Positions 1 through 64,000 of a DNA stretch of 64,000 bases are shown here, piece by piece. The notes below the pieces were generated by a model. The model was not told where the DNA came from, did not search any database, and saw nothing but the letters and a program-made list of their open reading frames with translations. Source of the DNA: Yuukianura sp. NJ FZ-2021. Taxonomy: Eukaryota. The DNA is taken from positions 2,542,001-2,606,000 of the forward strand of contig CM102288.1 of the NCBI GenBank assembly GCA_046563655.1. The letters run 5' to 3'. Position 1 is the first letter of the stretch. The number at the start of each line of letters is the position of its first letter. Made by a program: the position numbers and the translations under genes.

Positions 1-156
1 CCAATCAATGGAACCCAGTACAACAACGTTTGCGCGCGTAAAGAGAGCTTAGCTCAAGAAAAGAAAAAAGTTTTAAATGTGAATTGGTTAATACTAATGT
101 GAGATGGAGGTGTCAATTAGTACTGATTAACTTCTCGTGCTAACACTTGAGTGAGG

Positions 157-3029
157 TTAAGATTTGATTTTGGGAAAGCCAGTTATTTGTTTCTTTTCTT
201 CTTTTCTCTTTTGGGCCATCACTTTCTTTCGCAGATGTTCCTTGTAGTCTAAAATTCCACTTTCCCATTTCGTTACAGTTCCTTTTTCACAAACCCAAAT
301 TTCGTTTGCCACCTAAACCCAAAAAATTGTTCAAAATTTTGATTTTCACAACACCAGTTTGAACGCAGTCAGCTTAAGAAATTGTTCTTTTTTCTCACCT
401 GAGAAATTAGACGAAAGTCGTGAGAAACAAGAACCATACCACCTTCAAAGTTTGCAATTGCATCGGCCAAGGCATCAATTGTTTCAATATCCAAATCTAT
501 CAATCACAAAGTTAAAATCAATTGCGTCAATTTGATTTTTTTTTAGTTTGTAAACTTACGATTCGTCGGTTCGTCCAGAAGGAGCAAGTGAGGAGCTTGT
601 TGTGATATCCAAGCAAAGACAACACGGCATCGTTGACCATCGGAGAGTTGACGAATAGGACTCACCTAGAAATGACATGCACCAGAAGTTTCAACATTAC
701 ATCTACATGCTGTTTGTGGTGAATTTGTTGACGTGACTGGCGTGATTAATGATTAAAGGAATGATTAATGATTCTCACCTGCTGTTTTCCTGACAGTCCG
801 TACCGTCCTACGATTCTTCTCATCTCTTCCCGTTCTTTAATTTCTGGGAAGCACTTCATCATGTAGTCGAGTGGTGAAAGATCCAAATCAAGAAGTTCAT
901 GGAGATGCTGATGGTATCGGCCGAAACGAAGATGAGAGTTCTTGCGGATCATTCCTTCAGTAGGGACAATCTACGAGAAACAAAACATATCAAGTGAACT
1001 GTATGGCAAACATTCTGCTGAATTACTAAATTGAACTTACGTCACCGTAGAGTAGTTTCAGCAGGGTACTTTTTCCAGCTCCGTTCGGACCGACAAGAGC
1101 CAACCTCGTATCCAAATCAATTCCGAATTCTAAGTTTTTGTAGATCCACGGAGACTTGTCATTGTACCGAAAACTGACATTTTGGACCATAATCACTGGA
1201 GGCGGAACTGAAACCAAGAAGTATACATCACAAATTAACTTTTTACTGAATGTTTCTGTTTGAGTTTAGACGTTCTTACTTGTGCCACATGATGGAAAAT
1301 AAAATGAAACAGTTTTATCAGCTGTGACTTTTTCGGCCAATCCACCGGCAACCATTTTGGCCAAAGTTTTCTCTTTGGACTGTGCCTGACGAGCCAATTT
1401 GGCGGATCCGTGTCCAAATCTAGCAATGTAGTTCTACACGACAACAAAAACCAGTAATTAGTACTAAAAAGTATTTCAATAAGCATTCAGCATCAGCATG
1501 CACCTAGACATTCTTTGTGTCTTGTCATGCAGAATCAGGTTCGCTTCGGGTGAGTTATGAACATTCGATCTCGAATTCAGTTCAAATGAAGGTCAACTGA
1601 ATAAATCCGAAAACTTATTGCAGTCGGCACATTCACTTCTTGAAGATCGAGACCGTATTCATCGGCCTCTTAGTTCATCATTTATGCACACACAACTACT
1701 TTTCATAACTACTAAAATTGAATCCATGTTTCCGTACCTTCATGTGAGCAATCTGATCTTGCTCCCAGTTGAACTGCTTCATTTGATTCTCCAGCAATTC
1801 CAGTCGAGTTTGAACGAATTGATCATAATTTCCCTAAGAAAGGAAAATTATTAGACTTTGTGAAATTTTCTGGTGCAGATTGAAGGTGACTTACTCCATA
1901 GTATTTCAGTTTTTTCTTGTCCAAGTGGATGATATTAGTACAAACTCCGTTCATGAAGTCCTGCGAATGGGAAATGATGACCAGGATTCGCTTGTAAGTT
2001 TTCAGTTCCTCCTCCAACCAGACACAGGCATCAAGATCCAGATGGTTGGTAGGTTCGTCCAATAGAAGAAGATGTGGGCTGACATACCTGAAAGAAAACG
2101 TGGACAATTAGCATTCAAGTTTACTTGGACATGGTAAGACAAAGCTAACGAATCTTACAATGCTTTGGCCAAGGCAATCCGCATTCGCCAACCTCCGCTG
2201 AAATCTTTGCATTTCTTCTGCTGCATCTCCTTAGTAAATCCAAGACCATGTAGAATTCGACCGGCTCTGACCTCAGCAGTATCTGCACTCATGTCATCCA
2301 AACGCTCATAAACTTCCATAAGCTGCTGCTGCGACTCGTCATCTGTAGCTTCAACCAGTTCTTCAGCCAATTTCTCCAGCCGTATCCTCTCCTCATCGAC
2401 TTCCATGACACAGGTAAGAGCAGACTTATCACTGGCAGGAATTTCACGAGTCAGATAGTAAATATCAATGATGTCTGGAATCGGGACTTCACGGTTTCCG
2501 ATAACAGAAAGTAAAGTTGACTTCCCAGCGCCATTGGCTCCGATCAAACCATAACGTCTTCCACAGTTGAGTTCAAGATGTGTGTCTTGTAACAGTTCAG
2601 TTCCGTGAAACGTTATTGAGAAATTATCAATCTTCACATCACGACTCCTCGGATGAATTCCCAAGACACCGGTACAGCCTCTCGCTTCTGCGCTGATCTT
2701 CGCTTCAAGGTCCAGCTTCATACATAGCAATTCTACAGTAAGTTCATCACGATTAGTTTGACGTAAAAAGAAGTGGAACTCCTAAGCAAGTAAAAGTAAG
2801 CGTAACTATGTTCGGAAAATTTACCTTCTGGACTGGCTCCCTGAGGTTCTGCAGATCCGTCTCTGCTGTGTCCATTACTAATGCCATTGGCCGTTCCATT
2901 TCCGTTGACCTGAGCTTGACCTTCCGTTTGATCTTCTTTTGTCGCCGCATTCTTTTGACCCGGTTTATTTTTCGCCTTGGCCGCTTGTTTCTTTTCGAGA
3001 TCTCGTTTCTTCTTTGCGTCAGACGGCAT
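157..3029 (-). CDS. ABCF2: ABC-F family ATPase ABCF2 (10 exons: 3029-2825, 2732-2159, 2087-1895, 1833-1738, 1433-1280, 1207-1041, 970-779, 665-560, 496-399, 312-157)
   Basis: N-terminus MPSDAKKKR; two ABC cassettes ([62 protein letters not shown]); no TM segments; all 9 introns GT-AG with compatible phases; TAA at 159-157. Confidence 0.96.
1483..1687 (-). ncRNA. Candidate intronic box C/D snoRNA/scaRNA in ABCF2 intron 4
   Basis: Sense to host: box C ATGATGA (1681-1675), terminal box D CTGA (1490-1487), flanking GCAT/ATGC terminal stem, internal CTGA (1538-1535), long internal hairpin; the intron (304 nt) is about 3x longer than the other ABCF2 introns. Confidence 0.7.
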
Positions 3030-3959
3030 CCTTAGGTGATTCGCGAATGAAAATGGACTAAAATATATAAAAACGCACTAAAAGTAGGTTCAATTAATAC
3101 AAAATTAATTAGATATCGAACAGTCTGTTGTTTACAGCTTTGGAAGCTGACTCGAAAGGAAAAATACTAGCAAAAATGATTCACACTGCGACCCAGACGG
3201 AACGGATAAGAAAAGCACACAAAACTCCACTGCAAAAAAAAAATTTAAAACCACAGAAATTTTGCCATGCAGTGCAAAAGAATTCAAATTTCCCGCAAAC
3301 TCTAAATTCAAGTTTCACTTTTGTAAGAAGGGAAAAAATGTACAAACAATAGCAACAATTTCACTATTGTCCAACACAATCATTAAATTGTGCTCTGTTT
3401 AAATTCTCCAAAAGCTAAAAAGCTAAAAGTCATAGCCCAATCAAAATTAGTTTTTAAGTTAATTAATTGAAAATCACATTTTATTTTAACAGAGCCGTGA
3501 TTTACCATTCACCAACAATTCGTCCTACACAGAAGCTTACAAACTGCAAAGAAATTTAATTAATGTAATCTTTAATAAAGGGATAAATTTAGTGAAATGG
3601 CGTTTCAGTTTTGCTTTCACATTTTCCAAAAATGGTCAAAAATTTAAAATTTGACCTTTGACATCCTTGACATTTTCACAGACGAAACAAAAACAAGTTT
3701 TTCTTTGTCAGTTTCTCTCCACTTCCAAATATAGTCATTTTCATATCCAATTTGAGTGTATGTCAATTGTCCAAACGTGGAATCTTTGACCTAGAATTGT
3801 AAAGTTCAAGACAAAAATGTTCCTTTTTACCAGAAGTGAAAATTGCAAGGTTACCAAGATGCAATTTGTTTTTGTAAGTAAGGTGTGAGCCAAGGTAAAT
3901 AGAATACTACTAGGTAGTGCGGATAGAAAGTTTGTTTGGTTGCCATGTGGAAAAAAAAA

Positions 3960-4100
3960 TGACGTCACCCGCTGAAAAATACCGGAATTCTGCGTATTAA
4001 TGATGGTGTCCTATAGAAACCCGCAAACCGCATTTTGTTTACATTGATGCCAGCGGGTTAAAATATCGCAATTACGGTATTTTTTCAGCTGGTGACGTCA
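3960..4100. repeat. ~40-bp imperfect inverted repeat bounded by two TGACGTCA (CRE) palindromes in the ABCF2/ALP divergent intergenic region
   Basis: TGACGTCACCCGCTGAAAAATACCGGAATT (from 3960) vs reverse complement of the arm ending 4100 (TGACGTCACCAGCTGAAAAAAATACCGTAATT). Confidence 0.75.
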
Positions 4101-4821
4101 CAAACAAAAAATTGCGTTGGTTGCTAATGGTGCTGATTGCAGGGGGCTGGGTGTGAGCAACTTTTCCTTTTAGCTAATTAGCAATTCTAAAGTCTTAATT
4201 TCTCCATTGACTTTATAAGTTGGGAATTATCTTACTTTTTATGTACTTTCGAGGGATCGAGGGCAGTAGGCAGGAAGTTCCTTAAATTGCGGTTCTGTTT
4301 CACTTCCCTTGCGATTTTCAGTTAAATTTCCACCTTTTTTCACTCTTTCTAAAACTTTGGTGCAAAAATCCAAAATTTTAGTACAAATAAAACAACATTT
4401 TCCACAAAAGATTTACAATTTGGTATCAGCGCAGAACGATCTCACCTTTTTCAAAAACTTAACTTTTTTTTGTTTCAAAGTCCTCAGTTTAGACCAAAAT
4501 TACTTCGTATTTGAGTTTTTCTTTGAAATTTTGAAAAACTAGTGAATCATTGCTTCATTTTTACAACCTTTTCAGAAATAGTTTTTACATTTTCAGTCAC
4601 GAAGTCAGAGTGAGTGGGATTTGCGTTGTGAAGGTTGTTTAAAAAGTGCTTAGAAAATAAGAAAAGTAGCCAAAAAATTTCAAAAACATCAGAAATACAG
4701 AAAATCGGGAAACATTTTTTGTGAAATTTTCAGCTTGTAAGACAAAAGTTTAGGTGAAAGTGAATTAGTTGGAATTAGAATTTCAGAAAACAGACTCATA
4801 GAAGTGTGTAATTCGCAGAAA

Positions 4822-7800
4822 ATGTCCAATTACGAACTTTCTCTTGTGCTAATCATCTCAATTACGACTTTCACTGCAATTACTTCAATTGAGAGTCGTT
4901 CTGCGAGATACCTCAATAAAATTGAAGGTAAAAGTAATTAAGAAGGAATCACACATGGCAACGGGGTGTCTCATTTCGCCTCAAATTAATTAACTTTAAG
5001 GTCTAATTAGAATTCACAGGTATAACGTAGAAATGTGTACAAGGGCTCTAAAAATTCGTCTTTATCTGTAGAATACAGAGCAGTAATCGGAATTTCAATT
5101 TTTGTTGCAAAATGGTACTAAAAATTGAATACAAAGTTCAATATTTTCTAAGCGTGGAATGATACAAAAATTCGGGAATTTGGTCACGGCGACTTAAGCG
5201 CCATGGTCTTCCGGATTTTTAGACACCTCAAACGCATTTCTAGGTCTTATAATGAACATCTAATTAGCCAAAGTAGATGAAATTCTGCAGTAATTTACAA
5301 ATTTGCAAATGTCGGCACTGAAATTAGCCGTCTCTATGGGAACACGTTGATTGTTTTGTTCCAGCTTAGTTGATATGTTGTACTGTGGAAAACTTTGACT
5401 AGTCAACCATTCGAAACAGTGCCGACTTTTGCAAGTTTGAGCAGTGATTTTGCTTTGTTACTAACGGCAATGGCTGACACCAAATCGTAAACAAACGCTG
5501 CCTCTTACCCGTCCTTAACTACTCCAAAACAATTAGAATGTTAATCAACTTTTAGTTACAATAGAACCTAAAATTAAAACTTTTGCTAAAAAGTAAAAGA
5601 CAAAAGTTAGCGAGCTTGGAGAGCCAAAATTTAAAATAATTAAAGGAAGTCTGACATTTTTCAAATTTGATTTCGAGCTTTTTGAAAAGAGAGAAAATGG
5701 AAAATTTTCAAAAGAAAGTAATTGAACATGAGGAGCTAAAACTTTCATCTTCTTCGGTTGTTGTCTGCAGTGCAACAGAAGTACGAAAAAAGTAAACTAG
5801 ACAAAAGTAAAAGTTAGGAAAAGTTTTAATTAATTACGTTCCAGAAGAAGCTCTTGGAACACCAAAAAAATAAAATTTTGGAACAGTTTTCGAAGACGAT
5901 TAAAATTCAGAAGCTGGTCTCATCTTCAATTAAATTCTGATCAGAAAGTTTTAAAAGTTAAAAAGGTTTGCGGACGAGTGAGCTTTTCAAGTTGTTCCAT
6001 TTCCAGTTTCCTCAAATTCACAAATTTAGTTTCTAAAAGAACTATTTTCTAAAAAGCTTTTTTTTTACAAAAGTTACAAAAAAGATTTGTGTTCTTTCGA
6101 AATTTCTGAAATTCTTCGTCTGCTCAAAATGGAAAAAAGAATATTCATAAATCAGAGGCTTTTTGAACAGAGACAACACAAGAGTAGAAGGATTTAATAA
6201 AATATGTAAAACTTTTTCTTTTTCCAAATTCTCAACTTTTTTCGGTTTTCCGAAATCTTTTTTTTTTCGGTTCGCTTGGAAGACTTTGATGACTGGATGC
6301 ATTCATTCAAACCAAATCTAAAATTTAGAGCTGGAACAACTAAGGCTGAAGGTAAGCTTCCTGCTATCAACTATTTTTTCTTCCCAAATCCTAAAAAGTC
6401 TCGGTTGCTTTGAAAATGCCCGAATCCGGGTATTACGCAGTCCATTTCCTTGTTTTTGTTACAATTTCGGTGAGTTCTGGAATGCTCTTCGTGGAATGGA
6501 AGCTGGAAATGGAACAGTTGCATAAATCATGACCTTTCAACCATGTTTTTGTTCCTTTTTTGTGTAGATGCAAAGTTTTGGTACAATTCAGCACAGGAAG
6601 ATCTCAGTGACAAACTTGGAGAGACGCTGATACAGCGACAAGCTAAAAATGTCATCTTCTTTTTGGGTGATGGAATGTAAGATCAAAGTTTTAAAATTTT
6701 CATAACAAATTCTTTAAAAAACATAACTTTTCCCATATTCTGGGATTTATGACACGTAGGTGACCTTTTCCTTGAAGGTCACGTAAATTATGAAATGCAA
6801 ATTTCGAAATTTCAAAATTGAGTTTCTTTTTTCATGCCCAGGTCACTTCCAACAGTAACTGCTGCTAGAATTCTGAAAGGTCAACTGGAAGGACTGCCTT
6901 TCGGGGAAGAGGCGCAACTAAATTTTGAAAAATTCCCGCACATTGGTTTGTCCAAGGTAAAACCTAACTTTAATAAGGCTATTTTTCAGCTTACTTAACA
7001 ACAGGGCACGAAATTTCAGAGGTTCGCTGACCTTTGACCTCTGATTTTTTTTTGTCTTAGACTTACTGTAGTGACAGCCAAGTAGCCGATTCTGCCTGTT
7101 CTGCCACAGCCTACCTTTGTGGTGTAAGTTTTAGAACTTTTTGAAAAAGTTGGAATTTCACTTATGTTTTTTTTTTGAAAATTAATTGAATTGAAAATGA
7201 AATTGAATTTGTAGACGAAAGGAAACATTGCCACAATTGGAGTGAGTCCTGCTGTCAGTTTCAGAGACTGTGCTGGACACATGAATAGCAGTAATCATGC
7301 TCATTCCATCTTGGCTTGGGCTCAGGTCAGTTCACATTTAACTTTTCAAAATTAAAAAAGAAACTAACTTTTCAATCAACTTTTCAAAAAGGTTCAATTC
7401 TTCAAAAAAAGCGGGTTTCCTATGGCAGTTGCAAAATTTTCCTTAGAAAGATTCAATTTTTGAAAAATGTTCAATTTGAGGACGATTTGATCGCCTTTTT
7501 TGTGCGTCTTTTTCTGTAAATCTTTTTTCCAATTTGCTCAAGAAAACTCCCGTCAATCTTTTTTTATTCTCCGTCAATGGTTTCGCTTATTTCTGCAACT
7601 GAGAAAACTTTGAACGGAGCTTCAAAAGTTTCTAATTTTAGTTTTCTAAAAAAGTTTCTATTTCAAATGAAAATTGTCTAAAAATATCTTATTCAAAAAC
7701 ATTTTTAATAAAAACACAAACAGGCTGCTGGAAAATCCACCGGAATTGTAACCACAACCAGAATTACGCATGCCAGTCCAGCAGGTAGCTAAAAGAAATT

Positions 7801-10142
7801 TCAAAAATTTACAACAAATTTTTTTTTGTCAAGAACTGCAATTTTTTTTATCTAAAATTTCTCTTTCTAGGCGCTTATGCTCATATATCCGACCGTGATT
7901 TTGAAAATGACCAAATTATTCGGTAAATTTATATTGTTGTGCTTCAACACCGTTGAAAATTTATATTATTTTCACTTTGTTAAAAAAATTTGAACCTGAC
8001 TTTTATTTCAAGCGGCGTTTTTGTTTATTTTTACTTTTCTCAGATCTGCCGGTGAAAATCCTGATACTTGTTCGGATATTGCCGAACAGTTGATTCTGAG
8101 CGACCCTGGAAGGAACATTAACGTAAAATTTAGCATAATACGGCTTCTAAACATCATTTAACAGTCAGAGGTCAAAGGTCAACTTTGGTCCAAAGGTAAT
8201 TCTTGGTGGTGGACGACGTGAGTTGACCCCCAAGACAACTCCTGACATTGAGACGAAACAGGCAGGAAGACGCGGAGATGGAAAAAATTTAATTTCAATG
8301 TGGAAGGATTTGAAGAAAAAAGCAAAAGCCAAGTACGTTTCAAATCGGGATGGACTCATGGCCATCAACGCATCAGAAATCGACTACCTCCTCGGTAACT
8401 TCAAAATTTCAAAATGTCAAAATTTTCAAATTTTGGAGAGAAAAAACATGTTTCTGAAAAATGAAAAATTGTTTTTCAGGCTTGTTTTCATATGATCACA
8501 TGGACTACGGTAAGACACACAAAATTCATCATTGAGCTTCTGCGCTTTTGTGTAACTGTTGTAAACAGGGAAAGTATTTTATGTAAATCTTCACTCAAAG
8601 CTTTGATTGGCGTCTGGCCTTTGACTTTTGAAACGAAGAATGTCCATCCATTCTAATTCAATTCTAACCTTAACCCTAACCTAAATGTTAGGTTTTGGTT
8701 GGAAGTCGAGGTTCTCCTAATGTTCAATTTTATTTTGTGACCTGGACAGTGATGGACGCTGATGCTTCGGCGGATCCCAGTTTGCCTGAAATGACCAAAG
8801 TGGCAATTGATGTGCTCTCGAAGAACCCTAAGGGCTTCTTCCTGTTCGTTGAGGGTAAGAGAGTCCTTGCAGGACCATGCTGGAAGTGTCCCATTAGTCA
8901 AGGGCCCCTGTCACTTAATTCCTCTCTGTCTGTCTCTTTCAGGTGGACGGTAAGTATAGTGCCCACTTTCTCTCCTCTTCCTTGTCCATTCACAACTTTC
9001 TCTTTCAGAATCGACCATGCTCACCATTCCACCAAGGCTCAAAAGGCTCTCGTAGAAACCATTTCCATGGACGCTGCAGTTGGTACGCATTCAAAAATGC
9101 ATTCATGATTCATAAAAAAAAATCCAAAAATTTCAACCAAAAAATCTAAGTGCATCTTGTGAATTTTTTACTTTCACTCCAAACTGCATTTCTTGCACTC
9201 AAAAATTCACAAACTTTCACTTTTGAATTTAGCCACTGCAGTTGACATGACCAAGGAACAGGAAACACTCATCGTCGTAACTGCAGATCACGCTCATGTC
9301 ATGAACATCAGTACGTCCAGAAATTTCAAAATTTCAGAAAAAAAAAATTCAAAATAAGAAAATAAAATCAAAATTTCGAATTATGTCTCCCTAGATGGAT
9401 ACCCTCAGCGTGGAAATCCAATTTTGGGTTTCGCCGGCATCTCTGACATGGATGATCTTCCGTACACAACTCTCACGTATGCCAATGGTCCAGGCTACAA
9501 ACATCCAGAAGAAAATGGAGAAAGATATGATCTCACCAATGACAATCTAGGTACACGTTTAGCATAAACTAATTAACTTACCTCATTCTAGTCTGACTTA
9601 CACTAACTAATCTAATCACTTTCATCCTAACATGACTCAATTAAAAGTCTCCGACCCTTGACCCTGACTTTTCCTGAAGCACTTTCTCTTTCCATAGTAG
9701 TTCCAGGAATACTCCAAAATGTCAAGTTTTCTTCTAATTTAATGAAACTTTGAAGAGAGCCTTCATAGTTTTTGAAACTCTATTTGAAATTTCACTTTTT
9801 GAACTTTTCAAAGTTTCCGTGTCCTTAATTAGAGTTAAGTTGAAAAGAATTCAAGTTTTACAGAAACACTTGTTCTAAAAAACACTTTTCAAAAAATTTC
9901 ACTTTTCAAAAAAAGTTTTCACTTTTTCACTTTCTCTTTCTCTCGTATTTCCAGAACATCCTGAGTACATGCAGATGACCGGAGTTCCACTGCAGTCCGA
10001 GACACACGGAGGTGACGACGTTGTGATCTACGCCAGGGGGCCCTTTGCCCATCTCTTCAACGGAGTCCATCAACAGTCGTACATTCCTCATGCCATGGCT
10101 TATGCCGCATGCCTAGGAAACGGAAAGAAGTTCTGCTCGTGA
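4822..10142 (+). CDS. Alkaline phosphatase, signal peptide, no C-terminal GPI signal (about 17 exons)
   Basis: Spliced motifs: [22 protein letters not shown] signal peptide; [27 protein letters not shown] (catalytic Ser); [52 protein letters not shown]; ends [18 protein letters not shown] (10140-10142). The first two small exons (4822-4927, 6283-6351) are less certain. Confidence 0.93.
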
Positions 10143-10170
10143 CCTTCGACCTTTGACCTAAGTCGCTGCC

Positions 10171-10176
10171 AATAAA
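10171..10176 (+). promoter_or_regulatory. Polyadenylation signal AATAAA of the alkaline phosphatase gene
   Basis: AATAAA about 30 nt after the stop codon. Confidence 0.6.
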
Positions 10177-11081
10177 CATATTCTACATCGCTACTAAGTT
10201 ATCATTTCGTTACACTTTCATCTTATATAAAACTAACCTTACGGAAACACACAACGTAAAACGAGAAATTAAAACCAAGAATTTCTAAGTTCTCAGCAAC
10301 GAAACAAGAAAACGAGCGGGACTCAGGTGAATTTTTTTGAGGTCATCTGAAGTTTTCTTTTAGGCTACGACGAATTAGTAAATTTTTGGTAAAAATTGTT
10401 GATTTTTGGTTTGTTAAGTAATGTTTTCTGGGAAAGCTTGTGCGATTAAGTTAGTTTGGCGTGGAAAGTTACTTGTTAGTTGTTATGTTGAGCAGACTAG
10501 GACAGATTATGGTTTGTGTCGTACAAAAGTCAGATCGATGTTAATTGCATGACAGTTCCGAGAAGGGAGCTTGAGCAAGGTAGACACAAAGGAATTTTAA
10601 TCTAAGTGGAAAATTGGGCAAGGTGGTGAAAGTGAGGAAAGTAACCATAATTGCTCTCCGTTTCCAATTAATTTCCGCTCTTCCAATCAAGCTCTCAGTT
10701 CCAACTTAATGAAAAGACACAGTTTGTTTCCAGAGCTTTGCTGAAAGACGGGTGGCACAATGGCTATTGCAAAGACTAAACCAAAGTACTTGCAAGTTCC
10801 AGCAGGCATGGACAGCATTTCAATTAGACTGAACTGAACCTAATGCTGTCTAATGTCAATAGAGAAAGCAATATATGGTTAGGTTAGGCTTGACCCCCCT
10901 CAGGCTCCAAGCTCGAAATAAAAAACGGAGGAAGTGATTGACTTCCGCCCAGTCGTCACCTTCACTCGATCTAAAAAGTAACACGGAGAATCACGTTGAA
11001 CCAGAACCAGTGGCGGGTCAATGTGCCCAGAACCACGGGTCAACTTTGACCACGTCTGACGTTGCAGTGAGACCGGGTATA

Positions 11082-14000
11082 ATGTTGACCCACCAGTACT
11101 TTCCGAGAAGAGTGGCATCGACTAGCGTAGGCAAGCGAGTGAGACACAGTGACTGTCATGGTCCACCGTCCTCCGCTGGACCAGGAACGGCTGAAGGAGG
11201 CGGTCAACTGGACACGGTTTCTCAGGGCTCAGTCGGAAGTGAAAGTTCTACTTTTGTAGGAAAAGGAAGGAGAAGAGAAAAAGTAAGATTCAAAAAAATT
11301 GAATTTTTTTTTAATCCAAAATCTTGAATTTTTGTGAAAGTTCCACTTTCATAGGAAGTGGAAGGAAAAGAGAAAAAGATTTGAAAAGCTGAAATTTTTG
11401 TAATTCAAAATTATGATTTTTTTCTGCTCCTGTGCAGCTTGGTTTGTGTAACTTTGCGTTATCATGGCAGAAGGGCCGGAAGATGCAAACTGCCCAAATG
11501 CTAATTCTTCCTTTGATTCCAATTGTTGTCCTCGTGGGTCAAAATCTGCACACTCTTGTTGATACAATCAACTACCAAACGGAAGTGGCCGATGTAGACC
11601 GACAGGTCAGGTTTTGCAAAATTTCAAATTGCAAAATTTCAAAATTTTCATTCTTCTTTACTCAAAATTTTAAGGTTGAAATGACCTTGGCCATGGGAAA
11701 GTTTTGTACCGAAATTCAGTCCGAGAGAGCCCAAGTTTCTTTCTTTGTCTACACGAACACAACTTACAACGGGTAAGTCTCAAAATTTCAAAAATCTCCA
11801 AATTGCTCCGAAATTTTCAAATTACTCCAACCTTTTATGTTTTCCATTTCCAACTTTTATAAAATTGGACACCTCTTGTTTTTCTCCGCCTTCGCAATGG
11901 TGAAAGCACAAAATTACATGAGGGGGATGTTTTTAAGCGTAGGTTTTTCCCACTGCCCCGCAGGGAAACGTTTTGGCATGTACAGAAAAAATTAGTTTTT
12001 CAGGAGGAAGTGGGTTAGGTGGGACGTGGGTGATCCACTTTCACTTGCAGAAGTTAAATTTTCAAAAAAGCTCCACCGAATTCAAGTGATGGAAGAAAGA
12101 CAAGTGGCTCAAGTGGGGCTCGTGGGTCCGTGATGAATTAAGGAAGTTTGGGATTTCAGTACGAGACACTCCACAGAAGTCCTTCACTTTCACTTCCACT
12201 TTTCCCGCCAAACTTTCTCCAGACACAAACGGAATCTCGTAATCCTCTACCACATCTTTTACCTGTCCCATCCACTTCCTTACATCACCAGAACACTACC
12301 CGTTTCAATTTAAATTTCATTTGGACCTCACCCTTTCAAGTTTTTTTACACTTCAAACGACTTCTGTGACCTCCTGGATGACCTCTGTATTTTTTTTTGT
12401 TAAGTTGAGGTGGAAAAACGTGGAGTTTTTTAAAACTTAGCTTTTGAGTTGAAATGAAAGGAGACAAAAGATGAAAGAGATGTGAGTACTGTTTTCATTT
12501 GCTTTTTCTGTGTAAATTTGTTTCAAAAGGTCAAATTTGTCGACCCAGTTTGATAAAACGGATGCAGCTCTGGACCGAATCACTGATTGGCCACCAGCAA
12601 CAAGAATCCAAGATACTGACAGAATTTTTGAATCCAAAGCAAGATTTGAAATTCGCTTGGATGACTTTCGGTAATTTGATTTTTACTTTAACAAGTACAA
12701 AATGAGACTACAGTTGTTCGTTTACTTAATTTTCTCCGAAGAGTGAAAATTTTTTAATTGTTTTCACTGTTGCAGTGAAAATTGCAGTTTTCAAATTTGT
12801 TTTCCAAATTTAAGTTCTCTTCGGTTTGGATTTTGATTTTTTGTCATTTGTTCAGAAAAAAAATTAGTACAGAGGATTCAAGCATCTCAGAGGTACTGGA
12901 GTATTGTGAGTTAAAAATTTCGAAATCTAAAACATTTTTTTGAATTTCTATTCTAAAAAATGTTATGTTGAATATTGCCTCTTTGGAATTAACAAGATAC
13001 GAAGATAAATCATCACATGTTGGAGTACTTGACGAAAGAAATCAAGGAAACAAATAGCACGAGCGTATGGAGGTAAAGAATTCATGAGTCGTGTAGTTTT
13101 AAAGTTAGTTAACAAAATTTAATTAATATAAATCGTATTTAATTAAACTTAAAAAGTTGCAATGTGAAATGTCAGGCATCCAATTGTTTATTGAAATCGT
13201 TCATAATTTAGATCTTCACGTTTTTTCAAAGTTAGAAAAAATTTCATGTTCATAACGTCGTGCGACGCTTTGACATTTCGCGTTTGTGATTCCGAATATG
13301 TTAAAGTAAATTTAATTTACCTTAATTCACTTTTAATTAATTGTTGATTGTGATTAATTAACAGTTTCCTGATTGCCTACAAGAACATCTTGCGGTCAAT
13401 AGAAAACGTTGGGATTTCGATTGTCTATGGAATCAACTACTTTGGGTAAGGTTTCATTAAACTGAGCAAACGCAGAAGAGGTTGTTGCGGCCATTTTGGT
13501 TTCAAATAGGTTTCCGTTTTGGTTTTTGGAGGCGTAAAGTACTGTTATTTTGAATAAATTTAAATTTAGTTGTAATATAAATCAAGATTTAGTTATGAAT
13601 AACGTGAATAAAATAGAGGACTACACTAGGTTGTATAGTAATTGCTCATTTTCTAGTTCTGGATGCCAGATACTGCTGGATACTTGCCGGGTCTCAGCTG
13701 CTTTTTGAAAACACTGCTTCGTATACATGGTTTGAGGTCGTAATGTATTTTGGAGTGTTATTTTTCAATGTCTAAAAGAGCCCTTAAAGGCTTTCTACTG
13801 AACGAAGGTGAAAGTGAAGATAGATTATGACAAGTATTGTGTTCTCTAGTGCATCATTCCAACTTAACATCTTTATGTTACTATCTTTTTTCATCTACAA
13901 CTTTTGTTTTGGTTTTATTCCAGGCGAGGTGTCCTCTCTCCCACAAATTACGTAAAGTACATCCGGCATGACACGCTTGGCATGGAGTACTTGAATGGAT

Positions 14001-17000
14001 CCATGGAGTTTGCATCTTCAGTCAAGGATTATTACAAAAATATCGGAGAAAGACTCGACCATGATGGCCAGATTCAACAAACGTAAGAAGAGACCTTAAA
14101 CTGCAGAGACATGTCTTGAAAGTTGAAATTATTATGTGGACGAACGACTATATCCCATGACACGGCGTGACAGTTTCCCTGCGACACAAACTAATGTTAT
14201 AAGGAGGCTACCGTAGAAAGAGAAAGTTGAAGTTATGGTAGTGATGGTCGTAACTTCTCGTCTAGGAAAGAAAGAGCCAGTGAACATTTATTATTGTTCC
14301 AGTTATTTACGACTGATCCTCCTCAAATAATCTACTTGAACTAACTCTACTCATGCTCTTCCTCTGTCCAGGAAACTTCGGATTCTCCAAAACTTGAAGC
14401 AGCCGCCTGCCATTGAAGATGCCATTAGTTACTTTGAAATGATGGCGAGTTACGTTGATGAACTGAGGCAACTCCAAGTTTTACTTCGTAGACGAATCAG
14501 GTAGGATCTTCATTAGAATCATGTAACAACTTTTGGTTAACAACTGGAACGTGTTGGAGTAACATGAGAATGCTAATCTAGTCAACACGAAAGGAGTTAT
14601 TTCATGTGTATGAAATATTTTTGGCAAACTTGTCATATTTAACTTCCAGGTTGGCAGTTGAAGAGCGTGTGGATCATGCAGACACTCAAGTACTGTTGAC
14701 GATCGTGGTCGTGATCCTTGTTACCATCCTGTCACCAATTATAATCTTTCTGGTTCACCGTGCAACCACCACCATTCAAATCTTTGCTACGAATCTTCTT
14801 CGAAAGGCAGAAGAGTTAAAAAAGGAAAAGAAAAAGTCTGATCGTCTTCTCTTTCAAATGTTGCCACCATCCGTAGCACAGGAATTGAAGCAGAAACGTC
14901 AAGTTCAGGCTCAAATGTACGATCAAGTGACGATTTACTTTTCAGACATCGTGGGTTTTACGGAAATTGCTGCCGAATGTAATCCACTTGAAGTCGTTAC
15001 TTTTCTCAACTCCATTTACAAACTCTTTGATGCCAGAATTGAGCGATATGATGTCTATAAGGTTGAGGTAAAAACTTTCTCTCTTACTTTCTCCATAAAC
15101 TTTTTTCAAAAAAAAAAATCAAAAAAAGAAAAAAAATTGTAGAGCTTGAATTCCGCCCGCATTTTTACCGAATTTCTCCCTAGTGTTAAGGGCTCCTAAA
15201 GTTTCAAAATTTTTAATCGACTTTTTTTTTCAGACAATCGGTGATTCCTACATGGCAAGTTTTTTGAAATTTACTTTTAAAAAAACTGAATTGGAATTCT
15301 TTTTGGAAAGTTTTATTAAAATCAGTGTGTTTCTTGTATTTCAGGTCGCATCTGGTAAAACTTTTGGACGATTTCTAGAAAATCAAGATTTTTTGTTGGA
15401 CTTTAGAACTTTAGTAACAAAGTCCATAATGCTAAACGTATTCTTTTGTTGTACCTTTAACGCTCTGCTCTTCTAACCATGTTGTACCCATTTACTTTCC
15501 ATGTTCTTCTTCTTGTGCAAATATTGGCCCTTACCTCCGCCACTTCACACTTCTGACTTTCTATCTTGAAGGCCTTCCAGTTCCCAATGGGAAAATCTGT
15601 GAGTGAAATCCGAAATCACTTTCACTTTCCGAGCTTTCTCCTATTTTTTCCCGCCAAATCCTAAGGTTAAGCCAAACCTAAGCTAAAGAGTTTAAGAAGG
15701 TGCCAGAGGCAGACGGGGGGCTCTCCACATCCTTCCAATTTCCAATTCAAGATGCTCATTTTTCTCTTTTGTGTTTGCTCTATCGCCTACGTTTCTCTTC
15801 TTCATCTTTAACACTAACGGAAAAAAAAGGTATGAATCACATTTCGGAAGTAGCCACAATGGCACTAGATCTTCTGGCAGGTTCCGTCATCTTTCAAGTA
15901 CCGCATCGTCCTGGTAAAATTTTGGCTTTCTATTGTCAAACTTTTCACATCTTTTCAAATTCAATCTTATAAAATTCTGTCTTTTCTCTTTTGGAAAAAA
16001 TGTGACTAAATTTGGCATCTTGAGTCTAAAGTTTCCTTGTGTTTTTTTTTCAGGAGAGAAACTACAGATTCGGATCGGGATTCATACTGGATCGGTTGTA
16101 GCAGGAGTTGTTGGTAACGAATCGCTTCAGCGAACAGCGTAGCAGCTGAAAATGGCGCTGATTAGTTCTGAAGTTTCTCTTTGAAACATTGGAAAATGCT
16201 GTGAAAAAGAGGCTTAAGCCTCATTATTAGTTTCCAAACATTTTGCGAATTTTCTTTTCAACAGATCCAAGCCGCGATGAAAAGAAAATTGGCCAAAGCC
16301 GCTAGAAATTAATCGGCTTGAAGAATTTCTGCGGAAAGCTAATATTAGACGGCTTTACAGTTTTTGGAAAAGTTTGCGGTAGTTTTTGTTTCAAATTTTG
16401 AGATATAAAAGCTTTGTACTGTTTTTAAAAAGAAAGGAAAAGGAAAGTACGAAATCCTTAGTAAAACTTTTCTTTTCTTCTACTTTTTTTTTCTCAAGTT
16501 GAGACGTAAAGACAGTTTGGAAAGCTTTTAGCCTTCATCCGATTACAGTCACTAAAACAATTAGTAGAAAGAAAAAATCGGCGCGCGTTTGACGCTTGAC
16601 GTTGTTTCGCGAGCTAAAGTTAGACGCGAAGAAAGCGATGCGTCACCATCAATTTCTCCTTTTTCTTAGGAACTAAAATGCCAAGGTAAGGTTCACATAC
16701 TTTCACATTTCCAACAACATTTGACCTTTGACCCGCCTTTTCCAGAATTCCGGAAATTCCTGAATACTCCAAAAAAATTCTGAAGCGACCATACTTGAAC
16801 CTTGTTTATTTTGTTCTTCACGGCTATTTACAGGTACTGCCTATTTGGAGATTCTGTTAACGTAGCGTCACGAATGGAAACGACTGGAGAACGTGAGTTT
16901 GCTTTTACTTTTCTTTCAAAAAACGAAAAAAAGGAGTTCAAATTTTTCATTTTTGGTATTTGCCCAGCACATGCCAATTTATTTACTACACGATTTGGGA

Positions 17001-18599
17001 TAAAAATTTCTTCTTTTGCTTGAGAGTTGCTTTAAAAATAGAATCGACTGGAAGGAGAAAAGAACCGAAAAGACTTTGATTTCCTTTGAGACTGAATTTT
17101 CCACAAAAAAGAAACTTTTTTGTTCGAAATTTTCAGAACTTACTAAATTTTTCTGTGAACTTTGAATTTGAGTTGCTCCTAATCGGCTTTACTTTCACTA
17201 AATCCTCCTGCTGTCCACCATGAATTTTAGTCTACGATCTTCAGAATTCAATTGAAAGATCAGTTACTTATGAAATTCGAAATTCCAAAACTTTCTCTCT
17301 TCTTTAAAAAAAATTAATACTCTTTAGTGGTTACGTTAAATTTAGACGCACATTTGAACTTGATACTTTTATAGCTATAATGGGCACGTGTGGTTGAAAT
17401 TTTGTCTTTTTGTAATGCGATCTCGTTCTTTGTTCATGATTTACCGTAAATCTTCAAATAACGCCCTGAAAATGGTGCCCCCTTTCCAAGAACCTCTCTC
17501 CCAGAAGTCACCGAAGCAATTAAGTGCCCCGGGCAGTTTGAACATTTACGGTACCTAAAATATGTTTTAGCTCTGCGGATTCACGTTAGTTTGGAAATGA
17601 AGTTGGCTCTGGATGCAATTGGAGGGTTCCGCGTTGAACATCGAGGACTGATTGAAGTGAAGGTAAAGAGCTTTCAGTTACTTTCTCTTTGACTGTAGGT
17701 TATGTTCTGACGTTCATTGGGGCTAAATAACTTAGGTTGAAGCCTAAAGGAAAAGTTCCACCACTAACACTTTCTCTCTCTCTTTCGGTTGCTCCGCTCG
17801 ACAGACCGGAATCAATCACCGCAAAGGGAATTTTAACTCTCACTTTCCTTTGTTCTCCAAAAAAGCTTAAAAACAGATCATATTTCACCTTTTTAGGAAA
17901 ACATTTAGAATACCGCCACTATCAAAACTGTTGCAGCACCCCATTAAAGCTTTGGAAGCTCCTGCGTCAGGAATTTTGAGGAATTACGATTTTTCTATGC
18001 GTTCGCTACCACTCAACCCTACAAAATATCAAATTCTTTGAGTTTTTACACCTTGGTACGAAACAATTTTCCAACTTTAAGTTCAAGCGGGATTGAAAAG
18101 TTGGAACTAATTTATTTTTTGATCGACGTTTAGCACAATTTTTGAAATTCGGAATTCCAGAATTTTTGAAATGTGGAGAAAGTGTTAGCATGCAAGGTGC
18201 ATGTTAGCAAAAAGGCGGTGAAAAAAGAGTTGAGTTGAGACATTTTCAAAAATTTGGATCTGGAAATGCGTGTTTTGAAAATTTGACCTTGTGACCTATT
18301 AGTTCCTTTAACAAAACCGGGATCAATTACTAATTTTGTTTCTGTTTTTTTTACTTACAGGGAAAAGGACTAATGGATACATACTGGCTCTGTGGAAAGG
18401 TAAATGTGGAACTACTGGATGCTGGAACTTCCTGGAAGTTATCTTAATTAACTTAATTTGTTTGTAACAACGTAACATGTGACTTCTGTTTCATTTGTTG
18501 TAGGATGGTGGACTTCCAGGACGTTCCGTGGAATTGGATACGCCTGGATTTTTTGACAGTACGCAGCCAGCCTATTTGGCTGATCTGGAAGATGAGTAA
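11082..18599 (+). CDS. Membrane guanylyl cyclase 1 with NIT-like extracellular domain (NIT-GC type; about 20 exons; start codon tentative)
   Basis: TM1 ([14 protein letters not shown]), helical domain with EIQSERAQ motif, TM2 ([22 protein letters not shown]), coiled coil [15 protein letters not shown], catalytic core FSDIVGFT...YKVETIGDSYMVASG...[21 protein letters not shown]...[14 protein letters not shown]-specifying Glu/Cys present; TAA 18597-18599. 11082 is the first in-frame ATG; an upstream exon is possible. Confidence 0.9.
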
Positions 18600-19474
18600 C
18601 TAAGGGAACTAATTTGTAATAAGTCGAAGGTTAGACTAAAAGTCGGAATTGTCTGATTTGTATCAGATACTTTCACCCAGTTTCTTTTTCCTTCAGGAGC
18701 CCAATTTTGCTTGGAATTAATAAAAGGCCATGCGTTTTCTACACTGACAACCAAATAAAAAAATACAATTTTTTGATTTCTCCAGAGTTTTTCTGAGAAA
18801 GAAAAAGAAAGTAAGTTATTGGAAAGTTTGTGTTCGGAAATGTGATCTGTGATGGGATAATAATGAGGATAGAAATGGGATCTTCTCTGGATGAACCAAA
18901 ATTTCTAATGATCTTTCATTTTGATTGGTAACTTCAGGAAAAAAACATTTCTGTTCAGAACAAGCTAACCCGCACGCCATTTTTTTGCGTTCTGGAACAT
19001 AATAAAAAGATGTCGACATTTTAGTCCAAAGCGTCATTCCATTCGTAGTGATTCCCGTTTTGGGAAGCTTTCTCAAAATGAAGATTTTCAAAAAAAATTT
19101 TGAGGAAAATTTTTAAAACAAGAGGTCCTTGATTTCAGTTCAGTGACTTTGGTTAAGGAGTGATGAGCGATCAGAAACTTCCGCTTTTTTATAACTTTGT
19201 TCACACTGTAGGAGTGAGTGTGGCAAAAACTTGAAAAAGTGAAAGTGAAGTGAAAGTTTTTCGGAATTCATGGTTCAAACTTGATAAGTTTTGACATAAA
19301 AATGAAAATGAAACGACCATAATTTCCTTTAAAAAATCAACTTTTCTTTTCTTCTCTGAGAATTTTTTAAGACATTTTTTTTAGAAAGAGTTGCTTAGAA
19401 AACTTTTGTTTCAAGGAAAAATTGGATTTTCAGTCAACTTTTTTTAAAGTTTTTTTTAGAACTTTCACTCTAGA

Positions 19475-22400
19475 ATGTCAGGGGTTCAGGTTGATAATGG
19501 GAGTAGGTCAGTAGGGTCATTTCAGTTGACCCCAAAGCCCACCAGGGTCAAGGGGTCAAAGTCAGATGAAGAGTGTGAGTCCAATAGTCACCATTCGTTG
19601 ACTTCCGGTGAAGAGGGAAGTTTGATTTCAATCAAAACTGGTTGTTTGAAACTGTCTCCGGGGTCATCTGGAGGTCAAAAAATACAAATGATCCAGATGA
19701 TTCTGCTTCCGTTCATTCCTATCATGGCGCTCGTCATTCAAAATTCAACAATGCTCAACACCATTGTTGTCTCTCTGTCTGAAGCACATGAAATTCAACA
19801 TCAAGTAAGCCTTTAATGGTCAATGACATCGTGACCTCTGACATTTGACCTCTCAATTTGCTCAATCGCAGCTCCATTTTGTTATTTCCAATTCCTCGAC
19901 CGACTCAATTCATCAGTTTTTGGTAGATGAGATGGATTTTTGTCGGATTAGCTGAAAATTGGATTACTACGTTTTCTCAATTAAAAAAAAATCGGTTTTT
20001 GGATTTTTTTAGATTAGTTTAACAGTTGAAGTCGGACGACTAATTTCGGCGCTGCAATTTGAACGAGCGACAACTGCTTACTACATTTTTACAAATGGAA
20101 GTCGGTATGTCCGTTGTCCATTTTGAAACCACAAAATTACTTGTCTTTTGATGTTTTTGGAGAAAGCGACAAAAGTAAAATGGGTGCTCAGTCACCACGG
20201 TTTTACACTGTTAACACTAAAACCGTTGTGGGTTTTTACGTTCCTTTAGGGACAAATTGGAAGAGCGATTTTTAGAAACAGACCGTGTGATTCGAAATGT
20301 GACTCTTCTGGAACATCACATCGTCCGTGGAAAAGTTACGTTCCAGAAGCATCTGTTGGAACTGAGGTAACCTTAGGCTATGCTCAACGTACTAAAAACC
20401 TAAACTATTCAAGATTTAATTCCAAAAAGTAGAACTCCATTTCATTTAAATTTCCAAATTTCCAAACCAGAATGACTCCATCTATCCATATTTAATTTTG
20501 AAATGTGGCAGTGAATGTGAATTAGTTTTTGAATGAAGTCCTTACTCTAGTGTGCCATTGGATAGTGTGTCAGTTGGCATCTGTGGTAGCGTGGGTTCGA
20601 GTACTACTGTTCTGGTGAAAGTAGAAAATGAAGGTCTCTAGGGATGAATTTTCCCGCCTTGGCAAAAAGGAATCCTTTTATTTGAAATGTATTTTGAAAT
20701 TTTGAATTAACAATTCATTTCATAATCTCATCCTATTCTTATCTGGACGCTTCAAATTCCATTTGTGTGCAAATGACACTAGCGTTTTATGAAGTGCAGC
20801 ACGGGGGAAAACTTTTCTCTTTTCTTTGTTTGAGTTTTGTATTTTTTTTTTGAATTTCAGCCTCAAGAGGAACAAAATTTTGAATTTGACGTAAGTGACT
20901 ACTTGAGTTTTGTTATTTTGTAACCCATTTTGTTAAAAATCAAAGCATTGTTTAAATTTTGAACATTTTGAATGTGGTTTTAATTTTGATGGTATTTCTG
21001 TTTCGAATTCGTTTCATGTTTGAAACGCTCTGAAGCAGTCAAAAGTCGATTGAGTCTGACGATGCTGCTTTGAGCGAGATGATTTGGTAAAGAATTCCAG
21101 AATTTTGAAAATTTCAATTCAAAAAAATTTCATTTTCACGTTTTCTTTAACATTCTAGGTACAATGTAGCTACGGATGTCGTCCAGGAACAACTTTCTTC
21201 TCGAATTCGAGAATCATCTTCAACTGGAACTTGGAAAAAGTGAAAAAAATCATAATGAATTTGAATTTTGAAAAAAAAAAAAATTTGCATGAGCGTTATA
21301 CAATTTTTGAATGTTCACGATTTTTCTTTCTAAAAATGCTTTTTTCCACTTTTTTGAAAATGTTAATTTAGTTTGATTGCCTACATGAACATCATTCGAT
21401 CAATTGAAAACTATTCGATTTCTATGATTTATGGACTCTACTACTTTGGCAAAGGATTTCTCAGCAACAACTCCTTCATCCAATTCTGTCGCTACGACAG
21501 TCTTGCAGAAGGTACTTGACATTAAGGTCAAAGGTCACCAAATCTTGAGTTAGCTTGATAATTTTTCTCACTCTTTTGTAATTTTAGACTACTTAAACGC
21601 AAGTCAGTCCTTCTCTCCGGAAATCACTCGGAACTATGACTACTTTTACAAAACATTTGACTTTTATGAAGAGCTGGAGCTAAGGTAAGGGTACCCCTTC
21701 CTCAAGGGCCCCTCAAAGCCATTTCTTTTAAAAGTGCTAAATTGGTCCTTGGATTTCATCTTCTTAAGTGGAGATTTGGTGAACAGGCGAAGGAAGATCT
21801 ACTCCAATAAGCCCATCACTCCGAGTCCAACGGATGCATCGGAGTACTTTGCCAAGATGACTCTCTACATTGACGAACTGAGGAGATACCAACACGGGGT
21901 CAGAGAAATTGTCAGGTTAGGCTAACTTTTTACATCAAAGGTCAAAGGTCAACTTCATGACCCTCTGGCATTTCACGTTCCGGAGGGGGAACAGTAGATA
22001 GTTTGGGCGTAATGAATTCATTAGCTAAACTTTTTTGCTTTCACTTTGATCTCTTAAATTTTTGTTTTTTTTTAAAGTTCAAAAGTTTCAGAAGAAATTA
22101 CAACGGCAAGAACAAAGCAAGCGTTGGCTGCTGGGTTACTGACGCTTGTTCTCAGTATTTCACCAATCATTATCGTCCTTGTTCGCAATATTACACATAC
22201 GATCCAAGTAACACACAATTTTCAAAAACTATCATAAAATTCAAAAATAATATAATTGTTTTGCTTTTGAACTGTTCACTAATAGGCGTATGCTGGGAGT
22301 CTCATTTTCAAAACAACTCAGCTGAAAAGAGAAAAGAAAAAGTCGGATCAACTCTTGCGTCAAATGTTGCCTCCGTCCGTAGTCAAGCAACTGCGTCAAA

Positions 22401-25400
22401 AGAAACAAGTTCCTGCAGAAAATTTTGAATCTGTCACAATCTACTTCAGTGACATCGTCAGCTTCACTAAACTTTCATCATCTTCTTCTCCAATGGAGGC
22501 AAGCGATTTTTTCTCGAAAATAACTCAAAATTTTGAAATTACAAATTCCCAACTCTTTTTTCTTCAGATCGTAGTGATGCTAAATTCGCTTTACAAACTA
22601 TTTGATTCCAAAATTGAGCACTACGATGTCTACAAAGTAGAAGTAAGATTCATTTCAACCCTTTCAGAATTTTCCCACAACGCAGCAACAGATATTTTAA
22701 TTTTAAAGTTTTACTTTGATGTTTTTTGTTGTAGACAATCGGAGACGCCTACATGGTCGTGTCAGGTAACAAATAAAACTAATTAAAAGCATTCATTTTT
22801 TTAGAAGTTCAAAAAAGTTTTTATTTTCAAAAAAGTTGTTTTTTGTTTTAAATTGTTTTTGAAGGTCTACCAGACAGAAATGGGACAAGGTTAGAAAAGT
22901 GAAAGTCAGTCACTCTCAAGTCGTCCTCATTATGATATGTTGAACAATTTCTTTTGTAAACCCATAGACATGCTGGTGAAATCTGTACAATGGCCCTCGA
23001 CTTATTGAATGGAGTTCGGCTTTTTGAAATTCCACATCGTCCAGGTAGTCTTTTTTTAACTAATTTTCAAATTTTGAAATCTCTTATACCAATTTTTTGA
23101 TATTTCACAGGCGACCGATTGCAAATTCGAGTGGGGGTCAACACTGGAGCTTGTAAGTTTCCCATTCGGAAAGTAAAATCTAGTTCTTAATTAACAAAGT
23201 TTTTAATTACAATTAATTTAATTAAATAACTTAATTCAAATCAACAGCATGTTGAGTGTTGACTGCATGCATCTAACTACTCGAATTGTATACGATATTG
23301 GAAAACTTTCTACCTCTTGTTACAGGCGTTGCTGGTGTCGTTGGAACCAAAATGCCGCGCTACTGCCTATTTGGTGTAAGTTTTTTTTTAAATGAAACTT
23401 TCTCCTGCTTGTTTTAAATTCCCAACTGTTTTGAAAATTTCCCGCTCCTTTCATTAACGGCTAATCTATTTTTTCTAATTCCAAAGTCTAGAGTAGTAAA
23501 GTAGTTTTTAGAATTAACTGAAGTCGTTAAATGGAGAAAGTGTTATGATTTGGAGTCCAAATCCTCCTGGAATCCGTTCCTTTTAATTCAAATGCAACTT
23601 GCGGAGTGCTTTTTCAGCGTTTAATTGAGTCTTATCTCTTCGTTCCACTCCTGTTCAAAATCCTACCTTTTACATTTCAGTTCTAAAAAGCTAAATCCAA
23701 ATCCCTCCCCCAAAATGCCCAGGGAGAAAGAGACAAAGTGTTGACTTTGTTCGTCCTTCCGCTCTAAAAGTGAAAGTCTGTTCATTCATTCTTCTGTCAC
23801 TTCTTACTTAAGTCACTTTCAAATTTTTATAAATTTCGCAATTTGTTAAAAACTGAACATACCAACTACGGACATTTCGTCATTTGGAAATTTTCTGGAG
23901 AAAGCCATTGTTTTCGCAGTTTTTATTTTGTCGCGGTTTTCCAGAAAATAATGTTTTCCAGAAAACTAAAAAAATAGTATAGTTGCGTAGGATTTTTGTT
24001 GAAGAAAGCAGCAGGTGAAAGTTTGGGAATTCTGGGAGAGTTTCTCCGTTTTCCTTCTCGTTGTTTACGGAGGGACAACAGTACTTGCAGTACGTAGGAA
24101 CCAGAAAGAGCGGGAAAGTTGATTAGATTCAAAACCATAAAGGAACATATTACTTTCTCCACCACTTTCACTCCAGCTCCTTTACCCTCAACCTTCAATT
24201 TACGAAAGCGCAGAGTAATAAGCTGCCGACGGCAGTTGTGACGGCGTATCCATTCACACCAAACCAACTCACCGCCGGTGAGTTGGACGACGGAAGAGAA
24301 AGTTGACGGCGGAAGACGGGTGAGGTGTTCACATTGCCTCACGGCTGCCGCCGTCACATTTTACGCCGTCAACTCTTCCTACAGGAGGAGATGGGAGCCC
24401 CGAAAGTTGAAAAGTTTCAACTTTTGGACCAACTCCGGCCGGACAGTTCCCATCTCATCCCAGCTGATCATCCTTCCCCCCTTCTTTCTACATAATCAGC
24501 AGAACCAAAGTAGCAAAACAAAAGAGTAACATTGTTTAAGTGCTAATTAACAGTTAGTTAAGCTAATTAACTATTAATTGTGTCTTAATACATCACCCTA
24601 TAGGGAAATACGTAGCTATACTTCCCAAAGCACAGTAATGGAACAATTGCACATCAGTAATTGTAATCATTTGGTAGTTTTCAATTCATCTACTTCATTT
24701 GTTGTCCCATATGAAACTGAAAGGCGCCTTTCAAGAATTGTGACCAAATGACGCTGTATCACACCGAGACCGGCGTATAACTTTCCGTAGAAAAAATTTA
24801 CGGCGTAAAAAGAACCGGTGGTGCAGTGTGAAACCCTTCAACAACTATCTACGGCAGTTTGTTACGCCGGCACAACTGCCGTCGGCAGTTGTTGCGGCGT
24901 ATCCAGTGTGAAAGAGGCTTTAAGGGCGAGCTCATGTGCCCTTTTACCCATTATCTACCGCAGTTCCGCTTGGGCTTTCACTCAAAGTCGGACCACCACT
25001 AAGTTTCAGTTGAAGGTTTAGGCTTTGGGTTAGTGATGTTCGGCTTTCCTCGTCAAACAAAATTGTATTTAGGAGAAAGGCAATAAGTAAGAGTAAACTT
25101 CGGCCCAGGGGAGAGGAACTGCCTTGAACTACTAAGACGTTTCATAACCTTTACGACCTCCATAACCTTACCTAGTCTAACTTTCTCTTTTTTATGTAAG
25201 AACCAGTTTATTACTTTATGTTTCTATGGTCATTGACGGAATTGAAACTGAAATGGAATTGGTACACTTCCGAGTTTAAGTAACTTGGATACAAGGTTAA
25301 TGCTAAAGTAATGGAAATTTAATATAACTAAACTAATAAAATACAAATGTCTTTAGGACAGCATCAATACTGCCAGTAGGATGGAATCTACTGGAGAGCG

Positions 25401-26021
25401 TGAGTGAAAAGTTTTGAAATTTAAGTTTCAAATTTTAAGAAAACTTTCTCCTTAGATTTGCTTGTGCGACTTCAGTTGCATGCAATATTTTTCGCAGTTC
25501 TCTCAAAATTAGAACTTCCAATTTGGAAGTTTGAAACACTTTTTTGTCACCTTTTTTGAAATTGCAGCAATGAAAATACATATCACACAAGACACCAAAA
25601 CGATTCTGGATGATCTCGGAGGATTCATCACAGAATCACGCGGATTTATTGACATCAAGGTACTATTTAAAATTTGTAAAAAAAATCAAAAGCTGTAATT
25701 TCACCCCAAACACTTTCTTTTGTGCAGGGAAAAGGAACAATGCAAACTTACTGGTTGACTGGAAAGGAGGGCGGTTTGCCACGGTGTAAGCCGAAGACTT
25801 TGAATTTTTAAAATTTGAAATCTATTTCAGAAAATACTGAACTTTTTTTTTTCAAAATAGCCGTGGAAATGAATACGCCTGGTTTTTTCAAACCGACTTC
25901 CTACGTCCCAGAATTCCTCAAAGAAATTTTTGGAAGTGAAGATGACGACACTGAAGTTCCAGTTCCTCCTCCCCCCAGAAGTAGCAAATCTGTATCACAA
26001 GTACCAACTCTCTCCAAATAG
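19475..26021 (+). CDS. Membrane guanylyl cyclase 2 with NIT-like extracellular domain (tandem paralog; about 21 exons)
   Basis: TM1 ([14 protein letters not shown]), [11 protein letters not shown] motif, [23 protein letters not shown]2 ([21 protein letters not shown]), [74 protein letters not shown] 26019-26021. Confidence 0.92.
24222..24923. mobile_element. Degenerate non-autonomous DNA-transposon relic in the large GC2 intron (possibly PIF/Harbinger-type)
   Basis: 18-bp inverted repeat CTGCCGACGGCAGTTGTG (24223-24240) / CACAACTGCCGTCGGCAG (24871-24888), iterated GACGGC/GCCGTC motifs, right end CAGTGTGAAAGAGGCTTTAA; matching left TIR not seen. Confidence 0.4.
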
Positions 26022-26162
26022 AAAGCATTTAGACAAAATTTCACAGTTTTATTAAAAATTTAGAAATTCAAAGTCCAAAATCTGAGTTAACCTTAACTAA
26101 AAGCAGCAAAGAAATTAAAAATTTAATCAAAATAGGTCACAAACATCGAGCTTGCAAAAGTA

Positions 26163-26395
26163 CATGGCGGCTGAAAAAGTCTGCAACTCTGTGACCTGAA
26201 GTTGATTTTTCAATCGTGCTTTCATAGGTACTGGGATGCTAAACTTTCAGAACTACTGTACCAGCCGAAGCTGGTTCGTGTAGTAAATGCTGCCAATACT
26301 TTTACTTTTTGTAGTTTAATTAAGAATTACATGTGAAAGCACGATTGAAAAATCAACCTCCGGTGAAAGCGTTGCAGCCATTTTCAGCCTCCCTG
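26163..26395. mobile_element. MITE, Tc1/mariner-type (TA target duplication, ~70-bp imperfect TIRs)
   Basis: Left TA|CATGGCGGCTGAAAAAG...GTTGATTTTTCAATCGTGCTTTCA; right TGAAAGCACGATTGAAAAATCAAC...TTTTCAGCCTCCCTG|TA; 24-bp perfect core. Confidence 0.75.
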
Positions 26396-27339
26396 TATAA
26401 GGAGAAGAGAATTATTCAAAATTTAGATCTTTTAGTGTTGACTTTGTATGAAATATGACTTTCACTTTCCTAAGAGCTGCTTTTGAGATGCGTAAGTCAA
26501 TAATGGTTTGTGAGGTCTTTTAGTGGAGAGGAGAACCGGATTAACCGGCTTCCGAGTCTTTGAAATTCAAAGTTCCATTTCTAAGAAAGTTCTCGTTTTC
26601 ATTTTCAAACAAGGTTTTGTTTGAAGACAACAACGGAGGTGGAAATGAATAAACCGCTTGAATCTACTCTGCCTTTCGGCTTTTAACATAACTTCTTGGG
26701 AACGCCTGACTTTAAACGCAATCGGTCTCAACGTTCTGTGAAAGTAGCATCAACTTTCACCACGGCGAACCAAAAACATAGTTGGGTTTTTACAGAGTGG
26801 AAAATTTTTTTTACAAAGAAACTATTTTATTCTAAAATGGTGCCTTTTTGATTAATGAATGTTTGGTTCAATTGAATTGTGGTTTGAATTTGATTGGACT
26901 CGTCCCTAGAGAAATGAACAATTTTGATCTTCTTTTGTCTTTTGTTTGGTTCTGTTCTTTTGTCCAATGGGAACCGTTCCTAATTTGTTCTTCATGTTCG
27001 TCTGTCATGGTCTTGCTCTTGACTCTAACGAGTTCCCTTCAGAGACTTCAGACGTCCTTGTCCGTCCTTTTTCATTAGACTTTCTCCAGAAACTAATAGA
27101 CTCCAGTCCCAATCCCGTCTTAATTCAAAATTCAGCTGTTCCTTCACCCCTAATTGACAACTTCCACCAAACGTCAAATTTGAGGCCTAAGACCTAGCCT
27201 AACCTTCGTCAATCTTAACCTGTCCACTGTCCTAAGCTGCAGATCAATGTCTCGCAGTTGATTTTGGTGAAAAGCCAGATTTAGCCAAGATTTGGACATG
27301 TCACCTGGAAAAATAAACTTCTTGCAAAGACGATGTAAA

Positions 27340-28400
27340 TAAGTATCGTCAGATCAGTTATAGAGAATTCCCGTGCCGGATATTGTTGACCTAGACCTCT
27401 GATATTGTTAGAGGTAACTTGAGGTCAAAGAGCATTCGGCATTATATTAATATTAATGCTAATATTATATTAATTAATATTATTAATATTAATATGTATA
27501 TATTAATTAATATTAATATATACAATATTAAAATTAATTAAATTTAATATATTATTAATAATATTAATCCTCGCGGCGTCAAAAATCCATCCCCGAATTG
27601 TGGAAAAAAAAGATGACCTTGACCTTTGACCCTGCTAGAGGCCACTCAAGCTCATCAAAATCGGATCCCCGCATTCCCCTTCCGAGTCTGCCCATCCGTT
27701 TCCGTGATGTAAATGGAGCATGACCTTGACCAATGACACCAATAGAGATCACTTAAGGTGAATCCAAAAACTGATTTTTAGTCATCTGGTTTGTAGTTAC
27801 TCATTAAAAAGCTGCAAGGTCACAAAGTTGTTGTCTCAATGCGATGAACACCTTTTGTAAGGGTCATTTTTTTGATTTCCGTGAAAAAATGTGCTTGACC
27901 TTGACCTTTGACCCGGAAATTGGCCACTTCCGGTCAAGCCAGAGACCGATTAGTCACCACTATACCATGTGAAGGTCATCTGCGAAGACAGGTTGAAAAT
28001 CGGTCCTGTGGTTCCTGAGTTATAGACGCGCGTAGAATGAGCGACGCCATTTTGCAACTTTCATCGTCTATATCTCCAGAACCGTAGGTCAAAGGTCAAG
28101 GTCACCTACAGCAAAGTTGTTCCCTTCAATGAAATGAACAACTTTTGTAGAGGCCATTTGTCCAAATTCCGTCGAAAATGTACTTGACCTTGACCTTTGA
28201 CCCGGAAGTTGGCCACTTCCGGTCAAACAGGAAACAACTTGTTCATCCCTGGACCATGTGCAGTTCATCTGTGAAGACAGATTGAAAATCGGTCCAGCGG
28301 TTCCAGAGATGTTGTGGCTAGTATAGTCGGACGGACAGACGGACAGACGGACAGACGGACAGACGGACGGCCATTACGATCCCTATAAGTATCTAATAAT
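27340..28400 (-). mobile_element. Non-autonomous Helitron/Helentron-associated element (HINE/DINE-1-like) with (GTCY)n microsatellite and ~290-bp internal tandem repeat
   Basis: On the minus strand: TATTAGATACTTATAGGGA end, (GTCC/GTCT)n at ~28329-28369, then CTCTGGAACCGCTGGACCGATTTTCAA; diverged repeat units ~27823-28025 and ~28112-28313; AT-rich minisatellite 27441-27568. Boundaries approximate. Confidence 0.6.
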
Positions 28401-31400
28401 AGTCTGCAGAAAAAGCTTTGGGCAGAAATTGTTTTTGGACATGAAACCAATTTATTTTTGACTCCAGCCTAACAATTTCCAGTTCCAGAGGCATTTTCAA
28501 AAAAAAATCCCAAAAAAATTGAGACTATGACTATGTTACTGCTGCACCGCTTTCTTAACAAAAACGATTTTTCCGCTACTTGAAATTGAGGCTGTAATGC
28601 CATTTGTTCTGGGCTGTTGCGTTGTCGCCTGTGAAACGAGAGCTTTAGTAGTGGAGTCCCTTGAGTGTTTCCTAGTTCAAGGCGACTGACCGTGAAAAAC
28701 GAAAAACTATGGTCCAGAAGGGCTCTGGGCCCTTGAAAGCCTCATCCAAATTAGATTCCAACGGTACAGAAAGAGAACAAAGTGAAAGTGATGAAGGAGA
28801 TTGATATGGAAGTTTTCCAGGACCACTTCAACACTCCACGCCCAATCACTTTTGGTCAGTTTCAGTCCAGGGCACACTTCCAGAACTTCCAGAATTCTGC
28901 ACAAGGCTACCGTAGTGGTCAGGCATTTCCGGCCGTGTTGCTATCGGCTCTAAAACTTTGACTTTCTAGGAACTAAAGATGAAGACACACCATTTGTCAA
29001 TTTTCAACACAAAAAAAAACAAGCAAAAGATAAAGAAAAAGAGAAAAGCAATTTTTGAAGAAAAAAAGGAAGTCAAAACAAAACGAGCCTCGCGTTTTAT
29101 TTTTCAAAAGCTATTACAAGAGCAGTCTAACACAAAAATTTGAAAAGAAAGTTTGATTTTTGCAATTTTTCAGAAAAGCTAAATTCAACACCCCACCTAC
29201 ATAAGACAACATTTGAAATTCAATAGTGTACGAATAACGGTGACAAATTTCAAAATTGGAATCTTTTGAAATTTCTGTGGTAGGTTTAGGGATATTGCAC
29301 GCTTCTATTGAGATTTGTTTGAAATTGAATTTTTGCTTTCGCAATTCGTTTTTCGTTTCGGTTTAGCCTTCCAGGAAGAACTTTATCTTTAGCAGCATAT
29401 TGGATTTCCGTGGATCCAAAGTTTTTTTTTTCTGGTAAGAAAAGCAACGTGACACAGGAGGAGGGGAAGATTGACTTACAAAAACACACGACACACGAAG
29501 GTTATGCAACTATTTGTATTTGCATAGACTTTCTTTTTAGTAAAGGATCAGACTGGATCTTTCACTTTGTCCGGGCTGAAATTTTTTTTGCAAATTTCAG
29601 GACTGGAGGAGAAAGTGGAGAAAGCACAAGGACAAACCGAATCATGGAATTCAACGCAGCGGCCTTTGTTTGAAAGCTCACGTTCATTTTGGTTGTTTTT
29701 TTTTGGAAGAAAATGGAGCTGGATTCGAACAGGAGAAAGCCAAAAAGCCACCGCTGGAGAGAATTCGCATGTATGCAAACAAAAAACAACAGCAGAGGAA
29801 ATACGTTTTCTAAAATGAATTTCACTGGAGCATGAACAAGACCAAAGCTCCTGCTGCTTACTATTGGAGAAAGCTCAAAAACCCAAAAACCTAACCTAAA
29901 TTTGACTATGTTTTGTGTTTTTGGAAAACGAAAATTTATGGTCTTCTGTGAAAATCTCAAAATCCAATTCTGAATTATTTGAATTTTTGGCTCATCTGAA
30001 AAACAATTTATTTTCATTAGGTCACAGTCGAGAGAGTTCAAAGCTGACCTTTTCCTTGTTTCTTCCCGATTTCACATACTTTACATATTTCAAAATTTTG
30101 AAAAACTCAAATCCTGGTTTTCATGTTCTTTATTACGTTTCCAAACTTTATGACCAGTGTTTTGAATAATTTGAAATTCAAAATTTTAGGTTGCTGGTCA
30201 GAAAATTATGGATGCAATAAGGTTAGTTCCTTCCGTTTTGAAGGTGTAATAAACTTTAGCAATAAAAAGCAATTTAGAGTAGTATAAATTAGTAGTTTTT
30301 TACACTTTTTTTTTCAAATTTTAAATTTCGTTCCAAAATTGTCGATTAGTTTAAATTTAATTCGAAAAGTCAAAAGTAATATTCATTTATATCAATTTCT
30401 TTTTATTTTTGTCCTTAATTTTTCACTTTTTAACCCAAATTGACAATTTCGGTCACTTTTTATTGCAAATGAGAACTTCATTTCAATCACTTTCTCCAAA
30501 CTTTTTCTAACTAAAAACAAAGAAGAAAAGTTTGATTCTTTCTGGAGAAATTAGAACTTTTTCCTTTAATTTTTGTTCTTTGAAGTTCGTAACTTTTAGT
30601 TTTCTCCAAAAAGAGAAAAAAAAACTCTCTTCATTTAGCTTTTTCCTTTGAGTCATTACTTTTCTCAATTACTTTTTTTTTTGTTAACTTTTGTTATTAA
30701 ATCTTCAGTTTGGATTAGTTTTCTCCTCAGATCGAGAGCTTTGCTCCAGCATATATGAAAGTGTCATCATCATCGGACCATATCTCAGATTAGCTTAACC
30801 TAACATAACTTTAGCCTAACAAAAAGTTTAAACATTCATCAAAAGCCGAGGAGTCATTGAGGAGTAAATATTCAATCAGAGTTTGGAACAGGATTTAGTA
30901 GATCTCCGAAAGGATTTGAACTAAGGTTAGGTTTACAACTTCTGGTTAGGTTAACCAGAGTGAAAGCTGGAAATGTAGGCTAAACTTTTGTAGTGAAAGG
31001 CTTCTGTGGAGGATCCTTCAATGCTTTTTGGTTTTCCCTTGAGTTAGTAAGTTATCTGAGAGGAAATGGAAGTTTTCTTGTGCAACTGACTGAGAGCCGA
31101 GGCCAACTTTATCTATGAGGTTATGTTAGGCTAACTTAAGTTAGGTTAACCTAACTGAGGCTCTCCGTGCTGGAGTTTATTAGGACCTCTTCCTGTGCAT
31201 CCCAGCTCTCCTTGACATGTTCTGATGTATTGGCTATGTCCCAAAAACTTTTTCGAGTTGAAGGGGTTCCTGAATTAATTGGAATCGGCAGTAGTTGAAA
31301 ATTTTGGTTCAATTTGAGGTCAATTCCATAGCCTAACAAAAACTAAACTTTCTCCAAGGCCCATATCATAGGATAAGAAACTGAAAATATCGGAGATATC

Positions 31401-32269
31401 CTGCTGTTTGAAGTCAAGCGATATCCAAACCTCCAACTGAGATTCGCTCTTACTCTAACTTTTCAAAAAAATTTCAAATCTGAGAAAGCGATGCTGGTCT
31501 GAAGCCAACGTGACATGAGACGGAAAGGTCACAGCGAGGTCAACCACAAAATGTTCTAACAAGGATTTCGATTTTCAAAACTCCAATGATCGACAGATCA
31601 ACTTTGTAAAACTAATCTAAGTTTTTAATTATTAACAATAGTTTTTAATTAACTCGGAATCGGAACGTTTTTAACTGGAAAATTTTGACTTTTGTGGCAG
31701 TTAATGTCAGTAAAAGTTCCAAATAACGTTGGTTCTTTGAATACGGTGTTCTGATCTTCTGAAATTGTTTAATTTTTTGGATTTTCTTTTTGAAATTTGA
31801 AGCAGACGATGTGTCATTTGAGGACGTGACCTACTCCAAATACCACAGATTTGGATGTTCAATGTTCACTTTTCTTTGAAATGCTTTGAAACGCTGGCAC
31901 TCCTTTGAAATCCCACCATCAAGTCAAAGTCTAACTTTTGAGTCCAAGGCTACACTGCATTTTGACTCTCAAAACCTCAAAATGGCAATTTACAAAAAAT
32001 AGGTCGAATTTGGCCAAGAATCAACTTCAAAATTTCAATTTTAGTCTATTTTTAAATTAGAAAAATTGTCTGGTCAAAGTCAAACTCTCAACCAAATGTT
32101 GAAAAATCTGTTTAAAATCTATGTAAATTCTTGTTTTTCTTTCGATTTTTGTTGGTTTTTTTATTAACAATTTGGAGAAGGAGAATCTTAGTAAGCTAAC
32201 TAACCCCTACAACAGCAGAATTGAATTGAAAATTTTAACTTTTGACACTTGACTTTTGATTATTTGTGT

Positions 32270-35200
32270 TCAAATGACAGTGACCGAGTGATTGACCCGG
32301 TCCACAGCAAAAATATTTCCATTGGCAGTTGCAATTCCTTCAAGGCCCTTGAACTCCTGATCTCCACCCCAGCTCCCAATGGACTTTACAAACACTCCAT
32401 CAGGAGAAAAGATCTGAATCCGATTGTTTCCTAAACACAAAACAACAACAAAGTTAGACTTATACTGACAGTGACCTTAGTTTTGACCTTTCGTTTGCTC
32501 AAATGCCCTCATAACTAAAATGTTCATTCTCCATGAATTTTTTATGAGGAAGATGATGATGATGATGATGTTGAGCCTGGCAAGTCCATTTGAGGATTCT
32601 CTAAGTACTTGACACCCGATCCAACCCTAATCGCCTTCTCAACATCATCAAGACACAAAGACTATTCTGAAATGCATCTTAAGATCTTTTGAACCTTGAA
32701 GGTTCCATTGTGTATCATTCTGAAGGGGGTAATGGGGCTACTTAATTGCGAAGGGGGTCTTAGGGGGGGGGACTTAATCGCCTCTATTGTCCACTTTCTC
32801 CAAAGAGAAATGTTTCTTATAAAAATAATTGTGGGAAAACTTGCCTGAATCTCCAACAACGATGTAGCCCGACTCATCTACTGCCACGCCCCTACGGATA
32901 AAAATTTGACTTAAGAATTTTTTAGGATTTTTCGAATTTTAGATTAAGTGTTTCCCAAAAAGAAAAAATTAGCATTCCTTTGTGCGAAAGAGTTAAGATT
33001 TGGAAAAGTGAAAGTGATTTTGTGTTTGGTAGTCAAACGGTTGTAAAAGCTTTTTGTATTAAAGATTCGCGCTTTGTTAATTAAGGGAGCAGGTGAGGCA
33101 GAAGGAGAGCCCTTCAAGGGCCACTTTTGTTTTTAAATGTTTTTCAATTTTCTCCGTTACAGGGAGAAAGTTGGTAGGAAAAAGAACACACGACGACCAC
33201 GGCAAAAGAGATCAAAATAGGCAGTGGAATTTTAATTGAAGAGGGAGAAAGCAAAGCAATTGTTCTAATTCGAAATTTCAACTTTTTGCAGAGAGATAAA
33301 ATCTTAAACTTTCTCCCAATTTGGAATACGGAAACCACAATTTTCTTTAGTGTGATTTTGAAAATGTAACGAAAGAAGAAATGCTAACTGGAGGACCACA
33401 GCACGAATTCGGTTCTATGCGATTTTTTTTGACAAGTCTGATAAAAAAAAAGTAGAGAAAGCAGCAGCATTAGCATAGAAAAGAAGAAATAAAAGTTTTG
33501 AGACAAAAAATAACTCAGAGTGGGTGGTGAATTTTTTTCGTTTTTGCTAATTTGAAACACAGTTGGAGTCAAAAGTGTTTTCAAGATCAAAGTCTGTTCA
33601 TTTTTAGAAAGACAAAGAAAGCACGAATTGAATTCTTAGTATTTTTGTTACATTGCTGTGGTTGACACAAATTGGGATTGACTTTTTTCTTGATCTTCAA
33701 TTTTCAAAATTGCGTGGACGGAGAGAGGAAAAAACCGGCGGTTTTTTCCTCTTTGGTTTTCATTTTGAAAATAAAAAGTTTACAAGCCAAAAACTTTCAC
33801 TTTTTTTTTCTAAGAATTCGGTTAAGATAAAAAAGACAACAGAACAACAGATTTTGAAAAAACAAAACAAAAATTTCCGCAAGTTATTTTTGCGTTTCAT
33901 GTAACAATTTGTACAATTGACAAAAACATTTTTTGATCTCTTTTGGTATAGGATGCACGTGGATTATTAGTTTGTGTGTTCACACTGGTGGTAAGAGTCT
34001 TTTTGCCTCCCACTTTGACCTTTGACCTTCAAGGTCAATTTGAGGTCACGCTGCTACTTCCATTTTGACTACTTCAACAAAATCACCACACTTCTCGATT
34101 TGAAAAACAGTAAAATGGTAAACTCCATGTTGGCGCCAACTTTTAAATTTAAATTTGAACTGAATTCGTATTGTGTCCTTTGTAGCTTTCTCTTTCTCAC
34201 TTTTCCCTTTCACTTTCTTTTTGAGTGTGGTTTTCGTACCTGGGAGACTTTAAGAAGCCTTCGTCGCTTCCTTCCGAGCCAAAACATGACAAGACTTTTC
34301 CATTGACATCGAAGATTTGAATTCGTGAATTATTCGTATCAGACACAACGACTTTGTTCGTAGAAGTTACTGCGATGTAATGCGGATGCGACAACTCTCC
34401 GATCTTTGTTCCTGGACTCCCAAATTTACCCACAAAAGTACCGTCGGACTGGAACACCTAAAACCATAATTCCGTACCCTTAAGGGCCAATTCCCGCTTT
34501 CTAAGGGCCCAGCGACCGGCGCTGACGTAAACATACGACACAAAAAGCTTCTTCGAAGTTTATGAATTTGTAAAATTCTAGCTTTTGACTGTAAAGGTCA
34601 AAAGGTTTTTCGGTGGGAATTGAATTTTTTATGCAGTTTGGCCAATTTCAAGGAAAGAAACCGTCAGAGGCCGTCATTCCGTCAGCGCCCGTCATTTGAC
34701 GACCTTGGAAACTGCTGCGGTCATATTAAGAATGCATTTGACGGTTGGCCATTTTTCCTACCTGAATGCGGGATTCCTCACAGACGTAAATAAAGTTAAG
34801 GGCATCTGTTGTCACTCCAAGGGGATAGGAAAATTTCCCAGGGGCCTCCCCTTGACTTCCAAAGGCTCGTAAAAACCGTCCACTCGGATCAAAAACTATT
34901 TCGTACAGACAGAATTTTCAAAAAACGAGTGTTTTTTCAGAAATGGGGTTTTTGTGGTAGCCGTTTTCAAAAAAGAGGCCGTGAAAGTTGAATTTTCCAG
35001 CAGAAGCGACAAGATTTAAGTATCTTTTGAAAAACGATCGCAGTGTTTTTGTAATTTGAAATTCAAAGGGTGACGTGTTGACGCTCAGCAGAATTGTAAC
35101 GGGGGAGCTGCTGCTGGTTTGATTTTTGATGACAAAAGAATTGAGGACCCTAAAGGAACTTGCGTGACTGGAAAGTTCAACTTCCGAAACACCGATTTTT

Positions 35201-38200
35201 GAAATATAAAAAAAGCGGGAAACGACTTCCTGTTTGAAATAAAAATCGAACTTGCCTTGAATTCTGTGATTATAACGATCTGAAACTATAAACTGTCCAA
35301 TTCGATTCACCCAAACGGCTCCAGGACAATCAAATTCTCCGTCTCCACTCTTAAAATTTTGAAAAAATTTAGATTCTTTTTTTTCGAAATTCGGTCAGTT
35401 TTCTCCGCGTTTTTCATCACGAAGGTAATGCAAATAAAATGGAACATTTAAATTTTGAATTTTACCCCGTAAGAGCCAAATTCTTTGATAAAATTTCCCA
35501 ATTCGTCGAAAACGCAAATTCGGTGATTTCTAAAATTTCAATTTTTTAAAATGAATCCCCAGTTCTGTGAAAAAATGAAATTTTGATTTTGTTTTTAAAA
35601 TTGAGTTACGTCGAGTCAGCCACGACGACTCGAACGGATCCATCAGGTTCCTCAGCACAACAAATTCCACGCGGCCAAGTTAATTTTCCCGCTTCAGATC
35701 CACGACTGCCAAACTTATACTGGATCCTATTCTTATTAGCATAGGGATGTCCAGGAGTACTAAAAGATAGTCGTTTCGGACGAGTGTCCGACATTCCCAA
35801 ACCGGTACTCGAACCGGTACCTGGATGGCTCCCTGAAGCCGATTCATCAACACTCATGCCCCTCTCAACCCGCTTTTCGCCCTTTCCATACTTATTTTTC
35901 AGATACCGCGCCCAGGAGCTCAAACTTTCGTCAGTTTGACTCTGATCGGTTGATGTCGCCGTAGACAGTTTGCGACGTCGTCGCCCTGCAGCACCTTGGC
36001 GACCACTGCCCGAACTTAGCAAAATGTCGTCAGGTTCAAGGTCTGGATGAAAGTCTAGTGATGCTGCTCGAGCTCCGAGCAGAACGTCATGTGTCGACTT
36101 GGACTTGGACACTTTCGGGCCCTTTTTATCTCTGCTGCTTTTGCTACTAGAGGGCGCCTCTACAACTGAACACACACAAGAAGCGGATTAGTCAAAGCGG
36201 AACTCTCCCGCCAAAAACTTACGTTTGGATAAATAGGAAGGACGACTGTAGGAGGAAGTACCGTAACGTGATGATGGAGACGACGTTGTCGTGCTGGTCG
36301 TCAAGGGAGTGTCGTCGTCAAAAGTGTGACGAGAGCGGTTGAGATACTTGCTGGCTAAGCCGGAGTACCTAGATGGCGTCGTTGTAGTACTGGGAGAGTC
36401 GTCAGTCGAAGTATTGTACACAGTACTGCGTGACCGTGCTAATGCGCTGCCAGTACTTCCAGTTCCATAGTCACTGCTTCCAGCATTGGTTCTTGAATTG
36501 TATCGTCCATAATTTCTGTAAACGTATTTTAAAAAAAGTTCATTTACGTAAAAGCGTAAATTTTACGTAAAAAAGAAGTAAATTCTCTCATTTTCCCTGA
36601 GATTCTTTCTCCTCAACTGAAGACGCGACCTCATGCCCAACTAATTAAAATCTCTGAATTTTCACACAAAGTAGTCTGCAATGCGACTCTGGCGCATGTT
36701 AACTTATGCTAGAAATATTTAACTAGGGCAAGCTTTCCCTCCCTTTCCTTCTCATAATCATAATCGTAAATGTTAACAACGTTCCACTACCACAACTTTC
36801 TCCATTCAAAAATTCAAAACTAGTTTCATACTTTTTTCTTTTGAAAATTTTCCTGCTCTTCCCATCTTGTCGCTCCTCCCAAATAATAAGATCAAAAGTT
36901 TTGCCAAAAGAGGGTCATAATAGGATACGAAGGAATTGGAATCTGTGATGCTTGAAATTTGGTTTTTAAGTTTATTTTTTTGAGTTTTCATATTTTGAGA
37001 AAAGAGAAAGTTTTGGAGAAAGCTGTTGGCAGTCGTAGTGACTGTTGTGGGTGATTGTTTTGGGTGGGCCATAAAGTGGTGGTGGTGGTGTCAAGGATTT
37101 ATGGACTTCCGTGTCATTTTTTTGGAGGAAGAAAACTGGCGGGAGAAAGTGGGAAAATGAAAACATTTTTCTTCATAAAGAACCAAAAGCGGATCTTGCC
37201 AAGGAAAGAGGAAGAGGATTTTTGAAGAAAAAAATTTCTCTCCAAAAACTGAAAAGAAAGTGGTTGACTTAAGGACACCCTTCACTAAATGTAACCACGC
37301 GATCGCCCAACGGAGAAAGTTGAAAAAATCAACTTTTTCTTCGAACTTTCTGAAAAAAAAATGAACTTTTTTGAAATTTTGAAAAAAAAATTGTTTACTT
37401 ACGTATTTGACGATGGATTTGTCGGCGTCGTGGGTGTAGTTGGAGCAGTGTAACGCGAAATTTCACGATCCGGCGGTGACGTCACTCGCGTTGCAGCATC
37501 ACGTGTCCTCCTATAGCTCGATACTGTAAGCGGCGGGGACTCTTTTTTTGAATTTGTATAGTTCGTGCTCGTATTCCCGCGCTCATTGGCACTTCGAGCC
37601 AGTAAAGGCCCAATGTCAGTTCGTTCCATTCTGGCAGCAGCCCCGGTGAGACTCGAACCCCCGCCACCCTTGTCTGCTCCGCTGCTTTGCACCACCTTGC
37701 TGCCCTTGTCCTCTTCTTCCGACTCCTCTGACTCCGTTTCTTCCTCTTCTTCAGAAGAGCTTGACTCTTCTTTAGCCTCTGCCGTTGGAGTATTGGTTCT
37801 TCCTAGGTATCGAGTCGTAAAGGTGGGTTTAGAGTTGGTGGCTGTCGTGGTGGGGCGAGAAGTGGGGCCAGTTGACCCACCAGTTGTTACAGCAGTTCCA
37901 CCTGAGGAATTGATAGGAGGAGAAGGAACAGAAGAAGTAGGTTTATCAGCAGAAGAAGAAGTTTTTGAAAGAAAGCGCTGACGGATTTCATCCATAGTGA
38001 AAGCAGCACCTGAACTCACCAAATTTGGAATTTTTTCGAAATTTGGAAATTTCAAATTTCGAAACCTAATTGTTTTGAAAAGGATGTTTAGAGAAAGTTT
38101 GAAAAATGGCTTACCAGTATTTCTGCTAGCGTTGCTCGAGGCAGTTGAGCTTTCACTTGAGCCAGAATCGGAGCTTTCACTTCTATTCTTAGCCGGGTAT

Positions 38201-41200
38201 CTTTCTGGACTCAATTTTCTGGGGAGTCGGTCATTTCCTGTAGCCGTGGGATGTGACACGTCCAAAGGCTCCCTGTCATGCACTTCGCCACTTTCTGAAG
38301 GTGTCCTGGAAGTCGTTCGCTCATTGGCCAGCGGTTTTGGTTCAATACTGGCTTGGCGTCTGGCTGGAACCGGAGCACGGGCTTCTGCTACAGCGACTGG
38401 TTGCGTCACTTTGGTAGATGACGCTGCAGTCTCTTTGTTAGCTCGTTTCTGTTTGGCAATTTCGTCATCTTCCGAAAGTTGCCGAGAGGGAGCACGCCAC
38501 GGTGCCTTGACTTCTGCAACGGTCGCCGCCGCGGCGGTTGTAATTGGTGCAGGAGGAGGTGGAGCCACGGTTTTCGGTATGCGTGGCCCAAGTTCCGTTT
38601 CTTGAACTCTTTGAATTACCCGCGGAGAGTCCAAGAGTCGAACCAATCCGGAAATTGGCCCTCGGGCAATATCTTCTGTGTCTAAAACTCTTTCGCGCTC
38701 TCGGCGCGCTGATTCGTTTCCCGAATCGAACCGAACCCCACGCGAATCAGCCGTTTCGTCAAAAGTGTTATCCGGTAAATGACGGGCAAATCGAGACCGA
38801 AAACGTTTTCGTTCTGTTTGAGGCTGTGGCGTTTCAAACTGATCCAAATCCGCTCCGCCTTTTTTTCTGCCGAAGACTGGGCTCGATCGCCCGCCTCCTC
38901 CGGATGGCCCAGAATCGTCGTAGTCATTGTTCCTATACTGCGTAGTCAGACGATGATCACTTTTACTGCGCATGAGTCCAGAGCCAAACTGAGCTTGAGA
39001 TGAACTATGATGAAGGTTAGGTTGAGCTACGTTCCCCGTGGGGTTACTGGGGGGCAAATGAAGGTCACCGTATGTAGCTAAAGTGACTTGAAGTGTATTG
39101 GGGTCAGCCCCCATTAGAAATCGGACTCTTCGGGCATAGTCTCCTGGTTCATAGTCAAATGATCTTATAAATTCCATTGTTTTGAGAAATATGTCTTTGG
39201 TGTCCATCAGTTCCGAGTCATCCCAGGTTGTAGATGGCGCTGCGTCGGGTGAAATGTACTTTTCAACTAGTTCGCAATTTGACGTGATATTGCCCACTTC
39301 CTGCTCCATGTTGTATTTAAACACGTTCAAAGTTTTGAGTTCAGTTTGAAGATACCGCTCAACTTCGTGCTTCATGTACTCCGATCGGTCTTTTAGTGCT
39401 TTCGCAAGACGTCTACAATTTTTCAAAAAAGACATAACTCATGTATACACAAAGTTTTGAAAATTTTAGTTTAACTATATGTTTAACTTTAGTTGATTAA
39501 CCTGTAAATGTCATCTATTTCCTCCATGACACTGAGACTGTTTTGTTGAAGCAGAAGTGAATTTTTGTCAGCCAAGGTCAAGGCATCTTCCAGTCGATGC
39601 AGAACTCTGCGTACTTGGTTGCTGATTCTGGAAATTTCTCGTTTGAGCACATCCATATGAGCATCTTTGCACTCTGTACAGATCTTTTTGTCACAGTGAG
39701 CACAGACTACAAGGTAGGACTTTTCGGAACAAACTTGACATCTCTCCATGATCTGATTTGAAGTGGGGTCAGGCAATTCCCCGGTCAAGTCGATATGAAG
39801 CTCCAGAAATCGCTGGAGAGTGACGTTCGTCGGAAACGCCTGAACGCCCTGGTATGGGATCCTGTGCTCCGCTCGACATTCGGGACATTTGACCTTGACA
39901 TTTCAAAAAAAAAGAATCAAAATTTGAAAAAAAAAATTTAGCTTGCTTCTCGTTTTTTGGAATTTACTTTCTCCTGGAAAATTGTGGCTGATTAATGACG
40001 CTAAAAACTTTAATGTTTGAAAATCTTGGCAAAAAATTATGATATTTAGCTCCATGCTCTTTCTTTTCTCGCACCCTTTTGTAATTACTACTGTAGTAAT
40101 TGCAATTACTCTTAATTATGTAATTGTAATTCATGGATTTGTTGGGAAGTAGTGTTTTAATTGTTCCGTTGACTTAAAGTTGAACTAATATTTCTCTCTG
40201 TTTCTAATGTTGATAAATGGAGAAAAGAAATTAGGAAGTATAGAGTGATTTATGGTTGCGTGTGTGTCCTATTCCTCTGTATAATATTACTCTAAATCCA
40301 TGTCACAAATTTTATCCTCTTCCAAAAACAGTTTCTTCTGAAAAAATTCGTCTTTTTCAAAAAACAGTTTGTGTCTCCAGCTGCTTTGAGGCTTTCTTAG
40401 AAAAGTTTCACTTCTTAGCGAGAATTTGCACTGTACTGTTCGTGTGTTGTGACTGACGAGTGTAATTGTGTGTAAATCTAATTACTTTTAGTGCTAAAGT
40501 CTTTGGACTTTGCAGAAAAGTCTGCTACGCAATAACAAAGATCCCAAAAGTTAGTTTGAACTTTCATCAATTTCGATTTTTTTTCGATCCGCTGATTCCG
40601 GGGATTAGTCGCCCTAGTTCTATTTTTTTTTTAATTTAGGCTGATTAAATCGCTAAAGCTACTGAAAGAAACCAGAAAAGTTCGACTTCTGGCTGTTGTT
40701 GTTTTCTTTTTAATTTATTTTCACTTTTTGGAAGTAGATTTTCGTTTTTCTATTTACTGATTTTGTAAATTTGCCAAGTTTCGTTGAACTCAATAAGAAT
40801 TTCGAATTCCAAACTTAAAACTTAAATGTTTTTGACCTTGTATCAATTCCAAAACGGGAATTTTTGGCAACGGGATGGCTCCCAGGTCCTGTTTTTACTT
40901 TTTTATTTTCCTTACTTCGGAATGCTAATTTATCCTTTTTAGCAGTTGACAATTCCGTTTCATGTTTAAAACACGACGTCATTTACCTCCCTCGCCCACC
41001 TTCACGACTTAAAGCTAAAGCAGACGGATCTGTCCGCGGATTCTGCCTTTTAGTCACCCTCTGCTTTTTTTGGCAACTGATCATCATCATGACGGAGGAT
41101 GACTGAATTCTGCCTTTAAATTTCTGATGACGACTTTACAGTTAAACTAACAATCGGAAACGTCGAAATTTTTGGCAACTTTTTTTTACTTGGCGAATCG

Positions 41201-42419
41201 AATTTCCAAAAAATTTCTAATGACTCATCGCCTCCAATTTACGACTCGACGATCTCTACGGAAAAGATGCTGAGTCGGTGTGACATTGATGGGGGTCCGC
41301 CTACCCTATTAGTTTTCACTACTTTCTCCCCGCATCCTGGTGTCCCACTTAACTTTGGTCCAAACCCCGCCAGATTTCAAACTAAAACTTTATGGTCATC
41401 GTCCAATTTGAACCAGTGGGAGTCACAGGATCTGTTCAAACAGTGTTCAAACAGGAGAGCCAAGAATTTCAAAAAAGTCCTTTTTTGAATTTCTCTCCCG
41501 TATGTTTCAATGAAGTAAAATGGAACCGGGCTTTTTTATTTTATGTCTTGGGAGTCCGGAGCTAGCTTACTCCGCGTGCCAAATCTGTTCAGAACAACTT
41601 ATTTTTAGAATTTTTTCAAAATGGGAATGCATCTCATCCCGTGTCATGGCCTCTGACTGTGCGCCTATCCAGAAACCTAAAGTGATTCTAGAAGTTCCTG
41701 CACTTTCCAAAAACTTTACTCATTTTACACGAAAAGTTTTTCAATAATTGATTTTTGGACGATTTTGGTGTGGTTTTGTGCACGGAAAACCTAATTTACA
41801 CCAAACTACTAAAAATACGAACATAACCGATCCTACTACCAACTAACTAAATTTTGTGCCATAACCGTTAGGTTTATAACCTAATTTCGCCAAAGTACAC
41901 CCCAGACCATGTTAAGTTCTTAACCTAACTTCAAACAAACTTTTACTTCCTTTCACTTCTGTTTTTGAAAAGGTCAGCTCCGAAATGAAACAAGAAACTA
42001 AAAACTAGTTTCAAAATGTGAAATTTCCAATTTTTTTGAAAATCTGATCGTTTTTTAGTTTTTTGCACACTGTAATGTCCAAACTTTGCCAATTTTTGGG
42101 TGTGATAGGAGGATTAAAAGCCTCACGTCCATTTCTACTGGTAGAGAGAGAGTTACGACTCTAGATTAAAAACTTTCACTTTGGTGAAACCCATTCTAAA
42201 ATTTATTAGAACCAGGAAACCTAATGTAACATTAACCTAAATTAGGTTAACCTAATCTAGAAGATGACCATTTAGTATACTAACCTGTCTTTTGACATAG
42301 TCCACGAGTCCCTCCATGCATGGTTCCATACAGAAGGAATGCTGACATGGCAGGAGCTTCGGATTCCTGTAGCGGTCGAGGCAAATGGCACAAGTAAGCA
42401 ATTGGTCAAATTGCTCCAT
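32270..42419 (-). CDS. tn: TRIM-NHL E3 ligase abba/thin ortholog (RING, B-box, coiled coil, long low-complexity linker, NHL repeats; 12 exons)
   Basis: N-terminus MEQFDQLLTCAICLDRYRNPKLLPCQHSFCMEPCMEGLVDYVKRQ|VKCPECRAEHRIPYQGVQAFPTNVTLQRFLELH closely resembles Drosophila Abba/Thin as I recall it; B-box CQVCSEKSYLVVCAHCDKKIC; NHL repeats (LTWPRGI, SDRYNHRIQVFD, LSHPHYIAV, GDSGNNRIQIF, EFKGLEGIA); TGA at 32272-32270. Confidence 0.93.
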
Positions 42420-43959
42420 TTTCAAAAACTATTTTTAGCGTTTCGAAGTTATGGCCACGACTCAGTGTATATAATTTTGGTCAATTTTCAAAAACTTTTT
42501 TGAAATGTTTTTTGAATAGAAGTAAATTTTGTTTGGACTTTGCAACACACTGGGTTTGTGTCAATTGAAAATTAAAGTGCGAGGTGGACTTAGAAAATCT
42601 TCTGAAATTTTTGTAAGAATTTGGACTTGGCTGTTCCCTGGAGTTGGTTGGGAACAAGAGTGAACGAGGAAGATGAATTTTTGAGTAAAAATAGAATTGG
42701 ATGAAGATGAAAGGGAGAGGGTGGTAGTACATTTAAGTCCTAACGTTCAGCAACTCCAAAATTTCTTTTTCGAAATTTCGAAACTTGTGATTATTACGAA
42801 TAAGACAAAACCACGACCAGAGTCATCCTCTAATTTTAGAACAACACGACAAACAACCCTAAAAAACTATTTTTAAGTTCAAATTCCATTCAGATCTGCC
42901 TCACAAAGAAAAAACAGTTTCAACTTCCAACAAAATTTAACAAAACAACTTTCATTTCGAAATCCAAAATTTTACAAATCTTGAGCCAGTTATCACCAGT
43001 TATTAACAAAATTCCAAAATGGCTGGCATTTCACTATTCTTTTCAAAATTTTGAAACCGAAAATTTAAAATTTGGAATGTAAAAAGAAAACTATAGAAAA
43101 CAACAACCTGAGAATTCATCTGGGACAATGTTTTCATCTTAACTTTTAATCAAATGGCGAAATTCCATTTTTTTTTTCTCAAAATTTTGAGAAAGTCGAA
43201 CTCCTTTTTCTCTTGCAGAGCGTTAGGTTAAGGTATGTTAGGTTGTGAAAACACGTTCGGCTGGTGAAAATGGGTAAATGATGAGATGGGTTATGCTAGT
43301 TTAACGTCTTTTGAAACTACTTTTCAATTTACTTTCCGAAGAGAGCATTTCCACTTCAAGTCTTACTCTTTTTGTGCAGGTTAGTTTAAGTTATGCTGTG
43401 TCGTATTTTATGGAACTTTCATTTCCTAATTGAACCCAAAATAAGTTTACACAATTCTACTATTTACTGTTAAGAAATTACTAATGGAGAAGTGTGAAAT
43501 GAATTTTTGGGTGAAAGTGGATTTGACACAAGAGAAACTCACATGATTTATTTTGTTCATTTAACTTCTTCCTTAAGTGCAAATAACTTTTTCTCATCAC
43601 TTTAATTCATAGAGTGTTGATTTATGAGATATACTTTGTTAAATGTTAGGTTAAGTAAGATCTAAAAGTCAACAATTCTAAACATTACAACAGGTACACA
43701 AGTCCTTAGCACGAGTTAAAGTGGTCTTCAGAGGTAGGGTCAAGGGTCAAGGGCTCTGTGACCCTTGGCCAAATTCTGCAGGAGCCAAAATTTAAAAAAA
43801 ACGCACCAAAACTACAAGTTCGTGTAGCTTTCACTCTTCAGACTCAAAATTTTGAAAATGTGGAGGTTGACTAAAACTCGGAATTCAAAACTTTCACTTT
43901 TTTTGTTCGTTTGAAGTCATTTGGACACCTTGCGGTTTTATTGGATGAACTTAACATTT

Positions 43960-46900
43960 CTACTTTCTCCTTCGTCGACTCCTGTTCCTTCCGCAAAGGA
44001 TTCTCTTAAAAGCTTGTCTAAATTCTGGACTGAAGAGCGTGTAAATGATTGGATTCAGCGTAGAATTGAAATAACCCAGCCATAGGAAAGCACTTTCCAC
44101 ATACACTGGCAACTGACAACTAAAACAAACAGCTAAGGTTAAGGCCATTACAAAAAATGGTAACCAACACACCACAAAAGCTCCAGTGATAATTGCCAGC
44201 GTCTTGGCCGCTTTCCGCTCCCTTTTGGCTTCAATTGATTCCTTGTTTCTCTTGCGCTGTTGAAGCGTCACTGTAGCACTATTCGGAGTGATAGTAAACG
44301 GAAGTGCAAGTTGATTGGGACTCGGGGCATGTGGAATAGGAAGATACGTTGAGGCTGGAAGCGTCGCAAGTGGAATCGCTGACTCCTCCCCTCCGTTGAC
44401 TACTCTCCCGTTCACATCAACAACTTTGCTGTCCGATTCGCCTACTTCTGCAGTCGAGTCATCTCGTTCAACATCGGAAGAGACTCGGCGTTCTCCGGAA
44501 CCCTCTTCGGTTGGTTCCAGAAGAGATTCGATTGTATCACTTTTCTTGGGGTCAATTAGAGTGAAGTCAGTTGGAGACGGATTGGTTGACAGGTCAGCAG
44601 TGGTTTCACGTGACATGGCTCCTGTGATTGGTGTTTGAAGATGTGTAGGGGGTGTGTCTGCACGAGTACTGGCTGGACCACCTTCAGTAGCACGAGAAGA
44701 TCCCTCGTCGGCTAGAATCACTTGTTTCAATTTGTCCATTCCGAGCCGACCCGGACGGCGCCGAATGCGTCTCCGAGCCGTTTGGAATATTTTCCAGTAG
44801 AGTAGAAGGATTACGAAGAGTGGAACCTGCAGATTAGATCGGACAATCTGTTAAGCTTTTTTGAAAAAACAGTCTTTTTTTGAAAATTTTGATTTTTTTT
44901 TTTGGAAATTGTGCTAAATTGTAAACTTACATAGAATGTGGCACATGTTGCGAATATTTGGTATCCAATGTCTTGGCTGATTTGACATCTCCTTTCATTC
45001 TCCAGTCGACTATAAAACTGCGGATCTTTCCAACCCAAAATTGGAGCAAGACTTACAATCACTGCGACAAGCCACACGAGTAAAATCATCGTAAAAATTC
45101 TCGTTTTATTTCTCGACCGAATGTACTCAATGTCCGTCACAGCCCAGTACCTAATTTCAAAAAAAAAAAAATACAAAACCATTTTTTCAAAAAAGCTCAA
45201 AAAAGCCATTGTAAATTGAAACACTGAAGGCTGTAACCCAGGTGGCTTTTACTGGTGGAGGGAGTAACTATTTATGACAGCGTCAAACACTTACCGGTCC
45301 ACGGCTATTGCCACCAAGTGCAAGATGGAGGCTGTGCCTGCACAAAGTAAAAGGTTAGGCTATGTTAGTAAAAACCTAACTTTAGTATAAGATTTTGGGC
45401 CAACAGATGCCTGTTGGACTGGCGAAAGTGACATGGGCGCACTCCCTGTGCTTTGTTTCATATTGCTGTAATAAAGCCTGGCAGGAGAAAGTGGAGAAAG
45501 CAGGAAGTGATTTATGAGCTGCTCTGTTTATACTTCTTCATTAATTACGCCCATCATCACCTTATAGTTGTGTGTTCATATAAACATGAAAAGGAAAGAG
45601 CCCTAACTTTGAAGTAAGAAGGCGCTAAATTTAATTTTGTGTCAACGTTAGGGTGCTGTACGTTGAGCAGAGTGAAAGTAGTAAAAGTTAGTTTATGAAA
45701 ATTAAAGAGAGGAGGCAAGGTGCTTTCACCGGCTGTTCAAGGCAAGTACACACAACTTTACAGGCTTCGCCAGCAAAATTGTGTTTTATGTTGTGTCGTA
45801 ACTTTTTTCTAAACAGTTGATAGTTGTTTGAATACCAGTTTTTATGTTTTGAAAATTACTTTTTGAAAAAGTGTATTCCTTAAGTACCGGGTGTTTCGAA
45901 AACTATTTGAACGTAAAGTAAAAGTCGGCGGAAGGTTAGTTTTACAATTAAAATTATCTTGGAATTTTTCTTGGCTAAGATTGCTTTCACCAGACTTACA
46001 TGCAAGAACGTCCGAGCTGGTCCACATATCCTGTTAGTGAAAGAAAGTTTTTTAGGTTTCATTTTTGAAAAATAGAAAAAAATCAAAATTTTGGAAATTT
46101 TCTATTGTTTTCAAATTGGTGAAATGTCATTTTAAGCTTACGCAAAGGACAGCACCAAGGATCCATTTATTTCCAGCAATCTGTGCAAAAACGAACACAA
46201 AATTTTGGATTTTCATTCAAAAATTTTTCACTTCCAAATATTTTTTTTCTTCAAGAGTGAAGTCTTTCGGAAACTGGAACCTCTGAGAGCAATCAATCGA
46301 GATTTGACTAAATTGAGCATAGAGTAATTGGCCCAAGGTGGGGCTGGATCTGGGTGGGCGTGGAGACAGGGTGGCTCTGAGTGCATATAAAAGTTGGTGA
46401 AAGTGGGGAAAACGGTGGGTTTCTGGAAGGTTCTTGGGGTAATAAAGACGTTTCTTTTGAATAAACAATAAAAGTGACTCCGGAATCCTAAAGTTCCACG
46501 ACGATTCCTCTTCCCTTGGCTCCTATCTTACCATTAGAAAACAGCTCAGAATGGATCCTCTACTTTCACTTTTTCCCAAATTTTTAGGATTTTTGGGTCT
46601 GCAGAAGAAAAGTCTTTCTGGAAGAGAAAGTGGAGATACAAATCTAGCTTATTGCATCTTGATAAAATAAAGAACCCCCTCAGAGACGCCCCTAAAACTA
46701 AGAGATTCAGAACTACACTCGCATATTTTTAGTCACTTTCACTCACTGAATTTTACTCGATTAAAAACAAAAAATTCAGACATTCACATACTTTAACTAG
46801 CAAAGTGTTAAGTATTATTAATCATTAACTTAAATAATAGTGTGGAAGTAATTGGTAACTTTTCTAAAACTATTTAGTTTTTATAAATCATCGATGCGTT

Positions 46901-49900
46901 TTGTGAACTTTGTTAGTCAATTTGAAAAAGGCTAGTTCCATCGCAAGAAATTTTGAAAAGGAATTTAAGTTATCCCATTCAAGCTTGACATTTACGATAG
47001 TTTGAGCCGGAATATTACAATTAGTCATCAATTTATACTGTTGCCTGCCATGATCATAACTTGTTTAAAATCGAGTAAAAGTGTGACTGACTAAAATTCG
47101 AAGATTTCTTGAGTAAGTGATGAAAAAGTTTGAGTAGAAGCCAAAGTCAAGAGAGCGAGAGGGATTGTGTGAGCCAATTTTAGGTTGACCATCCTCGTCC
47201 ATTTTTTTCGGACCCTGTAAGGCTTCTAACTGACCAATTTAGGCTCAAATCCAAAGAAAACTTGGAGGTTGGAAAACAATAAATTTGTGGACACCGAAAA
47301 CGCTTCACTGGATACTAAGAAAACGAAAAAAGAAATTCAAAAAACAAAAGAAAAAAATAAAAACAATCGAACAAAAGATTCCACGACCCCAGTAAAATAA
47401 AAACTAGCTAAAAATTTCTTTTCATACAAAAGAAAAGAGTAAACTGCGCGAATACAAATGAAAAAAAACTTTCTTCCTCATTGACCTCAGACCTTTCCAA
47501 TCTAATTTTTGTAGAGGTCATGGACCATTTCCAGAGGGCAAGTGGAGGTATGAATAAATGAAAGTGAAAGTGGTGAAAGGCACAATGAATTTCGGAAAAG
47601 TCACTGCTCTGAAACTATTTCCTTCCCGCCCATTATCCTCCCTCTTGAATTTCCCACTTTCTTTTCCCCTCCAGCAACTTTCTCTCTACGTATTCAACTT
47701 TTATTAATTAAAAAGGAAGGAAGAGAGAAATTTACAGTTTTACCACAAAGAAAAAGACTTTCACCGAAACTTTCTCTCGGGAAAGTGGCAAAAAAGAAAT
47801 GAATTGAACACGCCAGGAATTAAAATGGTCTAAACTGCTTTAAATCCCAAAAACTAATTCTCACAACTAGAGGAGAGGAACGATTGGAGAATAAGTTGGA
47901 ATTCCTTTGGTTAGCCTAACACGAACCCTATCGTATTCTATATCCTTAGCCTATGAAACTAACGTTTGTTATTGTTGTCTTGAGAAGAAAGGGAGGGGGG
48001 AGGACAATGGTAATTATTGAATGATAAATCAGACTCTGTTTCCGCAAGACGTCATCCTCTTTTAGGGGGATTTTTGTGAGTGGGTGTCTTAAGTTTGGTC
48101 ATATTTCACGGTAGTGAAAGTGGAGACAACATAATTACCACAACTTTCTTCCTTCCAAATGCTTCTCTGCTGCTTCTCTCACCATTACTACTACACTTAT
48201 TCAGCAGAGAACATAGTAGTAACCATAAAAACGGGTAATACCTTCCGCATTCTGCCCTTTGACCTCGTAACATTCTATTTGACCTCACAAAAGACTCAAA
48301 AAATTCGAAAATTATTCAAAAGAAGCAGAGCTGATCTATAGTCTATCTTTTTAGAGGAACCTTTTCAAATTTGGAACAATTTCAATGGCCTTATGGACCG
48401 TTAACGCAGTAGAATTTATCAATTTTTTGAAATTTTGTACACAAACCTAATGGAGAAAGTGTTTTTGAAAAACTGAGTTTTTCCATAAGCGTCGCATTGG
48501 AAGCGAAAAAACGGGGAAAGCAAAAGGTTCTTTTAAAAATAGGCAAACTGTAGTGTAATGTTGGAGAAAAAGTTGAGCAAAGAAAGTATTAAACGTGATT
48601 ACCAATACGCTTGGAAAAGTTGGCGGAAATTTTTCAAATTCGGAGCAAGTGAAATTGAGCGAACAGTGAGATGTGGAGGAGGCGGAGGTGAGTGGAGTTA
48701 AGTGGAGCGGAACAGCCTGAAAGTTTTGTTTGGGAGGGTGAAAGTGGTGGAGGGAGAAGCGTGGAGCCCATTTACAAGAGAATAAGGCTTAGGGATTCCT
48801 TGCTAAGGTTAAAGTTCTTAGGATTGTTAGGATTTGTTCTTCCTGTGTTTCAGAAAAAGTAAGGTTAAGTTGTTAGGCTAGTGAAGAAAGTGAGGTGCGA
48901 ACAGGGGGTGAGAAGGATAGAGTGAAAGTTACCTCATAGAAAGCTCCGAGGGGCATCACGAGACAAGCTACCATCAAATCCGCTACAGCCAACGACACAA
49001 TCAAGTAATTGGCTACGGAGTTCTGCAGATTCTTCTCGACAAACACAGCAGCAATCACAAACACGTTTCCTAAAAAATCAAAAGAGAAAGTCATTTTTTC
49101 AAAAAATAACAAGTAATGATGCTCAACGCCAATAAATCATTTTTGGAGAACGTTTTTGCTTTCTCCTACTTTCTCCACAGTCCAAAAATGTTCAAAGTGA
49201 AAACCAAAACTAACAAAGCAGGAGGAGGGGTCAAAAGTAAACAAAACCCAGAGGTCAGCCCTGGAAAGTCGGTTGACTTTGGACTTTCTCCAAAGCTGTG
49301 CAAACGTTCATGAATAGTGAGTTGAAATAAGTTATCTCTGAACTTTCTCTTTTGTTTGTAGAAGGTCCAGTTTCACTGTAGTCAGCCGACTGAGTAAACT
49401 TTAGCACAAAAAATGAAACAACTTTGATTGACTTTACTTGTATGACTTCACCGTAGAACTCAATTACTCTTTGACCTTGCTAAGCTTGACCTTTGACCTA
49501 AAACTGTTTTCATGTGTCACGGAAATGAAAATTTTAAGGTCTCCCGCATTTTTTTTTCTAGTAACTTTTTTTTTTCTCAAAAAGAAAGTCTTATGTTCTT
49601 AGCTTTTTAGTGAATTCTCAAAGGAGTTTTGAGCCCGTGCTGCCTTTTAGTGTCTCAATTTCCACTTTTCGTCGAGAGTCGCAGTTGGCTTCGTCACTAC
49701 GCTGCCTGCCCCTTTGTGTCTCCGTTTCTATGGTGACGGGACGCTTCTGGACGGAAATTCATGGACGACTAACGTCCATGGACGTATAGATCAACTTTCT
49801 GAACTTTCATGGACGGGCGCTACTAAACCGAAGAAATTCTAATTTTTTTTTTATCAGTTTACTTTCTCAGGGATTTGAATTTTCCATCTTCCCGTCCAGA

Positions 49901-51343
49901 AAACTCCGTCCATGGCCATGGCCGTCCATTGTTGGCCGTCCATTGACCGTCCTAGAATGGGTTTCCCTTTGTCCAATTCTCAATCGGATCTGTTCCTTGG
50001 AGAAAGGGAAGTTTTGAGCAGGTCATTTCAAAGTAAGAGAAGATGAAGTGGAGAAAGGAGAAAGTTTGGACATTATTATCCCCAAGTCCACGATGGCAGA
50101 GCATTAATCCGTCTATTGTCAACGGATACCCGGGACTTTTCAAACCCTCCTCTTTCCGCCTAAAAAGTATTGAACATGTACTTTCTGAAACTGACTTTTA
50201 GCTTTCTAGGGGCCTCCTAACTCCCTTAAACTCCAACCTTCGCAGTCGGAGGGAGGAGGCGGGAGGTCAATCTTTTGGAAAATTGATTATAGACTTCAAA
50301 AGGAGGAGAAAAGTGGAGAACTTTCACTTTGAAGTGATCCAGATTTAAAAGTAGGGGATAACAACAGGTTCAAAATTTCAAAAAAAAAAAAAAAAATGAT
50401 GGAGATGTTGCTTCCGAGAATGCTTTTTTATGAAAGCCCCGAATATCAATTTTTGAACTCTCTAGAAAACAAAAGACAATCGAATCATGAATTATTTAAG
50501 TAAAAACTGATAGTACCGTCGAGTCATGCGGAATTGGAGGAGAAAGTCGCGTCAAAGTTATCAAATTTTCGAAAATTGAATGAATTTGTGCCTTTTGCAG
50601 ATGATTAAATTTGTGGGACAAAGATCATTCATAAGCAGAAGCTATTTTGAAACTAAATATGTAACTCAAAAATGTTTGGTAAAATGAAAATTCAAAATTC
50701 ACTTTTATGAGAGTGTCCGAGATGCTTTTTTGTAACTACTTTTTCATTAATTCGTAGAACAGTTTCATTCGCATACCTGATTTTGAAATTTCGACAAAAG
50801 GAGAGAAAATAAGAATCATAAATTAAATGCAAACAGATACTTCTGCCATCCAGTCGTGCGAAAGTGAAGGAGAGAAAGTAGCGTCTTTAACACATTTTTT
50901 GAAAATTGATTTAATTTTGTTTCGAATGTTGCAGATGATTCGATTTATGAGACAAAGGTCTTCCAAAATTCAAAAAGCAGAAGCTATTTTTAAAACTAAA
51001 TAACTCAAACGAAATTTTTTCTTGATCAAATGAAAGTAGAAAATTGTAAAAAAGGAAGTCATCGCTTTTGAACTTTCGAGAGTAAATTCCTTTTTATGAA
51101 ACTACTTTTGAAAAATTTAAGTAATTTACCAACAATTGTGACGAGAATGACGAGTCCAAGGAGAGTTGACGTGATGGCCATCGTAAGTAGTGATGGCCAT
51201 TCCCAGTCCCTTGACGTGACATTTGACCCGCCCAAAAAAGTTTCGTTCAGGTCAAGGTCAAGATCTGTTGTGCTTGTAGTAAAAGTTGTCCAGTAGTCTT
51301 GGTCTTCAGGGTCAAAGTGGTTGAATTGAGGAAGAGGCGACAT
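43960..51343 (-). CDS. Serotonin receptor, 5-HT1-like class A GPCR (7 exons: 51343-51130, 49069-48933, 46180-46142, 46030-46000, 45337-45295, 45150-44931, 44826-43960)
   Basis: [55 protein letters not shown] (Asp3.32, DRY), [52 protein letters not shown]-terminal N-glycosylation sequons; short C-tail typical of Gi-coupled 5-HT1. Confidence 0.92.
50482..51009. repeat. Diverged ~190-bp direct duplication in intron 1 of the 5-HT receptor (about 50482-50669 and 50812-51009)
   Basis: Collinear shared blocks GAATCAT, AGAAAGT.GCGTC, GAAAATTGA, TTGCAGATGATT, GACAAAG, AAGCAGAAGCTATTTT, AAACTAAAT, TAACTCAAA. Confidence 0.7.
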
Positions 51344-53436
51344 ATTGTTGTTCCAATTAGATTAGGTTTAACACCTATTTGAACTTAGTCACTAATCCTC
51401 TCAAAAGGAACATAAATCAGGACCAGAAGATCTTCATTTTCGAAAAAGATTTTCTTGAAAAGAGACTTATGAGAACTTTCTCCACTGGGACTTCTGCGGC
51501 AATTTCTCCAGTGAAAGTCAACCTAGAAGGAAAAGAATGTTTTAAGAGATGAATTTCAAAGTGAAGTGGATTCTTTTTTTTCCAAAAAGTCTTGAATATT
51601 TCAAGTCATCACGCGTAATCTTCCAATTCCACTTTCTCTTTTTCTTCCTTCTGCCAAACTTATCTTTCTCAAGCCTCTCGGGTCTTGCTCTACTTTCTCA
51701 TTTTTAGAAGAAATGAAAAAAATGAAAGTTTTAGTTTTAACTTTGTCAAATTGGAACCTTCAATCTAAGAGAAAGTTGGGAGAAAGTTTTTCCAACTCAA
51801 ATGTTAAAGACAAAGAAGCCAAAAAATGAAATTTTTGCTATGAAATCAAAATACGATGGAAAATCAATTTTGAAAAAACTTCGTTTGTTTAAGTTTTACT
51901 TTTTTTCCGTTTTGTCAAATTTTTCTATAGTGAAAGTCGCTACGTCACGGAAAATGTGTCATGTTTGAAGAAGATAATATTACCTTAGTTTTTTTTTCTT
52001 TCAAAACCTGCTTGTGCTTTCTTCTCAAGTTAGTAAACATCATAAATAAGTTAATTTAGGTTAAGGAGCACAGGATTTAGGTTACATCCGTCCATGGAGA
52101 AAAGTCACATTTGGGACTTAGATTCCTCCAGCGCTTTAGTGTCAACAAAAGTTTTCAGTTCCTTGCAGCGATTGAATCATGTAACATTGTCTTCCTTCCA
52201 AAAAGAACCAAATCTGGCAAAATCGCTGGAGAAAGGCTCTGCTTCTCCAGCACCAGAATTTCGTGTGTTCAGTTTCGGTGCTCCCGGCGGGAAAAGTTAG
52301 TTTTTGTCCCATTGAAAGCCCTTCTCCTTCCTTTTCAGAATTAAAAAGTTAGCTTATTTTCCTTTTCTTTCCAAATTCAAAAGTTACATTTTGTGTCTCA
52401 AATATTTTCTTCTTCCTTCTTTGCTTCTCATGTATGAATTGCCTACTCGTCCAATAGAAAACTAAAGTTCAAATTTTCCCGCATGTCCTGTGGACATGTA
52501 ATCAGAAAAGTTTGGTTCGTGACGTTATGAATCCAAGTTTTTTGGTGTAAGTTCAAATCCTAAAGGCTTCAACTTATTCCGGTTCTTAAAAAATCATCGA
52601 AACTTTTCACTCGTAGAACCAAAAAAGTTTGGCAACGGAAATTTTGAGTACCGTAAAAAACTGCTGAGTAAGTGCAAGGAAACATTTGGATGAGAGTTAA
52701 AAAAAATCCTTGTTTCTAGAGCCACTTTTAGTACATTCTAAAGCATGTTATCATTTTCGAAGAATTTCGAAAAATTCTAAAAATTTCGAAAAATTCGTTT
52801 TATGTTGGTATTAAAAATTCTGTGAAAGAGAATTGCCTTATCATTATTTGATACTTTACTAAAAGTGGGAAGTTTAGGAGAAAGTTAATGGATTCGTAAT
52901 GAGGTTGACGTGGGATATGAGACTAACTTAACATTTGATCACTAACTTAACCTGAAATTGCCTACTGAAACTTGAGTTTTTTGAGTTTTAGAGGGCTAGA
53001 AGCTATGAAAAAGCTTAAACTATTTTAATAATACGGAGGATAGGATGAATGGAGCTTTTGGAGAAAGCTACTTTCACTCTTACAAATTCAAAATAAAGAG
53101 TGAGAAGACAACCCAGGCGAAGACGGTGCTAACGAAGCTAAAATTAGGTTTTTAAAGCCTAATTGGATTCGACTCTTTTAAGGGTCTTTTTTGTTCAAAA
53201 ACTAAAAAGTTTCACGCAAAAGTTTCAAAATTTTCAACAAAGTTAAACCTCTTTTCTAAAACTCGAAAATCGTGATCAAATTCAAAAATGAATTTCAAAT
53301 TGCATCACTTTTGAAAATCGCGCGATTTACTTGATTGGTCTAACTTCGACGCTATGCAATGTCCATTTCGTTCGTCACTGTCGGTCTGTCCAACATACAG
53401 GTCTTTGGTTTACTGGTGGATGCTAACAAAGTATTA

Positions 53437-53530
53437 TTACATAACTTACATTAACTTACATTATAACTTACATTAACTTACATGACGACTTACATTAACA
53501 TAAGCTCAACTAACCTTAACTAACTTAGCT
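53437..53530. repeat. Short tandem repeat, ~10-bp unit (TAACTTACAT-like)
   Basis: TACATAACTTACATTAACTTACATTATAACTTACATTAACTTACATGACGACTTACATTAAC... Confidence 0.75.
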
Positions 53531-56500
53531 AAGTGTAACTTTTTAGATGTGGTTTAGGTGACAAAGTCCAAGTTGAAAAGTCGTTCGTCGCGCTACTACT
53601 GTAAAGCGGTTTTTGTTTTTAAGGAAAAATAGTATTTTTTTTTATGTTTTTATGACTTTTTTTTGAAATTTCTGGAACATAATTTAATACTCCAGAAATG
53701 CGGGAGCCATTACCCATGTGTTATGTGTTTTCCTTGTGTTATTGTGTTATGGGAAGCTATTAGGCGGAGAAAGGAGATTAGGACCATGGCCTCCATACAT
53801 TTTCCTGCGCAACATGGCGGAAATTTTTTTCAATTCAAAAATCCAACATATACAGTACTATTGCCCAACTTAGAACTGGAACATTATACCGTTCCATTAC
53901 ATTTCTTGGCGGGAGAAACTAAAAACAGAAAAAAAGTAAAATGGACATTTGTATTTGTACTGTTAAGAAACGCGCGCTTTCTCGCCCGTGAAAGAGAAAG
54001 TCCTAAATCGGAGCAATTTCTCTTTATTATTAAAGTGACAACGAGAGAGATGGAGAGGTGTTGCGTTAAGGTTTTAAAAAATTGCTTTGTTTTTTTAAAT
54101 TTCTGAGATTTTGTGTAGCAGTTGCTGCGTTTTGGAGCTTAAGTTTAGTGTTCGAAATAAATTTTGGAGAAAGGAGAGGAAACGAGCCCCTGCAGATTTC
54201 CATATTATTTCTTCTTCAAAAGTCGGTAAATAAGGGAGGTTGTGTCGGCAGAAAAGAGAAATACCCGCATTTTTCTGTTTCGGTTCATGGCGGCAGAAAA
54301 GCCCGGCTTTTTTCATTTTTTTGATACTTTCACTTGCTACGGTTGGGAAAATGCAGAGGAGGAAAATGAGCGGGAAAAAATGAAGAGCAGAAAGGCAGAC
54401 TTGAAGAGAAAAATAAGTGTATGGGCACTTGAGAAAATTCTTGTTTTTGTACAATTTCATTTTTAAAAACAAAACGAAAAATAAGAAAAATTTCTTAAAA
54501 AATAGGAAAAAAAATCTCCAATTTAACTACTTTCACTCAACCGACACAAAATCTGAGCAAATCCTTTCAAATTTTTGCAAAAACGAATGTCATTCACACA
54601 ACCTTTGTTTGATTACCTGGATTTGATAGAATTTTGAATATAAATTTGAAACACACACTTTTTTTTACAAATTGAAAAAGAAAATCTATTTTTGCTACTT
54701 CAAGTCAATTCGAATAAAAATCTTGCTTTTTCTTCAATCTTTCTTTTCTTTTTCTTTTCCTGAAAGCTTACCAGACAACTTAAGGTGCGTGATGTGATGG
54801 AGTTGTATTACTGAAGGCGCCAAATTTCAATTTCCCCGAGACGTCTGTAATGTTTCAAAGTGAAAGTCTTTCTGTTGTTGATGCGAAACGGAACAAAGAC
54901 GTGAGACTTTGATTTGAACAATACGAAAATGTTAAGCTTTACATGCGGGAGTCCATGGGGAATAGAGGAGTCACTTTCACTGTCTCAGCGGTAAGCAGGA
55001 AATGAGCTCCAAGATGGAACATAAAAGATTCACTTTCACTTTGAATCTCCCGCCACGACTTCTCTGATTGTCGTCACTTTGCCCGTCTATTGGTTCAAAG
55101 AAGGTGACGATCAGTGGACACCAAGAGACTAAAGTTTGAACCTGGAAGACGGACAGAGGCTGGAGCGAGTTGGAGTGAAAGCGGGTCCTTTAATACCCGG
55201 CAAACGCAGACTGCAGAGCAACTTGATCTCCCTACGACTTTTTTTTTGCTTTCTCCCTGCGCAAAAGAACGCAACAAACAAATTCTTTGTAATTCGAAAC
55301 CTTACCTTCACTATAAGCATTCAAAAAGCCTTAGTTTTCAAGAAAATTCCTGAAAAAATTAAAAAGAGAAAGTAATTTTTTATTTTTTGAAAAGGTTAAC
55401 CTAACGTAGAGAAAAGTGAGTCTTGTTTTCACTCTATTTGACCATCAGATAAGAGAGAAAGAGAAGCGAATGTTTAAAAGGTGAGAGTTGAATTTTTATG
55501 GGTTTTCAAGGGTCTGTTACACAAAAAGTATTGCTTGGATGGAAAAGATTGAATGGAGGGAGTAACTATGAAAAAAGTTGAACTTTTCTTACTTTTCTCT
55601 CCCAGAAAAGAGAATTTGGATTTAGGTTTGACATAATGATGGACCGATTCAATCTCCGCGTCTTTCTTTAACACTACACACACAACTTAATACGATAGTA
55701 AAAGGTTTGAAAAACACACAAAAACCGATTCTTCCAGTCTTATTTTAAACCGATTCTTCTGGTCTTATTTGTGCAGAGGGAAGAGGAAAGTGAAAGTTGC
55801 TGCCTCACCCACTTTGTAACTTGTCTCTTTTTACATGTTAAAGGTGTTGAGGTGGGGCTTGACCTGGCCCCACCGAACCCACCAACTGGATGTGGGTCAA
55901 CCAACAGCATTGCCAAAGAATAAGAAGTTCAATGAATGATGAACGTGGGTCCAGGGATAGATTTTTCACCTTTGACAGGTCGTGGTTGGAAGAATAAGAC
56001 AAACTGGAGGGTTGCGGAGGGTGGAGGAGTGTAAAAGCTGAAGCGGGAAAACTCAAATGTTAGTTTTTTGTTAGCAGTAACTTGCACCACGAGAGAAAGT
56101 CATTCAAGTTTGGCAGTCCTATCTGTTTCGCCATCTTTCTCACTTTTCCGTTTCCCCGCTTCTTTTCTTTTTGGAAATAATTAACGGTCTTGCAGTCCAT
56201 TTTTCTTTCTGTTTCGAAAGGAACAGAAATACGTTTAGAAAAATAAGTCAAAAGTCGAAAAAAAAAGTTAAGAGTGCCGTACCAAACTCTGAAATGAAAG
56301 GAAAGTAAAAAGTAGGATGTTGAAATAAAGTGAAAATTTTGTTAGGATCAAAAAATTCTTTGTACACAGCTTTTTGTGTAAGTTTTAATTGGAACTATTT
56401 TTAGAGAAAGTTCATGCAATTAAATTCGTCTTGTGTCTTCCTCTTGTGTGAATTTCGGTGTATAACTAACAACTAACATTCATTAGCAAACAGCGACATT

Positions 56501-57929
56501 GAATTTCACATGAAGAACTAATAAGTGTTAACATGACAAACTAAACTTATCTCTTCATGTCAACTGTCCATTAGGAGGATTAATTAAGATCGTGACCTAG
56601 GGCAATTACTTAGTTTTGGCACAAAATCATAAGTTTAGAATTTAGTTTTGTGCATGACAACTTTCTCTGCTGTTAAGGTTTTAATTGGACTAGTGTTAAT
56701 TAACTCTGTTTATACAATGCAATTTTGAAGATGAACAAGCCTATGGTACGATCTAAAGCTAAGTTAAATTTAGACTTAATTGGGATTTAATAATTAAAAT
56801 AAGTAAGCTTAATTGTTCTAGTAAGAAGAATAGAAATCAAAGAGAAAGGAGAAAGTAAATTTTTAGTGACAATAAGGAGTGGACGCCAGTTTTGAATTTT
56901 TGGCTGGGAGCGGTTGAGCGGGAAAATTTGAATTTTCTCATTTCAAATTCAAACACTTGTTTTTTTCTTCGTGTTGTTTTCGCACTTTTTGCTCCAAGTT
57001 TGTAAAAAATCACAACATCTTCTCTTGTCATTTCGCTCTCCAACTTATCTTTTGTTTTCGTAGAATTGCAGTGTGATTAATCAAGGTTTGTAAAGTGTAA
57101 TTAACGTCAAAGTGAAAGTACTGAAAGGCAGAGTTAGTTGATAGGCTATGGGCAGTAGCAGCTGAACATAATTTCTTCTAAATTTTGACGGGTCAAAAAG
57201 TGCCTCCCTCATCTGTATCTTTTGTGTATTCTGGCTAAATTATTAGGTGATTCATACTATCATACTCATTAATAATCAAATTGGCATGAATCAGGCTTTT
57301 ATTGACTTGTACTCTGGTTCTGGATACAGGATTTGGATATTGCATCATTGCATGCAACTGGATACATCAGCTCAGCTGTTTCGCTGTTTTCATAAGGTGG
57401 ATAACCGTGTTCGGATAATCACAATCATTCCAGAAGATAGCAAATAGTTCGGATCTCCGAAGGTTCTTATCTTCAAGTCTACAAGATAAAAGTGATCTAA
57501 GGTTGTCTTAAATATTAACTTTAACGTTGGTGCTCTGAGTGTCACGAACTGACACATTGCCTTGCCTCACTCGTCGTATTGGCCGTCGCGTCGTCGAGAG
57601 GGGGACCACCAATTGACATTCCATTATTCATCTCAAAGAAAGGTTAACGACTATTTAATTAGTTATAGACAGTGCAGTTGCAGTTGGGGACTCTGTCTTC
57701 TTCTTCGCGAAGCAGAAGAAAGAAGCACTTCTCGTTAGCACTCAAGTGACAACAAATAACAAACATAACCGCAGAAGCTACGAACGAAGACAATCCATTT
57801 CAGTGGTGCTTTGCTTTCCTTGGACCAAGCAGTGATACGAGAACGTCCATCAGCTAATAACTTACCTCCATCATGACAATCAAGCTTAGAAGATAACTTT
57901 AAGGACGTGGGTGACAGTGTTCAGTGATC

Positions 57930-58622
57930 GGTTAGATTGTCGTTGTTGGGGCCATGAAACTTTTTTCTAAGTTTTTTGGTCAAAAATTTCGAAAAAATTT
58001 TTTTTCGTTTTTTTCACTTTTTATCACGTTTCAAACGTTTTTGGAACGTTTCGAGCAAAAAAAAATTTTTTGACCCCAAGGGTCCCCCCTTCCCATTTTT
58101 TTGAGAATCGGGACTCGAAAATTTTCAAAGTACAAAAACTGAAGTGGTGACCCCTGACAATCTCAAAAATGACCCTTATGAAAGTTGTTCAGAATCATGA
58201 GGGGAGTATTTTTTGTCCTATGGACTATGACCCTACGATCACACCCTGAGGTCAGAGGTCAACCCAAAGAAAAATTGGGGAAATGTTCGGATTGACCTCT
58301 GACCTCAGGGAGTGGTTGTAGCGTCATAGTCCATAGGACAAAAAATACTCCCCTCATGATTCTGAACAACTTTCATAAGGGTCATTTTTGAGATTGTCAG
58401 GGGTCACCACTTCAGTTTTTGTACTTTGAAAATTTTCGAGTCCCGATTCTCAAAAAAATGGGAAGGGGGGACCCTAGGGGTCACAAAAATTTTTTTGGTC
58501 GAAACGTTCCAAAAACGTTTGAAACGTGATAAAAAGTGAAAAAAACGAAAAAAAATTTTTCGAAATTTTTGACCAAAAAACTTAGAAAAAAGTTTCATGG
58601 CCCCAACAACGACAATCTAACC
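57930..58622. mobile_element. Foldback-like MITE: ~332-bp TIRs, 29-bp spacer, 8-bp TSD CAGTGATC
   Basis: CAGTGATC (57922-57929)|GGTTAGATTGTCGTTGTTGGGGCC...GGCCCCAACAACGACAATCTAACC|CAGTGATC (58623-58630); arms 57930-58262 and 58292-58622 are near-perfect reverse complements. Confidence 0.95.
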
Positions 58623-61595
58623 CAGTGATCCAAGCAGTTGGATTGCAGATTATTCAATTTAATTAACAAGATTCAATCAATTCATCAAAGGGATACTTGT
58701 AACTACTTGTCAAGGTAAGTAATTTAGTATTATTTTATACTTGTCCTTTACACATCTGTCAGGAATTTCATCAGCGTTAAGTACTCTGTAAGTACTTTGA
58801 CTAATCCGTGCTAATCCTCATCACGAACCATTATCATTTCGTGTTTAGCTAATTGAATTGATTCAAGGAAAAGCCCTGGAGTCTCTTCTGGCTATTCTTG
58901 TCCAAGTTAATCATTCCATGCTCCACTATGAATATGGGATGACAGTATCCGTTTATTTTAGTAGCTTCAATTTCCGGCTGAATAGGATGAATAGTAATAC
59001 TGGAAATTGCATTGAGAAATACGAATTCAATTGCCATTTTACTAACTAGTGATATACTCGGTCACACCGACATCTGTCCTGGTTAGTCTTATCTCTTGCC
59101 AATTCCATTGTAAAGTGGAAGTGTCAACAGATACATTGTACTACTTCACTTGTAATTTAATTTCAGCTTGGCAAGTTTAGTTAGATCGACATCATCAAGT
59201 TATTTATTAGTAGGCAGGGCGGGCCACCCAGCCGTATTTATGTTTTTGCAAGTTTGCGAAGTTTGACAATTTCGGGAAATACCGGTTTGATACAGGCAGT
59301 AAAACATACACACGTTTTTTGCTGAGGAAGAACATCATTTTGACAGATTCCGGAAGTTGTAAGTAGAGTAATATAAAAAGAATTAAGTTTTGGTTTAAAG
59401 TTAGGCAGGGGGTAAAAGCAAATGGGAATAACAGATTTAGCAGACAGAAAGATCCAAAGTAGGTTAGTTACTCTCCTCATCTTCCTATTTTTATCCCTAA
59501 CTATACTTTGGACTGTACAAGTACTAAAGTGTATACCGGGTTTTTGTTCTTTTCTGCCTCAGTAGCGAGTAACAAAGTTTTTGCAGTTATTCATGTTGTT
59601 GAAAAGCCACAGATTTAGGCAAATTCCGCCCTGTCAAGTGCAGTGTGCTAAAAGTTTGGGAAAGAAGTCCACGTCTGGCGTCTTCTTGCAAAGTCCATTT
59701 GAAACTCATCTTAACTCTTAAGCAGGAAATTGGGTAGTTTTAACATGGAACAAACGAAGGAAGTTTAAAAGTGTTAAGACTCAAGACTGGTAAATTCAGT
59801 AAGTAAGTTACAACTTAACATTCAATTGAAGTAGCTTTGTAGCTTCTTCCTCTTCAACACCATTTTACTTTTCTTTGTTTTCTCGCATGTTTAAACGTCA
59901 ATTCGTACCAGTTTCAGTGTCCAACTCGATGTGAAGGTGTGGCAAGCAAAACCTGAAAAAATTTTGCTCGTAGCGTTAAGAATCGGTTTCAATTGTAAAT
60001 TGTTTAGTTTGTTTTGTTGAGATTTTGAACTTGTGAATCTGCCATAAGATTCATTCTACTGCTTAACTCAGTGTTTATGGATTTTATGATCATAGGATCC
60101 TGTCAATGTCACTTTTTGGCGTTAAAAGTAAAATTTCAACGGTCTCATTTTTCTTTTGTGACGTTTTGAAAACAGAAAAAGTGGTTTTCGCTTGAAGCTT
60201 GGTTGTTTTACATGTAGTTTTTGAATTTGTTTTGACTCGGAGTGACAAGGCAAGTGAAGAGGAAGAGGAAATGAAGAGGAAAGTGGAGGGGGTACTTAGA
60301 ACAGACTGGATTCTAGACGTCAGTGAGTAGAGTTTGGTAATGGATTCTTCAGAGGTCAAAAATCAATATACAGGTCATTATTACATTGTAGTAGGTTGGT
60401 AGTGAGGTATATGCTGATGCTGGAGGAGTTTTCAAGGCTGAACGAGGATGTCGGAATTCGGATTTTTAGACACGCCACACGGCAGATTCCAAATGTGTCA
60501 TTTGAAAACGAATTCTAAAGATCTGGTCACAGTTCCATCTTCTAGTCTATTCAAAAGAATTCTACGAAAAATTCCAATCCTATTCGGTTTTCAATTGATT
60601 TTGTTCATTTGAAAGGATTTTTGAACAGGAATCTCTCCTGAGTTTCAAACTGGTTGAGTGACATAGGAATTTCTTCCTGGAAGACGGCTTACTTTTTTTC
60701 AAATTTCGGTTAGATTTAAAAAAAGTTCATGTTTTTTAGAGGATACAAAGCGGAAAAGAAAGTTGAGCTGGAGGATTTGACTTAAATTCAATTTCTGAGC
60801 GACTCTTTCATCTTCGTCAGTTCCTCTCGTTTTCAAATTAAAGGAGAAAGTGGATATTGGAAAAAGTGACAAAATGAGTTAAAGAATCGGACGTGGATTT
60901 GATTTAAGGCTCCACAGGATTCTGGAAGTTATTGAAAAGGAATGCTTGTCAACGACTATAGATTTTTCCGGGAGATTTTGAAAATAGAAAAATTGAACAA
61001 GGAGGAAAAATGGCTGGGGAGAAGTTGAACTGGTTTTAAGTGGGGGCCATATTTGAAGGCAGGATTCATTAATCATTCGGAGAGATGAAGAAAAAGCACG
61101 AGATCTTCAGAAGTTGAACTTTTAATCTTATTTTGCTTTAAAGAAGGCTCCATATCTTCATCTTTTCAAGTTAGGTTAGGTTTTTGGTTAAGACTTCAGA
61201 GACTTCTGGGAGCCCTTGAACGCGACCTTGACTCTGCTCCCCACATTCCCATGAGCACTTTAAATAATACATGTAAAATGGAAGAAGATGGAGAATATAA
61301 ATGTAATTAGTTGGGAATTGTACAAGAGAAAGCATAATTAATTTTAGATTAAAATGAATCTTTGGCCTAGGTTGTAGCACTCTCTTGAGTTTTCCTGTCG
61401 TCTCATGCTAAATTCTACTTTTGAACTTACCAAATGATGAAGATGATTAATTTAATTTTGTCATCTCTTTTGTTTCAACTTAATTTCAGACGTACGCAGC
61501 AACTCTTGGGAGTTGGACTTGAACGGAAGTTATGAGGACCTAGCGGGAACTCTATTTTTGGGAGAAAATTTTCAAAATTTTGAAAGTTGAAGAAA

Positions 61596-62636
61596 ATGGA
61601 ACAAGAAATGGAGGCAAAAGAACTGAACGTGTTGTATGACTATGACTATGATTACAAGGAGAGGAAGATCTCAATTAAAAGAGATGAAAAACTGAAATTA
61701 CTGCAGAAAACTAACCAACATTGGTAAGTTGGAAATCAAATGTACAATTTTTTGTAAAATTTTGGAAGTTATAAAAAGTTAGTTGCTTTAAGGCGTTTCA
61801 GTATGACTCAGTTTTGAGCTACCGACGCTAGTAATTATTTTTAATGTTTTATATTTTTCTCAAGGTGGAAGGTCATCCGTCCAGGAGTGAACAAAGCCTT
61901 CTTTGTACCTGCAACGTATGTAGAAGTAATCAACAAAAATAATTCAAGTTCTGAGGCTAAGAAAATTGATGAGAATGGGAAACTGGAAGAAGTCAATAGT
62001 TCACCTTCTCCAGAAACTAATGGCAAGGGAAATGGTACACAAAAGCAGACCTTGGGAACTCCAGTATCTACGTCAACCTACAATTCTGTGAGAATGAAAC
62101 GTGGAGACTCGACGCGTGCAAGTAAAAAAGCAACAAGAATTAAGAACTGGTCAGCAAGTCTAGAGGAACTGTCTAAACAAATCAAATTCCCTGGAATAAA
62201 TAACGACTGTGCCGAGTCTGTGATGAACTTGAGTTGTTGTGCTACCATCAACACACCAAGTACAGAATCCACTATGCCACCACCACCAAATCTCACCCCA
62301 TCCCCCAGTGGGAAAGCTGAGGTCACGACCTTGAAAAGCTCCTCGGGAGGAAAACCAGGCAAACCAGTGCCGTTGCCAAGGAAAAGCGTGAGTGAAAGTG
62401 GATCGGATCTTGTGACCCCGTCAACCCCTAAACCTGTTCCGAAAGTACGAGCAACTAAATGGGGAACGTCGTCGGATGGCGGGAGTTTGGGGGATGGCAA
62501 TAAATCTACGAGTGGCGGTTCGAGTGATGTGCTTACGGCAACATCAAGTGAAGAAATGCTTCTGGGTCATGACCCAGGCGAAGACGACGATCGTGACACT
62601 TTAGTATCCCCTGGAGACCATGGCTACACTAGAAAG
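61596..62636 (+). CDS. 5' part of an ARHGAP12/ARHGAP27-like RhoGAP (N-terminal SH3; exons 61596-61723, 61865-62636; continues beyond the window)
   Basis: Spliced SH3 LNVLYDYDYDYKERKISIKRDEKLKLLQKTNQHWWKVIRPGVNKAFFVPATYVEVI resembles the ARHGAP9/12/27 SH3 pattern (YDYEY...KTNxxWW...FYVPAxYV), followed by a Pro/Ser-rich linker and a donor AAG|GTAACG. The GAP domain is not in the window. Confidence 0.72.
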
Positions 62637-63186
62637 GTAACGAACGAAATGCTGGAAGCGCTGTTTGCGCTGATTTTGGTGGGGAACGTGGTTGACTGTC
62701 TGCTTTTTCCCTCACTTCATAAAGATAAAAGAGAGGAAATCATAGGACATAAAATGGACTTTTCTTGATTTTTATGGTGAATCGACACAGGGAATCTCCG
62801 TCTTTCTTTCATTTCTTGCTGCTACCAAGGCAGAAACGACTGGAGGAGATGAAAGAGCGGAGAAATGAAAAGGAGATCAAAATTGTTTCTATTTTAGTAC
62901 AGTTGGAAAGTGGAAACCTAGTTTTTTGGGAAACTTTTTTTTACTATGGGTTTTCTTCGTCCTTTTTTACACGGAAATTTCGGGGTTTTGTGGTGTGTTA
63001 AAATGAAAGACTTTCTTTAGTCATGAAGCTTTTTCTCTTTCCCTCTCTGTCGGTGGTGTCCTCTAGGGACGCTTGTGTGATTAGATTAACGTTTGTTTTT
63101 GTAAAAAGAAAAAGTTAGGAATGGTACGGGCCAAAAAATTGGGCATTTTTTTTTAAAGGAAGTGTGGCATTTTGAACGAAAACCGC

Positions 63187-63315
63187 TTTTTTGGCGGAAT
63201 TTTCTTCACATCTTGTTCATCCATCTTTTTTTTTTTTGGCTGAATTTTCTTCACCTTGTTCATCCATCTTTTTTTGGCGGAATTTTCTTCATCTTCAACT
63301 TTTTTTTTTGGCTGA
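63187..63315. repeat. Minisatellite, ~35-40-bp unit x ~3.5
   Basis: Repeats of TTTTGGC(G/T)GAATTTTCTTCA..TTGTTCATCCATC(T)n. Confidence 0.8.
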
Positions 63316-64000
63316 AGCAACTCATTTTCATTTTTATGAATTTGAGGTGTGTGGAGAAACTTATCAGGAATTGATCATTTTAGGGTTTGTCAAAGAAAGT
63401 TGTTAACGCAGGGAAAAAGTGATGAGATATTCAACAAAATTCTGGCAAGGAAAAAGCGTATGAGATAAAAAAAAGTTTTTAAAGTAGTTTTTCAAGTTTC
63501 ACATGGTGAGAAATGAGCATTTTCCTGAAGAGAAATTCAATTTTTATCAATTTTGGAAATTTTGTTTTGATAAAACTGCTGGTGGTGCTGAGAGCATTAC
63601 TTTGATGTGTGAAAAATGTTGTTGAAAAGTTTAAGCGTTGTTACTTTGAATTTGTGGATGGATTTGGTGGGAGATGAAAAGAGAAATTGAAATTTCAAGA
63701 GAAAGTGGAGAAAGGTTTTAAAATATTGCGTAGGTTTTAATTCTGAAATGGAGAAAAGTAAGTTTTTGATTTTTTTTTGTTTCTTAGGCTTTTAGAACAG
63801 ATTGTTTTAGTTTTTAGAAAAGAGAAAGTGTAAAAGAATCTTTGCTTTGTGCTGAAGTTGAATCGATTTGAACTAATTGGGGACACTGTTTGGTGTTTTG
63901 TTTCTTTTGTCCTGTAACTTTGTTATACTTGAAAAGTTGTTGTTCTGCGGGGCTTAAATTCCTATTCTTGAAGGTTTCTAGTAGTACTACTTTTCCTTTC

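Follow-up and report, generated by a model that had tools for sequence, protein, structure and literature searches.

Splicing in vitro depends on a small number of snRNA methylations, and that of U2 at G12 is one of them; it resists loss of Nopp140, according to the passages on which we draw. A guide has been assigned to it only of late, and the literature found describes this guide in vertebrates only. This guide is SNORD89 (HBII-289, Rfam family RF00578), which in yeast tests directs U2 Gm12 by way of a non-canonical box D', UUGC (yeast assay in PMC6984369). The excerpts further report a drop of 72% in Gm11 and of 37% in Gm12 upon SNORD89 knockdown, and SNORD89 chimeric peaks that span U2 0-22 and 0-24. 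They also describe vertebrate SNORD89 as containing CAB boxes.

Two other groups of box C/D RNAs are relevant here. The long C/D scaRNAs include human mgU2-47/SCARNA28, given as 189 nt in the excerpt, and U90, with further examples in Drosophila; in the same excerpts the Cajal-body signal of vertebrates consists of several G.U/U.G pairs in succession, and that of flies, the CAB, reads cgaGUUAnUg. The mgU6-53 guides (SNORD8 and SNORD9, RF00377) direct a known human methylation at U6 A53, and in the available part of a fly C/D table the only U6 guides are those for A47 and C68. This background, together with the mouse Snord89 sequence (supplementary file 3 of PMC11863803), was taken from passages of PMC11863803, PMC6984369 and PMC11014333 (including supplement rows), and from further passages of PMC8336889, PMC7960923, PMC4041459, PMC6298559, PMC5855946, PMC10557570, PMC4914119, PMC8522698 and PMC3884663. 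The literature searched, in which subscription journals are lightly covered, yielded neither an invertebrate U2-G12 guide nor an ABCF2-hosted snoRNA.

Here we describe an intron of Yuukianura sp. NJ FZ-2021 that in our judgement quite likely harbours the gene for a box C/D guide acting on U2 G12, which would correspond in function to vertebrate SNORD89 and is probably its orthologue.

The host intron and its box C/D frame

The window analysed is a stretch of 64 kb. On its minus strand lies a gene that we take to be ABCF2, a name given in a preliminary description of this DNA; our own check found an ABC-F-type layout, with one open 646-aa frame carrying two Walker A motifs and Pfam ABC_tran matches on two of the exons (Table 1). 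The preliminary description had singled out one oversized intron, and indeed the RNA-bearing intron has 304 nt and the remaining 8 of the 9 introns have 61-113 nt. A UACUAAU word within it resembles the branch-point consensus. Elsewhere in this gene, intron 1 (window 2733-2824) has two in-frame acceptors 30 nt apart, giving products of 646 or 636 aa, and also holds a UGAUGA word at ~2749-2744.

In host sense the RNA-bearing intron shows the frame of a box C/D guide, namely a box C close to the 5' end, a box D close to the 3' end and a terminal stem, all on the minus strand. A C...D pair with this 4-bp stem geometry occurs only once in the window, both strands included. The internal and terminal CUGA boxes named in the preliminary description are both present, but they belong to a set of four CUGA words (at 1580, 1538, 1496 and 1490). 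The frame for the proposed 205-nt RNA exists in full, but the length of this RNA is uncertain, because the stem that the 5' flank can form is longer with the internal CUGA than with the terminal one. Bases after the internal CUGA pair with this flank at 8 of 9 positions (duplex energy -6.5 kcal/mol) as compared with the 4-bp stem after the terminal CUGA (-4.0 kcal/mol). Position 1532 is a mismatch in the window and a pair in both other haplotypes (compared by hand), such that pairing of the internal-CUGA stem is kept there. An RNA of ~160-165 nt with the internal CUGA as its box D would match the SNORD89 layout directly. We keep a 205-nt form as something that may also occur, since the small 3' hairpin can still be folded in the other haplotypes and no listed change falls in the terminal box or stem.

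Table 1. Features of the host gene and of the putative guide RNA (window coordinates)
Feature	Position	Strand	Basis or remark
ABCF2-like host gene	157-3029	minus	10 exons, 646 aa; open spliced frame
Host intron 4	1434-1737	minus	304 nt, GT-AG; frame open across
Branch-point-like UACUAAU, host intron	1457-1463	minus	sequence
5' flank able to pair after either internal or terminal CUGA	1682-1690	minus	duplex energies
5' arm of 4-bp terminal stem	1684-1687	minus	sequence
Box C (AUGAUGA)	1675-1681	minus	sequence
Antisense element 1	1662-1673	minus	pairs U2 nt 9-20, 11 Watson-Crick + 1 G.U; predicted guide for G12 (and G11)
Long rod hairpin	1557-1662	minus	fold; 43 bp, UUCG loop 1611-1608; base holds D'/C'-like pair
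Putative degenerate box D' (GAAU)	1657-1660	minus	14 nt after box C; positional homology to Snord89 UUGC
Putative degenerate box C' (AUGUUCA)	1558-1564	minus	5/7 to RUGAUGA; opposite putative D'
Antisense element 2 (GAAGCGA)	1541-1547	minus	pairs U2 nt 2-8; cofold; 10 nt after C'
Internal CUGA	1535-1538	minus	true box D of ~160-165-nt RNA, or internal box of 205-nt RNA
Small 3' hairpin	1493-1533	minus	centroid; variable between haplotypes
Possible second guide (doubtful)	1492-1500	minus	9 bp (1 G.U) to U6 nt 50-58, D+5 on A53
Terminal box D (CUGA)	1487-1490	minus	sequence
3' arm of 4-bp terminal stem	1483-1486	minus	fold + sequence

The long hairpin, 106 nt in all, folds with -36.7 kcal/mol (z -4.59), a value equalled by 0 of 200 shuffles; the same count was obtained for the whole 205 nt at z -2.72. 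All five helices named in the preliminary description are present in both the MFE and the centroid structures of 1662-1557, and the second, small hairpin that it had placed before box D appears in the centroid. Its mention of many G-U pairs was overstated, as 6 of the 43 pairs are G-U and none of these are adjacent. The UUCG cap sits in the loop as described, but its closing pair is U-G and not the C-G of the extra-stable tetraloop.

We compared four of the six listed sequencing runs, three of DNA (X1, X2 and X3) and one of RNA, the latter covering pieces of host exons, not the intron, and thus having no bearing on expression. Among the differences listed, the three DNA runs show no substitution in 1533-1718; for the RNA the differences of X1 and X3 are fully accounted for, and one X2 difference lies beyond those listed. 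In X3, the most divergent run, differing sites number 0 of 154 within 1533-1687 and 9 of 144 in the intron sequence outside it (Fisher p 0.0013); with the flanks of the same intron as the only control, 2 of 83 sites differ and p is 0.12. Position 1645, which is unpaired in the model, lies between two X3 contigs and was excluded. Nearly all differences inside the RNA cluster in 1501-1532. The genomes compared are near-identical, hence they provide no covariation in the long hairpin.

Pairing with the U2 5' end and likeness to SNORD89

The target set consisted of the genome's own U1, U2, U4, U5, U6, 18S and 28S (10 snRNA and rRNA sequences). The 12-bp duplex between element 1 and U2 is the longest that the 205-nt RNA forms with any of these, and has an energy of -22.0 kcal/mol in comparison to -15.2 for the next best site. 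Downstream of C', element 2 provides a further complementarity, and the targets of the two elements are contiguous on U2, together covering nt 2-20. When the RNA was cofolded with its targets, U2 1-30 came out best of 630 target windows (-18.7 versus -13.6 kcal/mol), with both elements paired simultaneously and U2 2-20 held in a three-way junction. Duplex length alone is not decisive given the controls: of 3000 random 20-mers, 61 attain 12 bp with these targets, and shuffled versions of the 205 nt give a 12-bp duplex in 93 of 300 cases over snRNA and rRNA and in 12 of 300 for the snRNAs alone. The case for U2 therefore rests on position and homology. This locus is the only one in the 98.7-Mb genome at which box C is accompanied by the U2-guide match, and the sequence is single copy.

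The preliminary description had proposed an intron-encoded scaRNA or snoRNA, reading a GU-rich stem as a scaRNA hallmark. A box C/D guide for a spliceosomal RNA, with the 5' end of the genome's own U2 as its target, is well supported; the scaRNA argument is not, since neither known Cajal-body signal is present. A wobble stem of consecutive G.U/U.G pairs is missing from the apical tip of the hairpin, and the fly cgaGUUAnUg is missed by at least 3 positions everywhere in the RNA, its best windows (3-4 mismatches) being no better than unrelated parts. The RNA shares with the long C/D scaRNAs a length of ~190-205 nt, a major and a side hairpin and an snRNA target, but differs from them in these signals and in the U2 site addressed.

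A closer relative is SNORD89. Both RNAs have the order box C, an element to U2 9-19/20, a non-canonical D', a hairpin, C', element 2 and CUGA. The spacer from box C to D' is exactly 14 nt in both the RNA described here and mouse Snord89, with 10 of the 14 letters identical (compared by hand), and it contains the antisense to the region around U2 G11/G12. Over U2 nt 9-19 the guides differ at a single position, the one opposite nt 16, where an A:U pair in vertebrates is a G:C pair here. Element 2 has the same 7 letters, 10 nt after C' here and 11 nt after it in mouse Snord89, and they also occur in the human ASO. The presence of element 2 in SNORD89 is our own reading of the mouse and human sequences; it does not appear in the passages available and may already be drawn in published SNORD89:U2 figures.

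The two RNAs also differ. The insert from D' to C' is 33 nt in SNORD89 and 92 nt here, D' reads UUGC there and GAAU here, and C' is weaker here. Element 2 stands 8 nt from CUGA in SNORD89 as opposed to 2 nt (or 50 nt) here, where, unlike SNORD89, the RNA may carry a 3' tail of 50 nt. The hosts are also distinct, namely RNF149 for human SNORD89 and ABCF2 here.

Searches with family models gave no support for a formal assignment. The RF00578 covariance model had 0 matches on the own genome at E up to 10, the gathering score of 41 bits not being reached. Infernal/Rfam, which the preliminary description had suggested as a check, returned no real match on the locus: the whole window at gathering score gave none, 1400-1760 gave 4 weak matches of which none is real, the 5' part of the RNA gave 7 weak matches and the 3' part 0, and window positions 1-30000 gave 0 at E 0.1. 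As it fails the Rfam threshold we do not file the RNA under RF00578, and consider it likely that it works as SNORD89 does. A homologue search of metagenome contigs, with a gap range of 90-120 nt that places vertebrate-length forms outside it, gave at least 119 loci (120 matches examined), none homologue-like; only 2 of those listed extend the U2 match, and those listed lie mostly in GC-rich DNA. In viral contigs 0 of 50 matches had element 2. Among the matches listed from both sources, none is an intermediate between SNORD89 and the RNA described here. A scan for bacterial promoters and terminators, irrelevant to a eukaryote, found nothing.

Other pairings of the RNA were considered and set aside. 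Element 2 has an 8-nt match by eye to the U6 5' stem-loop, but the +5 position is mismatched; a 10-bp match to U5 and matches of 9-10 bp to 28S fall within the hairpin and do not exceed chance expectation. The 28S sequences themselves are of two types (L008 and L009; 3926 versus 3770 nt) that differ at at least 1 position.

The genome also carries divergent U2 copies. One variant gene (L004:1501-1696; G000:C1:6552414) has an altered stem-loop I in which pairing with element 2 is kept and pairing with element 1 is weakened (-10.0 versus -22.0 kcal/mol); given this weaker pairing, its product may escape the guide. In another copy (L005:1501-1689; G000:C8:14675034), ~4.4 kb from the intact U2 gene L002, the first ~35 bases are replaced by unrelated sequence.

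The D'/C' register and competing readings

With the putative D' assigned from position only, a 12-bp U2 element, that is one of at least 10 nt, lies upstream of it. GAAU shares 0 of 4 letters with CUGA, and both departures of the putative C' from consensus form Watson-Crick pairs with D' letters in the MFE structure. Taking GAAU as D', the +5 rule leads to U2 G12, so that this register predicts Gm12, possibly together with Gm11. With the overlapping AUGA (1662-1659) as D' the target would be C14, and with the internal CUGA it would be G4; both words are nearer the box D consensus than GAAU is. On these grounds the RNA might pair with the U2 5' end but methylate C14 or G4, or only chaperone U2 folding. 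We think this unlikely, as the table passage available lists neither C14 nor G4 among the methylated positions of human U2, the spacer equals that of Snord89 in the G12 register only, and a C'-like partner matches at 5 of 7 positions in the G12 register versus 3 of 7 in the AUGA register (compared by hand).

More radically, the intron could be an ordinary one that contains an inverted repeat, its boxes and U2 matches being due to chance or relics of a decayed guide. The outcome of the Rfam scans would fit such a functionless locus, as would the fact that duplexes of 12 bp are not unusual when all targets are counted. We nevertheless hold it to be very unlikely in view of the two ordered elements in common with Snord89, the co-change of guide and U2 at nt 16, the hairpin z score and the module free of listed substitutions in three runs. 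Even less probable, in our estimation, is a hairpin that serves mainly as a microRNA-like precursor with the C/D frame only stabilising it. The hairpin is indeed long, rod-like and invariant and has a weak match to Rfam mir-4791, but with 20.4 bits (cut-off 100) and an E value of 0.21 this match is no better than chance, and the U2 elements lie outside the hairpin in a way that mirrors Snord89.

Returning to the reading as a U2 G12 guide, we favour a model in which the RNA would be expressed from the spliced ABCF2 intron, cut out of it and, in keeping with established snoRNP biology, bound by the C/D core proteins. The two elements flanking the long hairpin would then clamp the U2 5' end at nt 9-20 and nt 2-8, and in the resulting three-way junction stem-loop I would be opened along 19 contiguous bases. 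The degenerate D'/C' pair at the hairpin base would place fibrillarin for 2'-O-methylation of G12, and G11 may be methylated too, as it is in mouse cells. Element 2 would supply extra pairing and not a second methylation.

The 3' tail, U6 and 18S

Just ahead of the terminal box D are bases that can pair with U6 around A53, with which the AGC triad begins, and 1500-1487 matches the mouse Snord8 guide and box at 12 of 14 letters with +5 on A53. With independent letters, a match of this kind arises in 26 of 400000 cases when A53 is the site and in 108 of 400000 when any one of 8 U6 sites is admitted. In X3, the change at 1501 extends the pairing to ten. A single 205-nt guide could methylate both catalytic partners of the spliceosome, U2 at G12 through its SNORD89-type module and U6 at A53 through the element before the terminal box D, with alternative 3' ends (~160 and 205 nt) switching the U6 activity. 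We regard this dual role as possible and rather doubtful. It is weakened by several features. Unlike in mgU6-53, the pairing spans 9 bp, has a wobble adjoining the target, precedes the terminal box and not D', and is partly buried inside a hairpin. The word that matches U6 is a 6-nt tandem repeat with 6 occurrences in the genome. The same bases, 1492-1500, have a match of equal length (9 bp) to 18S 1489-1497, and in the window the tail pairs better with 18S (-18.9 kcal/mol) than with U6 (-15.3 kcal/mol). Finally, the genome holds two dedicated mgU6-53 genes.

The energies just given are also what speaks for the RNA being mainly an rRNA guide, whose bases before the terminal box D would pair with 18S ~1489-1501 in a 13-bp duplex including wobbles, and whose target would be A1492. 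Only 9 bp of this duplex remain if at most one wobble is admitted, however, and the extension is lost in the X3 haplotype (compared by hand). The available part of a fly 18S table has no site between 1621 and 1806, the interval in which the equivalent of A1492 presumably falls by the numbering that we assume. An rRNA guide would moreover leave the U2 elements unexplained, and altogether we find this reading highly improbable.

The two dedicated genes are near-identical and of the mgU6-53/SNORD8 type (L151:1501-1600, G000:C8:9451157; L152, G000:C3:8745431, minus strand). They have perfect antisense around U6 A53 and a CCGA D' box, and score 29.1 and 27.3 bits in Rfam, below the cut-off of 36. 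The RF00377 model gave 5 matches in the genome, the locus described here not being among them. A pattern search for U6-53 guides based on CUGA gave 13 matches and missed the true genes, which use CCGA; the Rfam model found those. As to U6 itself (L006 and L007), the main gene has an unusual, short 5' stem-loop; the second copy, which may be a pseudogene, is altered at several positions of the conserved 3' half.

Possible implications for SNORD89

If the proposed function is correct, an invertebrate counterpart in which guide and target have changed together would date the SNORD89 guide to before the vertebrate lineage. The essential parts of SNORD89 would then be two elements that open U2 stem-loop I, a spacer of fixed length and a D' whose letters can vary. 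Element 2 offers a testable account of how SNORD89 gains access to G11 and G12 within a stable stem. The insert, longer by 59 nt, coincides with the lack of an Rfam hit, and indicates how such guides may be missed. The signature of two motifs could be used to find guides of this kind in flies and other animals.

Follow-up and report, generated by a model that had tools for sequence, protein, structure and literature searches.

NIT-domain cyclases of insects and of sea urchin were already noted in 2006 by Anantharaman, Balaji & Aravind (PMC1592074). NIT-GCs across animals, with placozoan and bilaterian members, were described by Moroz et al. 2020 (PMC7400543), and two proteins of the annelid Platynereis, NIT-GC1 and NIT-GC2, by Jokura et al. 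(10.1101/2023.08.02.551600). According to the available text of the latter, NIT-GC1 gave cGMP after addition of a NO donor only with the NIT domain present, and the NO-donor assay leaves nitrite or nitrate possible as the true ligand. As far as the accessible parts of these sources go, NIT-domain cyclases are widespread in animals and one member, the annelid NIT-GC1, has been functionally tested, but none from arthropods.

The original prediction that little functional work exists in arthropods is in agreement with this. The fly protein CG33958 is given as an orphan or 'inferred' receptor in the available text of PMC10248080 and PMC13267572, the latter with a list of seven fly rGC genes, and as a rule it appears among the orphan receptors, as 'uninvolved in NO reception'. 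The novelty of the finding was overrated, since insect NIT cyclases have been in the literature from 2006 on (PMC1592074), and precomputed Pfam annotations of NIT and Guanylate_cyc already existed for 116 of the 120 best database relatives.

The two genes reported here, named g1 and g2, are located within the window, i.e. the whole analyzed stretch of DNA of 64,000 nucleotides. The family itself is not new, and g1 and g2 are further members of the known NIT-GC family. Their value is incremental, since the family picture is unchanged by them. With the animal NIT-GCs they share the order of a transmembrane (TM) segment, NIT (PF08376), a second TM segment, a signalling helix and Guanylate_cyc (PF00211), as well as the lack of a kinase-homology or H-NOX domain, and g1 shares its clade with CG33958. 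They differ in being new sequences and in showing two old hexapod subfamilies, here named clade A and clade B, side by side; to each of these they add a springtail-like representative. Such an adjacency of two hexapod subfamilies was not found stated in the literature text searched, which covered Moroz 2020 and Jokura et al. apart from their phylogeny figures and supplements.

Gene models of the tandem pair

Two complete neighbouring genes of 20 exons each were found on the forward strand at positions 11082-26021. The tandem pair thus lies where it had been predicted, with g1 running from an ATG at 11082 to a stop codon at 18597-18599 and g2 from an ATG at 19475 to a stop codon at 26019-26021. 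Exons were placed by tblastn with four relatives, together with a search for junctions and a scan of the ORFs by a family HMM. The predicted coding sequences of 2025 nt (g1) and 2031 nt (g2) contained no internal stop. Each intron had an AG acceptor and a GT donor, with the exception of one GC donor per gene (after 15254 in g1 and after 22498 in g2). The coordinates of all features are given in Table 1.

Table 1. Features of g1 and g2 with their positions in the window
Feature	Position	Strand	Basis
g1, clade-A NIT-domain guanylyl cyclase, 674 aa, predicted start	11082..18599	+	20-exon model, stop-free
g1 exons 1-10	11082-11282, 11438-11605, 11675-11772, 12530-12670, 12856-12905, 12997-13072, 13365-13445, 13924-14082, 14372-14500, 14650-15067	+	
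g1 exons 11-20	15234-15254, 15345-15354, 15572-15598, 15830-15913, 16054-16113, 16670-16685, 16834-16892, 17571-17662, 18361-18399, 18504-18599	+	
g1 TM1, residues ~86-108, basic stretch before	11492..11560	+	Kyte-Doolittle 1.83-1.87
g1 ectodomain = NIT domain, residues 112-380, exons 2-10	11570..14686	+	profile 322 bits
g1 TM2, residues 382-404	14690..14758	+	Kyte-Doolittle 3.13
g1 signalling helix (coiled coil before cyclase)	14786..14887	+	Pfam HNOBA positions 183-216/216, 2.8e-07, 30.7 bits, on 14651-15067
g1 class III cyclase domain, exons 10-19	14903..18390	+	Pfam Guanylate_cyc 1.2e-15 on exon-10 part
g1 16-nt microexon, finishes conserved G-T-K-M-P-R of catalytic core	16670..16685	+	pattern search and reading
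g2, clade-B NIT-domain guanylyl cyclase, 676 aa, predicted start	19475..26021	+	20-exon model, stop-free
g2 exons 1-10	19475-19804, 20013-20104, 20250-20366, 20861-20890, 21159-21239, 21372-21511, 21588-21684, 21769-21915, 22078-22207, 22286-22498	+	
g2 exons 11-20	22568-22642, 22735-22765, 22865-22889, 22968-23044, 23111-23152, 23326-23375, 25357-25399, 25568-25659, 25728-25785, 25861-26021	+	
g2 TM1, residues ~72-94	19688..19756	+	Kyte-Doolittle 2.25
g2 ectodomain = divergent NIT domain, residues 102-357	19778..22114	+	profile 226 bits
g2 TM2, residues 362-384	22127..22195	+	Kyte-Doolittle 2.57
g2 signalling helix	22313..22393	+	Pfam HNOBA positions 190-216/216, 1.6e-05, 25 bits, on 22286-22498
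g2 cyclase domain, exons 10-19	22409..25757	+	Pfam Guanylate_cyc 1.2e-05 on exon-10 part

The cyclase domain of g1 includes predicted microexons of 21, 10, 27 and 16 nt. The 16-nt microexon is flanked by AG and GT, and the reading frame is restored by including it. In g2 the cyclase domain is split by an intron of 1981 bp (23376-25356). The exon maps are of use because automatic annotation would probably miss the microexons of 10 to 27 nt, so that a broken catalytic domain would be reported.

The two proteins were identical at 45.5% of the aligned positions (291/640). On the DNA level the repeat search found paralogue similarity in three short stretches only (32-85 nt, 72-79% identical), which argues for old duplicates and not for a recent copy. 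A recent duplication was also rejected based on the protein identity and on the separate tree clades of g1 and g2. Apart from these paralogous exons the repeat search gave nothing, and the Rfam and tRNA scans returned no families and no genes, respectively. The closest sequences of the protein collection shared at most about 64% identity with g1 or g2. The nearest relative of g1 was Folsomia P0008 (63.6%), and those of g2 were Folsomia P0126 (57%) and the partial Orchesella sequence P0129 (64.5%).

Since the exons were picked by similarity to relatives, the models are biased towards an intact appearance. One of the copies could accordingly be decaying or non-functional, or a model could partly be an artefact of the fitting of exons. 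The dependence of the g1 model on two very short exons (10 and 16 nt) and on a GC donor, exon 4 of g2, which is six codons shorter than exon 5 of g1 and differs from it in phase, and an odd Ser in g1 (see below) would fit such a reading. However, in both models all 20 exons keep the frame, the splice sites follow the consensus and no stop is present. Furthermore, at least 90% of the relatives agree in 164 columns, of which g1 retains 147 and g2 151, and each gene groups with its own orthologues on a branch of normal length (0.47 and 0.34, respectively). We consider decay or artefact highly improbable.

Membrane layout, signalling helix and cyclase domain

The proposed layout of N-terminal tail, TM1, helical ectodomain, TM2, coiled coil and cyclase was borne out by hydropathy, profile coverage and the cyclase exons. 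On the Kyte-Doolittle scale each protein had two hydrophobic segments, at about residues 86-108 and 382-400 in g1 and 70-94 and 362-380 in g2. The ectodomain is helical, as predicted, and about 270 residues separate the two segments, slightly more than the expected ~250. The hydrophobicity of TM1 in g1 was only moderate (Kyte-Doolittle 1.87). In the family the segment is strongly conserved, with M, L-P-F, P, A-L-I and Q each present in at least 90% of 63 rows. Both TM segments are flanked by basic residues on their predicted cytosolic sides.

The N-termini are hydrophilic and, provided that the predicted start codons are right, TM1 begins 70-85 residues into the proteins. In agreement with the prediction it is therefore not a classical cleaved signal peptide, and this possibility was rejected for both genes. 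The expected lack of a kinase-homology or H-NOX domain was confirmed as well: among 13 relatives scanned with Pfam no match to ANF_receptor, protein kinase or HNOB (H-NOX) was found, and the window exons gave no HNOB match either.

In g1 and g2 the cyclase domain follows TM2 after a spacer of only about 50 residues. Here, matches to HNOBA were limited to its last ~30-40 of 216 positions and did not exceed the cut-off in clade B. A coiled coil in front of the cyclase has been assigned the role of a signalling helix (PMC1592074).

The motifs FSDIV, KVETIGD, RYCLFGD and ASRME (within the stretch N-x-A-S-R-M-E) were present in both g1 and g2, and in an orthologue alignment their residues were identical to those of ANP receptor 1. 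These motifs contain what we take to be the two metal-binding Asp, the GTP-selecting Glu/Cys pair and the transition-state Asn and Arg. The full set of catalytic residues predicted for both paralogs is thus complete. An identity as adenylyl cyclases was rejected on the basis of the Glu/Cys specificity pair in both proteins. The first 55 positions of Guanylate_cyc (PF00211) were covered by 14651-15067 and the first 30 by 22286-22498; relatives matched the full profile at about 1e-63 to 1e-68. Over the entire cyclase region g1 and g2 aligned gap-free with the family and the clade-B consensus, respectively. When the cyclase region of a Folsomia orthologue was compared with solved structures, ANP receptor 1 (9.3e-87) ranked before GC-C (3.5e-73) and soluble GC (2e-48).

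The receptors of the ANP-receptor type (GC-A, GC-C) thus provide the nearest solved cyclase and coiled coil and share the catalytic and GTP-specifying residues. In contrast to them, g1 and g2 lack ANF_receptor, the kinase-homology domain and a cleaved signal peptide and have two TM segments instead of one. With the soluble GC alpha/beta they have in common a class III cyclase that follows a coiled coil matching the tail of HNOBA, and possibly a link to NO. They differ from it by the absence of the H-NOX haem domain and of the PAS-like part of HNOBA (~180-216 only being matched), by their predicted location in the membrane and by a full catalytic set in both paralogues. As originally noted, the succession of TM1, sensor and TM2, with a helix that transmits the signal to the cytoplasm, resembles bacterial chemoreceptors, and also sensor kinases, whose periplasmic domains are four-helix bundles. 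However, the output is a cyclase and not a methyl-accepting or kinase module, and in the fold search with models of relatives the ligand domains of the chemoreceptors McpZ (8F7N) and McpS (2YFB) reached a TM score of only ~0.2.

In our opinion g1 and g2 are probably intact, anciently duplicated NIT-GC receptor genes that work in the following way. The proteins would cross the membrane twice, with both termini in the cytosol. The outer part would be a NIT domain of ~270 residues, built as a double four-helix bundle like that of NasR, and the protein would act as a dimer by analogy with other receptor cyclases. Binding of a ligand in the NIT domain would be passed via TM2 and the short parallel coiled coil of the signalling helix to the class III cyclase domain, which would make cGMP. 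The sequence analysis shows the gene structures, the order of domains, the membership in family and clades and, for close relatives, the NIT fold. We infer the topology, the dimerisation, the cGMP product and the ligand, the last with the least confidence.

NIT sensor domain and its possible ligand

The predicted (I/L)Q-x-ER-A pattern is present as EIQSERAQ in g1 and ALQFERAT in g2. Its Q-x-E-R positions are kept in at least 90% of 63 aligned family rows. In the first bundle Q-x-E-R was found in all non-gap rows (50/50 in clade A and 10/10 in clade B) and in g1 and g2.

The assignment to NIT is supported indirectly, with relatives matching Pfam NIT and their ectodomain models the fold of NasR. 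Pfam NIT (PF08376) has 239 profile positions and a gathering cut-off of 24.9 bits. Full-profile matches of the nearest relatives, which are 57-64% identical to g1 and g2, ranged from 1.7e-19 to 2.5e-26. In clade A these were P0008 (4.5e-22, 80 bits, profile 1-235), P0009 (1.8e-23) and the fly protein P0051 (2.5e-26, 94 bits). Relatives of clade B ranged from 1.7e-19 to 8.2e-09, with P0126 at the upper end (71.6 bits, profile 1-237) and P0125, P0134 and P0121 at ~1e-11. Single ectodomain exons of 30-52 aa (four of g1, five of g2) gave no NIT match at E<=1; these fragments are too short, and the result carries no weight against NIT. The assignment of g1 and g2 is by homology, since Pfam NIT was matched in the relatives and not in the window exons.

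Against a profile of the ectodomains of 62 relatives, g1 scored 322 bits over positions 1-270 of 271. The ectodomain of g2, likewise matched from end to end, reached 226 bits with the all-family profile, 245 bits with the clade-B profile and 183 bits with the clade-A profile. The best of 400 shuffled controls scored 9.0 bits.

AF2 models of the ectodomains of the Folsomia orthologues had a pLDDT of 89.8 (clade A) and 86.6 (clade B). Their sole convincing match in the PDB was NasR (4AKK, probability 1.00), with TM scores of 0.76-0.80 for the clade-A model and 0.68-0.69 for the clade-B model; the runner-up did not exceed 0.38. When the Folsomia ectodomain was used as a single phmmer query on the sequences of the PDB, NasR was absent and four chance matches appeared (best E 0.072). 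The relationship is thus visible by the profile and fold routes only.

Models and Pfam matches of relatives suggest that g1 and g2 share the double four-helix bundle and the Pfam family with NasR and with the bacterial NIT sensors (Shu, Ulrich & Zhulin 2003, as cited in the sources above), and the Q-x-E-R of the first helix is conserved. In contrast, the identity to NasR is only 13-15%, the output is a eukaryotic cyclase and not ANTAR, MCP or a kinase, and the predicted place of the NIT domain is outside the cell, enclosed by two TM helices. The motif of the second bundle is altered too: the counterpart of Q-x-E-R reads E-N instead of E-R in g1 and g2. The residue after this Glu is variable in the family consensus, and both proteins retain the Arg of R-S-I-E-N in the same helix. 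According to the legend of Fig. 7B in Moroz 2020 (PMC7400543), conserved arginines on two interface helices are thought to bind the ligand in NIT domains. With the altered second-bundle motif, the bacterial ligand site may not be retained in g1 and g2. At the start of the second bundle the residue after the conserved Trp is Ser in g1, whereas it is Arg or Lys in 50/50 clade-A relatives and basic in 11/11 clade-B relatives. The ligand site of g1 may be altered at this position, or there may be an error in the model or the sequence.

As the ligand we would guess a small species of nitrogen oxide, i.e. NO or a derivative, nitrite or nitrate, because the one tested animal member, NIT-GC1 of Platynereis, points there. 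Such sensing would be an extrapolation from bacterial NIT domains and this one annelid protein. The chemosensory role of the original prediction is conjectural. A more specific reading is direct binding of extracellular nitrate or nitrite, instead of a sensing of NO, by the NIT domains, in which case the pair would report environmental or haemolymph levels of these ions. Both fold and Pfam family agree with the nitrate/nitrite sensor NasR, and the first-bundle Q-x-E-R is kept without exception in the rows given above. Additionally, this reading was proposed in the accessible text of PMC1592074 and PMC7400543, and the assay of Jokura et al. is compatible with it. However, in the available text of the literature searched no animal NIT domain was reported to bind either ion. 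The low identity to NasR, the different second-bundle motif and the lack of the basic residue in g1 speak against it as well, and we regard direct binding of nitrate or nitrite as possible but doubtful.

It is about as tentative to assume that the NIT fold now serves an unrelated ligand (for example a peptide, a metabolite or an ion), or that regulation is mainly intracellular, as it may be in the ciliary NIT-GC2 of Platynereis. This would fit the orphan status of the arthropod members (PMC10248080 and PMC13267572, in the parts available) and the phototransduction role, instead of NO sensing, that was assigned to NIT-GC2 in the accessible text of 10.1101/2023.08.02.551600. The clade-B ectodomain also evolves fast, with 28-36% identity to clade A (alignment A2) and long branches. 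On the other hand, the NIT core (Q, E, R, W, E and two Gly without variation) is strongly conserved in both clades as well as in the outgroups, a tardigrade and sea-spider set, which argues for a conserved small ligand site.

Two clades and their apparent linkage

In the careful tree clade A was supported by 99/99 and clade B by 100/99. The tree places g1 in clade A, together with Drosophila CG33958, and g2 in the faster-evolving clade B. Within each clade the springtail sequences, including the respective gene of the window, were sister to the insect sequences. By this topology the split between the clades is older than the divergence of springtails and insects.

Clade-A and clade-B proteins were located on contigs of equal reported size in all six species in which both were listed (Folsomia, Athalia, Cephus, Cryptotermes, Periplaneta and Ischnura). 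Furthermore, all five long Anopheles models had an A-like N-terminal and a B-like C-terminal half, in the same order as in the window. Adjacency in other species we infer from the equal contig sizes and these fused models. The linkage of the two clades thus seems to have persisted, with an unchanged order in the Anopheles gene models. Together with g1 and g2, the linkage elsewhere raises the question whether the A and B forms serve different ligands or act jointly.

Class III cyclases act as dimers. One answer, along the lines of the heterodimer in the original prediction, would be that the A and B proteins form an obligate heterodimer like soluble GC alpha/beta, in which two different NIT domains act on a single catalytic dimer. 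The old and conserved linkage and the age of the clade split are in line with this. However, obligate heterodimeric cyclases usually show complementary losses, whereas every catalytic and specificity residue is kept in g1 as well as in g2, so that neither protein needs a partner. Linkage on its own is weak evidence for binding, and nothing beyond it points to a heterodimer.

The Drosophila matches of a search seeded with a g2 exon bear on the same point: with 61-63% identity all of them belonged to the clade-A type, and among the matches listed there was no fly protein resembling clade B. To our knowledge, CG33958 (P0051) is the only NIT carrier among the seven listed fly rGCs. Clade A therefore seems to exist, and to work, without clade B in Drosophila. 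Taken together, an obligate heterodimer is unlikely. A search with the clade-B ectodomain of P0126 returned four springtail proteins only, a low yield that is due to the word index, which needs shared 5-mers. The taxonomic spread of clade B and its possible absence in flies and beetles are thus drawn from thin evidence.

A broader interpretation is that the A/B pair represents a conserved hexapod two-gene module, whose adjacency and order have been preserved for over 400 million years by the joint action of its products. We consider this improbable. If true, the products could assemble into a heteromeric receptor carrying two different NIT sensors, or could be a co-regulated pair tuned to different nitrogen-oxide species. 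It would also imply an arthropod membrane pathway from NO/NOx to cGMP that is independent of the haem-based soluble cyclase.

Two-unit models were found in Anopheles only, where two stretches each of NIT and of cyclase were present in the model scanned with Pfam (P0001). For the long models from Hymenoptera (~1300 aa) a fusion of A and B was rejected, since BLAST found a single NIT-GC unit in them; hymenopteran P0020 likewise carried one such unit according to Pfam.

Gene models and cyclase architecture

The window consists of AT-rich eukaryotic DNA with short exons (GC 0.33-0.46), and pieces of two similar proteins were found in stop-to-stop ORFs within the 11082-26021 interval of the + strand. 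Exons were placed by tblastn with four relatives and a splice-junction search, and the junctions were read directly; for the second gene a family HMM was additionally run over all its ORFs. For each gene, the start codon was predicted as the earliest ATG in the first exon that could be recognised. The resulting models, here named g1 and g2, contained no internal stops. All introns had AG acceptors and GT donors with the exception of one GC donor per gene. The model ends agreed exactly with the original prediction, whose observation of tandem NIT-domain guanylyl cyclases (NIT-GCs) was correct: two intact genes with NIT-GC architecture are present at this place.

In g1, the coding sequence for the catalytic domain is divided into very small exons, including four microexons, of which the 21-nt one carries the GC donor. 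The 16-nt exon was located only by a search for the conserved K-M-P codons. In g2, the same region consisted of fewer and larger exons. Since omission of the microexons breaks the conserved catalytic core, automatic annotation would probably mis-model g1.

Two further features of the introns were observed. Intron 1 of g1 holds a copy of the 3' end of exon 1 that lacks a GT donor (aligned block of 79 columns, 82% mean identity). Intron 16 of g2 was 1981 bp in size versus 66-494 bp for the remaining introns of this gene; it contains two ORFs without Pfam hit and may represent an inserted repeat or a mobile element remnant.

Hydropathy analysis placed the membrane segments at residues ~86-108 and 382-404 of g1 and ~72-94 and 362-384 of g2, respectively, with an ectodomain of ~270 residues between TM1 and TM2 in both proteins. 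Basic residues at the N-terminal flank of TM1 and the C-terminal flank of TM2 would fit a cytosolic location of both protein ends. Within TM1, the residues M, L-P-F, P, A-L-I and Q were each present in at least 90% of the 63 rows of the family alignment, and g1 departs from them at three positions (F to L, A to V and I to V). As this conservation is unusually high for a membrane anchor, it suggests a role of TM1 in signalling or assembly.

TM2 is followed by a helix of ~35 residues which matched only the last 30-40 positions of the Pfam HNOBA profile, and Guanylate_cyc starts next. The spacing between TM2 and the cyclase domain is about 50 residues, leaving no space for a kinase-homology domain. 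Furthermore, Pfam hits for kinase, ANF-receptor and H-NOX domains were absent from all 13 relatives scanned. Both proteins retain the class III cyclase motifs carrying the two metal-binding Asp, the GTP-selecting Glu/Cys pair and the transition-state Asn and Arg. With the Folsomia orthologue as query, the closest solved cyclase regions were of the receptor type (ANP receptor 1, 9.3e-87; GC-C, 3.5e-73).

Upstream of g1, the match to Alk_phosphatase reaches the last profile position, so that this gene ends about 1 kb before g1. Downstream of g2, ORFs without family hits and an NHL-like ORF were found, followed about 18 kb from g2 by a GPCR gene. A run of long ORFs was located where the GC content of the window is highest (0.44-0.46) and had no significant Pfam hit except a borderline NHL repeat. 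Scans of the window for Rfam families and tRNA genes yielded none.

Coordinates of the features identified in the window
Feature	Position	Strand	Remarks
ABC transporter ATP-binding domain ORF	2155-3077	-	Pfam 4.2e-15; upstream of g1
Alkaline phosphatase exons	8151-10142	+	three ORFs, successive parts of Pfam Alk_phosphatase
g1	11082-18599	+	20 exons, 674 aa
g1 intron 1, copy of exon 1 end	11337-11381		~45 nt
g1 TM1	11492-11560
g1 Guanylate_cyc start, exon	14651-15067		Pfam
g1 microexon	15234-15254	+	21 nt
g1 microexon	15345-15354	+	10 nt
g1 microexon	15572-15598	+	27 nt
g1 microexon	16670-16685	+	16 nt
g2	19475-26021	+	20 exons, 676 aa
g2 TM1	19688-19756
g2 Guanylate_cyc start, exon	22286-22498		Pfam
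g2 intron 16	23376-25356
ORF in g2 intron 16	23923-24360	-
ORF in g2 intron 16	24242-24529	+
Run of long ORFs	34918-39438	-	one of 679 aa (37399-39438)
Rhodopsin-family GPCR	43960-45248	-	two adjoining ORFs, 7TM receptor profile 4.4e-22 and 2.9e-10

Indirect evidence for NIT identity of the ectodomain

The NIT assignment was tested indirectly, as Pfam and fold runs were performed on relatives and not on the spliced g1 and g2 proteins. None of nine single ectodomain exons gave a NIT hit in Pfam, which is expected for fragments of 30-52 aa. One g1 exon used as query retrieved 1690 relatives, and 116 of the best 120 had a precomputed NIT and cyclase annotation.

Close relatives of both genes have the NIT fold and belong to the Pfam family. 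Full-length Pfam NIT matches were obtained for the proteins closest to g1 (Folsomia P0008, 4.5e-22; Orchesella P0009, 1.8e-23; the fly protein CG33958, 2.5e-26) as well as for those closest to g2 (Folsomia P0126, 1.7e-19; three insects, about 1e-11). A profile built from the ectodomains of 62 relatives scored 322 bits with g1 and 226 bits with g2 over essentially all 271 positions, compared to 9.0 bits for the best of 400 shuffled ectodomains. The AlphaFold models of the Folsomia ectodomains were all-helical and confident (pLDDT 89.8 for the relative of g1 and 86.6 for that of g2). Their only convincing PDB match was the reference NIT structure NasR (4AKK), with TM scores of 0.76-0.80 and 0.68-0.69, respectively; other matches reached at most 0.38. 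A plain sequence search of the PDB with the ectodomain as query did not recover NasR, and the relationship is therefore remote at the sequence level.

Based on the full-length Pfam matches of the relatives, the profile match of g1 and g2 and the NasR fold of the models, the initial NIT reading is indirectly supported and most probably right. The Q-x-E-R motif from which it started is real, and no other feature of the family is as highly conserved.

Two subfamilies and their linkage

The closest relatives of g1 were Folsomia P0008 (63.6%) and Orchesella P0007, those of g2 Folsomia P0126 (57%) and Orchesella P0129 (64.5%, partial sequence). These matches make a springtail or a closely related animal the probable source. 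A maximum-likelihood tree of 37 rows, calculated with a careful search and rooted with the tardigrade, separated two subfamilies. In clade A (support 99/99), g1 grouped with the remaining springtail A genes and with insects from many orders, among them Drosophila CG33958. Clade B (100/99) contained g2, the springtail B genes, Odonata, Blattodea, Hymenoptera, a psyllid and the C-terminal half of an Anopheles model; its inner order is unreliable because of long branches (Anopheles C half, Cacopsylla). Since springtails were sister to insects within each clade, the tree places the duplication before the springtail/insect split. A sea-spider sequence joined clade A with weak support (91/76), and with the tardigrade as root the duplication may be older than hexapods.

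In all six species listed with both clades and contig data, the A and B proteins were located on contigs of equal size, one of them a Cephus contig of only 489,546 bp. Additionally, all five long Anopheles models combined an A-like N-terminal half with a B-like C-terminal half, in the same order as in the window. Two NIT and two cyclase stretches were present in P0001, the one Anopheles model scanned with Pfam. These contigs and models may indicate adjacency of A and B in other species. Hymenopteran models of ~1300 aa were considered as A+B fusions as well and rejected. Flies apparently carry clade A without clade B, according to search hits and the account in PMC13267572. No third NIT-GC was found by tblastn within the 64-kb window.

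Putative signalling and ligand site

NIT cyclases were introduced by Anantharaman, Balaji and Aravind 2006 (PMC1592074) as a third guanylyl cyclase class of animals, present "in insects and sea urchins", which combines an extracellular NIT domain with a signalling helix and a cyclase; the authors proposed sensing of extracellular nitrogen oxides. Moroz et al. 2020 (PMC7400543) reported NIT-GCs with two TM segments flanking NIT from placozoans and from many bilaterians, arthropods among them, and the lobster genome paper mentions them as well (PMC8221624). In PMC10248080 and PMC13267572, Drosophila CG33958 is listed solely as an inferred or orphan receptor. In the literature searched, no paper was found on arthropod NIT-GC function or on the A/B pair; both clades may already be depicted in the phylogenies and supplementary material of Moroz et al. 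and Jokura et al. g1 and g2 are additional members of this family described since 2006, to which the apparently conserved pairing of A and B adds modestly.

From family knowledge, the products of g1 and g2 would act as dimeric receptors. A ligand would bind the outer NIT domain and the signal would pass via TM2 and the signalling helix to cGMP synthesis. The two proteins may form a heterodimer, as had been suggested, but their sequences lend this idea no support: each partner has a complete catalytic set, and clade A apparently occurs without clade B in flies (PMC13267572). The predicted chemosensory role is unsupported. Our guess for the ligand of these putative receptors is NO or a compound formed by its oxidation. 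In Platynereis, NIT-GC1 produced cGMP after addition of an NO donor only with its NIT domain, and the authors caution that the true ligand could be nitrite or nitrate (Jokura et al., 10.1101/2023.08.02.551600).

Two deviations were found at the putative ligand site. The second-bundle motif of g1 and g2 reads E-N instead of E-R. Residue 244 of g1, directly after the conserved Trp opening the second four-helix bundle, is Ser, whereas all 50 clade-A and all 11 clade-B relatives carry Arg or Lys at this position. No alternative g1 splice restoring a basic residue was found. Ser 244 could reflect a real change of the ligand site, but could also stem from an error in sequencing or from unusual splicing; its codon is split by intron 6 (13071-13072 / 13365).
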